From Dipteris shenzhenensis (lineage: Eukaryota): 64,000 bases of DNA. This document shows positions 1 to 64,000 of this stretch, in pieces. The DNA lies in the NCBI GenBank assembly GCA_047967505.1, contig CM106538.1, one strand, 5' to 3'. A model generated the notes under the pieces. It was not told where the DNA came from. It made no database searches and worked only from the letters and a program-made list of their open reading frames with translations. Within the stretch, counting starts at the first letter, position 1. Every line of letters begins with the position of its first letter. The position numbers were made by a program, and so were the translations under genes.

Positions 1-117
1 TTGAGTGTTACATACTTCCTGTCTCTCTCCCCATGGCTTTCCATGTTTGGTTTAATCCTCCATGATCTTTATACTCATTAAGTGATAGATTAGGCTAGTA
101 CAATCCGCACTTTGTCA
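1..117 (+). mobile_element. 3' end of an LTR (same family as LTR at 22654-22998, opposite orientation)
   Basis: 1-117 is near-identical to the reverse complement of 22654-22770 and ends in ...TTTGTCA. No PBS follows, so it is a 3' or solo LTR end. Confidence 0.8.
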
Positions 118-344
118 CATTGCGCTTGTTCTTAGTAAATCCCAAACCCACCATGCTTGTTTTACCTTTTATAGCCACTAGAATTTTGAGCAAGAATCTT
201 ATTTGTCGCTCTTGTTCGTGATAGTTCTACTCTTAGTTGTAAGAATTCAAATTTGTATTCAACATTCTTCTTGATACTTTCTTCTCGTAAGTCCCTTTCA
301 TTCTTTTCCTAAGTCAAATCTTATTTGTCGCTCTTGTAAGAATT

Positions 345-2340
345 TGACCTCTCTCCCTCTCCTCCCTCTACTCCCTCACTTCTCTCTCCCTGACTCTCTC
401 TCTCTCTCTCCCTCTACTCCCTCGCTTCTCTCTCCCTCACTCTCTCTCTCTCTCCCTCCCCTCCCTCCTCTCCCCTCTCTCTCCTTCTGCTCCCTCCTCT
501 CCCCTCCCTCTCTCTTTCTCCCTCTCTCTCCCCTCCCTCCTCTCCCCTCTCTCTCCATTTGCTGCCCTCCCTCCCCTTCCTTCCTCCCCTCCCCTCCCCC
601 CCTCCCTCGACCCCTCCATCCCCCCCACTCCCTCCCTCCCCTCCCCTCGTGGAGGGTGCTGACGGCCGCACCAGAACCCCCCCATTCCTCCCTCCCTCGC
701 CCATGCCCCTGCCCCCCCTCCCCCTCCCTACCCGGCTCCCCTCCCCCCCTCCCCTCCCCTCCCCTCCCTCCCTCCGTCCCTCGACCCCGCCCCCGATCCC
801 CTCCCCCCCCTCCGCCCCCCCTTCCCTACCCGGCTCCCCTCCCCCCCCTCCCCTCCCGCCCTCCTTGGGGGTCTGGTGGCCGCGGCCGCCAAAACCCCCC
901 CTTCCCCGTCCCTCCCCTCCCCCCTCCAGGGGGTCCTGGCGGCCGCAGCCGCCAGACCCCCTCGGCCCCCTCCCTCCCCCACCCTCTCCCTCCCCTCCCC
1001 CCTCTAGGGGTCCTGGTGGCTACGGCCGCCAGACACCCCCTGCCCACTCCCTCCTCGGCTGCAACCCCCCCATCCCCTCCCCCCTCCAGGGGGTCTTGGC
1101 GGCTGCGGCCGCCAAACCCCCCCGCCCCCCTCCCTCCCTCGACCCCAACCTTCCCCCCACCCCCTCCCTCCCCTCTCCCCTCCAGGGGTCCTAGCGACCG
1201 CGGCCGCGAGACCCCCCCGCCCCCTCCCTCCCTTGACCCCAACCGCCCCCACCCCCTCCCCCCTCCAGGGGGTTCTAGCGGCCGTGGCCGCCAGACCCCC
1301 CCTGCCCCCTCCCTCCCTTGACCCCAACCCCTCCACCCCCTCCCCCCCCTCCCTCTAGGGGGTCCTGGCGGCCGCGGCCGCAAGACCCCCCCTGCCCCCT
1401 CCCTCCCTCGACCCTGCCCCCGCTCCCCTCCCCCCCCTTCGCCCCCCATCTTCCCTACCCGGCTCCCCTCCCCCCCCCTTCCCCTCCCCTCCCCCCCTCC
1501 TTGGGGGTCTGGCGGCCGTGGCCGCCAGAACCCCCCCCCACCCCGTCCCTCCCCTCCCCCCTCCAAGGGGTCTTGGCGGTCGCGGCTGCCAGACCCCCTC
1601 CCCGCCCTCCCTCCCTCGACCCCAACCCCCCCCACCCCCTCCCTCCCCTCCCCCCTCCAGGGGTCCTGGCGGCCACGGCCGCCAGACCCCCCCCTCCCTC
1701 CCTCGACCCCAACCCCCCCCACCCCCCTGGCGGTTGCAGCCGCCAGACCCCCCCCCTTCCCTCCCTCGACCCCAACCCCCCTCCACCCCCTCCCCTCCCC
1801 CCTCTAGGGTCCTGGCGGCTGTGGCCGCCAGACCCCCCCTCCCTCCCTCGACCCCAACCCCCCTCCAGGGATTCTGGCGGCCGCGGCCGCCAGATGCCCC
1901 CCCTCCCTCCCTCAACCCCAACCCCCCCCCCACCCCCTCCCTCCCCTCCCCCCTCCAGGGGTCTTGGCAGCTGCGGTCGCCAAACCCCCCCTCCCTCCCT
2001 CGACCCCAACCCCGCCCCACCCCCTCGCTCCCCTCCCCCCTCCAGGGGGTCCTAGCGGCCGCGGTCGCCAGACCCCCCCTCCCTCCCTCCCTCCCTTGCC
2101 CTCACCCCTGCCCTCGCCCCTCCCTCCATACCCGACACCCCCGCCTCTCCCACCACCACCCTCGCCCCCGCCCATCACCCCCTCCCTCCGCTCCCCCTGC
2201 AGCCCCTGCCCCTCCCTCCCTACCCGGCACCCCCGCCCCTCCCGCCGCCGCCCTCGCCCCCGCCCCCCCTCCCTCCCTCCATCGATCCCGCCCCTGCCCC
2301 CACCCCCTTCCGTCCCTCCCCCCCCTCCCTACCTCCCTCA
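345..2340. repeat. C-rich low-complexity region containing an array of ~16 GC-rich ~32-bp palindromes
   Basis: Recurrent GGGGGTC(C)TGGCGGCCGCGGCCGCCAGACCCCC-like units (e.g. ~867, 928, 1088, 1358, 1503, 1660, 1868, 2044) separated by CCCTCCCTCGACCCCAACCCCC-type spacers. 345-650 is a CT-rich tract. Confidence 0.9.
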
Positions 2341-2382
2341 TGATCATGTCAAAAACTTGTTGATTCTTACAGGGAATTAGTC

Positions 2383-3778
2383 ATGGCAAGTTCGTCTAGC
2401 CAAGTAGGAGAAAATCATAGCATACACAATGGTACAAATGCTCTTCTCCTATTTCATGCTAAAGTGGAAGCTTCTTTCTCTGCAACACCTGATATGGACA
2501 TGGAAATGGTTTTCGCAAGGGAAAGTCCTTTTTCCAATCCAAATAGACTCAAATGGCCAGAAGTTAAAAAGGTTGCCCCCAAGGATGTTGTACAACAACT
2601 TTGGATAAAGGGTTGCATTGATCATGCACATTGTGCTATAAAAGACTGCACACATGCATTGATACACGAAAGCATGCTGTTAAGATTAGTACTTTAGCTG
2701 ATGGAAGAATTTCTCATTCAAGTTGCATTCCAATGTTCTTTGCACAACAAATGTATGAAAAGTTTGAGATGGTAAGGGTTGTATGAAAAGTTTGAGATGG
2801 GAAGGGAGGTAGACTTCTCTAGTAAGGCTCCTTATAAGAGAAGACGTGTCTCAAAGCTGGCAAGTACATCAAGGGGAGGTGAGTTTGACAAGTAAACTTG
2901 AAATATTTTACATTTTGATGTTTTATTTCATTTTTAAATATATTTTTTTCTTTGAATATATGCAACAGGCACAACTCATGATACACCATACATAGAGCGT
3001 GCATTGGAGGATGAGATATGTAATGCCACAATTGAACAACATAATGATGATGAAGAGTTAAATTGTGCAAGTAGGCAAACATCCCCAAATACAACAACAC
3101 TTACATTTCCTTCTATCTTGTTGCGTGATGCACTCCATGAAGTGACTAGTGAAGCTGAAAAAAAGGATGGAGTACATCAAGAAATAATTGTGCAATTGAA
3201 TGATGACATTGTAAACCTTGAAAAACAAAACTTATGCTTGCAAGAGGAAACTCTAAAATTAAAACAATAGAGAGTACATATTTTCAAGTACAAAGGTTGG
3301 AAATACAATTAAAAGAGAATGTACTCATAGCTCAACGCTTTTCACGTGATGTTGAAGATGCAAGGATTGCTTTACAACACATTGATAATGGGGGTCGTGT
3401 TTTTTATTTTGATCATGACATGGTGGGACTAGTAATAAGAAGATGATCAACTCTGTCAATTGCACTGGAGATCAATCTAGATGGTCCTATATGTCCAATA
3501 TGCCATGATCCTTTTGATAGTAGCACTAGATGGTACACACTTTCATGTGAGCATAGCTATCATTTGGCATGCTTGGAAAATTCTTTGAATGCAAGAAGCA
3601 CATGTGTCTTATGCAATATACGCATACCAAGTATGATGGGTTGGGTATACCTGAGACTTGTAATTCAGATCCTCAAATCAGAGACATTCGAACAGGCCGT
3701 CTTGTGGATCACAATGTCATACCTGACTTTATGGATGGTGTGAGCATAGGTTATATCTCTCCTTTGAGATTTCAATAA
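2383..3778 (+). pseudogene. Coiled-coil + RING-H2 (C3H2C3) zinc-finger protein pseudogene, putative E3 ligase
   Basis: Manual translation from 3492 gives CPICHDPFDSSTRWYTLSCEHSYHLACLENSLNARSTCVLC, in frame with ORF 3234-3446 across a TGA at 3444-3446. Upstream ORFs 3004-3270 and 3234-3446 are heptad-rich with a frameshift near 3270. GT-AG intron at ~2879-2967, acceptor TTCTTACAG just before ATG 2383. Confidence 0.75.
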
Positions 3779-4339
3779 ATCAATTCTATTGTTTGACATT
3801 ATATAGCTTTGATATGACAATATTATTTCCTTTATAATGTGATTTTGTAATCGTTTGTAGCAAAATTCATGTCTTTTGGTTATGATTTGCTATAAATTCC
3901 ACATGAGGAGAATTTGTGTCCCTCGATGATGATGGTCTTTATGTATGTAATTCATTGCAATGTGGAAATCCATGAAAAAAAAGGAAAGTGTCATTTCAAA
4001 AATATTATTAGACATTGACTCTCTCTCTCTCTCTCTCTCTCTTATGTTCACACACACACACACACACACAATATTCTCTTATTTATACTAATAAAATTTG
4101 AAACCAAATGCAAAATAAAGTAGGAAATAAAAAGAGAGTTTACAAAGCCATGTCACAATGTAGCAATATTATTTATATTCTTCTCACATAATGTGAACTC
4201 TAAATCAAATTATATTTGCATGCACACTCAATAATAAAATCTTGCTAAATTTTGAAAAGGCTGATTACTTATTATTTAATTGCATACAACATATCTAAAG
4301 CAATTTCATGTCTTTGAGTGTTTTCAAATAGGGTACTTT

Positions 4340-4870
4340 CCAATTCAAATTGAAGTACCTCATGGTACCCCAAAGGACCCTTATGGTATCTAAAAAAGTC
4401 TCTAGGGGATCTAAAAATTCTATTATGGTATCCATAAAGTCCCTTGTGGGATCTTGAATGAATTCTTATGAGACCCCAAAAAGTCCCTTGTGGTACCCCT
4501 AAAAGTCCCCTATGGTACCTAAAATATTCCCTTGTGGTACCCTAAAAAATCCATTATGGTACTCCAAAAGTCCCTTGTGGTACCCTAAAAGTTATCTTGT
4601 AGTTCCTAGAAAGGCCCATGTTTCAACCTACAAATTACCTCTTGGTATGTCTTCAATGTACCTGATTGTACCTTTTGAAGTATCTTATAGAGTCAAAATT
4701 TCCCAACATACCATCCAAAGCACATTGTAGATTATCCCAAAAAGTCCCTTGTGATACCCCCAAATGTTCCTTATGGTGCCTTAATAATTCCTTATGGTAT
4801 CTCAAAAATTCCCTCAGGATACCCTAGAGACTCCCTTATGGTACCCCAAAAATTCCCTAAGGATTTATAC
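4340..4870. repeat. ~22-bp degenerate minisatellite (GGTACCCCAAAAAGTCCCTTGT-like)
   Basis: Many tandem variants of tggtaccc-aaaa-gtccctt-rt visible from 4360 to 4860. Confidence 0.8.
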
Positions 4871-5119
4871 TACAATCATAAGTGCATGATGAAACACTGA
4901 GATTTCCCAGCTTGCACTATGGTTGAATCTGATGATGTCCTTGCACTAGGGCATGACTGCACTAATGCATAAAGCTAGCACAATTGTGCTGACTATAGTC
5001 TCCTACAACCTCAAAGGCCATAGAGCGCACAACCTCCGACAAGCAAACAAAGCACCTTCTTCGACAAACTTCTTGCTCCAATCACACCGCCGCACTTCAA
5101 CTCTGACTGCGCTCCAAAG

Positions 5120-6030
5120 AGGGGGAAAACAAGAGAAGGAAGAGGGGAACAGAGATTGAAAGAGGGGAAAAAGAAGAGGGGAAAAGAGCATAAGCATAAG
5201 AGAAGGAAGAGGGGAAAAGAGATTGAAAGGGGGGAAAAAGAGATTGAAAGAGGGGAAAAGAGATTGAAAGAGAGGAAAAAAGAAGAGCATAAGCATAAGA
5301 AGAAAGAGGGGAAAAGAGATTGAAAGAGGGGAGGAAAAGAGCATAAGCATAAGAGAAGGAAAAGGGGAAAAAGAAGAGAAAGAAGAGGGGAAAAGAGATC
5401 GAAAGAGGAAAAAAAGAAGAGAGGAAAAGAGCATAAGCATAAGAGAAGGAAGAGGGAAAAAGAGCATAAGCATAAGAGAAAAAGAAAGAAAGCATATGCT
5501 TATGCTTATGCATGAGCATATAAGCATAAGAGAAATAGAGAGAAAGCATAAGCTTGTAAGTTATGCATGAGCATATGAGCATATGCTCATACATAAGCAT
5601 AAGCATAGGCAAATACATATGCTTATGAAAAGAGGAGAAAAAGAGAGGAAAAAAGAGAGTGGAAAATAAGAGAAGGAAGAGGGGAAAATAGATTGAAAGA
5701 AGGGAAAAACAAGAGGGAAAAAGAGCATAAGCATAAGAGAAGGAAAAACATATGCATAAGACAAAAAGAGAGAAAGATTATGCTTATGCTTATGCTTATG
5801 CATGAGCATATGAGGGAAAGAGGGGGGGAAAGAGGGAGGAAAAGAGGAAAAGAGGGGAATAAGAGGGGATAAGAGAAGAGAGGGAAAGAGAGGGTTCCTA
5901 TGCCCATCACTGCAGCTAGTGCTTAAGGCATTAGATGCAGGCCAATGCAAATAACGAAAATAATAAAAGGGAGAAAGAGGAAGCACTTTCTTACCTAGAA
6001 AAGTCCCAAACCGTGTTTTGTGGACTGGCC
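5120..6030 (-). repeat. GA-rich/GCATAA composite repeat, inverted homolog of 38320-40560 (CACTA-associated intron sequence)
   Basis: Reverse complement of 5880-6027 matches 38320-38460 (CAGTCCAC-AAACAC...AG|GTAAGAAAGTGCTTCCTCT...TTTGCATTGGCC...GTGATGGG...TAGGAACCCTCTCTTTCCCTCT). Same GCATAAGCATAAG/CATGAGCATATG modules. Confidence 0.8.
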
Positions 6031-6382
6031 CTATTTGTTATATTGGGCCCTTCATTCATAGATTATATTTGGTTATGTTTATCTATCATTTTGATATAAT
6101 ACAAAAGGAAAATTGGGTCTCCTTAATTCTCATTTTTAGTCTTCGCTGTTTTGTGGCCAATGCAAATAACGGAAATAACAAAAGGGAGAAAGAGGAAGCA
6201 TTTTCTTACCTGGAAAAGTCCCAAACCGTGTTTTGTGGACTGGCCCTATTTGTTATATTGGGCCCTTCATTCATAGATTATATTTGGTTATGTTTAGCTA
6301 TCATTTTAATATAATACAAAAGGAAAAGTGGGTCTCCTTAATTCCTCCTTAATTCTCATTTTTAGTCTTCGCTGTTTTGTGG
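5940..6382. repeat. ~215-bp tandem duplication
   Basis: GGCCAATGCAAATAACG...GTCTTCGCTGTTTTGTGG occurs at 5940-6156 and again at 6155-6382. Confidence 0.9.
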
Positions 6383-6768
6383 ACAACCATAAGTGGGTGT
6401 TGAAGCCTGGCTTCTGTAACAAGTAGTTGTGACAGTGCTAGGTGAGTCATCTTACCTTCTGCATGGATGATGCCAAATGAGATTGGAGCACTTTTGCCAC
6501 CACTTGTGATCGGAATAGTACAACTTAAAATTTATTTTGCTGTACAATTCTACATTGGTATACAATACAACTGATAGGAATGTACTATTTTGGATTGGGG
6601 TCCATCAACCATTGAAACTTGTTCATCTTATTGGATAATGTATTCCTTGGAGAATGGACGTTATGCATGTGAGAATCCTTATTCATTTTATGAAAAAGTG
6701 ATGGTTATGATTGCATTGCCTTGAGGAGCCTAACCATGACTTCGGATGTAGTACTATGATAGTAGGAA

Positions 6769-8026
6769 ACACACACTCACACACACACACAAAAAAAATA
6801 AATAAATTTGATTAGTAAATGTAGCTCACGAACACACACACACATGCATACTTCCCTGACTATGAATTACTCTTTTATGTACCCCCATAAAATCTTCCCT
6901 TTACACTTTCTTTTTAACCAACCGACATACCAAGCCCACTAATCATCCCATACCTCCTGTAATCCCTTCTTAACCCATGCACTCATTCGCTCCTTACTCC
7001 AATTGTGACTTAAACTTCACTTGTGGCTTAATTTTTTATTATAAAAAATTATCTAAGAATCCATATGGCTGTCTATATTCCTAGGTAAAGTGATAACAAG
7101 CCGAGAAAAACATGCATTACTTGTCTACCCAAACGTAACTATGATGTTCTAACACCTAGTTTGTTTTGATGATGGTAGGCAAGTGGACCCCAACATTAGA
7201 TACTGGACTGCTTGAGGATTCGACATCTTTTTTCAATATTATGTTTGTCAAACTCAGTATTATTAAAAATTCTTAATTTGATAAAAAAATTTGCAAACTC
7301 TAGTTGCATTTTTCAACTTAGATGTTTGAAACATTTTTTCCTTATATCTTTTCCTTTTTAAACATTTTATCCAATTGATGGAATTAATTATATGGCTCAA
7401 TTATTGATGGGACTTTTTAATCTAAACACACACTTTGATTTCCCAATTAGCCTTTGGTCCGGGCTAGTGCCATACAATTAATTCACATCCATTGGATAAT
7501 TCTTTAGCATGGATAATCCCTAGTCATGTTGTGATTCACCTTATTTCTTACTAACTTTTATATCTATTTTGTAGAAGTGGTTTACGCATTTACTATTGGC
7601 ATTATTTTTTCATTTTGACACTTATCATATAGATCCACTTTTATTCACTTATTATGAGTAGGTGGGGAGTAAGTTCCACATGGTAGGCTTACTCTCCACC
7701 ATGTGGTCTTACCGTCTAGGTTGGGGGTGGGCCACACACACACACACACAAATAAAAAAATAAAAAAAATTGATTAGTAAATGTATCTCACACACACAGA
7801 CACTTGTTTCTTTACACACGAACACACACACACACACACATGAATACTTTCCTAACTATGAATTATTCTTTTATGTACCCCCGTGAAATCTTACCTTTAC
7901 ACTTTCTTTTTAACCATCCCACATACCAAGCCCACTAATCGTCCCATACCTCCTGTAATCCCTTCTTAACCCATGCACTCATTCGCTCCTTACTCCACTT
8001 GTGACTTAAACTTCACTTGTGGCTTT
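6769..8026. repeat. Pair of ~260-290-bp direct repeats (6769-7030 and 7733-8026)
   Basis: (CA)n-AAAAT-TTGATTAGTAAATGTA...ACATACCAAGCCCACTAATC...AAACTTCACTTGTGGCTT present twice about 1 kb apart. Confidence 0.85.
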
Positions 8027-9674
8027 ACCTAAGAAGATAGGGAAAATTCATTAAATGTACATAAGCTTGTGGCTATGCCTTCTATACTCCTCCAAGGACA
8101 AAAAATAATGTGTTTTGTAACTAAAGAGGATTTTAAAACCCACTAGATGGCAGATAAGACACTTGATATTGGAGAAGTTCATCTTGATGTTAAAAAACAC
8201 GCTCATTGATTAGAAATTATAGCTCATTGATTGCATAAAATTTGAGAATTTCTCTCACTAGGATTCTAGAAGAGGTGATTTGTGCACTAATGTTAGCTAG
8301 CTAGCTAGCTAGGGGAGAGCGAGAGAGAGGGCAACTAAGAAATCTTGCGACAAAACCAAAAGTTTGGCATTTTGCATGACAAAAAAGAATTCCCAAAATT
8401 TAGTATGCCCCCTGTTATTTAGTACATATCGGTCAGATTCAATCAGACACTGTTGAAAGTAATAAGGTCATTCATAAAGCTGGAATTTTATGGAGAAAAG
8501 TCACGGCACTTTGAACGGCGGCCCGGAGGTAATGCAAATTTATGGCACAGCCCTAAGGCTGTGTTTTCTTATTTTTATCTTTCTCTTCCAACTGATTGCG
8601 ACTCCATTCGATCATATACTTTAAAGGGTCTGAAAAATCAGATCATGACGTGAAGTGTCAAGGTGGTTGCGATTTGTGACTGCGGGAAGCTCGCCTACAA
8701 AAGAAGGAGAAACAACAGAAGAATTCGAGTTTCAATTGAGAGAATCAACGATACCTGGCGGCTGCGAGGTGAGAAGCTCCGTGACAAAATGGAACAGAAG
8801 GTTGTAGACGTCTGGGCGCACGCTGTAATCCTCCACGGCGGCTTTTATTGGGTTATTGCTGCCAGAATTATCAGCCATTGGGATCGGCCGCTGTATCAAC
8901 TCTACGCTGTCGTTCTTGCCGTCCACGATGAAGAACCTTAGGCTACCAATCTTTCGAAAACCATAATAACCGTCGCATGCGGATAGTTTCCTTCTTTTTC
9001 TTTTGTCCTCTCACCTTTTATTTATACTAACCTACGTCCTCACTCTTCTAACATAGCGACCATCAAGAGTAAGGTAGTCACATCACCCTACAAGTTGTTC
9101 ATTCCCCTTACGAAGCTAACCACAATTGAGAAGCATACAAAAGTGTCTTAGGATTTTTTACACCTCGTGATTGTAACTTGTAGTTCAGCTTTTGCAAAGA
9201 CTCTCACTCCAGTTTTTATATATGGCCAAATACTTGGGGAACTCATACACAACAAATACATGAATAAGGCTTTTAATTTGCCACATGACCTCGGAAATTA
9301 TCTCTTTTAAACTTTTATAACCTTAGTGCTACCATTGTCTGTTCAATGCTGCCATTGTCTCCTTAAGAATAAGGCATCATTGCGCATACGAGCTCCTAAA
9401 TTACCTCTTGAAGACTTTGATAACATGGCTATAGCCTATCTGAGAGTGCTCTCAGCGGAAGCAAGAATGGAAGAAGGAGAGAGAGCGAGAGAGAGAGACA
9501 GAGAGCCACACAAGTTTTGGTGGGTGCAGAACCACCCTAATCTTCTTTTTCATTCATTTATATGTGTGTTTGAGTATTGTACATAACCGGGGTTAAGGCA
9601 CAGTGACCTTTAACCCCCACAACCTCCCACTTAAAGGACAATGTGCCTTTAAGGGAGAATAACTAGTGAGCATA

Positions 9675-12600
9675 CTATCCAATGCCCATCAATACACGAC
9701 AATACTCAAACCGCTGACTAGGTAGACTCTTCGTCAGCAGATCTGCAGGGTTATCATCTGTATGAACCTTGACAAGCTCTATGCGCTTGTCCTCAAGTAC
9801 CTCCCTGATGAAATGGTACCTGACCTCAATGTGTTTGGTCTTTGCATGAAAGACCGGATTCCGTGCTAGCTGAATAGCACTCATGGAATCATTATGCAAT
9901 GTCGGTACATCTGTATGAATCCCCAAATCTCCCACTAGCCGATCAAGCCATATAGCCTCCTTGCAACCCTCTGTGGCTGCAACATACTCAGCCTCTGTGG
10001 TAGACAAAGCCACGCACTTCTGTGCACGAGACATCCACGACACTGCACCACCTGCAAAGGTGAACACATAACCAGAAGTGGATCTCCTACTATCCACATG
10101 CCCTGCATAGTCTGAATCTGTGTACCCAAGTACACGCATGTCTCCTTTACCAAAGCAAATGCACATCTCCTTGGTACCCTTCATGTACCTCATGATGCAC
10201 TTAACTGCCTCCCAATGCCTCTTTCCTGGATTAGCCATATACCGGCTAACAACTTCCACTGCAAATGCAATGTCTGGTCTAGTAGCTATCATAGCATACA
10301 TAAGACTCCCAACTGCTGATGCATAAGGAACCTTGGCCATCATGGCCCTCTCCTCATCTGATTTGGGACTATCTGTATGACTCAGTTTCACATATGGAGG
10401 CAATGGAGTACTCACTGCCTTCCCCCCCTCCATATTGAAACGCTGTAATACTTTTGTAACATACTCTTTTTGTGAAAGCCAAAGGAGTTTCCTACTCCAA
10501 TCACGCGTGATGCGCATACCAAGAATATGACCTGCAAATCCCAAATCCTTCATATCAAAGGCCTCATGCAACTTGGCCTTTAATGCATCTAGCTCATAAG
10601 TATTCTTGCTAGCCAATAGCATATCATCCACATATAGTGCCAGGATTATTAGGCTACTATCCTTAGCCCTTTTAGTGTAGAGGCAGTGATCAATTTCACT
10701 CCTTCTAAAACCCTGGGACCGAATGAAAGCATCAAACTTCTGATACCATTCTCTAGGTGCTTGCTTAAGACCATAGAGACTCTTCTTCAGCTTGCAAACT
10801 AAATGCTCTTTGCCCTTTTCTTCAAAGCCTTCCGGCTGCACCATGTAAATTTCCTCATGCAAATCCCCATGCAAGAAAGCTGTCTTGACATCCATTTGCA
10901 TAAGCTCCATATCCTCTACTGCCACTAGTCCAAGCATGCATCTAAGTGTGGTCATCTTCACAACCGGAGAGAATATCTCATCAAAGTCCACACCCTTCTC
11001 TTGCTTGAACCCTTTAGCAACCAATCGGGCCTTGTACCTAGGCACATCATCACCTGTGACCTTCATTTTGTAGACCCATTTACATGGCAATGCTTTCTTT
11101 CCATGTGGCAAAGAAACCAAGTCCCAAGTCTTATTCTTCATAAGTGAACTCATCTCTGATTGCATAGCATACTCCCACTTGCGTTGATCCTCATGCATCA
11201 TAGCCTCTTTGTAGCAAGAAGGCTCTCCGCAATCAGTAAGCATCACATAGTCTACCCCTGGAACAAACCTATCAGGCGGTCTAGACACTCTAGATGATCT
11301 TCTCAAGGGCATTTCAGCTTGCTGTCCCACTTGCATATCAGCCACATTTGGCTCATCATTTCCACCAATAGATGATCCATCATCTACCCTTGATTGTATA
11401 CCTGTGGGAGTACTTGGTTGTACCATTTCTGGCACATTTGGTGCATGGACAGCTTGCTGTCTATCAACATATGTAGGTGGATTCACATCCTGGAAAGTTA
11501 TTTTTCTCATTTCCACATCCCTCATGGGTGCCTTATGCATCTTTTTCTCATTGAAGACCACATCATGGCTGCGTATGATCTTCTTTGCTTCTGGATCCCA
11601 GAGACGATAGCCCATCTCTCCACTTTCACCATAACCCAAAAAAATGCATTTTCTAGACTTAGGATCTAGCTTCTTTCGAAGCTCTTTTGGCACATGTGCA
11701 TATGCCTCACACCCAAATATACGCAAATGAGAGTAAGAGGGCTTCTTTCCACTCCATGCCTCTTCAGGAATACCACCATCCAAACTCTTACTAGGTGATC
11801 TGTTGATCACATGCACTGCAGTCTTCATTGCCTCAGCCCAAAAACCACCAGAAAGACTTGCATTGGAAAGCATGCATTGCAACCTTTCTTGAATGGTACG
11901 GTTCATCTTTTCTGCAACTGGATTTTGCTCTAGAGTACGAGGGGATGTAAGCTCCCTCTTAATCCCACGAGTATCACAGAAATGCTGAAAGTCATGAGAG
12001 AGATACTCTCCACCATTGTCAGTCCGTAGGCATTTAAGCATTCTACCTGACTGATTCTCAACCAAGGCCAGCCATTTCTGAAATACCTGGAACACATCAC
12101 TCTTCCGAGATATAGCATAAGCCCACACTTTCCTAGTTGCATCATCAATGAATGTCACATAGTATTCAGCCCCGCCTAATGACCGTGTAGGCATGGGACC
12201 ACATACGTCTGAATGCACCAAATCAAGCATTTCAAACTCTTTCTTTCCCCTTCTTTTATGGGCTGATTTAGTCTGCTTCCCATAGAGACAATGCTCACAA
12301 AATTCAAAATCAGAGAAACTCAAATGCGGTACATAACCCAAACGGCATAAGAGTTTCATTCCATTCTGGCTCATGTGCCCCAACCTGCAATGCCACAAAG
12401 AAGTGCTTGGCTGCTCGGTTATTGCAACAACATGATCAAATACCCCTGATACATGTAAGGGATACAAAGTCCCACACTTGGCACCCCTGGCCAAAAGCAT
12501 AGAGCCCTTCTGAATTTTCCAACTCTGAAAGCCAAAAGTGGTGTGAAAACCAGCATCATCTAGCTGACCCACTGAAATAAGACTCTTGGTCAGCTTAGGC

Positions 12601-13739
12601 ACATGTCTCACATGTTTCAAAACAAATGCAGACCCATTTGCAAAAGAAAACTTTATGTCACCTGCTCCCACTATGTCACATGCATAGTCATTTCCAAGAT
12701 GCACACAACCTGTCTTTCCACTATCATAAGTGGAGAACCATTCCCTATGGGGAGTAACATGGAATGAAGCACCAGAATCCAAAATCCAATCCTGGGAATA
12801 TGCATCATCTGAAGTGGTAAGCAACTCTGCAGATAAACTAGACATGAAGAGAACATCATTGTCACTATCACGTGTGACTGCATTGATTTCCTCGATCTTC
12901 ACTTTTCCTTTGTCCTCCCTTGGACTCTCTTCCTTTTGATTTGCACCCCAATTTGCATTCTTTTTCTTATCCTTTTGCTCTCTTTTCAGCTTGTAGCAAT
13001 CCTTTTTCATATGGCCCTTCTTGCCACAATGGTAACACTCAATGTTCCGTGCCCTGGATTTGCTACGAGACTTCCCTCTTTCTTGGGACTTCCCCCTGAA
13101 CTGTGATCTGCCCCTTTGCACATTTAAGGCTGCATCCTGCTTGTTGCCATCCATAGACTTCCGTCTAATCTCCTCGGCCAACAAGCTACCCACAACATCA
13201 TCAAATTTCAGTACTCCACCAGGTGCAGAGTTACTGACAGCTGTACGGAAGGTATCCCATGAGGATGGCAATGAACATAAGAGAAATATTGCCTTAGTCT
13301 CCGCATCAAAATTCATTTTCTGAGCCTGAAGCTGGCTGAAAATAATATTGAATTCATTCAAGTGAGAAGCAATGGAGACCCCTTCCTTCATCTGCAGCTC
13401 AAACAACCTCTTCATGAGGTAAACTTTATTAGAGGCAGTTTCCTTTTCATAAGTGGCACACAATTTCTTTCACAAATCTTCCGTAGTCTGCTCATTTACT
13501 ACTGTGAAATAAACTGACTCTGCAAGATGAAGTCTAATAGTAGACTTTGCTAATGCATCCAACTCATTCCAATCATCCTCAGACATATTTGCAGGCTTAG
13601 CTTCAATCCCTGCCAAGGGTTTAATTTGCTTCTTTTGAATAAGCACATCCCTTATCTGTTCTTTCCACAAAGAAAAGTTTGTCCCATCAAACTTTCTAAT
13701 GCTGAAAAACTCCTTTTCAGACGTGGAAGAGGATGCCAT
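9675..13739 (-). pseudogene. Copia Gag-Pol polyprotein with one in-frame stop (TGA at 13472-13470)
   Basis: KFDGTNF..WK gag start, zinc knuckle CYHCGKKGHMKKDC, protease WILDSGAS, GAG-pre-integrase WHCRLGH..CEHC, integrase HSDVCGP/TDNGGEY/AEKMN, RT LYVDDM, RNase H YTDSDYAG/KHIEVRYHF/ADLLTK. ORFs 13470-13763 and 9675-13463 are in the same frame. Confidence 0.95.
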
Positions 13740-15166
13740 GATGCAAATAAAGCAAAATCCCAAATGCTAGTACCTACAAGAGAGAATCACACCAAATACC
13801 AAGTGCACCCAAATGTGTATGCCACAATAGAGTGAAATATCACCAAAATTCAAAGCTCAAAGCATCAAAAGATGCATCTGACTCATGTGCATATACTATG
13901 CATCCATATGAGCAAATCTGGCCCAAAAGAAAATGCCAATAAGTGCCAAATGACTCTAGCATAAACACTGTCCACTGGCATATGCATCAATAATGTCTCA
14001 TCCAAGAGAGCATAGCACTATCAGTGCATCACCTGCAATGTTTCAAAGTTGTCCCTCAGCTTAAAATAGCATCCATGTGCAAAGCGTCCATAAAAAATAG
14101 CATCCCACAAGGCAATTTGGGCCTATCAGCGCATCCAACAAGGACCGCAATGCATCCAAATGGCCTATAAATCATCCATTGCAACCCAATGCATACCACA
14201 AATGAGCGCACACTGCTCAAACCTGCAACCAGAGTGATCTGCATAAGGTATGCTCAAGAAATCATAGTCCCACGGTAATGAGCGCTATTGAAAATAGAAC
14301 CTGAGATGCTTCAAAACATGGGCGCCATTGCATAATCGGACTCACCAAGAAAATCTGCAAATATCTCTCTTCTGCCAGAACTCCAAAATCCCAACCGATG
14401 AATGAGAAATGGGAGTCAACACTTATCCACTGCCATGTGGCATAAATCTAAGGTTTCAAAACCTTAGCATGAAAAATGCATAACAGAGAGACGAAATCAA
14501 ATACACAGAGATTTATAACTCTGAAAATCCTCCACCGAATCACGCAAGAACTGATAGGTAGGGGTTTTTGGGCGTCCGAAACGCAATGGGACAGACGGTT
14601 TTGGAAACCGTGGCCTCAATCATTGGGTCCAACACACGGACTGAAAAACGTTTTTGGAAACAGAGCTATCTGTAAACTCCACCGGAGTGCGAATGATGAG
14701 CAACATAGAAGTTTTAGGACCTCCTGAGTCCACCGGAACTGACAGATCTGCAAATGGTTGCTCCAAACTTGAGTTCCAACACCCGGGCAAAAAACGCAGG
14801 AATTGACACATTGAGTCAGAAATCCAGTGAAATGATCTCAGATTCAAGAATGAAGGTGTTTCCAAGCTCTTGAAGTAATGTGGACACCAAAAGCAAGCAA
14901 TAGTTGCCTCCACAAGTCAATACGGAGTCTTTGTCATCGAACGGAACAGGGAAAAGCTCAAAAAACGACTTTTTCTTTGAAAGCTCTTAACAGGCTCTCA
15001 AAACCACTTCGTAAAGCCAAAGTGACTTTTCCAAAGGTTCCTCCAAGGTCTCTGCACACTCGGATGCAAGTAAAGTCGCCCACAAAGCTTCCCACAGAGC
15101 TTCTCCTTCCTCCCACAGAGCTGCTGAGCTTCAAAGCATTCATGCACGCTCAGCTAGATCACCCGA

Positions 15167-15178
15167 GCTCTGATACCA
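15167..15178 (-). promoter_or_regulatory. Primer-binding site complementary to tRNA-iMet
   Basis: GCTCTGATACCA on + strand, 2 nt from the 5' LTR. Confidence 0.9.
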
Positions 15179-17174
15179 GTTGAGAGTGCTCTCAGCGGAA
15201 GCAAGAATGGAAGAAGGAGAGAGAGCGAGAGAGAGAGATAGAGAGCCACACAAGTTTTGGTGGGTGCAGAACCACCCTAATCTTCTTTTTCATTCATTTA
15301 TATGTGTGTTTGAGTATTGTACATAACCGGGGTTAAGGCACAGTGACCTTTAACCCCCACACTATCCCCATAGTCGTAAGTTGTATTCATGAAACTACGA
15401 ATATCAACAATATCCTTTAAGCTCACATCCATCATAATCAATGGATCTATGACCTCTTAAACTATCATTTAAAGACTTTTATAACATGGCTATCCCCATT
15501 GCTATAATTTGTACGAAAACACGAATATCAACAAATTATGTCCTTTGAGATCACATCCATCCTAATTATCTATTTCAATTCCCATTGCATCATTGTCATC
15601 AGAAGAGAATGCTGATTTAAAATTTCTTGGATTACAAGAACTTTTCATTTTATACTTCTATTGTTTAATATGTTTTTATAGCCAATTCTCCCTTCCTTAA
15701 TTGGCATCTTAGATGCACAAGGTGGTAGGGGGTGTCTTTGATGCTAATATCACTCAATGGGGTGCGGCATCCTTATCTCTATTTTTTATAATCAAAACTA
15801 TCCAAAACAAAGACCTAAAATTGGAGGGTGCAATTCTCATAGCTCATAGCTCTATTCAATACGACGTCTCCACCAGCAATAGAAATGGCACATCAAAAGA
15901 ATTTTGAAAGAGACAGAATCTTATTAGATTTCGGTGGCAGACCTTCACCCTATCAAAGGGTTACCACACACCAAGGTGTGGTGTGAGGGTTGACACATGT
16001 CAACCCCTATCTACGATGTGGCAAACCTTATCTACCACATCACCTAGGGTTACCTAACCCTGGGTAGACCTAATCACACCTCGTGCCACATCAACAGTGG
16101 TCACACAACTGCCATGCCATCTGATATGCCATGTCAGCATCCATGTGGCACATGCCACATCATCTGCATGACATGTGTCCATCCACATCATCACTGCCAC
16201 GTGGTAGCACTCTTGCCCCCTGGTAGTCCCCTGATAGGCACTCTTACCCCCTGGAAAGCACACACAGTCCACTGCATGTGAACACAGGTGCCACCTCACA
16301 TAGTGCTCCACAAACACTATCCCTTCATAGGCACAGTTCTTCATTTTTGCATGTGACTCCACTTGTCACATCATCAATGTGCATTTTTACTCTTTTTTGC
16401 CCCTCTACCTAGATAAGTCATATCTCTTGTTCTAGGAGGAATTTGAGGGTGCTACAAAAAAAATAAAACAATCGATTTTTTGTGCTCTACGCGCTCGTCA
16501 CATCATGTATATTTTAGCGCAAGTATCACTCACTTTTGAGCCTCACCAACAAATTCAATTCCTACATGCACATGAGCCTCTACATCGATGCATTTGACCC
16601 ATCACATAAAATGAATCAAAGAAAAGAAATTATTTGTTGTTCTTTCATCGATCGACGGCTGGTATAGATCTAGATCAGACTAGATTGCCATAGAGAAGAC
16701 ACTTTGAATTTCTCCAAGTTGCCAATCTAAGCCATGCCCGAAATTCCTGACTAGTTCCTACTCAGAGTCAGCAGTCCCTATGCTCACATATGGTTTGACA
16801 TCATCAGATTACCTGAAACCTAACATTCATCAGTTCAGTGAATAGACTTCAGAGTGTTTAGAGGCATTTTTGATTGATCAGTGGGCAGATAGCACATGAT
16901 TTGATTTCACACACACATGCCATCATTGTAAAGCCTATTTGGCTATTTCACAGCATTGAGCACATCATTTCAGTCTTGTAACGCCTTGGCTATTCTTGGC
17001 ATCATTTTCCACAAGCCTTGTAATTCAGATAGGATTATATATATTGTAGTTCTACCTTCACCGACAGTTCAAATTTCACTTGCCACAGTCAGCGTTTTTG
17101 AAGTTGATTCAGACAGTGTTTTTCACGACACTTTGAGTACATTTCTTGCACCATATCTATTACTAGCAACCTAA

Positions 17175-17500
17175 ATCCAGAGGCATCTGCTAAGTTAGAC
17201 AACTCCAATTATGGCACATGGAAATACCAAATGGAGACGATTCTTGTACTTTAGGACAAATGGGAGTATGTCAATGGATCTACACCTAGACCATTGGACG
17301 ATCCAGCCAGCAATAGCTCTACTCCACCTGTTGTCACAGCACCAGCAGAGTGGAATCTCCAGCTACACCAGTATTTTTTGCACCTATAGCTGATCTTGCC
17401 ATTGCCCGAGCACAGGCAAAATGGCATAAGCAAGATAAGTATACATATCATTTGATCAAGTAGAATGTGCAAGATGTCATGCTAGGACAACTCTTCTATA
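17175..17500 (+). pseudogene. N-terminal gag fragment of a different copia element
   Basis: Translation from 17183: ASAKLDNSNYGTWKYQMETILVL*DKWEYVNGSTPRP, then (frameshifted) AKWHKQDKYTYHLIK*NVQDVML; typical copia gag N-terminus. Confidence 0.7.
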
Positions 17501-20500
17501 ATGGCATCTGATTCTCTTTCACAGATTGTCACTGAAAAGCTTGACAAGAACAACTTCTAGGCATGGAAGTTTAGAATGACAAATTTCCTTATGGGAAAAG
17601 GCTATCGGGAGTTCATTACAGGAAATGAAGAAGAACCTGTTCTTCCTAATGTTCCCAATCAATAGGAAATGCAGGCATTTAAAGGATGGCCTGAGAGAGC
17701 CAGGAAAGTTATGTACTGGCTGTCTATCAGTATTTCAGACTCTATGATTGTGCATATTCAGGATGCAAGTACGCCAAAGGAGGCATGGGATACTTTGGCA
17801 AAAATGTACAGCACAAATACGCAAGCCAGGAAAATCCAGCTCAAACAGGAGTTGCACAATGTGCAGAGAGAAAATTGGAGCATAAATGACTACCACATGA
17901 AGGTGAAGAAAATTGCAGATGCACTTGCTTCCATTGGGTCGCCAGTGGAAGATGATGATCTAGTTTCTATGACCTTGAATGGTCTAGGAAAGGATTATGC
18001 ATAGTTCCAGACATCCATTGCCGTCCGTGAAAAATTTCCTGATTTTGAAGAGTTGTTTGCTCTTCTAATTTCTGAAGAGCAGAGAAATGGGGGTGCATCT
18101 TCTTCAGGAGGAACTTCAAAAGAAACTATCTTCTACTCAAATGCTGGAAGAGGTAGAGGCAGAGGTAGAGGAGGCCGATCTACAGGCTGTGGTAGAAATT
18201 AGAATATGCAGCAAACTCAAGAAAACTAGTCCTATGCAGGAGGACGTGGTAACTCTAGAGGCAGGGGGAGCCAAAGAGGCATTGGTGGATGGCAGAGAGG
18301 CCAAAACGCAAACAACAATGTTGAATGCTACTATTGTGGCAAAATGGGTCATATGGCTAAGGACTGCTACAAAAAGCAGAATGACATTATGAATGGAAAA
18401 TTGCAGCAAGGCAATTATGCATCTTCCAGTAGACAGGGTGATGACAGAAATGAGCATCTATTTATGGTGCAACATATGACCGATTCTGTGACAAGTGCAG
18501 AAGAATGAAATGGTGTGAGGTATGTTGACTCAAGTGCATCAAACCACATGATAGGTCATGCAGAATGGATGCAGGATCCAAGGAAAATGGAAAAGCCAGG
18601 ATTTGTGGAGACTGGTGATGATACTGCACATCCTATTGTGCAAATTGGTAAAATTCCTTTGTCTATGCAGGATGGGAAAAAGAAATACCTGTCCGATGTA
18701 TTTCATGTCCCGAACATCACCAAGAACTGGTTTCTATTGGTCAAATGGTTGAGCAGGGCTTGCAGGTCAGATTTAATCCTCATGGATGCTTTGTTGAGGA
18801 TATGAAAAATAACGGTCACTTGATAGCAAAAGGAAAGAAGAAGGGCAGGATGTTTACGTTGGATGCGGACATGCCTGAATTGAGTGCAACAATGTTTGCA
18901 CATGGGACCGGTGTAGTTGCAGATCTTGATATCTGGCACAAACGCATTGGTCATGTTAATATACAGCGACTTAAATCAATGCAAGCCCAAAATATTGTTG
19001 TAGGATTGCCTAAATTCAAGGTTGCAGAAATGCACAAGGTTTGTGAAGCCTGTCAATTTGGGAAACAGGTAAGGAAACCTTTTCCTAGGCATGTTCAAGA
19101 GAGTAAAAAGCCATTGGAATTAATCCAGTCTGATGTCTGGACTACTAAAGCTGCATCTATTGGAGGCTGTCACTATTTTGTCACATTTATTGATGACTTC
19201 AGCAGAAAACTTTGGGTGTATTTTATGAAAAAGAAAAGTGAAGTGTTTGGGCACTTCAAAGCTTTTAAAGCTATGGTTGAAAAAGAAACAGGCCTGCAAA
19301 TAAAATGCCTAAGGTTAGATGGAGGGGGAGAGTACCTCTCAAATGAGTTTGCAAGGTTCTTGTAGGAGCATGGTATAAAGTAGCAATATTCATGCAGTCA
19401 TACCCTGGCACAGCAAAATGGAATTGCAGAAAGGAAAAACAGGCATATTGGAGAGGTATCTCGGGCCATGCTAAATGAAAAAGATCTACCAGATTATTAT
19501 TGGGCTTATTATTGGGCTGAAGCAGTTGCTACAGTAGTTTATATAATGAACAGGACTCCCACTGCAGCAATACATGGCATGACGCCAGAGGAGATGTATA
19601 CTGGTAGGAAACCAGACATTTCTCATTTGAAAATTTTTGGTTGCATTTCCTATGTTCATGTGCCAGATGAGTTGAGATCCAAGTTGGATTCAAAAGCTGA
19701 GAAGTGCGTCTTTATTGGTTATTCTCTGCAAGCAGAAAGGGTACAGATGCTATAACCCTTCTACACGTAAGTTCACAGTGAGCAGAGATGTTGTTTTTTA
19801 TGAGATGAGCAGCTGGTATAAACCAATAAATGTAATGATTGATGTAGATGCACAAAATGGTAATGCTGCACAGAATTCATAACAACAATCACAAAATATT
19901 AGTGGACCTGGAGTGTCCTCTAGCAGTGGTTCACATACTTCGCCATGGACAGGCAGATTGAGATCAGGAGAATCTCCTCAAAGCAATGCAGAGAGTGGTA
20001 TGCAGGTATCACGAAAATGAAAAGAGAAGGTAGATCAGCCCATGTTTGATGTGAATGTAGGTCACTCTTATGTGGATGGTGAATCCAGTGGCTCAGAACA
20101 GAGCATTGATGATGAGTTGGGTATTCCTTCTGTTGTTACACCTGGAGTAAGGAAGACCAGGGATGTTTTGAGAGCACCTAGAAGTGAGCCTATTTCGTGC
20201 AGGTCTACCAGGGTTAGGTATCCTGTGGATAGGCTGAAATATGATGGATTTACAGCCATTCACTATGCCTATATGGTCAAAGTGATACAGGAACCAGAAC
20301 CCACTTCTTTTGAGCAAGCCATGGGAAATGAAAAATGGGAGAAAGCCATGGATGAAGAAATGGATGCCTTCGAAGCAAATGCTACATGGGAATTGGTGCC
20401 TTTGCCTAAAGACAAGAATGCAATTGGCTGTAAGTGGGTTTATAAGATCAAGCACAATGCAAATGGTTCTGTGAATAGATACAAGGCAAGATTAGTTGTC

Positions 20501-22088
20501 AAGGGGTATGCACAGACATATGGCATTGATTATGAAGAAACTTTCAGCCCGGCGGTTGCAAGGATGGCAACCGTAAGAGCAGCCATTGCTATGGCTACAT
20601 CAAAGGGATGGTCTTTACATCAGATGGATGTAAAGAATGCCTTCTTGCACGGTGATTTGCAAGAAGAGGTCTTTATGGAGCAGCCAGCAGGTTATGTTCA
20701 TGCTATTCATCCTGAGTTTGTTTGCAGGTTGAAGAAAGCCTTGTATGGCTTGAAGCAAGCACCTAGAGCATGGTCTGACAAGATAGGACAATATCTTGTC
20801 ACTATTGGCTTTCAGATTTCCAAGGCAGATTTCTCACTCTATGTGAGAAAAACAAAGAAAGGGATTATGCTGCTTGTCATTTATGTTGATGATTTGATCA
20901 TCACAGGTGATAGTGATGAAGATATCCTTCATGTGAAAATGCTATTGAGGCAAAAGTTTGAGATGAAGGATTTGGGAGAGCTGCGTTATTTCTTGGGCAT
21001 TGAGGTGATTAGATCACCAAGTGGGATACAGCTCTTGGAGAGGCAGTATGGATTGGACATGCTGTCCAAATATGGGATGACAGGTTGTAAGCCTATTTCA
21101 GTTCCTTTAGAGCAGAATGTGAAGTTGAGCACAGATGCAGGTGAGCTTTTGGAAGACCCTACTATGTACATACGCATAGTAGGAAGTTTGATTTATATGA
21201 CTATTACCAGGCCAGATCTAAGCTATGCTGTTGGATTGGTAAGTTAGTTTATGCAGGCTCTAAGGAAACCGCATTTGGATGTGGCTAGACGCATACTCAG
21301 GTATGTGAAGTCCACATTGCAGTATGGACTATTTTATGAGGCTGGGGTTTAGATACAGTTGCATGGATACACTGATGCTGATTGGGCTGGTAGTATTTCT
21401 GATAGACGATCTACCAGTGGATATGTGTTCTCTTTTGGGAGTGCTATAGTCACTTGGAGCAGTAAGAAACAGACTACAGTTGCCTTGTCGAGCACAGAGG
21501 CTGAGTACAGGGGTGCAGCAATGGCTACATGTGAGGTAGCTTGGTTGCATAAGCTACTCTATGATATGCATCGGTCTACAGATGGGCCAGTTGTCATTTA
21601 TTGTGACAACATGAGCAGCATACACTTGGCAAATAACCCAGTCTATCATGCTAGAATAAAGCACATTGAGGTGCATTATCACTATGTGCGGGAGAAGGTT
21701 CTACTAGGTCTTATTGATCTAGTTTATGTCAGCACAGAGGATCAGGTAGCTGACATATTTACGAAAGCATTGGGCACAGAGAAGCTGCGCAAGTTCAGAG
21801 ACCTGCTTGGTGTGCAGGAATTGGGATTGAGCTCGAGGGGGAGTGTTGAGATATCGAGCTCCACTCGCGATATGCCAGGGTGACCGTTGTGCATTTATGT
21901 CACCGACTTGTTAGCTCTACAGATGCGGTTGGTACACCACCCACGAATAATAGCTGGATGACAGCTATCCTTATCTACTCTAGTTTGTGGCTCAGTTAGT
22001 ATGCCACCTTAGTTAGTTGAGTTTGGTTTGAGACCCACATATAGGGTTCTTCTATTTCTTTGTACTTGAGTTCTTTTGGCTTTCAACA
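17501..22088 (+). mobile_element. 5'-truncated, degenerate Ty1/copia element (gag-pol pseudogene 17501-21883, 3' LTR 21844-22088)
   Basis: MASDSLSQIVTEKLDKNNF*AWKFRM gag start, CYYCGKMGHMAKDC knuckle, YVDSSASNHM protease, WHKRIGH..CEAC, DGGGEY integrase, IYVDDL RT, YTDADWAG/ADIFTKAL RNase H, many stops and frameshifts. PPT GAGGGGGAG precedes TGTTGAG at 21844 and the LTR closes at TTTCAACA 22088. No 5' LTR or PBS seen. Confidence 0.92.
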
Positions 22089-22998
22089 ACTAAGAAGAGG
22101 AAAACTATTTTCAGCCTCCACCTTTGTGCGTATTCCCCCATTGTGTATGTGAGAAAGCTCCAAGTGAGACTCCTTCCCTCTCTCCCACTATCTTCACAAA
22201 TGGCTGTTGCTAATCCAAGAGCCACTGTTGGAGCCGAAAGGTGAGTCGAAGGCTTGTAGGAGTGTCGTGAGCTTTGGCTATGGGTGCCCACTCAACGTGT
22301 CTGTTTGATGATACCTTTGTTTCTGCAGGAGGCTGTAGTTTGCTTACATCAAAATGTTCAGAGGAAGATTCATCGCCTTGAAATTCTGAGCAAATTTGCG
22401 CACTGAGTCCATCAAATTGAGGTCAATCTGCAAAACATGCAAGCGCTCTTTTCTCTCACTCAAACAAGGAAGAATTCTCTCACCGGAAGAGATAGAATGA
22501 ATGGAATTCGCTATCACTCAATGAACGGAAATCTTCAACTCTCATGGATAGAATTCTCTCAATCGAAAAACTAAAACTAACCTAGGAGAAAACATGTGCT
22601 CCCTAGGCAAGCCTACAACTAATCTAGGAGACTAGACCTAAGCTCTGATACCATGACAAAGTGGGGATCGTACTAGCCTAATCTATCACTTAATGAGTAT
22701 AAAGATCATGGAGGATCAAACCAAATACGAAAAGCCATGGGGAGAGAGACAGGAAGTATGTAACACTCAATCTTTTCCGATGTGTTATATCAATAATACA
22801 TGATAGGTCTCTTATATAGAGAGTGCCCTTTGAATAGTCAACCATGTGGGATCCTCTCATCCACATCTCTCCTTGTGGATATCCTCAATCCACATCTCCA
22901 CATCATGTAGTCCACATCCTAGGGTGGCTACTTTAATACATTCCTTATCACATACCTTTGCCCTTTAATCTATGTGCTCATGGCACCATATCTCAACA
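22089..22998 (-). mobile_element. 5' LTR (~22654-22998), PBS and start of internal region of an LTR retrotransposon
   Basis: GCTCTGATACCA (PBS) at 22642-22653 abuts TGACAAAG; homology with 1-117. The outer LTR boundary at TCTCAACA 22998 is inferred from the TG...CA terminus only. Confidence 0.75.
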
Positions 22999-23204
22999 CA
23001 ATGGTTGTACAAGCCGATTATAAATACATTTTCCACTTCTCTAAGATAATTAGAATACATTTTCCTTGGTTAATTTCACCCATGCAATGAGAATACATTT
23101 TCTTGTATTGTCTTAGTCATCCGACACTCCAAGAAACCCCATGATGTGCTCATGTGTGTCTAAATCCATTTTGAAGACACTCTTTCCCTTCTTTGTCTAG
23201 GCAT

Positions 23205-26200
23205 ATCTAGCAACTAAAACTAGATGCGGAGTACATGAATGTTTGTGCAAAGTATTGTGTCCATCGGATATGATTTGCATGGTCGATCATGCATTATACA
23301 CCGTTTTCCCCCTAGTGTTATGCACCACCATAAAAAAACATAGTCCTAGGTGTATTATTCGAATAAGAACTTATCGTATGGGCATGAAACTTTGCATGCA
23401 AGTCCATACCATCTAGGTTGAGGTGTGTGCAAAGCATTATTCCCATCACCTATGCTTTGAATGGTCGATCAAGAATTAAACATTGTTTTTGCCTTAGTGT
23501 CATGCACAACCATATAAAAACATGGTCCTAGGTGTGTTATTCCAGCATGTACACTTATTGGATGGCCGTTTCACTTTTCAAGAATGTAAATACCACATAG
23601 ATTGAGGTGCGTGCAAAGTATTATGTCCATCAAATAGGCTTTGCATTATCAATCAAGCATTAAACACTGTTTTTGCCTCAATGCCATGCACAACCATATA
23701 AAAACATGGTCCTAGGTGTGTTATTCCAATAAATACTTATCAGATTGGTGTGCCACTTTGCAAGCATGTAATTACCACCTAGGTTTAGATTCATGCAAAG
23801 TATTGTGACCATAGGATATGATATGCATGGTCGATCATGCATTATACACTGCTTCCCCCTTAGTGTTATGCACCACCATAAAAAAACATAGTCGTAGGTG
23901 TGTTATTCAAACAAGAACTTATTGTATGGGCACACAACTTTGGATGCAAGTCCATACCATCTAGTTGAGGTGCATGCAAATTATTTCGCATATCGCATAT
24001 GCTTTGAATGGTCGATTAAGAATTAAACATCGTTTTTGCCTCAGTGTCAACCACAACCATATAAAAACATGGTCCTAGGTGTGTTATTGCAGCATGTACT
24101 TATCGGATGGGTGATCCACTTTGCAAGCATGTAAATAACACCTAGGTTGAGGTGTGTGCAAAGTATTATGCCCATCAGATAGGCTTTGCATTGTCCCATC
24201 AAGCATTAAACACTATTTTTGCCTCAATGTCATGCACAACCATATAAAAACATGGTCCTAAGTGTGTTATTCCAACAAATACTTATTGGATGGGCATGCC
24301 ACTTTGCAAGCATGTAAATAACACCTAGACTGAGATGTGTGCAAATTATTGTGTCCATTGGATATGATATGCATGGTCGATCATGCATTATACACCATTT
24401 TTCCCCTAGTGTTATGCACCACCATAAAAAAACATAGTCCTAGGTGTGTTATTCGAACAAGAACTTATCATATGGGTGTGCAACTTTGCATGCAAGTCCA
24501 TAACATCTAGGTTGAGGTGCATGAAAAGTATTGTACGCATCGCATATGCTTTGAATGGTTGCTTAAGAATTAAACATTGTTTTTGCCTTAGTGTCATTCA
24601 CAACCATATAAAGACATGGTCCTAGGTGTGTTATTCCAACATGTACTTATTGGATGGATGATCCACTTTGCTAGAATGTAAATACCACCTAGTTTGAGTT
24701 AGGTGCAAAGTATTGTGACCATCGTATAGGATTTACATTGTCAATCAAGCATTGAGCACCATTTTTGCCCCAATGTGATGCACATCCATCAAAAAACGCA
24801 CTCCTAGGTGTGTTATCCGAACAAGTACTTATCGGATGGCCGCACCACTTTGTATGCAACTCAATACCATCTAGTTGGAGATGCATGAAAAGTATTGTGT
24901 CCATAGGATATGATTTGCATGCTCAATCACACATTATACAACATTCTCCTCCTAGTGTTATTCACAACCATCAATAAAAGCGCTCCCAGGTGTGTTATCC
25001 GAACAAGTACTTATGGGATGGGCATGCCACTTTGTATGCATGTCAATATAACTTGCATAGAGACCTGTGCAAAGTATTGAGGCCATCGGATATGGTATGC
25101 ATGGTCAACCAAGCATTAAACTCCGCTTTTGCCTTAGTGTCATGCACAAGTGTCAAAACACACTATCCTAGGTGTGTTATTCCGACAAGTACTTATCAAA
25201 TTGGCGTACCACATTTCATGCAGCTTAATAACACCTATGTTAATGGCATGCAGAGTATTTTTCCCATCGGATATGCTTTTCATGCTCGATCATGCATTAT
25301 ATACTGTTTTTCCCCTAGTGTTATGCACAATCGTCAAAATGCACTCCCAGGTGTGTTATTTGAACAAGTACTTATGGGATGGGTGCACCACTTTGCATGC
25401 AAGTAAATACCACCTAGGTTGAGACACGTGCAAAATATTGTGCCCATTTGACATGCTTTACATGGTCGATTCTCGCATTAAACAGCGTTTTGGTCTCGTT
25501 GTGATGCACATCCGTCAAAAACACATTTCTAGGTGTGTTAACCGAACACCATCGGATATGATTTATATGGTCAACCAAGAATTAAACATCATTTTTGCCT
25601 TAGTGTCATGCACAACCATATAAAAACATGGTCCTAGGTGTGTTATTTTAATAAGTACTTATCAAACGGGCATGCCACTTTGCAATAATGTAAATACCAC
25701 CTAGGTTGAAATGAATACAAATTATTGTGTCCATCGGATATGATTTGCATGGTCGATCACACATTATACACCGTTTTCCCCCTAGTGTTATGCACCACCA
25801 TAAAAAACGTAGTCCTAGGTGTGTTATTCGAACAAGAACTTATCATCTAGGCATGAAACTTTGCACCCAAGTCCATACCATCTAGTTTGAGGTGTGTACA
25901 AAGTATTGTGTCCATCTCATGTGCTTTTAATGGCCGATCAAGAATTAAACATCGCTTTTGCCTTAGTGTCATGCACAACTATATAAAAACATGATCCTAG
26001 GTGTGCTATTCCAACAAGTACTTATCGTATGGGTGCTCTACTTTGAAGCATGTAAATACCACCTAGGTTGAGGTGCATGCAAAGTATTGTGCCCATCGGA
26101 TACGCTTTGAATTGTCAATCAAGCATTAAACACCGTTTCTGCCTCAATGTGATGCATATTCGTCAAAAAACACGCTCCTAGGTGTGTTATCCGAACAAGT

Positions 26201-28740
26201 AATTATCGAATGGCTGCACCACTTTGCATGTAAGTCAATACCATCTATTTTGAGATGCAAGAAAAGTATTTTGTCCATCAGATATGATTTGCATGCTCAA
26301 TCACGCACGTTTTTCTCCTAGTGTTATTCACAACCATCAATAAAAGTGCTCCCAGGTGTGTTATCCGAACAAGTACTTATGGGACGGGCATGCCACTTTG
26401 CATGCACATCAATATAACATGAATAGAGACCTGTAAAAATTGTTTAGGCCATATGATATGATATGCATGGTCCACCAAGCATTAAACTCCGCTTTTGCCT
26501 TAGTGTCATGCACAAGCGTCAAAAACACTATCCCAGGTGTGTTATTCCAACAAGTACTTATCAGATTGGTGAGCCACATTTCATGCAACTCAATACCACC
26601 TAGTTTGAGGTGCATGCAAAGTATTGTGCCCATCGAATATGATTTTCATGTTGGATCACAAATTATGTATTGTTTTTTCCCTAGTGTTATGCACAACTGT
26701 CAAAAAACGCACTCCCAGGTGTGTTATTTGAACAATTACTTATGGTATGGGTGTTCCACTTTGCATTCAAGTATATAACACGTAGGTTGAGGTTAGTATA
26801 AATTATTGTGACCATTTAATATGCTTTGCATGATCTATTCTCGCATTAAATAGCGTTTTTGCATCACTGTGATGCACATCCATCAAAAACATGCTTCTAG
26901 GTGTGTTATCCTTACAGGTACTATCAGATGGATGCGTAACTTTGAACCCAAGTTAATACCATCTAGGTGGAGATGTGTGCAAAGTATTGTGTCCATAGGA
27001 TATGATTTGCATGGTCTACCACGCATTATACATGGCTTTCCTCCTAGGTGTGTTATCCGGACAAGTACTTATGGGATGGGCATGCCACTTTGCATGCACA
27101 TCAATATAACATGAATAGAGACTTGTGAAAATTATTGAGGCCATTGGATATGATATGCATGGTCGACCAAGCATTAAACTCCGCTTTTGCCTTAGTGTCA
27201 TGCACAAGTGTCAAAAAACACTGTCCTTGGTGTGTTATTCTAGCAAGTACTTATTGGATTGGTGTGCCACATTGCATGCAACTAAATACCACCTAGGTTG
27301 AGGTGCATGCAAATTATTGTGCCCATCAGATATGATTTGCATGCTCGATCACTCATTATGCTCCGTTTTTCCCCTAGTGTTACGCACAACTCTAAAAAAA
27401 CGTGTCCCAGGTGTGTTATGCAGACAAGAACTTATGGGATGGGCACGTCACTTTGCGTGAAAGTAAATACCACCTAGGTTGAGGCACGTGCAGAGTATTA
27501 TGCCCATCAGATAGGCTTTGCATTGTCGATTAAGCATTAAACACCGTTTTTGGCTCAGTGTGATTCACATCCATAAAAAAACATGCTCCTAGGTGTGTTA
27601 TCCGAACAAGTACTTATCGGATGGGTGGACCAATTTGCACCGAAGTCAATACCATCTAGGTTGAGATGCATTAAAAGTATTGTGTCCATTGGATATGATT
27701 TGCATGCTCGATCACACAATATACATCGTTTTCCTCCTAGTGTTATGCACCATCGTAAAAAACGCACTACCAAGTATGTTATCCAAACAAGTACTTATGG
27801 GATGGGCATGCCACTTTGCATGCAGGTCAATACAACTTGAATAGATGCTTGTACAAAGTATTTTGTCCATCATATATGATTTGCATGGTCGACCAAGCAT
27901 TAAACTCCGTTTTTACCTTAGCGTCACGCACAAGCATAAAAAAAGATTGTCCTAGGTGTGTTATTCCAACAAGTACTTATCGGATTGGTGCATAACATTG
28001 CATGTAACTCAATACCACCTAGTTTGAGATGTGTGGAAATTATTGTTCCCATCAGATATGCTTTGCATGCTCGATCACACATTATGCTCTGTTTTCCCCC
28101 TAGTGTTATGCACAACTCTAAAAAAACTCACTCCCAGGTGTGTTATGCGAACAAGAACTTATGGGATGGGCACATCACTTTACATGAAAGTAAATACCAC
28201 CTAAGTTGAGGCATGTGCAAAGTATTTTGCCCATCGGATAGGATTTTCATTGTCGATTAAGCATTAAATACCGTTTTTGTCTTAGTGCAATTCACATCCA
28301 TAAAAAAACACGCTCCTAAGTTTGTTATCCCAACAAGTACTTATCGGATGGATGCAATCCATTGCATAAGTAAATACCACCTAGTTTGAGGTGAGTGCAA
28401 AGTATTGTGCCCATTGGATAGGCTTTGCATTGTTGATTAAGCATTAAACATATTTTTTTCCTCAGTGTGATTCACATTCGTAAAAAAACATGCTCCTAAG
28501 TGTGTTATTCCAACAAGTACTTATCAGGTGGATGCAAGACATTGCATGCAACTCAATAACACCTAGGTTGAGGTGCATGCAAAGTATTGTGGCCATCAGA
28601 TACGATCATGCATTATACACCGTTTTTTTCTTAGAGTTATGCACAACGGTAAAAAAATGTGCTCCCAGGCATGTTATTTGAACAAGTACTTATGGGATGG
28701 GTGCACCACTTTGCATGCGAGTATATACCACCTAGGTTGA
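23205..28740. repeat. Tandem satellite, ~182-bp monomer, ~30 copies
   Basis: CCTAGGTGTGTTATTCCAACAAGTACTTAT anchor recurs at ~23345, 23527, 23711, 23894, 24074, 24257, 24439, 24621, 24804, 24986, 25168 and onward. Copies are diverged, with a few internal deletions (~25548, ~27045). Confidence 0.95.
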
Positions 28741-28744
28741 TCCA

Positions 28745-31700
28745 ACTATGAGCCTGAGAAGATTGGTATCAGAAGCACTTTCTTGGCTATCTTATGTGAA
28801 GTTAGCCATGACTCCACAATCATACATGACTCTCTTTGAATCAATGCGTTCCACATAAAAACGTCGTCCATATGACCATAATAGACTTTACTTTTTGTAT
28901 TGCAAAAGAGCATCATTAAAACAATGAGGATGCATCTATTTTATAGTGTATATTGCCACAAATAATTACTTAATTATGTTAAGAGGTAAGAAACTTACAT
29001 GCATCATACATTCATATGACAACTCTCGCTCGTGCTCATTTATTGTCTCTCCATTGTGTTTGGCTTTACGTAGAGCCATTTGTAGCCAATCAAGTGACAT
29101 GTGAGTGGGGAGAAGGGCAAGATCCCATGGATATGGTTGTGCTCACCGGTGCATTACTCTGAATCTCATCCTTGCATTTATTCTTTCTAATTTGATCGCT
29201 TCATACCTCTCAATCCACTTTTGCATCTCCTTGCTATTGAGGATACAAAACTTATTGAATTTCTCCATTTGCTCTTTGCTCATATTTCTTTCAATACCTT
29301 TTCCTTGGGGAACCTTGCCAATGATGCGATCATCATCCTTGTTATGCCAAGCCTGTGCCATATCGAGATCCATGGATGCAAGAAACTCTGTGATATATAC
29401 TAATGACTCTTGCACAAGCCATCCCTCTACCATGCTTGCTTTTGGTCTTGCTCTCTACCTTACAAATCACTTCAAGGTTTTCATAAACTGCTCAAGAAAA
29501 AACATCCACCGACTATGAACGGTACCTGCAATGTCCATCGACTATGAACGGTACCTACAATGTCCACCTCATCAACTATGTGCACAAGCAAGTGCACTTG
29601 AGTTGTCATAATGCTCGAGGGAAAGTGCTTCTCAAGCAAGCATACAGATTTGATGGAGTCCACCCTAGCCTTCTCGATGCTCGATATGGAGATCCCTTTT
29701 AGAGGTATCCACCTATTTCATGTGCCCATGTAAGATATATTCATAATTAGTCTACAGATTATTCAACTTAAATTGAAGAAAATACAATCAATGCGAGTTG
29801 ATAGTAAGCATACCTCACAATACCACTCATCTTGAATATAGCATTTCTAACATCTTCTCGTAAGCACCCTTTCACTGTAATTGGGAGCATGAACTATCCA
29901 AGCAACTAACATAATCATAATTACACTAATGCATCACTGTTATTGGTACACTAATCCTACAGCTTAGAATACCTATAAGACCTTGTGCCAATCATGGGAC
30001 TTGAGCCCACTAAGCTTATTGTCCTTTGAAATTGCTCCTTTCAAGCAACGCATGTACCCTATCGGTGTTTGAAAAGAGGTAATGTCTGCTTTTGGGAGGA
30101 CAACTTTATGAACACGCACTTGGGGCCACAAATGAGGAATCCTATTCATAGCACGCAAGTCTTATTGTACTCCTCTTAAGTCTTTGTCACCAACCAAGTG
30201 TGCCCAAATAATAGCCCCCACATTCTTGAAGATATGCATGGGATCCAAGAGATGATTGATTTGTAATTGACCCCTATAAGGAAGCTCATGAAAGATGGAT
30301 AGCCTGTTCATGCCAAGAGGAGGCTCCTCTCCATTCGTCCTCTCCAAGCCTGAATCCAGTCACTTGCCTTCAAATATGGTGGTGGTGGATCAAGCTAGCC
30401 TCCACGGGTGAGATGGTCTAGAGGAAGGTATTGAGCATGACCTTCATAAACCATTTTCCTCATATGTTTGGAGTGTCATGAAAGAGCACTCAAATCCTTC
30501 CCACAAATAGGACAAGCATGGTACCCACTTATTGCAAGTCTTGTAGGAATCCTTGAATGTATTAGTATGAGACATGTGCTAGAAAGAGAGTCATAAAAGT
30601 ATCATATATTATACATTTAAAGACACAACCATGTACCTGTGCACTCTCCATATCTTGGGTAGTCATGTATGGTCCACATCAAGATTCCCTTGAGCAAAAT
30701 GTCATTGGTATGTCTAGGAGATCTGGAAATATCAAAGACCTACACTCCTCTCCATAAGATCTGTAACTGCTCTATCAAAGGTGCCATGTACACATCCATA
30801 TTTTTGGCCTTGTACTTCTCTGGCACAAGCACTGCAAGCATGAGGTGTCCCTTCTTTATTGTTAGCCATGGTGGGATATTGTGATTCACCAAGACTATAG
30901 GCCATGTCAACCAAAATGTCGAGCATAATTCGAAAGGGTTCACGTCATCCGTGGCAAGCCCAAGGTGTAAGTTGCATGGCTCCCTCGCAAAGTTCAGCCA
31001 TTGATTGTCTATGTGCTTTCAAGTTGCATAATCAGCATTAATCATCAATGTGTCATCAGTGGACCAATGTGTAGCATGCCAAGTCATCAACTGTGCTATG
31101 GATTTGCATCAGAACATATGTTGTATTCTAGCAATGATGGAAAAGTTTCTCAAGACCTTTATAGGGATCTGCTCACCCTACAAGTCATCTCTATATCGTT
31201 GTTCCCCACACTTCGAACAGCTAGCCAAGTCTCCATGCTCATGATGAAAGAGAATACAATCATTACGGCAAGCATGGATGGTATCATAATCCATAACCAC
31301 CACTGTCTCAGCATCTTCTTCACTTCATCTCTTGATGCAGGCATGGTATTTGGTATAGGCAACATCTTTTAGAGGAACCTATCGCAATTCAAACATAGAT
31401 AGGCTTTGAATAATGAGAAACTATAAGAAAATAATACAATTTCTGTGCTCAACAAATAACAGGATCTCGTACACAAGAGAGAAAACAAGATAGTATGGAG
31501 AATAAAAAATTTGATTACTGTAGAACTAATACAATAGATGGCACTGCCTCCCAACCGTGCGCTCCTGTGAAAGAAGCTTTGATGGTGTGCTGGAAATAGG
31601 AGAAGACAGAGGCTGGATGCTAAGGAATTACGGTTGCTATATCCAATGATGAAATGGGCTTCACGGTCTTGCTCTTATATAGCCACCAGTCGTAGTCAGT

Positions 31701-34700
31701 TAGGCTCAATTGGGTGACCGACCAAGTCTGCCCAAAACGATCGACTAGGGGTCAGCCCGAAATAAGCCACCGACCATACGATAGAACCGATGCACAAAAT
31801 AGAGCAACTAACCTATGGTCTCCATTCAGCCCAGAGCCATCCGAGATCATTTGAGGCTGCAAACGGGCCCTACAACTTGAGAGTGGGTTGCCCCAAAAAA
31901 TGCTCCATCTACCCTCAGTGCGGTCAGTCAAGGGATGCCTTCCCACACTTGCATGTAGCCTAGTTGGCGGTGTGCCAACTCTATCTGAAGCCGTCCAGCC
32001 ATCAGGCCACACATGGCCCCCATCTGGTGTCCAAACCAAGACCTACTGGATAACCGAGCTACTCAAATGCCTTCTCCTCATATGGGGGGCTTACAAGTAG
32101 AGATAGCTAGTTCCTGCGTAGTTACACAAGAGTGGAGCATTGATATCTAACCACCCCCCTCAATGTCCACCCGCAAGTGAACTTACTTTTTTGGCCCAAT
32201 GCCAAGTCGATGAAGATGCCTCTCCAGCAAGTCTCTTCCAAGAGCCTTCGTGAAGATGTCCGCAACATTCTCTGTAGTCGGACAGTACACCAAGTCGACC
32301 TCTCCATCCATGATGAGCTCACGTACAAAGTGATATTGAATCTCGATGTGTTTTGTGCGAGTGTGGAACACCGGGTTCTTTGCAATCGCCATGCAACTCT
32401 GATTATCACATGATAACTGTGTAGGCTTGTTCTGCACTGCACCCATGTCCCCTAAAATCCCCCTTAACCACACTGCCTTGCAAGAAGCAAAGCATGCAGA
32501 TTTGTACTCAGCCTCGGTAGAAGAAAGAGCAACTGTGGGTTGCTTCTTGCTGACCCATGACACAACTCTAGATCCAAGTGAGAAACAGTACCTTGTCACT
32601 GATCTCCTGCTGTCCATGTCTCCTGCCCAATCTGAGTCACAGAATCTGGTCAAGATGTTGCCCTTGGTATAGGTGATGCCATAATCAAGTGTGCCTTTGA
32701 TGTATTTCAGCACCCGCATCCCTACCCTCCAATGGTTCTCCTGAGGCTTATTGGAAAACCTGCTTAGTACACCAGTTGCAAAACTGATGTCTGGCCATGT
32801 GTTGCACAGGTAAATCCAGCTGCCCACAAGCCTTCTATACTTCGCTTCGTCCACCAGTGGTGATGAATCCTCGTTTGAGAGCTTCACGTCAACCTCCATA
32901 GGGGTACCAACTCTCTTGCACTCAGCCATGCCAAATGCCTTCAGTATCTCTCCAGCATACTTCAGTTGTGAAATGAAGATCTGTTTCGGCTCCTGCAAAA
33001 CTTCAATCCCCAAACAGAAATGCATCAGTCTGAGGTCTTCCTAGCAAATGCTTCATCTGCGAGATCTTCTCTTCATGGTTCCCTATTATGATAGGGTCAT
33101 CCACATAAAGGACCACGATCATACACCTGCCTCCTTCTTTGAAGATATACAAATTTGCATTAGATGGCTCCTCCTGAACCCATTTTGTAGAAAGTAGGCA
33201 TCAATTCGCTGGTACCATGCTCGTGGGGCCTGTTTCAGCCCGTAAAGTGCCTTCTTCAATTTGCAGACTTTACCTTCTGAACCGGGGATCTCAAAACCTA
33301 GTGGTTGTTCCACGTATACCTTGTCCTTGAGATCTCCATTCAGAAAGGCAGATTTCACATCCATCTGAAACACGGGCCAACTTCCCTGGGTAGCTAAAGC
33401 CAAAACACTGCGAATTGTGGTTAGTCTAGCTGTGGGAGCAAAATTATCTTGATAATCAAAACCATGTACCTGTGCAAATCCTTTTGCCACGAGATGAGCC
33501 TTGTACTTATCCAACGTGCCGTCGGGCTTGTACTTGGTCTTATACACCCACTTGGTTCCAATTACCTTGTGTTTTGGTGGTCGATCCACAAGGTCCCAAG
33601 TGTTGTTCTTCATTATGGAGCCATACTCCAATTGCATAGCCTCCATCCACCTATCATCACCCTGTGCCTCTTCAAGACACTTGGGTTCATCAGCATGGAT
33701 CACTTCTGTCATCAACGCGTAGTTGACCAAGTGTTCTTACGCCTTCTTTGCTCCTCTAATCTCTTGGACTGACGGTGTTCGGATGGTTCCTCCTCAATGG
33801 CTGGGGGTTCTCTGCCATCCAAAAGTTGCTTTACCCACTTCAAGAATGGTTGTTGCCGTTGTGGTTCTATAGGCTCTTCTTCTTCTTTGTCTTGAATCCT
33901 CCCAAGCACCATTGGGGGAGTTCGGTTTGCTATTGGTGGCGGAACTGGATGGATATCCTGGTCTTGGTTGTCTGGGAAGGAAGCATCCTCCTCCAATTGA
34001 TGCGGCTGTTCTGAGAAAACCACATCGCAACTTACAATTATCTTCTTGGTAATAGGGTTATAGAGACGGTAACCCTTCGCCTCTTCACTGTAGCCCAAGA
34101 AAATACACTTCGGCTCTTCGGTTCCCATTTGGTCTTGGTAGCATCAGGGACATGCACAAAACAGTCACATCCAAAAACTCTGAAATGTGCAACTGAAGGT
34201 TTCTTACCAAAACAGGCTTGCAGTGGAGTCATCCTGTTCACAGCCTTTGTGTAGCTATGATTCAGGATGTAAACTGCAGTGTTACATGCTTCAGCCTAGA
34301 AAGTCTTTGGCAAATCTTTCCCTTTCATCATACTCCGGCCCATTTCGCTAATGACGTGCATCTTGCATTCTACTACTCCATTTTGCTGTGATGTATGTGG
34401 CGGGGGTTTCTGCCTCTTGATTCCGTGACTTTTGCAGTAACTTTTGAATTCAATTGATGTGAACTCTCCACCTTTGTCTGATGTCAATTTCTTCACCTTC
34501 TTCCCCGTTTCTTTCTCGACCATTACATGCCATTCCTTGAACCTACTAAAAGCCTCGTCTTTAGTCTTTAGGAAGTATATCCATATCCTTCTACTGTAGT
34601 CGTCGATCAACGTCATGAAGTAGTAGGAACCACCCAAAGTTTCCGTCTCCATCTGTCCGCAGAGGTCCATGTGAACGAGCTTTAGAAGAGCCTTTGCCCT

Positions 34701-37584
34701 ACTGGCCTCTTTAGGAAAGGGATGCTGATGCTGCTTGCCCATCATGCAAGCTTCACATACATCGGGTAGATCTGAAATTTTTGGTAGGTCTGTAATCATT
34801 TCACTTTTATGCATCTCCTTCAAAGAACTAAGGTTTAGATGACCAAAACTCTCATGCCATGGCTTAGTGTTCTTCACATCCGCTCGAGCACTGAAAGCTG
34901 AGAGTTCATAAATGTTGTTGCACCGTGTACCTATACCACCGACCTTTCCTTGAAGATCCAGAATCTGTGCACCATTCTTATCGAATCGATCTTTGAGGTC
35001 CCAATCCGTGATCGTAGAAATGGACAACAAGTTCCTCTTGATATCTGGCACATAAAGAACATCGGATAACTATTTTACAGCTCCATCTAACTTGAGAGCA
35101 ATCATACCTCTTCCTTTTGCTGGACATTTTGCATCATTGCCGACTGCTACTAGGATGTCATTCCCTACCGGCTGTAGAGAGGTATACCAATCCTTCTGAC
35201 TGGCCATGTGGTGCGATGCACCACTGTCAATGATCCAAGGTTCATCCGCAGGTACATGAACTGCCTCCGTGCAAATCTCCTCAATTGCTATAAACAGCTC
35301 TATTGGTGTTGTCTGTGTGCTATTGTTGGACTCTTTCTTTACTCCATTCTTCTCATCTGCAATCTTCTTTCAGCACTCATTCTGCTTGTGCCCTGCCTTG
35401 TTGCAATAGCAGCACTTGATCTTCTTCTTTCTCTTTTTATCATCAGAAGAAGATGGGTTACCAGAGTCCTTACCCTTACCTTTCTTTGATCCAGTCCACA
35501 AAGTCGAATCTTCTCCAGTCCTCGTCTTTTGACGCATCTCCTCCTCCAGAAGCATCGCGCTAAAATCCTCAAAGTTGAGGGGCGGATTTTTGTTCTACGT
35601 ATTCAGCACTGTAACAAGACCATCGTACTTTGGTGGGAGAATCCGTATGCACCTTCTTGCTAGATTCTCGCTCGTGATGGTGATGCTAATCGCAGTCATG
35701 TGATCGTGTAGATTCTTCACCCTGGTGATGAACTTCTCTGCCGCTTTAGACTCAGACAACTTCTCATTCGCGAGTTGAGTCTCCAGATTCTGAATTTGCA
35801 TCTGATTCATGGTCTCGTACTGATTTTTTAAGACCGTCCATGCATCCTCCATTGTGGTGACATGTCGAATTAACGCCATGACGGAATCACTAACACTGCA
35901 GACAATAGAACACATCGCATCTGCATTTCTTCTTGTCCACACGAGAATGTCATCAATAGTTGGTACTATCTGTTGTCCTGCATTGGCTGGATCCGATCTC
36001 GCAACCAGCCTCATGTCCACCCCAGTAGCAGTGTCCCAAAGCTCGTATGCACTTAGGATGTTCTTCATCTTGAACTTCCAGAGTGGATAGTTCGAGCCAT
36101 CAAACTTTCCTCTTTCCCCGAATGGTGGGATTCGCAGTCTTGCGGGCTGGGCCATCTCTCACAATCTGCTCGCAAACAGAAACACACTACCAAATCTTCT
36201 TGCTAGAGTCCAGGCTCTGATACCATGTAAGAAACTAATACAACATCTGTGCTCAACAGATAATAGGATCTCGTATGCAAGAGAGAAAACAAGATAGTAT
36301 GGAGAATAAAAAATATGATTACTATAGAACTGATACAATAGATGGCACTACCTCCCAACCGTGTGCTCCTATGAAAGAAGCTTTGATGGCATGCTAGAAA
36401 TAGTAGAAGACGGAGGCTAGATGCTTAAGGAATCAGGGTTGTTGTAGCCAGTGATGAAATGGGCTTCATGGGCTTGATCTTATATAGCCACTACTAGTCG
36501 TAGTCGGTTAGGCTCAATTGGGTGACCCAGTCCACCCAAAACGGTCGACTGGGGGTCAGAGGCCACCGACCATACGATAGAACCGGTGCACAAAACAGAG
36601 CAACTAACCTATGGTCTTTGTTCGGCCCAGAGCCATCTGGGATCATGTGAGGCTTCAAAGGGGCCCCGCAACCCAAGAGTGGGCTGCCCCGGGAAATGCT
36701 CTGTCTACCCTCAGTGCGGTCAGTCAAGGGATGCCTTCCCACACTTGCATGTAGCCTAGTTGGCAGTGTGCCAACTCTATCTGAAGCCGTCCAGACATCA
36801 GGCCACACATGGCCCCCATCTGGTGTCCAAACCAGGACCTAGCAGATAACTGAGCTACTCAAATGCCTTCTCCTCATATGGGGGGCTTACAAGTAGAGTT
36901 AGCTAGTTCCCGCGTAGTTACACGAGAGTGGAGCATTGATATCTAATAGAAACTGTGACGATTCTCAAAACGAACAATATCCAAATAATGAGATAAATTA
37001 ATGCAAGAGCTAACCTCATTAAGGCCGAGACACTTGTATCCAACCACCCATACTTTGCTCGCAGATTCAAGATTGAGAGACGAGCCAATAGTTTTGACAT
37101 CCTAGCACCCTCATACAGTTGTGTTGATTGCAACCCTCACATATTGGCCTCAGACTCGGACATCACCTGTACATGTGATGTAGTGCCCCTAAAAATTGAA
37201 TCCATCATGTCCACCATACCCTCGTCATCATCTGGCACATCCGGGAGACTATCATCTTGCTCAAAGTATGAAGGTATATGCACACCCTTGCCACCCTCTT
37301 CATCCTGTCTGAAGGTTTCGTGCCATGTATGCATGCATTATAAATCACAAACTCAAATAGCATTGACTTACTGATGATCCATCACCACGTGCACCACCAA
37401 TGGTGGGTATTGGTGTAGGCTCCTCCCCATACATCTGCAAGTGGTGTATGACAATATGGCATTGATGTCGTACTTGCAATGAGTGCAATGACAATACAAC
37501 CTCTCCATAAGCCACTATGTGCTCTTAGGCGTTGGTGCATCATCTGATGGGCTTCCACTTGGAGCTTCCACTCGTCCCTTCCAT
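28745..37584 (-). pseudogene. CACTA/EnSpm TnpD-type transposase pseudogene (multi-exon), interrupted by a copia element
   Basis: Fragments LGLATDDVNPF, WPIVLVNHNIPPWL, NMDVYMAPLIEQLQILWRGV, WTIHDYPRYG, HLLDPMHIFKNV, LSGLKSHDWH, EKHFPSSIMTTQVHLLVHIVDEV..GTVHSRW, ASMVEGWLVQESL (Transposase_21/DUF4218-type motifs). GT-AG introns, many stops. Confidence 0.9.
31422..36948 (-). mobile_element. Full-length but degenerate Ty1/copia element
   Basis: LTRs 31422-~32152 and 36226-36948 (~725 bp, many mismatches). TSD GAAAC at 31417-31421 and 36949-36953. PBS GCTCTGATACCA 36214-36225. PPT next to 32153. Broken gag-pol 36155-32183 with KFDGSNYPLWK, CCYCNKAGHKQNEC, SDKGGEF, QMDVKSAFLNG, ADIFTKAL. Confidence 0.95.
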
Positions 37585-37692
37585 CTGCACACCTCCAAAA
37601 TCACAACACTAAATGCAAGGAAATCCATTAAGATCTAGAAAATAGCCACCCATGAGTTCCTTCCTTCTCTTGTTAGATTTAGTGCCCTGAAC

Positions 37693-37803
37693 TGTCGCTC
37701 TCTATATAGCGACATTATACCCTATTACATCACTATATAGCGATGCTTTTAGGATATAAAGAGTCACTATATAGCGACTAACCAGTGTCGTTATATAGCA
37801 ATG
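37693..37803. repeat. Cluster of palindromic GTCGCTATATAGCGAC-type motifs (CACTA subterminal-repeat-like)
   Basis: Four variants of CTATATAGCG at ~37702, 37733, 37767, 37791; the same motif clusters at 43753-43835. Confidence 0.75.
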
Positions 37804-38360
37804 CTGGGGGCTAAAACCCTAAACCCCGCGCGATGCCACCTTTCACAACTCTATTGTGGAAAAACAAAAGTCTATTCTCCTTAGTTACATTCGACGACCT
37901 CACTTTTCTTCAACCTCTTTCCCACACTCCTCACCCCTACCCAGCCCCTCTCGCAACACTTGTACTCCCTCTCCACCCTTCTTCCTCTCTCCTTGTGTGA
38001 AAGGATGCTTTTCAAGAAAGTGTGTCTCTTTAAGCAATGTAGGTAGTATTGAAGCATGTTTCTCCTTGCATTGCTAAGCCCATGTCATGCTTGATTTTCA
38101 GAGTTGAAGGAAAAAAAACGAGATTTAATGAAAGAAAGAAGATACTTCTTTCTTTGGTATTTCTCTTCTTCCTCTTTCCTTTCCTTTCGTGCTTTCTCTT
38201 TGTTTGTAGGCTAATGCTTGTCTCCTCAATCCAATCCCTTTGGAAAGTGGCTTCTCCAAACTCCTCCTTTCACTAATTAGTTATCTAAAAAATGGTATAT
38301 TTCCTCTCTTTTGTAGGGCAGTCCACGAAACACTTCCTTTTTCGAGCAGGATTTTTTAAG

Positions 38361-40560
38361 GTAAGAAAGTGCTTCCTCTCTTTTCCTATTTTAATTTTTG
38401 TGATTTGCATTGGCCAGGGAGAGCTGAAGTGATGGGTGTAGGAACCCTCTCTTTCCCTCTCCTCTTATTTCCTCTTCTTCCAGTCTTTCCCTCTTTTCCT
38501 GCCTCTTTCCCCCCTCTTTCCCTCCCTCTCTTATTTCCTCTTCTTCCTCCCCTCTCTTTTCCTCTCTTTTGTGTATGCTTATGCATGAGCTCATAAGCAT
38601 ATGCTCATATGCAATAAGCATAAGCATAGTTGTGCGGTGATGGGCATAGAAACACTCTCTTCCCCTCTCTTCTCTTATTTCCTCTTCTTCCCCTCTTTTC
38701 CTCTTTTCCTCCCTCTTTCCCCCCTCTTTCCCTCCATCTCTTATTTCCTCTTCTTCCTCCCCTCTCTTTTCCTCTCTTTTGTGTATGCTTATGCATGAGC
38801 TCATAAGCATATGCTCACATGCTTATGCTTATGCATGAGCATATGCTCATATGCTCATGCATAAGCATAAGAATATGTTTTCTCTCTTTTTCTCTTTTCC
38901 CCCTCTCTTTCAATCTCTTCTCTTTTATTCTCTCTTTTCCTTCTACTCTTTCATCCTCTCTTCTCTCTTTTCTCCTCTCTTTTCTTCTTTCCCCCTCTCT
39001 TTTTTCTTCTCTCTTCATCTCTTTCATCCTCTTCCTTCTCTTCTTTTCCCCTCTCTTATTTCATCTCTTTCATCCTCTTTTCTCTCTTTTCATAAGCATA
39101 TGCATTTGAGTATGCTTATGCTTATGAGAGCTTATGCTCTTTCATCCTCTTTCCTCTCTTTCATCCTCTTTTCTCTCTCTTTTCTTTCTCTTTTCCCTCT
39201 CTTTTCTCTCTCTTATTTCCTCTCTTTTCCCTCTCTTATTTCCTTCTCTTTTCCTTCTCTTTTCATGCTCATATGCTTATGCTTATGCATGAGCATATGC
39301 TCATATACTCATGCATAAACATAAGCATATGCTTTCTCTCTTTTTCTCTTTTTCCCCTCTCTTTTTTCCTCTCTTATCTTATTTTCCCCTCTTTTTTCCT
39401 TCTCTTTTCCCCTCTTCCTTCCTCTTCTTTTTTCCTCTCTTTTCCCCTCTCTTTCATACTCTTTTCTCTTTTCATAAGCATATGCATTTGCATATGCTTA
39501 TGCTTATATTCTTTCTCTCTCTTTCTGCTCTTTTCTTCTCTTCTCCCTCTCTTTTTTCTTCTCTCTTCCTCTTTCAATATCTTCCTTCTCTTCCTTTTCC
39601 CTCTCTTTTCCCATCTCTTTCATCCTCTTTTCTATCTTTTCATAAGAATATGTGTTTGCATATGCTTATGCTTATGCATGAGCATATGCTCATATGCTCA
39701 TGCATAAGCATAAGCAGATGTTTCTCTCTTTTCCCCTCTTTTCTTCTTTTCTTATGCATGAGCTCATAAACATATGCTTATGCTTATGCATGAGCTCATA
39801 AGCATATGCTCATATGCTTATGCTCTTTCATCCTTTTTCCTCTCTTTCATCCTCTTTTCTCTCTCTTTTCCTTCCCTTTTCCCTCTCTTTTCCTCTCTTT
39901 CTCTCTCTTATTTCCTCTCTTTCCCCTCTCTTATTTCCTTCTCTTTTCCTTCTCTTTTCATGCTCATATGCTTATGCTTATGCATGAGCATATGCTCATG
40001 CATAAGCATAAGCATACACTTTCTCTCTTTATTATCTTCTCCCCCTCTTTTTCCCTCTCTTTTCTTCTTTTCCCCTCTCTTTTTTCCTTCTCTTTTACCC
40101 TCTTCCTTCCTCTTCTTTTTCCCTCTTTTCCCCTCTCTTTCATCATCTTTTCTCTCTTTTCATAAGCATATGCTAAAGTAGATGCTTATGCTCATATGCT
40201 TATGCTTATGCATGAGCATGTGCTCATATGCTCATGCATAAGCATAAGCATATCCTATCTGTCTTTTTCTATTTTTCCCCTCTCTTTTTCTCTCTTTTCT
40301 TCTTTTCCCCTCTCTTTTTTCCTTCTCTTTTCCCCTCTCTTTCATCATCTTTTCCCTCTTCCTTCTCTTCTTTTTTCCTCTCTTTCATACTCTTTTCTCT
40401 CCTTTTTCATCCTCTCTTTCCTTCTCTTTTTCACTCTTTTCTCCTCTCTTTTTCTCTCTTTTCTCCTCTTTTTCTCTCTCTTTTCCTCTCTTTTTTCCCC
40501 TCTTTTTTTTCCTCTCTTTCCCCCTCTCTTTTCCTCTCTTTCTTTCTCTTTTCCACTCAT
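38361..40560 (+). repeat. 2.2-kb CT-rich tract punctuated by self-complementary (TTATGC)n-CATGAGCATATGCTCATG-(GCATAA)n modules, probably intronic
   Basis: Starts at donor-like AAG|GTAAGA at 38360/38361; alternating polypyrimidine blocks and GCATAA/TTATGC blocks, with internal duplications (e.g. 38430-38625 vs 38636-38820). Confidence 0.85.
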
Positions 40561-40571
40561 GTGAAGCTTCA

Positions 40572-40661
40572 ATAGCCTGACATTGAGCAAGCATATACAG
40601 ACTTCTGTCACTCTAATTCAAAGAATGTAGGACTATAAATGCTTGCTCAATGTCAGGCTAT
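40572..40661. repeat. 90-nt hairpin with perfect 23-bp stem
   Basis: ATAGCCTGACATTGAGCAAGCAT (40572-40594) is the exact reverse complement of ATGCTTGCTCAATGTCAGGCTAT (40639-40661). Confidence 0.9.
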
Positions 40662-41637
40662 CTTTTTCTTTCCTATTTTTTCTTTTGCTTCTTAGCCATA
40701 TTTGGTTCTTTTTTTTTCAAACACATTCTAAATGGAACAACCACGCCCTCACCCACGACTGTCCGTCCAAAACCCCAACCCGCTTCTCCACATTGGAGTG
40801 ATTCGGGACATCTCTTCTCTGCTATTACATGTAGCAAAGAAGATTGCGCACGATATAGACTAGGTGAAGTATAATGTCCAAGTGTGTGCACTTGGGTGGG
40901 GTCCTCACTGAAGGTGCATGGAGCAGGGGTGACTGAGGAATGCATGATACAACCTACGGGATCTCTGTAGGTTTTGGAGAAACTACCACAACTATTGGAG
41001 CACCAAAGATGAATGTATAAAGGACATAATGGGTTATGTAGAGGTCTTTGTGGACTGCCAGTATGTAATCCCTGAAGAGTATGACCTCATGTTAGAAGAA
41101 GTGGAAGATGAGATCCCGAGTGACCCACCTAGTGGCTCGAAGGAGGAAAGTACCTTGGATAGTAATGCAGAGCAGTAGACCTCCTCCACTATTTTGGCAT
41201 TTTTGGAGAATGTCTCTTTTGGAGATAGATTTTGTTTAAGCATACTTTTGGAGACAGACTTTGCGCTCTCTTTTTGTATATGAGAACTCTTGTTTAATAA
41301 TAGTATTTTTTGCAATATTTTTTATATATGAAAACCTTCTTGGATTCCACTTGTCTTTCATAAATATTTGTGCTTTCAAAATTGAATACTCATAATTGTC
41401 TTAAGTAAATAATTGTCCTTTTTGCATTGATATCCTTTTATAATTTTCTTAAGTAATTAATTATCTTTTCATAGTTTTATTAAATTGAATTTGAGTTTGA
41501 ATTTCATAATTGTCTTAAGTAATTAATTGTCTTTCCGCTCTTAAGTAATTAATTGTCATTCTGCTTCTTATTTGCTCTTGTACTTGTTTTTCTTTTTGTG
41601 TTTGTGTTTGCATTTGTCCAATCCCCCCAAATTAGAC

Positions 41638-42730
41638 ATGGCATCACGTCACATGTCTAATGAGTACAAAATCCCTCATAGGAGGAGACATCATGATATG
41701 TACTCTCGAGAGGACTTTGATTCCACTCAGTCGACTCCTCAGGGGCCTACCCTTGCAACTACCCCTAGCCCAACTCCTCAGGGGCCTACCCTTGCAACTA
41801 CCCCTGGCCCAACTCCTCTCGTGCATAGCACTACGACTATCCCTCAAGGAATTCCTTTGCTAGCAGCCCATGGCTTCACCGAGAGTCCTGACGAGTTTGT
41901 CGCATAGATGAGCGATGCGAAGGAAGCGAGATTGTTCTATCTGCTATCCCAGAGGACCTCACCCATTCCCTCTCCTACACTGATGGCTAGACCTACTCGA
42001 CAGCCATCCCCTCTAGCTCCTTCGACCGAGGGGTCATCATCTGGGCGTACCCATCATAAGGGAAGGAAGAGTAGGAAGGGTCGATGCTACTGTGGTGACT
42101 CGGGGGATGTAGAGGAGTCAGCACACTCATATCCCCATAGGTCTCCACTTGGTCATGAGACCTAGTACCTGCCCTCTCCCACTCCCACTCCCTTTGCAAC
42201 TCCTCGCTCTGTAAGAGCTTGCACTACCACCCCTCGCTATAGCTCTGCTATGCCACTCCCATGACTCCTCCTTTCCTACCCGAGGACTTGTACTATGAAG
42301 TCACTAGGGGTGGAGAGATAATAGAAAATAAAAAGAAGTGCTGGCCACCATGAGGCAGTTGATGACTCACCACTTCAAGAGTAGCATAGCTACTGACTGG
42401 CAGTACTAGGATGACGAAAAGAAGAAGGCAGTCATCAAGGAATTCGAAAGACAATACCCTAACCCCCCAAATTGGGAGTTCAATGAGGATTATATGCGAG
42501 AGTGCATGTGCATTGTCTTGAAGCATCGTAGGTCAACCTTGCAAACTTCCATCGTAAAGGGGAAGACTAAACCTAGCTAGGCAAACAAAGCTAACTGGAA
42601 GTTTTTGAAGGAGTACAAGGACGAACCCCAAAAGTTCGATAGTCAGAGGAGGGCTGCGAGGAGATGGCTGGATATCATAGGTTCTTGGCACCTCGACAGT
42701 GGCGAACGGGCCGTGTTCGAGGCATGGGTG
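41638..42730 (+). pseudogene. Putative CACTA second gene (TnpA/ORF2-like) remnant
   Basis: Pro/Ser/Thr-rich N-terminus with a 39-bp tandem repeat, then ...DDEKKKAVIKEFERQYPNPPNWEFNEDYMRECMCIVLKHRRSTL...KP..NWKFLKEY..., ending at a GTAAGT donor at ~42730. Lies between the two subterminal-type motif clusters. Family assignment is by resemblance. Confidence 0.5.
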
Positions 42731-43427
42731 GTAAGTCTACTTCTTCTCAATTAATTTATTATTCTATTTGTTAGCAAGCTGCGAGGGGTCGCCTTCCCAC
42801 AAACAAAGAGACGAGATGCACATTTCGTATAGGAGCAAACCATGGTTTATTGAGATGGAGGCGCAGGGACCACGGATGATTTTTTCATGTTAGTTTTTGA
42901 AACTTTTATGTGAAAATTTTGAAAGTTTCACCAGGATTTACATATTTTACTTGAAAATTCAAAAGAAAATATACAAAATTGGGCTATATGCTATCAATAT
43001 TGTGAAACTTAAAAAAATATCTCAATAAAATTTTGTCAAAATTTTATATCAATATATATATATATATATACCTTTGATAAAAGCATCCATGGCAGGGATC
43101 GACAGTGAATTGGGCTGAGGTGGCTGCTCGCTCGATATAAGTCTACTCCTACTTGTAATCTCACTTTTTAAATTATTTTATTCTTTAAGTTCCAATATAA
43201 TTTCCAATTAATATGGTTTCACTCTTAGGGTGCAAGCTCGAACGTCCCATTAGTAGAGGTAAGCGATGATGACGAAAAGGTAGGTCTCCAGGGATTTGTC
43301 TTACACAGCTTTGATAAGGCCCAGGGACCACCAGATGTAGCTCACGAGGGCCAGGGATCAGGCCAACACGATGACGACAATGATGATTTGGATGAGCAGC
43401 AGTAGTAGTAGTATTAGTTGTAGTTTG

Positions 43428-43620
43428 TATATAGTTCGGCATGTATATGATTTTGTGTGTTGACTCGTTTGAGCGATTTTGTATCACCCTTTTTGAAAGG
43501 GAAATTTTGTAACAAACAAGGTTGTATATACTTCGGCATGTATATGCTTCTGTCTCTCGACTCGTTTGAGCGATTTTGTATCACCCCTTTCACAAGGGAA
43601 ATTTTGTAACAAACAAGGTT
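43428..43620. repeat. ~96-bp tandem duplication
   Basis: TATATA-TTCGGCATGTATATG...GGGAAATTTTGTAACAAACAAGGTT present twice in tandem. Confidence 0.85.
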
Positions 43621-43676
43621 TGAGAGTTTTATCTCGCCTGTGTGCTTGTAAAATTCTTTTGTAATGCAAAAAAAAA

Positions 43677-43892
43677 AACATTAGTGGGGCAAAGCAGAGC
43701 TTGTTGTGGCCCTGTTTAGCCCCACTAATGTTTGTTTTTAGTTCTATTAAGGGTCGCTATATAGCGACACTTTTCCAGTGTCTCTATATAGCGACCTTTA
43801 CCAGAGTTGCTATATAGCAACGCTTATATAGCGACATATCTTTTTTGACATTAACAACGATGTAAATAGGGACTTTTGTGCCCATGTGTAGG
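43677..43892. mobile_element. Probable right end of the CACTA element (hairpin, subterminal palindromes, degenerate TIR)
   Basis: 15-bp stem AAACATTAGTGGGGC/GCCCCACTAATGTTT (43677-43733), four GTCGCTATATAGCGAC variants (43753-43835), and ...CCCATGTGTAGG at 43881-43892, one base short of a canonical ...GTAGTG end. Confidence 0.55.
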
Positions 43893-44080
43893 AAAGGTCA
43901 GTATTTCCATCGGAAAATGGCTTATTCTTTTTAGTGAAAGCATAGGAAAAAAAATTTGGAGAAGAAAGAAAAATACTTGGGCTTGGTCATTGATGGTATG
44001 GATATAAAAAAAATCATGCTACCTCACTTCATCCGCACTCCAAAAAATGTGAAGGAGGAAAACTTCATCCAATTGCATGC
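43893..44080 (+). pseudogene. Fragment of Sola-like/DUF7869-type transposase, paralog of ~60960-61145
   Basis: KYLGLVIDGMDIKKIMLPHFIRTPKNVKEENFIQLH aligns with KYITIIIDGMDQKKTNLPHFKQVPKDLKEENFITYH at ~61036-61144. Confidence 0.75.
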
Positions 44081-45421
44081 TTTTTCTCTTCAATTCCTTT
44101 CCATCTCGACTATTTTTTTAGCGGCCTCATCTTGTTTTTGTGCCCGCAAGGCCCATTCATTTGCCTCCTTCACCTTATCTTCTGCACCCTCCCTAAGCAT
44201 TCTCTCATGTAGCACTATCTTTGCTGCATTAATGGCTTTCATATGTAGAAAAGTCATCTTCTTATTGTATTGCTCAAAATCTTATTGGAGGGAATTCTTG
44301 ATTAGATGCATAGCAACTGTGGAGACTGGCTAGGGGAATTCCCCATCAGAAGCATAGCAACTTTGCCTAGCTTTTGGATTTGCCATCCCTGCAATTCTTT
44401 AACTTAGTCATCACAGTCCTAGAGATCACACCCTTGAGAAAGAGACCAGACATCCACTCAAGTTCTCTACTCCTACTTCAACATGCCACAACTTCACGAT
44501 TTCTCTCCTACATAGAAAGAAAGAGACCAGACATCCGCTCAAGTTCTCTACTACTATCAACATGGGTGGGCAATCTTGCCCATCCTTGATCCGTGGATAG
44601 TGCCCAAGTTGCACGAGTCTATAAACAACCTTATAAGTCACTGGCATAGTAGCTCCTTCATGATTATTTAGATGGCACCATCAACATGCATGTGATTAAT
44701 TATGGCTTAATTAAGAGTCACAAGCATGGCAGCTCTTGTATGATTATTTGGACGGCCTTGCATGTGATTTTATGTCCTCATTAAGAAGTGATTATTTTTT
44801 GATTATTTCTAGTGCATTAAATTTTACCATTCATCATGGTGGCGTATGATTAAATAGCATCGCATGATTCTATAATTGGATGGGCTTGCATGCGTTTGTT
44901 TTTGGGGCAAAACAAGCAATCTAGTCCAATTAATTGGCAGTCACATTGTGGTTCCCTTAGAAGGAAAAATTTTACTCTAGTCTTCTAAAATTTAGTAATG
45001 GCGGCCTTATTTTAAAGCCCAAAATTTTGTAAGGCCTTTTAATGAAGCTTTGCATGGCAAAGAATGTCTGCAAAATACAGCATGCTCGAGCGGCCAAGCA
45101 TGTGATTAATTGGTAGCTCAAATTTTGATTAATTTTGAGGATGGCTCATGATTATTGGATGGCACCACCAGGCTTGCATACGTGTAGTTAATCTCTAGTG
45201 ACTGTGGCGGTGGCTTAAACTTTGATTAATTGAAGGTGGTTCATTATTTGGACAATGAAGTAGAGTGCCACTACTACTATTTAACCATGGCCCCAAACAT
45301 GGAGTCTGTTATTTGGATGTTTTGCTCCATGCTCCCCCCTTTGTGATCTCATCTGCACATGCTCTCCCTTGCTCTAAGATCTGACTACTTTGTTCCACGC
45401 TCCTTCCTTCCAGCTCTCATA

Positions 45422-47510
45422 TGCGGGGGAAGAGGGAGCACTCAAGAAGGGATCAGAGACACCGTATATGGTGGAGCAAAGGTTACTCCAACTTATTCCT
45501 CTATCATATATATATGAGGCACTGTACAAGTGGGCGGGCACATTGCCCTTTACCCCAACAATCTCCCACTTAAAGGCAGTGTGCCTTTAAGGGAGTATAG
45601 TACACATACAATACAATCAGCCATATTCTAAAAAACAAGATGGCCAGACCGTTATCCTATGCCCATTGGCACTCTATAATGTGCAAAGTGCATAGAGGAT
45701 AAGCTGCTAGCAAACATCAGGTTTGCAGGATAGAAATGACAAGCTCTAGATGCTTGTCAACCAAGATCTCATGCCAGATCTCACTGGGAGAGTGAACTCT
45801 CACCACCATGTGCTCCTGTGCTAAGTTCATAGCACCCAAACTGTCACTGTGTAAAGAAGATGTCTTTGTACCACCTGTGACCACCATAAGCATATGTCCT
45901 GTAGTAGACCTCTTCTAGTCTACCCAACCTGCATCACCTACATGTAGCTCCTGGAAGCATAAGGACCTGAAGTCCACAACCGCCTCCCTACTACCAAAAT
46001 CTGCCATAATCATGCTACCAACTCCCATTGCAACGAAAGTAAGAATTGGAAGTGTAGCCCCAATGGCAAACATGTGAGAACCAAGTCTCAACCCAATCAT
46101 GGATGCATGATATACTATGGCTGCCATTGCAACCATAACCTACAGCTCAACTCATCTGTGATCGTCAAACCTGCTGTGTTTCAAGTATGGAGCCATTGCA
46201 GGCAATGGAGCACTCAATAACTTCCCCCTCTCCATATTGAAACAACCAAGTATTTGAAGACAAACATCATCAAGACCATGTAGCTCCCACTGCAAAGCAT
46301 CCCTGTCCATAAAGGACCATATGGCAAGTAACCTCAGAAGAATAGCAATGTCCTGAATACTGAGACCATAACCTGTCTCACTGCACATCACATCTTGAGC
46401 TCTCATAACGGTATCAAACCTATGAAGCCAATCTCGAGGGGATTGCTTCTGGCCATGGAGGCACTTACGAAGCAAACATATTAATGATTCCTGCCCATGC
46501 GCAATATGACCTGAGTCAATAACTACAGAAACCACATCTGTCCTGGCATAACTAGCCAATGGATCATACTAGGCATCATTAGCCAAGGTGTCCTGCTCAC
46601 CATGCATAGCCTGACCTCATTAGCAAGAGGTACTCCACATCCTCGAAACTATAACTGTCCATAGAAGATGCATCAACAATCTCCATAGGAGTATAAACAT
46701 GTGGAATCCTTAAGACATTTGACCATCTCTAGCCAAAATCAGGAAGTAATCGTGGTTGTCCCAACTTTATAACCTGCTCATTGTGGGAAAAACCTCCCAC
46801 TGCAAGGGATATGGACTGCCCCTGTAAACAATTTGGAGGTAACTCTGCACTTACACCCTCTTGGAACACCACTCTCCTGCTATCCATAGTCTTGGGTTGT
46901 TTAAGCATAGCATCCTCTCTGAAATAGACATCATGGCTGTGTATCAGCTCTTTAGCTAAGGGATCCCATAACTTGTAGTCCCTGTTGGACTCACTATATC
47001 CAAGGAAGACACACCTCCTCAATTTGGATCCAAATTGTGTGTGCATATCTCTTGAACCATGAGCATAAGCCTCGCAACCAAACACATGTAAATGCTCATA
47101 ACATGGTGCCCTGCCTATCAAGAACTCAAATGGCACTCTACCATCCAGAGATCTCCTGGGGGACCTGTTAAGCAAGTATGCAGCCACCTTACATGCCTCA
47201 GCCCAATAGCATTCGGTAAGACCTGCATATCGTAGCATGTTGCCAATCCTGTCCAATAAAATCCAATGTATGCCTTCTGCAAAGTCATCATGAGTAGAAT
47301 GAGGAGGGGTGGTCAAATCCCTCCTGATACCATGTGTATCACATAGATGCTGAAATCTCGGAGAGGTAAACTCTCTATCACCATCAGTCATCAAGCTCAA
47401 TAGCTTCTTTCCTGACTGATTTTCAGCATTACCCAAGAAGCGTTGAAATGTACCATATACATCATGCTTCTGATGAATCGGATATACCCATATGTACTGT
47501 GTAGCTGAAT
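45422..47510 (-). mobile_element. Degenerate, internally deleted copia element (integrase core, RT/RH remnants, PPT, probable 3' LTR 45422-45560)
   Basis: ORF 46729-47598 has WVYPI..K.DV..F..F, TDGDREF, YWAEACKVAAYLLNRSP, HVFGCEAY, CVFLGY..YKLWDP. 46152-46559 is a collapsed RT. The 3' hairpin and PPT (CTCCCACTTAAAGG...CCTTTAAGGGAG) are nearly identical to 9624-9657. Confidence 0.85.
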
Positions 47511-47741
47511 CTGGATCAATGTGGAAAAGCTGTGCATAGATAATAGGTGGCGGTTGGAGGCAGATGACAAGTGGCAACCTATAATTAAAAGAGAACAAAG
47601 CAAATACATATTTAAAAAACCTTGTGAAGCTTGTTCAAAGTGACAATATTAAAATGCCAAAAGAAAGGGCTACACACTTTGACATAAGAAAAGGGATACT
47701 TGAAAGCTTGCATATTATGTGCATGGTAGTAAAAGTGTGCT

Positions 47742-48075
47742 TGAAATGGGGGCCTTGAAAGGGGAATGTTAAGGATTTGAGGATGTAATGATAGAGGCCC
47801 TAGGTTGATGCATAAAGGGTAAGAGTCTTCCTTTCCTTTTGGAGTTATGAAGGTGGTCTAAGAGCTTCCGTGCATGAGTCCCATGGTAAAAGTAGACTTG
47901 AAATGAGGGCCTTGGAAGGGGAATGTATAAGGATTTGAGGATGTAGTGATACAGGCCAAAGGTGGATGCAGGAATGAGGGCCTTGGAAGGGGAATGTATA
48001 AGGATTTGAGGATGTAATGATACAGGCCAAAGGTGGATACCAAAAGGTCAAGAGTCTTTCTTTCTTTTTGGACGC
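47742..48075. repeat. Three copies of a ~70-bp unit
   Basis: GAAATGAGGGCCTTGGAAGGGGAATGTATAAGGATTTGAGGATGTA-TGATACAGGCC at ~47743, 47900 and 47972. Confidence 0.8.
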
Positions 48076-48987
48076 GTAAGTCCCATTGTTTGCCTCTACT
48101 GTGCAATTCTTGTTTTCCCATGTAGAATAGCTTAAGGAGTGGTGATGAGCTACTTGAAAGCCAACAAAATGGAGTTTAACACGAAATCGATGCACTTTCA
48201 TAGTCTCAGAGCAAATAGATTAGAGGTAGGCTGTTAGGGAGGCTTTCCTAGTCTCGAAACAACTACATTCGAGGTAGGTCTACAACCTCAGAACAAGTAG
48301 ACCAAAGGTGAATTTGTATTGTAGGCTATATGGTTGTTGTTGAATTGTGGTCATGAGGGTGAGGTAAGGTCGAAGTAGGGACTAAAATTCAGCATGTTCA
48401 AATGAAAATCGGCCTTGCTTGTTGTCAGTCCCAAAAATCCTATGTAATCCATAAGTATGGATATAACCAAAAATCCTATATAACCAATCTATAAGTATGG
48501 GTGGGTCTAGATGAGGCATTGGCCATGACAGCAAAAATGGCATGGGAGGATGCATAGCAAGTTGATTCGACATACTTCAAGTCCGACAATAGATATCTCT
48601 ATCCGGCACCACCCCTCCAAATCCCCGCGGCCCAAGCACCACCTATCTACCAGTCATGGGCATGATGTAAAAATGATCATCTCCGACATATCTCCTTTGG
48701 CCGTCTGTTTGAACATGATGCCAATGAGTCTCCCAAAGGGGACTTGGGGTGAACCCAATCCATAAAGATGAAAGTTTTTAGACCCATTTGCCTTTTCCAT
48801 TTGACAAATTATATTGTCAATTTCCATTTTCCATTTGACCCAATGACTATGATAGGGTGTCAAGTGGGTGAGTGGGACGAAAAGTGGGAAAGTGGGGGAA
48901 GGTTTCTGGAGATTGCCAAAAAATAAAGAACTGCAAAAGGGCCCCAAAGATGTGGGAGGGAATATTCGAAAAGGTAACGAGAAGAGA

Positions 48988-48992
<5 letters not shown>

Positions 48993-49031
<39 letters not shown>

Positions 49032-49198
49032 TAATATAATTATAATTTTTGAAAAAAGAGAGAAAGAGTCGCCCTGACATTGGGAATGTGGGGAAAAACG
49101 CCGGGGACAGGGACCGGAAAGGCCGGCGAGGCGGCCGGTAGAGGAGAGGCCACGTGGAAAGGGCGGTGGATTGAACGGTAGAAGGGAGGACACGTGGG
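48993..49198 (+). promoter_or_regulatory. Putative FLZ promoter: (GA)n tract and two G-box/ABRE motifs
   Basis: (GA)n 48993-49024; GCCACGTGG (core 49151-49156) and GACACGTGG (core 49191-49196); CpG-rich context upstream of the FLZ CDS. Confidence 0.5.
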
Positions 49199-49364
49199 AA
49201 AAGTAACGGAAAGGTATGGTCAAGGGACGTTCTCTGAGCGCAAAGAAAAAGAAAAAGAAAAAACAACAGAAAGATATTTGGCGAGCGTCGTCTCCTCGTC
49301 GTCTTCTCCGGCTCCTCTTCTTCAGACTTGTACAGTTGCTGCTGCTGCTGCTGCTTCTTCTTCT

Positions 49365-49625
49365 TCTGTGTGTGGATATTCGCTCGACTTGACCTTCTTC
49401 TGTGTGTGGATATTGTCTCGGCTTGACCTGATCACAACGTCCCCAAGCCGCCTTCTGTGTGTGGATATTGGCTCCGCTTGAGTGTGTAGATATTGGCTCG
49501 CCTTCACCTGATCACAGGATATTTGCTCGGCTTGAGTGTGTAGATATTGGCTCGGCTTCACCTCATCACAACGTCCACCTCCCCAAGCCTTCTTCTGTCG
49601 ATATTGGCTCCGCTTGACCTGATCG
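49365..49625. repeat. Short tandem repeats (TGTGTGGATATTGGCTCGGCTTGACCTGATCAC variants) in the FLZ upstream/leader region
   Basis: About seven GATATT-GCTCGGCTT units directly visible. Confidence 0.85.
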
Positions 49626-50120
49626 CATCTTCCCGAAACTACAACCCCCCAGTTGTTTCGATCATCTTTTTGCCAATCCATCTCCTTCCTCGTGATCCTT
49701 TTCTTCTTGCTTCCTCCTTCTCGCATTAATTCTTTCACCCCCGCTTCATCATTCAGGAAAGTTTCTCTCCTTCCTGCTCTCTCTCGTACACGTTTCTTTC
49801 CGAGTTTCTCGAGCACCTACACGACCACAGCCCTTTCGAATCCGCACGAAGCTTGAGGTGCGCTAGTGTGGATAGAGCCATTGCACGTTTCGTTTCGTGG
49901 AGCATCGTACTTACACAGCTCCGTGTGCTTCTCCAGATACACAGCTACAACTCTTGCTTCGCCAATCCGTCAAGGCTGTAGCGTAGCGTGGAGCTAGTGT
50001 GGATAGAGGAAAGTGTCGTACTCACAAAGCAACCAGGTGGCGCACACTAAGTTTTCGTCCAGTGCAGGTGACGCTGGTTTTTACCTCTGCCTCGTCCTCA
50101 ATTCTCAGCATTTGTAAAAT

Positions 50121-51058
50121 ATGCTGCGTGCACGATCTCCCTTCCGCAAACCGAGTAACATGTCCGATTCCGAGTCTGCGAGTTCATTTTCGTTACGGGA
50201 AAATACCCTGGAAAGATTTCCAAAGGGAGCCGCCACAGATGTGAGTCCAAAAGATGTCATGATGTTCCACGACGGCAATTCCAGGATGCGCTTTGAAGGC
50301 GATTTCCTTGCAGAGCAGCTGGTAGTGCAAGGCCATATGCAATTGGAGAGTCACAGTCTCACATGCTCGCGCCCCTTGGCGTCCCCTTCGAAGCTAGCAC
50401 CTTTTGCTTTTGGTTGCGCGCAACCACAAGAGGCCCTCTCAGAGTCCTCCGAAACAGAAGATGATTTTATCAGCGACAATCAGTTGGCGGTATGGCATCG
50501 AAACACAAGGACATCCATCCCATTGGGTGTGTCATTTGCGAGCAACGAGCTAGGATCTGCTCCGCCACCACATTTTTTAGATGCATGCTTTTCCTGCAAG
50601 AAAAGGCTGGGACCGCGAGTAGACATATTCATGTACAGGTACGCCATGATTTAAGGATTTGAAAGCCTTTCTTGCAAATTCCTTGGTTATACAAGCAAGC
50701 ATCAAGGCCTTCAGCTTCGAAGTGTGAGAATGCTCTTGGGAAGCTGTCCTTTCCTGCCCTGAGTTGCAGTGTTCGTTTAATAGGAAATTTAAGATTCGGG
50801 CTGCAGCAGGAGCAGCAGGAGTATTTGCTTTTACTTGGCATGTGGAACATCGTTCTTATCTATTAAAATGATTCCTTGCTTTGTGATAGGGGAGACACAG
50901 CCTTCTGCAGTCATGAGTGTAGAGAGCTTCAGATGAGGCTTGATGAAAGGAGAGAGCAAGTTTCTCACACATCTCAAATGAAGGCAAGCAGCGTGTCAAG
51001 TCCTGTTCGTCATGCAAAGAATGGGAAGAGCGTTGTTCCAACACCTGCTATTGTATAG
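50121..51058 (+). CDS. FLZ: FCS-like zinc finger (FLZ/DUF581, senescence-associated family) protein, 2 exons (50121-50638, 50890-51058), 228 aa
   Basis: Spliced domain HFLDACFSCKKRLGPRVDIFMYR|GDTAFCSHECRELQMRLDE matches CX2C-X17-19-FCSX2C. The GT-AG intron splits the R codon at the position typical of plant FLZ genes. No stops or frameshifts. Confidence 0.95.
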
Positions 51059-51773
51059 GGATATCCTGCACCCCAAGATCACCAATTTTGTAAACCCGTA
51101 TCAGCATTGGGCAATGCCACCAATGCTTACTGCTTATTCCCACCCACAGACTGTGAAAGACCTCTCGTCATCAATCACTTGTTGTTAACATATCCTCTAC
51201 CATCTTGTACATCTCACTGAAATGTAAGCCTTCTTGACTATCCTTGGTACTTTCTCAAGCGATGTATGAAATGAGTCCTCAAATGCTTTACCTTCCATGC
51301 TTTTCCCAAATTTGTACAGTGCTCGACTCATTTGGTTCATGAACCATGCGTTTCTCTTTGCGCCATTACTCTAATTGAACATCTGTTTGGATAGGAACAC
51401 GACGTATCTCAAACAATGCATCACCTTATTTGCAGGGTCGGAAAGAGCGTGGGCACAAAAGTTGAGTGTTGTGTGTAGGCATAGGACAATGTCACCGTGA
51501 CGCTAATATTGGTCAGAACATTTCCGCAACAAAGCCCTACCACCATCTCAAGCCGTTTTAGTCATGTTTTAGGCATGCAAGGAGTTTTTTTAAACCAAAT
51601 GATACAAATCTCAAAACAATTTGTTGTTTGTTTGATTGTGTGAGGGGCTAGGAGAAAAGACACAGGGAGGTAGAGAGATCATATCCTAAACCAAGATAGG
51701 TATTTTGAAGTAGTTTTTTATTTGTTTGATTGTGTGAGGGGGTAGGGAAAATGAAAAAGGGAGGGAGAGAGAT

Positions 51774-51888
51774 CAAATTCTGAACCAAGATGGATATTTT
51801 GTATATTGATGGATCTCCATCGTCTATGAATGACAAATTGCTAAATCTCTATATGTAAACCATTGTAGATGTATCTATATACGTGTGT

Positions 51889-51924
<36 letters not shown>

Positions 51925-52050
51925 ACACACATCGACAAATTCTGAACCAAGATGGATATTTTGTATATTGATGGATCTCCATCGTCTATCAATGACAAAT
52001 TGCTAAATCTCTATATGTAAACCATTGTAGATGTATCTTTATACGTGTGT

Positions 52051-52133
<83 letters not shown>

Positions 52134-52247
52134 AACACACCTAGACAAAGAAAGTGAGAAAAGAAAAGATAGAAAGAGATAGAGGGAGTGAGAAAGAGGT
52201 AGTCAGAAAGAGATAGACGGATTGAGAAAAAGCGAATGAGTAGCACG

Positions 52248-52291
<44 letters not shown>

Positions 52292-52400
52292 GGGGGAGGG
52301 GGGGAGGAGGGAGGGAGAGCGGAGTAAGAAATACAGTACGAGTAAGGAAGAGAAAGAAGAATCGAGAGAGATATAAGAGGGACAGAGGGAGTGGGTAAAA
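51774..52400. repeat. ~160-bp tandem duplication followed by (GA)n microsatellites and a G-run
   Basis: CAAATTCTGAACCAAGATGGATATTTTG...GTGTTATAT(GA)n at 51774-51930 and 51937-52140. Confidence 0.85.
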
Positions 52401-52501
52401 AGAGGGAGCAAGAGGGACAGAGGAAGAGTGTTAACCTTATGGTTAATATTTTAGATTACTGATGTCTCTCATCATAGAGTTTGGACAAAAAGGATTCCCA
52501 C

Positions 52502-55129
52502 CATAAGTTCATCTGTATGCGTACGCATGTATACAGACATTTTTTTGTACGCATTCCATACGGCTTTCCATATGTGACTTTTTAGGGGGGAGGAAAATCG
52601 AGATCCGAACCTTATAACCTAATTTGACGTCCTATTTTTATTCCTTACGTGTCGTTTGTGAAGGACCTCGAATCTTGAGAAAGGTTGTATGTCCATGACC
52701 TGACTCTCTGACCTGCAAACTGACCTTGCTGCCTCAAGAGCCTATATAGGCAGCCCTTTGCTCTCTTCTTTAGCACACAGTCCTGAGTCCCGACTGCCCT
52801 CAGCCCTTCACTCTTGAGTTTATGCAGCCTCTACCTGCTTTGGAGGTCAGTGGTCACCATACAGTTGTAGCCCGCAGTCTACCTCTATGCTCTACCTACT
52901 CCAAACATGAAGGTAATTGTAATGGCTGCTCTCTTTTCCTATTTCGTAGCAAGTTCTCTCTCTTTAGTTGATGCCAGATAACATGGTAGCCTGCAGGGGC
53001 TTCAAGCCCTCTTTGGAAATTGTTCCTTTGCCCAATGCCTTATTTGCCCTCTTTTGCAACTTTGTAGCTTGTAGATCTGCAAATGGGAAGAACAAAAGGA
53101 CCAGAATGGGAATTTGTAGAGGCCTTAAAGCCTTTCGGGAAGGGCCAATACACTTGTAAATGTAAATATTGTCCTCATTCATGGGATGGAGGACTAACCC
53201 GTATAAGGGCCTGTTTTCTTTGGCTTGGGGGTTGACAAGTGTACCGCTTACTTGTTGAAGATTACAGGCAAAGGCGGCTCTGAAAACTGTTGCAAAATAG
53301 CTTGATAAAGATGTGGCTGATTTGGGAGATGCCTTAGTGAGTGGTACTACAAGTGGAAATGCATATGTCAGTGCATATGAGTCAAAGCAAAAGATGTCAA
53401 AGAGAGCCTTGGCCAAGGCATGGGAGTCACAGGCACGGAAGGATGCATACATTGCTCTTTGTCGTTTTTTCTTTCCAAAGGATATTTGTTGGTACATGCT
53501 AACATGATTGTGGCATTTGTTACCCAGAAACACACCGTGTTAGCAATGTATAGAAAATTCAGCAAGATCGAATTGGTGAAGCCAGCACAAACACGGTTTG
53601 CTTACATGTTTATCATGTTAACAAACTTGTTGAATGAGAGGGTATACAATGGATTGCGCCACATGGTTGTCAGTGATGAGTATTGCATGAAGAAGGTGTC
53701 ACACACTGTGAAAGCACAATAGGTGTCTTCTATTATATTGGGTGCTTCATTTTGGCAAGATGCAAGACTCATTGTGAATCTTTGTGCACCTATTTTGAAG
53801 ATCCTTCGCTTGGCTGATAGGGAAGGGGATACCATGGGACTTGTACATGAGTTCACTGATCGGATGGTCGAGAAGATGGCAACTATTGATGGGATTGACT
53901 CTGCTAGAGCCTTGTGTGTTGACAGGTGGGATATGATGCATTCTCCATTGCATGCGGTAACTTTTGTTCTCCATCCTATTTGGAGAGAGGAAAATCTAGA
54001 TGGTGACAAGGAGGTGCATGATGGGTGGATGGATGTCATAGAGTGGTACACCAAGTACGATGTTGACAGCCAGGGCACCTTATGTGATGAGTTGGATATT
54101 TACAAATCCATGTCAGGCACATTTGCTCATGCGATTGCAAAGGATGAAAAGAGAATGCACCAAGGGGTGAAATGGTGGGAGACATTTGGAGCTCACACAC
54201 CAAATTTGCAGTGGTTAGCTCTTCAAGGCACATGTGCTTCTCCTTGTGAGAGGAATTGGAGCACATCCTCTCTTATCCATACTAAAAGAAGGAATAGGAT
54301 GCTTCCAAAGAATACCAAGAAATTAGTGTACATCCATACTAATTTGCGTCTCATTTCCAAAATCAAGGAAAGGGGATTTGAGAAGATAGACGTGACCCTG
54401 GAAATGATCAATAAGGAGAAGGATGATGATAGGCTGCTAGCAAGGCAAGCATATACAGAGGGAGAAGACATTCCAGCCCCTATTGTTACACTTACAAGAA
54501 TGATGGATGTTGCTACAGCTTCAAGCAGCTCTAGTCTTTTGGAGTTCCATGGTGAGGCAGATGAGGATTTGATGCAGATGATGATGAGGATGAGCAAGAG
54601 GATAAGGATGAAGATACAGCTTGAGGCTTGAGCCTCATCAGTTGTGAATTGTCATGCATGCTTTATTTCCGGGCTGTGGCACACTGGCAACCTTTTCTTT
54701 ATGATGTTTTGCCTTTCATGTTTTGGTGTAGTTACTAGTACTTAATTCCTTTGATCATGATGTTTTGGTGTAGTATTGATGATTAATCTATGATCTATGA
54801 TTCCATCATTTGACACTATGTATCAAAATCTAGAATCTAGATGACTATGGTTTCTGGAGGCTAGAGTCTTTCATGAATGATGAATCATGACTCATGAGTG
54901 ATGACTTTAAAATTAATACAAGTTTCAAGTTTCAAGCTGGAAGTTTAATACCTCTATGTCAATTTAATGTGTACAATGATCAATCTATATTTTTTTGAAA
55001 ATTTTGGGTAAAATTAGGGTCATGTATAAACCTTTCAGTATGTTTCAGCCCTAGGGGTTGAACCATACTCCAATCATACTTCCGTACTCTTATGATGTAT
55101 GCATATGGTGACTTATGGAAAAAACTATG
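52502..55129 (+). mobile_element. hAT DNA transposon, internally deleted
   Basis: 8-bp TSD ATTCCCAC at 52494-52501 and 55130-55137. Imperfect TIR CATAAGTT.../...AAACTATG. Encloses hAT transposase remnants. Confidence 0.88.
53300..54631 (+). pseudogene. hAT transposase pseudogene (C-terminal half incl. dimerisation domain)
   Basis: ELVKPAQTRFAYMF, FWQD..API.KILRLAD, DRWDMMHSPLHA, WWETFG..PNLQ..TCASPCERNWS..IHTKRRNR...KLVYIHTNL. In-frame TAG at 53720-53722; the central catalytic region appears deleted near 53490. Confidence 0.9.
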
Positions 55130-55799
55130 ATTCCCACTATGTAGCCTTAGTTCACTTAATAGAACACTTCATTGCCTCAAATTACGAACCGCTTCATGAA
55201 TGTAGAAGCCACTTTAATTCGATTGACTAGCCATGCTAACTGTACATCCATGTTGAAACCATGCAATGCCACATAAACTTCGTGCTATTGTTATTTGTCT
55301 GTTGCCACACACCAATTAGAGGATCATAGCTCCCATATGATGTAACCAAGGCCCCCCAATGAGGATTTTGCAAGCATTCCCACCCTAAATTTGAATGCAG
55401 ATGTAAATAATTCGATTTTACAATGAAGAATATTGATAGTTCAATCTAGAATTCTCATGAATAGCTACAAAGATGTTGCGGGGTCCATATGCCAGCATTG
55501 CATATACTCCAAAAGGACCCCGCATAGATCTATCCTGAGCCAATATGCTAAAATAGTGATAGCAAGAAGAAAACACGTTAACTACTGGGCACCGCTTTTT
55601 TTCAGTCAAGCCCATCGCTAAGCTTTCTTACAATAAGAGTAGTTCTCATATTGAAGGCAAGATGATGTATAAAACATCCAACCAAGACCAAATCCTGAAG
55701 AATGATCTGCATATACTCCAATCTCTACAATGAATCCAAGATAAAAACTTTCTGATTGTCATAGACTACCCTGACCAATTCTGACGAAGTTAGTTAGGC

Positions 55800-56420
55800 T
55801 ATTGGTTAAAATTTATTTCTATTTTAATATAAATATATTTCAAACCTAAATTATAATGTAAATAAATTTTAAATCTATATTATATTATAATATAAAAATG
55901 TATGTTTAAAATATATTTCATTATAATTAAATATATTTTAGAATTAAAATATAGGATTTAGTATTTAATACATAAATTAAATTAAATAATATAAGATTAA
56001 AATATAGGATTTCATACATAATTTCAATTAAATAATATTTTTAAATAATTAAAAATATATCTAGTTAATTTAAAATATGTGATATAGAATTTAAAAATAA
56101 TTTAAAAATGATTTGAAATATAGGATTAAAATACATTTTATGTTTAGGATTAAACATATTTTAAGATTTAAATTATGTTTTTTAATAAATAATTTGAAAT
56201 ATACTTTAAATTAATTTAATGTAGAAGATAGGATTTAGAAATTACTTTTTAAATGATTTAGGATTTAAAGTATATTTTAAATGAAATAAATCACTTATCA
56301 CTTTAGTATTTCATACTTAAACTTATGTTTTAAATCGTTTAGAATTTAAATTATATTTTAAAATGAATAAATCATTTATAAATATAGGATTAAATTTACT
56401 TTTTGAAAGCAAAATGAAAT
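55800..56420. repeat. Extremely AT-rich tract with repeated ATAGGATTTA/ATAGGATTAAA motifs
   Basis: Base composition is almost entirely A/T; motif at ~55951, 56004, 56119, 56228, 56384. Confidence 0.7.
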
Positions 56421-57083
56421 AATAAACATCAAATCTTAATAGAACGTGCAAAAGGAGATAATACTCAATTATACTTAACATCATAGAAAAGGAAACAATG
56501 TTCTGTAAACGGAAAGAGAAAATTATTTGAAAATGGTATTCTTTATTTACATTGAGTAGTATCACAAAGATCATCAAAGCTTGAATGCCTAAGCTACTCG
56601 AGTCTACGCTTCTTCCTACTTGGCTCAGATCCCTTTTTTGCTTGCTGAAGCAGAGAGGGCTGCACAATTTCATTCTCTATAGCCAAGGGATCTGTAATGC
56701 TAGCTAGCCCTGCAATAGCTATAATACTATGAAGCGGACCAGATCGTGTGTCTGAGAATAAAAATAAAGCTACACTACGCCTAATCAGAACAACACGATC
56801 AGCAGTAGAATGGATGGGCCTCATCTGTGATCTGACTGAGGACCTTGAACGTCATGATGTTTAACTTTCCATCTGGTGATAATTGTTGATGGAACACCAA
56901 AATGTGTTGAGCCACTCTGTTGATGTAGTGGCCGATTAACACCATCCCCCCATCAGAAGACCCTCTGGTTCCACCCTTGCGTCCAGCATACTCATCAACC
57001 CATAAAATATCCTGCAACCAACATATTACATCAAAATCCAAAGATTATATAAATTAATAAAATATAATTTTCAAGAATTAATA

Positions 57084-57395
57084 AGGGTTTTTTTCCAAGT
57101 AAAAATCATATCTTTAAGAAATCTTATTTAGGAGGCCACTAGGACCCTAGCAACCATGCCCATCATTTTTATGCCCAAAAAACCCCTGCCAGCCCAAAAT
57201 CTGACATCATGCGACCAGAGCCCAGTTTCTACTGGGCTCCTGCAGAAACTGGGCTCCTACATCATGATGTCGGATTTTGGGCTGGCAAGGGTCTTTTGGG
57301 CATAAAAATGATGGGCATGGTTGCTAGGGTCCCAGTGGCCTCCCAAAAAATATTTCTTAAAGATATGATTTTAATATGTGAAAAAACCATAACCT
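57084..57395. repeat. ~310-bp foldback (inverted repeat), copy 1
   Basis: AAAATCATATCTTTAAGAAAT...GACCCTAGCAACCATGCCCATCATTTTTATGCCCAAAA...GAGCCCAGTTTCT pairs with AGAAACTGGGCTC...TTTTGGGCATAAAAATGATGGGCATGGTTGCTAGGGTC...ATTTCTTAAAGATATGATTTT. Confidence 0.92.
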
Positions 57396-57546
57396 TGTTT
57401 AGACAAATGGAATGGGAGGGCCAAGTGGCAAGGGCATGTGTAAGGGGCAAGTGGCAGGGGAAAGTGGTAGGGCAAGTGTGACAATGGTAGGATGTCATGG
57501 GTTCAAAATCATAACATTTGGTTGGGTTTTGTACCCTAAACCCTCA

Positions 57547-57760
57547 ATCTTATTTTTCATTCCCTAAATCAAATTTGGGAGGCCTCTGACACCCTAGCAA
57601 GGATGTGCATCATTTTCAAGCCAAAGACCCCCTGGAAACCCTAAATTCAACATCATGTGACCAAGCCCTATTTCTACTGTTTTTGGCTTGAAAATGATGG
57701 ACATGGCTGCTAGGGTGTCAGAGGCCTCCCAAATTTGATTTAGGGAATGAAAAATAAGAT
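57547..57760. repeat. ~215-bp foldback, copy 2 (related to copy 1)
   Basis: ATCTTATTTTTCATTCCCTAAATCAAATTTGGGAGGCCTCTGACACCCTAGCA pairs perfectly with TGCTAGGGTGTCAGAGGCCTCCCAAATTTGATTTAGGGAATGAAAAATAAGAT. Confidence 0.92.
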
Positions 57761-58939
57761 GTGGATGTCTTGGGTTTAAAAGTCATAAAATTTACTTGGG
57801 TTTTCTACTGTAAACCCTAAACCCTATTTTTTATTCCCTACCAGTTGAAGAAAAAGCAATGCTTTTTGTTCCTAAAATGGAACATAGAATAATACTGATG
57901 ATTTTGAATTACATGATGAAGCTGGCAAAGCTACATACCTTTTCTGCCTCATCGCGAAGTGCATCAGCCTATAGTGTCCAACTAGACTCCCTTTTGTGGT
58001 AGATCTTGAACTTCATGTTGGCTTGAGGTGCCAACTTCTTCATCTCTGTCCTCGAAGAATTCCCTCTTCAAATTCATGAACTGCTCATTAGACATGTCGT
58101 ACTCTGGTGCGGCATCCTCGATTGCCTTTTGTGTTAGTTGGATTGCCTCCAAATCGATGAGGCTCGAGTCATCAAAGCATGCAATCTCATCGATTGCTGG
58201 ATTCACTAGAGCATCAAAGTCAATGACATCATCAAAAGTGTCATTCGAGAGCTGACAGAGCACCTCGTCCTCTCGGTGACTGGTTTCTTCCATCACTTCC
58301 AATAGGATAAGGTATTCCTCACCCTCAATCCTGATTGGATCAACTGAAGCAAGGTGTGGCTTGCTTGCTGCCTCATCTAGATCATAGGTAGAGGATGGAT
58401 ATGCATGAGTCGGATATGAAGATAAGATGACCTCGCTTGCAACTTGCTCCTTAGCTAGGCTAATAGTATGCTCCTCAGGCTCCAAGTCTAGGTTGATGGA
58501 CTTGATCCACCACTTGTGGATGCAGGACCCTCAGGCTGCTCGCCAACATCCTCATCAAACTTGCTAGTCGCAAAAGGAGAATGGTAAGGGCTACATCTCT
58601 CTCGATCAAATGAATTGGGGAAGATGAATCATCCCTGATGGGAATAGCGTACTCATGGAGAGAGAGAGGGACATTATCCATGGCCCTACCTAGTGCCTTC
58701 TTGAAGTTAGCACTCTGGTCAAAAGATCTCAAAATATCCAATGAAACCCATTGGTGAGGGGAGTTAGCAATTGCGACAGACTGCCCACAGATAAGTCTAT
58801 CAAAAAATTGAAGAGAGGGATTATGGTCGTTTAATGTAATGTGGTTTGTTAGGTCTGCTAATGTAATGGTTGTTGAATTGATGCAGGAGGCATTTGAGAT
58901 CACTCATTGCTGCACTATATTAGTCAAGTAGGAGGATCT

Positions 58940-59177
58940 ATCTCTCTCTCTCCCCTCTCTCTCTCTCTCCCTAACTATCTCTCTCCTTCTCTCCCTCTCT
59001 CCCTAACTCTCTCTCTCCCTAACTCTCTCTCTCCTTCTCTCCCTCTCTCCCTAACTTTCTCTCTCCCTCTCTCCCTAAATATCCCTCTCTCCCAAACTCT
59101 TTCTCTCCTCTCCCTCTCTCCCAAACTCTCTCTCTCCTTCTCTCCCTCTCTCCCTCACTCTCTCTCTCCTCTCCCTC
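58940..59177. repeat. CT-rich minisatellite (CTCTCTCCCTAACT variants)
   Basis: Direct inspection. Confidence 0.8.
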
Positions 59178-60009
59178 GGTTAACGCCTGTCGATGATATC
59201 ATCGACCGAGCTATGTGCATGCACTCAAAGCGAGGCGTGGCGAATCTGAGGAGCGCGGAAAAAAAGAGGTTGGGGAGGGTAGGAGAATCGAAGGGAAAAT
59301 CAGTGGGGGATCTAGGGGAAGATGAATATGGCAAGAAGAAGAAGCTCCCTTTAGTCCAAAAGAATTTAAACAAATGCATGAGGAGATGGAGATCTTACCT
59401 AGCAAAGCTAAAGAGCTGAGAGGGGTAGACTCATAGAGGGAGAGATGGAGAGGTTAGAGGAACTAACAAGAAGGGATTGGGGTAGAGTATAGAGTAATTT
59501 ATTTTTAGAAATGTTTCTTGCTATTTTTAGTGAATTGGATAGACTAGCAATCAAAGCAATGTGTATTCAAAAAATCAAATATAAAGTACTTTAGATCATA
59601 TTCAAACACACCACCCCCATTTTTAAAATATGGTAAATTAGAGTGAAGCACACCGTAAAACTTGATTTCATGACCAAATTAAAAATAAAAAACGCTTAAC
59701 CATAAGAAAATTGCACATACCTGGTGATTCTTTGAACTCTTGGGCGTATTTGGAAATAATGAGAAACAAATGTGGGAATCTCATGTTTAGAGAGAAAAGT
59801 TTCTACTTTTAGAAATTTCTCTATGCTCAAAACTGTAAACCTAGCCTTGAATTTCATGGTCAGGCATATAATTTCCATCTTTCATTGTTGCATGGCACTT
59901 TTGCGGCATCCCCTTTGAAGCTTTCCAAAGTTCTGCATTGGAGGTTCATTCAACACTACGTCTATCTCAATTTCTTCTTCTCATAGTTCGAAGGGCGCTT
60001 CCTTTGCTA

Positions 60010-62300
60010 CATTGGATGTATCTTGTACTAGTGGTGGAACCTCTTTGGCCACCTTGGATGTGTCTCCTACTCCTTCACATAAGCATGATGGTGGACATAG
60101 AAGCCCAAGTACTCAAATCCATGGACCTAATATTCCCAGTGAACAGAATGAAATAATAGATGTCAAAGCAAGCACTAGAGATCAACAAGTGTTATCAAGT
60201 ATGTGGTCCATGTCTAAGTTCATTCAATGGCTCTCTTTGTTTTGTTTTTGGTGCTAGAAATTATTTCTTACAAAAGACATCTAATCTAGATGGATCTCAA
60301 TGACTATCTTAGCTATCACAAAAGGGGAAGCGGAAGTCAATCTCATCTATTGAGGAGAGACTAAAGGGAAGACCAATGAATGTGGACCTCAAAAATTCTA
60401 GGTACACAAGAGGGAGAGCTCTTATAATGCTAGACACCGCACATCTGAAAGACGTGACCTGCAATACTCTTTGTTGTAGCAGAATGTGCCTGGTCACTTT
60501 TGGGGTTGCAAAATTAAGGGTGTTACAGCAAAATTATGTTGAAATGAATAAAGATTATCAAAATTTTTATTTAGCATGGTCTTAGGGAAAACAATATGAA
60601 CAAAATTGTGTTTGAGTACTCATTCGATTCAAGGATTGTTTGTCACAAAGCATATAGACTTGCACATTTTCTTGGCAACAAAAGGCTAAAAAGATTACAG
60701 GCTCGCGCACTTACTAAGATAATTTCTCCAAGCATGAGATCCATTCCATGTACAAGGATGCCATGGTTATTGCAGGTGATGAGTACATTACATACCAGCA
60801 TTTTTGTAGGATTTGGAAGACTTGAAGGCCTTGTGTAATAGAAGTTAAGGACAAGGAGAGGTGTGTGTAATGATGCCATGAAATTTTGCTTCGTTTTGAT
60901 AAAAATTGTTTGCTTACAACATCTAATCATTTTCTATATTTGCAGAAGAAGCAATCGCCAAATGCATCGAGAAATGCAAGCTCTAGAAAGGAAGAAGTTA
61001 GTAAAGCATTGCAAGAAGAGCTACCAATAGCCTAATAAGTACATAACCATCATCATTGATGGGATGGATCAAAAGAAGACAAATCTTCCACACTTCAAAC
61101 AAGTGCCCAAGGATTTGAAAGAGGAGAACTTCATCACATATCACGCAGTTCGATGCATGATCTACCATGGTGAATTAATCCCCAAGGTTTATCTGCTGAT
61201 GACACCAAATGTAAAAAATGATCCTAATCTCACAATTTCCATTCTTAATGATGCATTGAGGAATCTTACAAAACATCTTCCAAAAGTGTTGTATGTCCAA
61301 CTTGATAACACATCAAGAGAGAACAAAAATAAAGTTGTGTTGGCATATCTTTGCATGCTTGTGGAGAAAGGCATATTTCTGAAAGTGAAAATAGGATTCC
61401 TTATAGTGGGTCACACTATGACCATATTGATCAGATGTTTAGTCGGTTCTCAGTAAAGCTAAGAAGGAAAGAAGCATGGGGTGAGGATGCAATGATCCGC
61501 ATTTTATAGGATGCATATGTGCCAAAACCGATAATTGCAAACATGGAAAAAACAATAGATTTTAGACGCTTTATGTTTGGTGACAAACAAGCGAATTGAT
61601 CGATGTATTGAGAAGGTCAACGAGTTAAGCTTTCAACACCAATTTCGAATGAATAAAGATCAAGAAGGCACGATGTTGTTGTGGGGGAAGTCCTATTCCA
61701 CATCACCGACTTGGGTTCCAATCAAAGGATTGAAGTTCTTGAAGTGTGTTCTAGAGCATGAGTTGTATGTGGCACCCTTACAACCTTTACAATTAGTGAG
61801 GGAGTTGCAACGAGCCATGAAGGAGGGGAGACATGTAAACCCTATAAGTTCAGTCAATGAGATTAGAGAAACAATCCAGCATGCTGCAACATATTTTGAA
61901 GATGTGGCATGGACATGGTGGAATCCATTCTTTGTATCCCAAATACATATCAATAACCTATTAAATGACCCCAAGATGTGTCAGATTTTAGTTGGCCACA
62001 ATGCATTGAACAAGATTTTGTAAATGCGTGTATGAATGCTTCTTTAAGTGCACATTTACATGCACCTTCAAAGAAGAACTATCTTGGGGAGGAGAGAGAA
62101 TTGAACCTTGGAGCAAGAAAGTCCAAAAAGGCCAGGGAAAGGGTTCAAGAAATGTGGAGTGGTAGCATCGAGGACTTAGTAGTGGATATGATGGTTGCTA
62201 TGTTAGCAAGAGATGATCCTAGTGGATTTCCTTTTTGAATTGCTAAATTTGTGAAAGTCAAAAAGGAAGGTTCAAACACCAAGTGAATAGAGGTGCATTG
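60010..62300 (+). pseudogene. Sola-like / DUF7869-type DDE transposase pseudogene
   Basis: CCSRMC...YL...VCHKAYRLAHFLGNKRL, then IIIDGMDQKK, DPNLTISIL, PKVLYVQLDNTSRENKNKVVLAYL..LV, and FLIVGHT[+1 nt]HDHIDQMFSRFS (frameshift at ~61418). C-terminal PF*IAK...IEVH is cut by an LTR at 62301. Family name is assigned from remembered motifs, not a search. Confidence 0.65.
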
Positions 62301-63330
62301 TGTAGGATCTTGTAGGATAGAATAGATGCATCTTGCAAGAGGTGTGAGAGCACAATCATGAAAGCAATATGGTAGATCTCTATTATGATTGTGTGAGAGA
62401 GGACTCTCTCTTATAAAAAGGGGGAGAAGGTAATACCTTCCCTACATAGTGCCAATCAGCCCCTACATCAGTGGGAGTCAATCCCTACATCAGTGGGATG
62501 GCCTTTGTCTTACATCATCACTTAGGTCACACACTAGACACATCATAGCACTTGATGTGCATTTACAACACACACAAACACACATGTGACTCCCCTAGAT
62601 GCACACATGCACCATAGAGCAAGCCCTTGATCATACTTACCCCAACAAACTCCCTCTCAAGGGGTTGCCTCTTGTAGTGTCAAGGATACATCTAGTCTCA
62701 GTTTCTCATGCCATCTCATGGTGGTCAAGGATTAATCTATAGCTAGGATCTCATGCTACCAAGGGTTCCCAAGGGTGTGAGGTTCACAGAAATGGGATAG
62801 TCAAAACACATATCACATGGCCTACATCATATGGTGACCAGAGGTGATTTACATAACACATTATTTTTGGAGTACTACTCCAGGTAGAGAACCTCAAAAT
62901 TTGACCAAGTGATGATAAACAAAAAAAGACAAAGTGCCTAAAATTCATTTTCTTCATTTGCTGATGGAGTTCTTTTTTTAGCCAGATTTGCTTTGTTGTT
63001 GAAGTAGTCCTTCTTCATAAGAAATTCTTGATTCTCTTTGTTGTTCTTCATGGAATAACACATTCCCTTTTCCAATTGTAGGCAAAGGAACAAGATATAT
63101 TTGAAGCACTTCCCTTCATCAATGTGGTTAAAGTATGAGCCACTTAATCCCAAAGCTATGATAGCAAGAGCCTTCTTGTCTTTGATCAACCAATTAGCTT
63201 TTTCTTTTGTAGACTTCTTTCCATTCACAACATTCCATATCTTCTTTTTCATAAGCATAAACTCAGCTTTTGTTTGCCAAGTATGAAAACTAGTTCCATT
63301 AAACTTATCAAAAAAGGTCTTAGCTTCCAT
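62301..63330 (-). mobile_element. Non-autonomous copia derivative: 3' LTR (62301-62647), PPT and short gag remnant (62938-63330)
   Basis: On the minus strand PPT TTGAGAGGGAG precedes TGTTGGG at 62647 and the LTR ends CCTACA at 62301. Gag-like FDKFNGTSFHTWQTKAEFMLMKKKIWNVVNG. No pol between gag and LTR. Confidence 0.7.
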
Positions 63331-63476
63331 GGCAAGGTCTTACCCGAGGTTAGTGTCTAGTGCCTTACAAGTGAAAATATGAGCAATAAAAAATATTCCT
63401 TCAAAGTACAAGCATTTAGTGTAGCAAAGGCTTGCAACCAAATTCCATACTACAAAACATAATGGAAATGATGCTT

Positions 63477-64000
63477 TCACTTGCATGCTTCATAAAGGTG
63501 GCTAAATGAAAGTATTCCAAGCTTGTCCAAATGGCTATCAAATCTCATGACCGAATCTCCTTCTGCAATATCTTTCTTCTGCCGTAATTTAGTGTCAAAA
63601 CGGGCCTTGCGCCTTTTTTGAGAAGCTTCCAAGTTTTGTAAGGCCTGTAATCTGCATTCATCCAAGGCTTCTAGCTATACCAAGCATTGAGCATAGGCAT
63701 CCTCCTGTCCTTCTATTCTTGCAACAGTAGTGCGAACACTATGTATCTCTAATTCAATGGGCAAAATGGCTTCTATTCCATACACCAGTTCAATCGTATA
63801 AACCCAATAGCTAGCTAGCATATGGTTCTATAAGCCTATAAAACTTCTACCAAGTGCCTATCCCAATGCCTTTTCCAAAGGACACCCAAAGCGTGAACAA
63901 ATTTGATCAAAGAGAAATTTTGCAACTATGCTTGCCTTGCTATTGACTGTGGCCTTAGCCTTTGCCCACCGAGTCACATAATCTGTGGCTACCACTAAAT
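63477..64000 (-). pseudogene. Ty3/gypsy integrase fragment (runs off window end)
   Basis: VVATDYVTRWAKAKA...VAKFLFDQICSRFGCP, WDRHL..., ELVYGIEAILPIEL, LDECRLQALQNLEASQKRRKARFD. Confidence 0.8.

Follow-up and report, generated by a model that had tools for sequence, protein, structure and literature searches.

Positions 60352–62310 (+ strand) of the window, that is, of the whole stretch of 64,000 nucleotides of Dipteris shenzhenensis DNA analysed here, carry the decayed pseudogene of what is probably a Sola1-type (DUF7869) transposase, as recognised by tblastn, a family-profile scan, the pattern of frames and stops, and Pfam. In tblastn comparisons with seven longer relatives this segment is collinear with residues ~88–766 of proteins of 890–908 amino acids. 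The window itself consists of transposable-element debris (copia, hAT and satellite). Copia ORFs are found at 9678–13469 (−), 17666–21880 (+), 32186–36158 (−) and 46732–47634 (−), a 182-bp satellite at 23245–28740, a hAT dimerisation domain at 53723–54628 and a retroelement integrase-like ORF at about 63.4–64.0 kb (−). The best match of the intact copia polyprotein is 64% identical, the named matches being angiosperm proteins (~36–51%), which points to a land-plant host that is probably not among the well-sampled angiosperms. A plant-specific zf-FLZ ORF lies at 50118–50651, for which a similarity search returned no match, and Rfam gave 0 matches on the window.

All three catalytic Asp motifs are still legible in the pseudogene. 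The first, DGMDQ (61058–61072, +), corresponds to β1 of the predicted RNase H-like core. The second, QLDNTSRENKN (61298–61330, +), matches the Sola1 HMM consensus sDncagqNkn. The third is spread over two frames at 61406–61443 (+), where VGHT (61406–61417, frame 2) and HYDHIDQMFS (61414–61443, frame 1) provide the GH[ST] motif and the third Asp. The largest open piece (61031–61456) matches PF25273 (DUF7869) far above chance, with an E-value of 1.6e-28 and 100 bits against a gathering threshold of 26 bits, and a family profile matches 61031–61417 at 1e-62. The next two pieces downstream align with PF25273 positions 103–129 and 154–191 at 19.7 and 14.8 bits, scores that the broken ORF keeps under the cutoff. 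When all six frames of the window were scanned with a profile of 14 relatives, only 60593–62235 and 43938–44078 were matched. Upstream of the core, a Cys-rich block, CNTLCCSRMC (60460–60489, +), aligns with KSCCANLCLS of P0013, an intact relative of 890 amino acids, and is probably the remnant of a conserved N-terminal CC...C region with a putative zinc- or DNA-binding role. At the other end, 62071–62310 (+) is homologous to the C-terminal part of the relatives and covers the first half of a candidate BAH-like barrel domain. The two core motifs, the Cys-rich block and the C-terminal extension had all been named in a preliminary description of this DNA, and each was found, as was the Pfam match that it had proposed to look for.

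The homologous path passes through frames 1, 2, 1, 2, 1, 2 and 1, with six frame changes, and contains at least four in-frame stops, which begin at 61028, 61507, 62236 and about 62290; the TGA at 62236 stands for the Trp of a conserved FWIAKV. For comparison there were two contig sets (X1 and X2) from two studies under one organism label, which hold 6–8% of the region's words and were compared at 80% likeness. VGHT is split from HYDHIDQMFS by a −1 frameshift (1-bp deletion) at about 61417; the preliminary description had restored a base at ~61418, and precisely this base is present, immediately after 61417, in a related X2 contig with a depth of 85.7. About 130 bp, corresponding to ~43 profile positions, are missing through an internal deletion at 60707–60716 (+), a site at which a ~93% identical X1 contig has 140 letters and the window 10. 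Homology is gone after ~62310, ~120 codons short of the ends of the relatives, and the lost 3' part is followed by a copia gag ORF on the opposite strand (62941–63339, −). Two unaligned gaps, at 60822–60947 (124 nt against 38 profile positions) and 61942–62089 (146 nt against ~50 residues), are collinear with intronless relatives and correspond in length to the residues missing there, and for this reason the earlier proposal of at least one intron is not supported.

A search for inverted repeats around the copy found no plausible TIR pair, a TIR profile built from the relatives gave 0 matches in the window, and none of the accessory ORFs of the relatives was found in the window. With its frame changes, stops and deletion, and no detectable ends or accessory genes, the window copy is incapable of transposase functions. 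Since the window holds no TIR, TSD or accessory ORF, we infer the former mobility of the copy from relatives that are 55–65% identical to it. The lack of ends of its own would also suit a transposase fragment that had been captured and carried as a passenger of an LTR retrotransposon, a Helitron or a Pack-type element, and the gag and integrase-like ORFs do lie nearby. Those retroelement ORFs, however, are on the opposite strand and begin after the homology ends, and some ~680 of ~890 codons are present in their native order, the N-terminal region included, which is more than typical captured fragments retain; capture is thus very improbable.

A second member of the family is represented at 43890–44078 (+) by an isolated fragment of 63 amino acids with DGMDIKK at 43992–44012. 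It matches the profile with an E-value of 4.3e-15, is 68–70% identical to relatives over 47 amino acids, and shows a DNA likeness to the main copy of 71% over 83 bp. Neither tblastn nor the profile scan detected anything else homologous around it. What is left here is thus a scrap from another, diverged insertion belonging to the same clade. Of the two diverged copies described earlier, the diverged fragment is therefore real but amounts to 63 amino acids, the main copy being a decayed, near-full ORF.

A word-indexed search gave homologs at E<=1e-3 for 51 of 246 scored candidates, and the named homologs come from Riccia sorocarpa, Chara braunii, Ginkgo (Gb_ identifiers), Nematostella, bivalves, Saccoglossus, Lineus and Patiria. 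An exhaustive search with P0013 reached 5604 representative clusters at E<=1e-3, 2305 of them at E<=1e-10, with Atlas cluster labels that include Streptophyta, Oomycota and Echinodermata. All tested relatives match PF25273 (E 1e-49 to 1e-63). For a quick tree, 101 rows were collected and identical ones merged, leaving 78 core sequences; rows were dropped unless they spanned positions 8–120 of the window piece, and both Ginkgo proteins were among those dropped. The window row falls in a clade of 11 rows (SH-aLRT 98), which nests within a clade of 69 rows with Riccia and Chara, apart from the animal rows. Its terminal branch is 0.62 long, against a median of 0.039 among the 78 core sequences.

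A structural model of P0013, computed from an alignment with 52 relatives, has a mean pLDDT of 79.1 and a pTM of 0.62. Its core has the topology β1-β2-β3-α1-β4-α2-β5-α3. Strand β1 (349–356) carries D355, with D358 just after it, and is followed by β2, β3 and α1; β4 (430–435) is directly followed by D436 and then by α2; β5 (462–467) leads to G471-H472-T473; and α3 (475–490) carries D478. D355, D436 and D478 are invariant in 52/52 aligned sequences. Among the 48,161 chains compared by VIA-align, the core (model residues ~335–510) matched SIV integrase (Z 9.5, rmsd 2.7, 129 aa), PFV integrase (Z 9.3), Metnase (Z 9.2), Mos1 (Z 9.0), Sleeping Beauty (Z 7.8) and Hermes (Z 6.4). Foldseek found no match to the same model at E<=1e-3, its best rows being RNase HI (E 1.8e-3, probability 0.97) and Mos1 (probability 0.93). 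Residues ~206–295 were matched by VIA-align to winged-helix domains, e.g. those of cullin WHB and RFX5 (Z 7.4), and a profile search of PDB sequences gave nothing significant, the best being RFX5 (E 0.031). The predicted enzyme has a compact RNase H-like DDD core without an insertion domain and a winged-helix-like domain upstream, and DUF7869 would represent the part of the transposase core from β2 onward. The retroviral integrase and Tc1/mariner cores (6rwl, 4bac, 3k9j, 4mdb, 5cr4) are likewise compact and RNase H-like with no insertion domain, but they are 6–15% identical to P0013 and have other flanking domains, and the third acidic residue of P0013 is an Asp in an H-x5-D context. The search for an RNase H-like fold had been set beforehand as one test by which the transposase assignment could fail, and similarity was found with VIA-align Z-scores up to 9.5.

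Intact relatives were found in metagenomes, where 224 of 347 candidate stretches encode family members and 79 loci were kept, many of them with uninterrupted ORFs of 866–908 amino acids. The proteins of intact relatives are ~870–910 amino acids long, with the Cys-rich region at the N-terminus. At 11 loci, 14 element ends could be placed in one register, with flanks that are unrelated to each other; all 14 start with AACA (mostly AACAC), and the common inverted repeat measures 34–37 bp. Four elements are complete with both ends, namely L001 (7594 bp), L008 (7805 bp), L016 (7724 bp) and L048 (6044 bp), and a 4-bp TSD (AACA/AACA) was seen in L016 alone, that is, in 1/4. Assemblies may give multi-copy elements chimeric flanks, which might account for the missing TSDs. 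One element lies nested inside the ORF of another (L039 4041–6332 equals L012 4209–6500 at 99.9%, one junction being covered). The TIR-bounded intact relatives are ~55–59% identical to the window piece, and the nearest loci ~65%. In the clade nearest to the window, L063, L065, L067 and L078 share a right boundary that is not mirrored by an inverse on the left, and no ends could be defined for these four loci. The examination of TIRs and TSDs advised in the preliminary description gave TIRs and a single TSD for the relatives and no TIR in the window. In these intact elements the N-terminal domains would bind the TIRs, and the DDD triad would co-ordinate two metal ions for excision and strand transfer, the latter leaving a short (4-bp) target duplication.

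The presence of multi-copy clade members, and of TIR-bounded elements among the more distant intact relatives, also bears on whether the region is a host gene, present or former, that arose from a domesticated transposase with no transposon insertion. A contig from another data set that is ~93% identical over 59500–61195 spans the copy together with its upstream flank at single-copy-like depth, so that the locus is conserved between two genomes or copies, as a domesticated gene might be. The ORF is nevertheless destroyed, the related contig also differs by indels, and the surroundings are the copia, hAT and satellite debris listed above. We find a domesticated gene scarcely credible, slightly less so even than capture as a passenger.

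The Sola superfamily, with its Sola1 group, was reportedly described by Bao, Jurka, Kapitonov and Jurka in 2009. For each of the three groups Sola1, Sola2 and Sola3, the supplement of Muszewska et al. 2017 (PMC5751038) gives a HMMER profile of the RNase H-like domain, the RNase_H_Sola1 HMM having been built from the group E.10 alignment of Majorek et al. 2014. The comparison covered consensus states 5–30 and 57–124 of Sola1 (94/124), 17–42 and 69–119 of Sola3 (77/131) and 1–6 of the 218 states of Sola2, and what follows applies to these states. States 86–123 of RNase_H_Sola1 have the consensus D n c a g q N k n ... I e l k f l e p g H s. Residues D436–T473 of P0013 correspond to them without gaps, with 18/38 positions identical (47%; read by eye, no E-value), including D, N, N-K-N, I, F-L and G-H, and from D to H the distance is 36 in each. 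If one gap is allowed, the first Sola1 motif (f D l q k v l s l P) also agrees with M-D-Q-K-K-T-C-L-P, in the pattern D-(x)-Q-K-x3-L-P. At the second Asp the Sola3 consensus is s-d-n-a-G-c-Y-h-s, where the family has D-N-[TC]-x-R-E-N-K-N, and the two do not match. In the states compared, Sola3 shares with the family the general RNase H-like layout, with an Asp after a hydrophobic β-strand, and, unlike DUF7869, it is without the N-K-N block and the matching downstream states. From the ungapped Sola1 match with its equal spacing and the failure of Sola3 to match, we infer that DUF7869 is probably the Sola1 catalytic core, as read by eye from consensus letters. Pfam gives no function for PF25273, the domain matched by the window piece and the tested relatives. 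A literature search found no paper that mentions DUF7869 or links it with Sola1, and in the accessible part of the Majorek 2014 supplement neither a Sola alignment nor the strings DGMDQ and PVGHTH occurred.

The likeness to the Sola1 group extends from the DDD core, with D-Q-K..L-P, D-N-[CT]-x-x-[QE]-N-K-N and G-H-[ST] at the same spacing, to the elements of the relatives, which are 6–7.8 kb long with short TIRs, and to their hosts, i.e. cnidarians, other marine invertebrates, oomycetes and non-flowering plants. The differences are the 4-bp TSD in 1/4 of the complete relatives and a window copy without ends. Sola elements are characterised, in the available text of PMC10741241, by a DDD transposase, 4-bp TSDs, a length of 2–9 kb and TIRs of 11–1124 bp. 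Could the relic instead belong to another superfamily of DDD transposons, as yet without a name, which shares only short motifs with Sola1, DUF7869 then not being Sola at all? The Sola1 match is unscored, Pfam labels the domain a DUF and the literature is silent on it, a 4-bp TSD was seen in 1/4 of the complete relatives, and the structural neighbours are generic integrase and Tc1/mariner cores. Such a superfamily is nonetheless improbable in view of the 47% ungapped identity over 38 consensus states with identical spacing, the first-D/Q-K/L-P motif common to Sola1 and the family, an element size and a TIR length that lie within the Sola ranges just cited, and a set of hosts (cnidarians, bivalves, echinoderms, oomycetes and streptophytes) that fits Sola. 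The earlier designation as a Sola-like DDE/DDD transposase is supported by the RNase H-like fold, the invariant D/D/D and the match to the Sola1 consensus, and can be sharpened to the Sola1 group. We consider it about 85% probable that the region is what remains, dead and truncated, of the transposase gene of a cut-and-paste DNA transposon from the Sola1 group, in the TE-rich genome of a land plant that is probably not an angiosperm.

Sola had been placed outside the usual angiosperm set in the preliminary description; to see it as foreign to the plant repertoire is dated. In the accessible portions of the respective reports, Sola is known from a moss, P. patens, but uncommon among flowering plants (PMC10741241), Sola1 is present in Physcomitrella and has been reported in Capsicum too (PMC9033089), there are many SOLA elements in Azolla (PMC6786969), and a survey of 1007 plant genomes assigns 9/3203 of the TIR clusters with recent activity to Ginger and Sola together (PMC12973397). 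With these reports from moss, Azolla, Capsicum and the 1007-genome survey, a Sola relic in a plant is not new in kind, and the window copy is an ordinary fossil from a transposon group that is known, though seldom annotated.

As to abundance, summed contig depth, which is no copy number, is 130–720 at the conserved core (61255–61488) and 6–21 in nearby flanks. In addition, six contigs of one run and nine of the other depart from the alignment at 61298, and their common consensus codes for the family's G-P-L-P-x-I-L-Y-L. These observations hint at many related copies, and the proposed abundance of a poorly annotated family in this lineage is supported to the extent of that hint.

The window itself matters little, since it merely adds a dead transposon fragment to the known ones; more useful are the probable link of DUF7869 with Sola1 and the anatomy of the intact relatives. 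If DUF7869 is tied to Sola1, domain scans could recognise Sola1 transposases in thousands of eukaryotic proteins now listed as "uncharacterized" and so keep them out of gene sets, notably those of gymnosperm, fern, bryophyte and marine-invertebrate genomes. We know of no biochemical study of Sola elements, and the intact metagenomic relatives, with their TIRs, three conserved genes and possible chromatin-reader domain, are candidates for testing Sola movement.

That possible reader domain lies in residues 690–850, which were modelled alone from 26 locus translations and formed a β-barrel (pLDDT 76.6). In VIA-align the C-terminal model matched MTA1 BAH (Z 5.9), EBS (Z 5.7), DNMT1 BAH1 (Z 5.7) and ORC1b (Z 5.5), Z-scores under 8 and so leads only, and in Foldseek DNMT1 BAH1 (E 4.6e-3 to 1e-2, probability 1.00); the C-terminal part has no Pfam match. 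The two programs agree, with weak scores, and give a lead to BAH domains for the predicted barrel, which may tether the enzyme to chromatin. Chromodomains steer the integration of chromoviruses to particular chromatin. To our knowledge neither a C-terminal BAH-like barrel nor two conserved accessory ORFs have been described for Sola1. One might speculate that the streptophyte-associated Sola1 lineage is a distinct cut-and-paste element in which a BAH-like histone-reader barrel steers integration and which carries two accessory genes, abundant in non-flowering plants yet overlooked by annotation owing to the DUF label of its core, a suggestion that we hold to be rather unlikely as it stands. 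The two accessory ORFs of the intact elements are located on the minus strand and are conserved, with 50–57% identity across lineages. The second of these shows a weak match to DUF6551 (E 0.03) and an Atlas lead to DUF3723 (0.92).

Complete elements of the Sola1-type (DUF7869) family were found in four of the metagenome contig loci that encode relatives of the window transposase: L001 (98-7691), L008 (4642-12446), L016 (391-8114) and L048 (177-6220). They range in size from 6.0 to 7.8 kb, and each carries, besides the transposase gene, two conserved ORFs on the minus strand. In L001 these are ORF2 (2429-3997, minus strand; 522 aa) and ORF3 (1607-2050, minus strand; at least 147 aa), and both show 50-57% identity between lineages. 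ORF2 has a weak match to DUF6551 (E 0.03), and Atlas pointed to DUF3723 as a lead.

Two further loci contain more than one copy. In L039 one family element lies within the transposase ORF of another, the boundary at 4040/4041 dividing the locus into parts 1-4040 and 4041-6332; the right part shares 99.9% identity with positions 4209-6500 of locus L012. The single 15.5-kb contig L058 carries a related element twice, at 1-3913 and 9483-13396, in inverted orientation and with 99.95% identity across 3914 bp.

Pfam was run on 45 ORFs of at least 110 aa from the window. An uninterrupted Ty1/copia gag-pol ORF of 1264 aa (9678-13469, minus strand) possesses the full domain set; its closest database relative is just 64% identical, and the element is possibly young and from a poorly sampled plant lineage. 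The plus-strand ORF at 53723-54628 encodes the C-terminal dimerisation domain of hAT elements (E 4e-6) and is a hAT transposase remnant. Only one of the 45 is host-gene-like, a 178 aa plus-strand ORF (50118-50651) that matches zf-FLZ, the FCS-like zinc finger specific to plants, at E 6e-10; a word-indexed search returned no homolog of this ORF.

Repeats account for other parts of the window. A satellite array of approximately 5.5 kb (23245-28740) has a 182-bp unit and a 363-bp higher-order unit, with 70-77% matches between units. The very C-rich stretch at 348-2280 (GC 0.68, GC skew -0.59) is built from 72-92-bp tandem units in which the palindrome CCTGGCGGCCGCGGCCGCCAG is embedded, and its long ORFs in every frame are a by-product. 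Two mutually related, near-perfect hairpins, at 57086-57388 (150-nt arms, 87% complementarity, 3-nt loop) and 57547-57760 (82-nt arms, 94%, 50-nt loop), look like foldback or MITE-like repeats.
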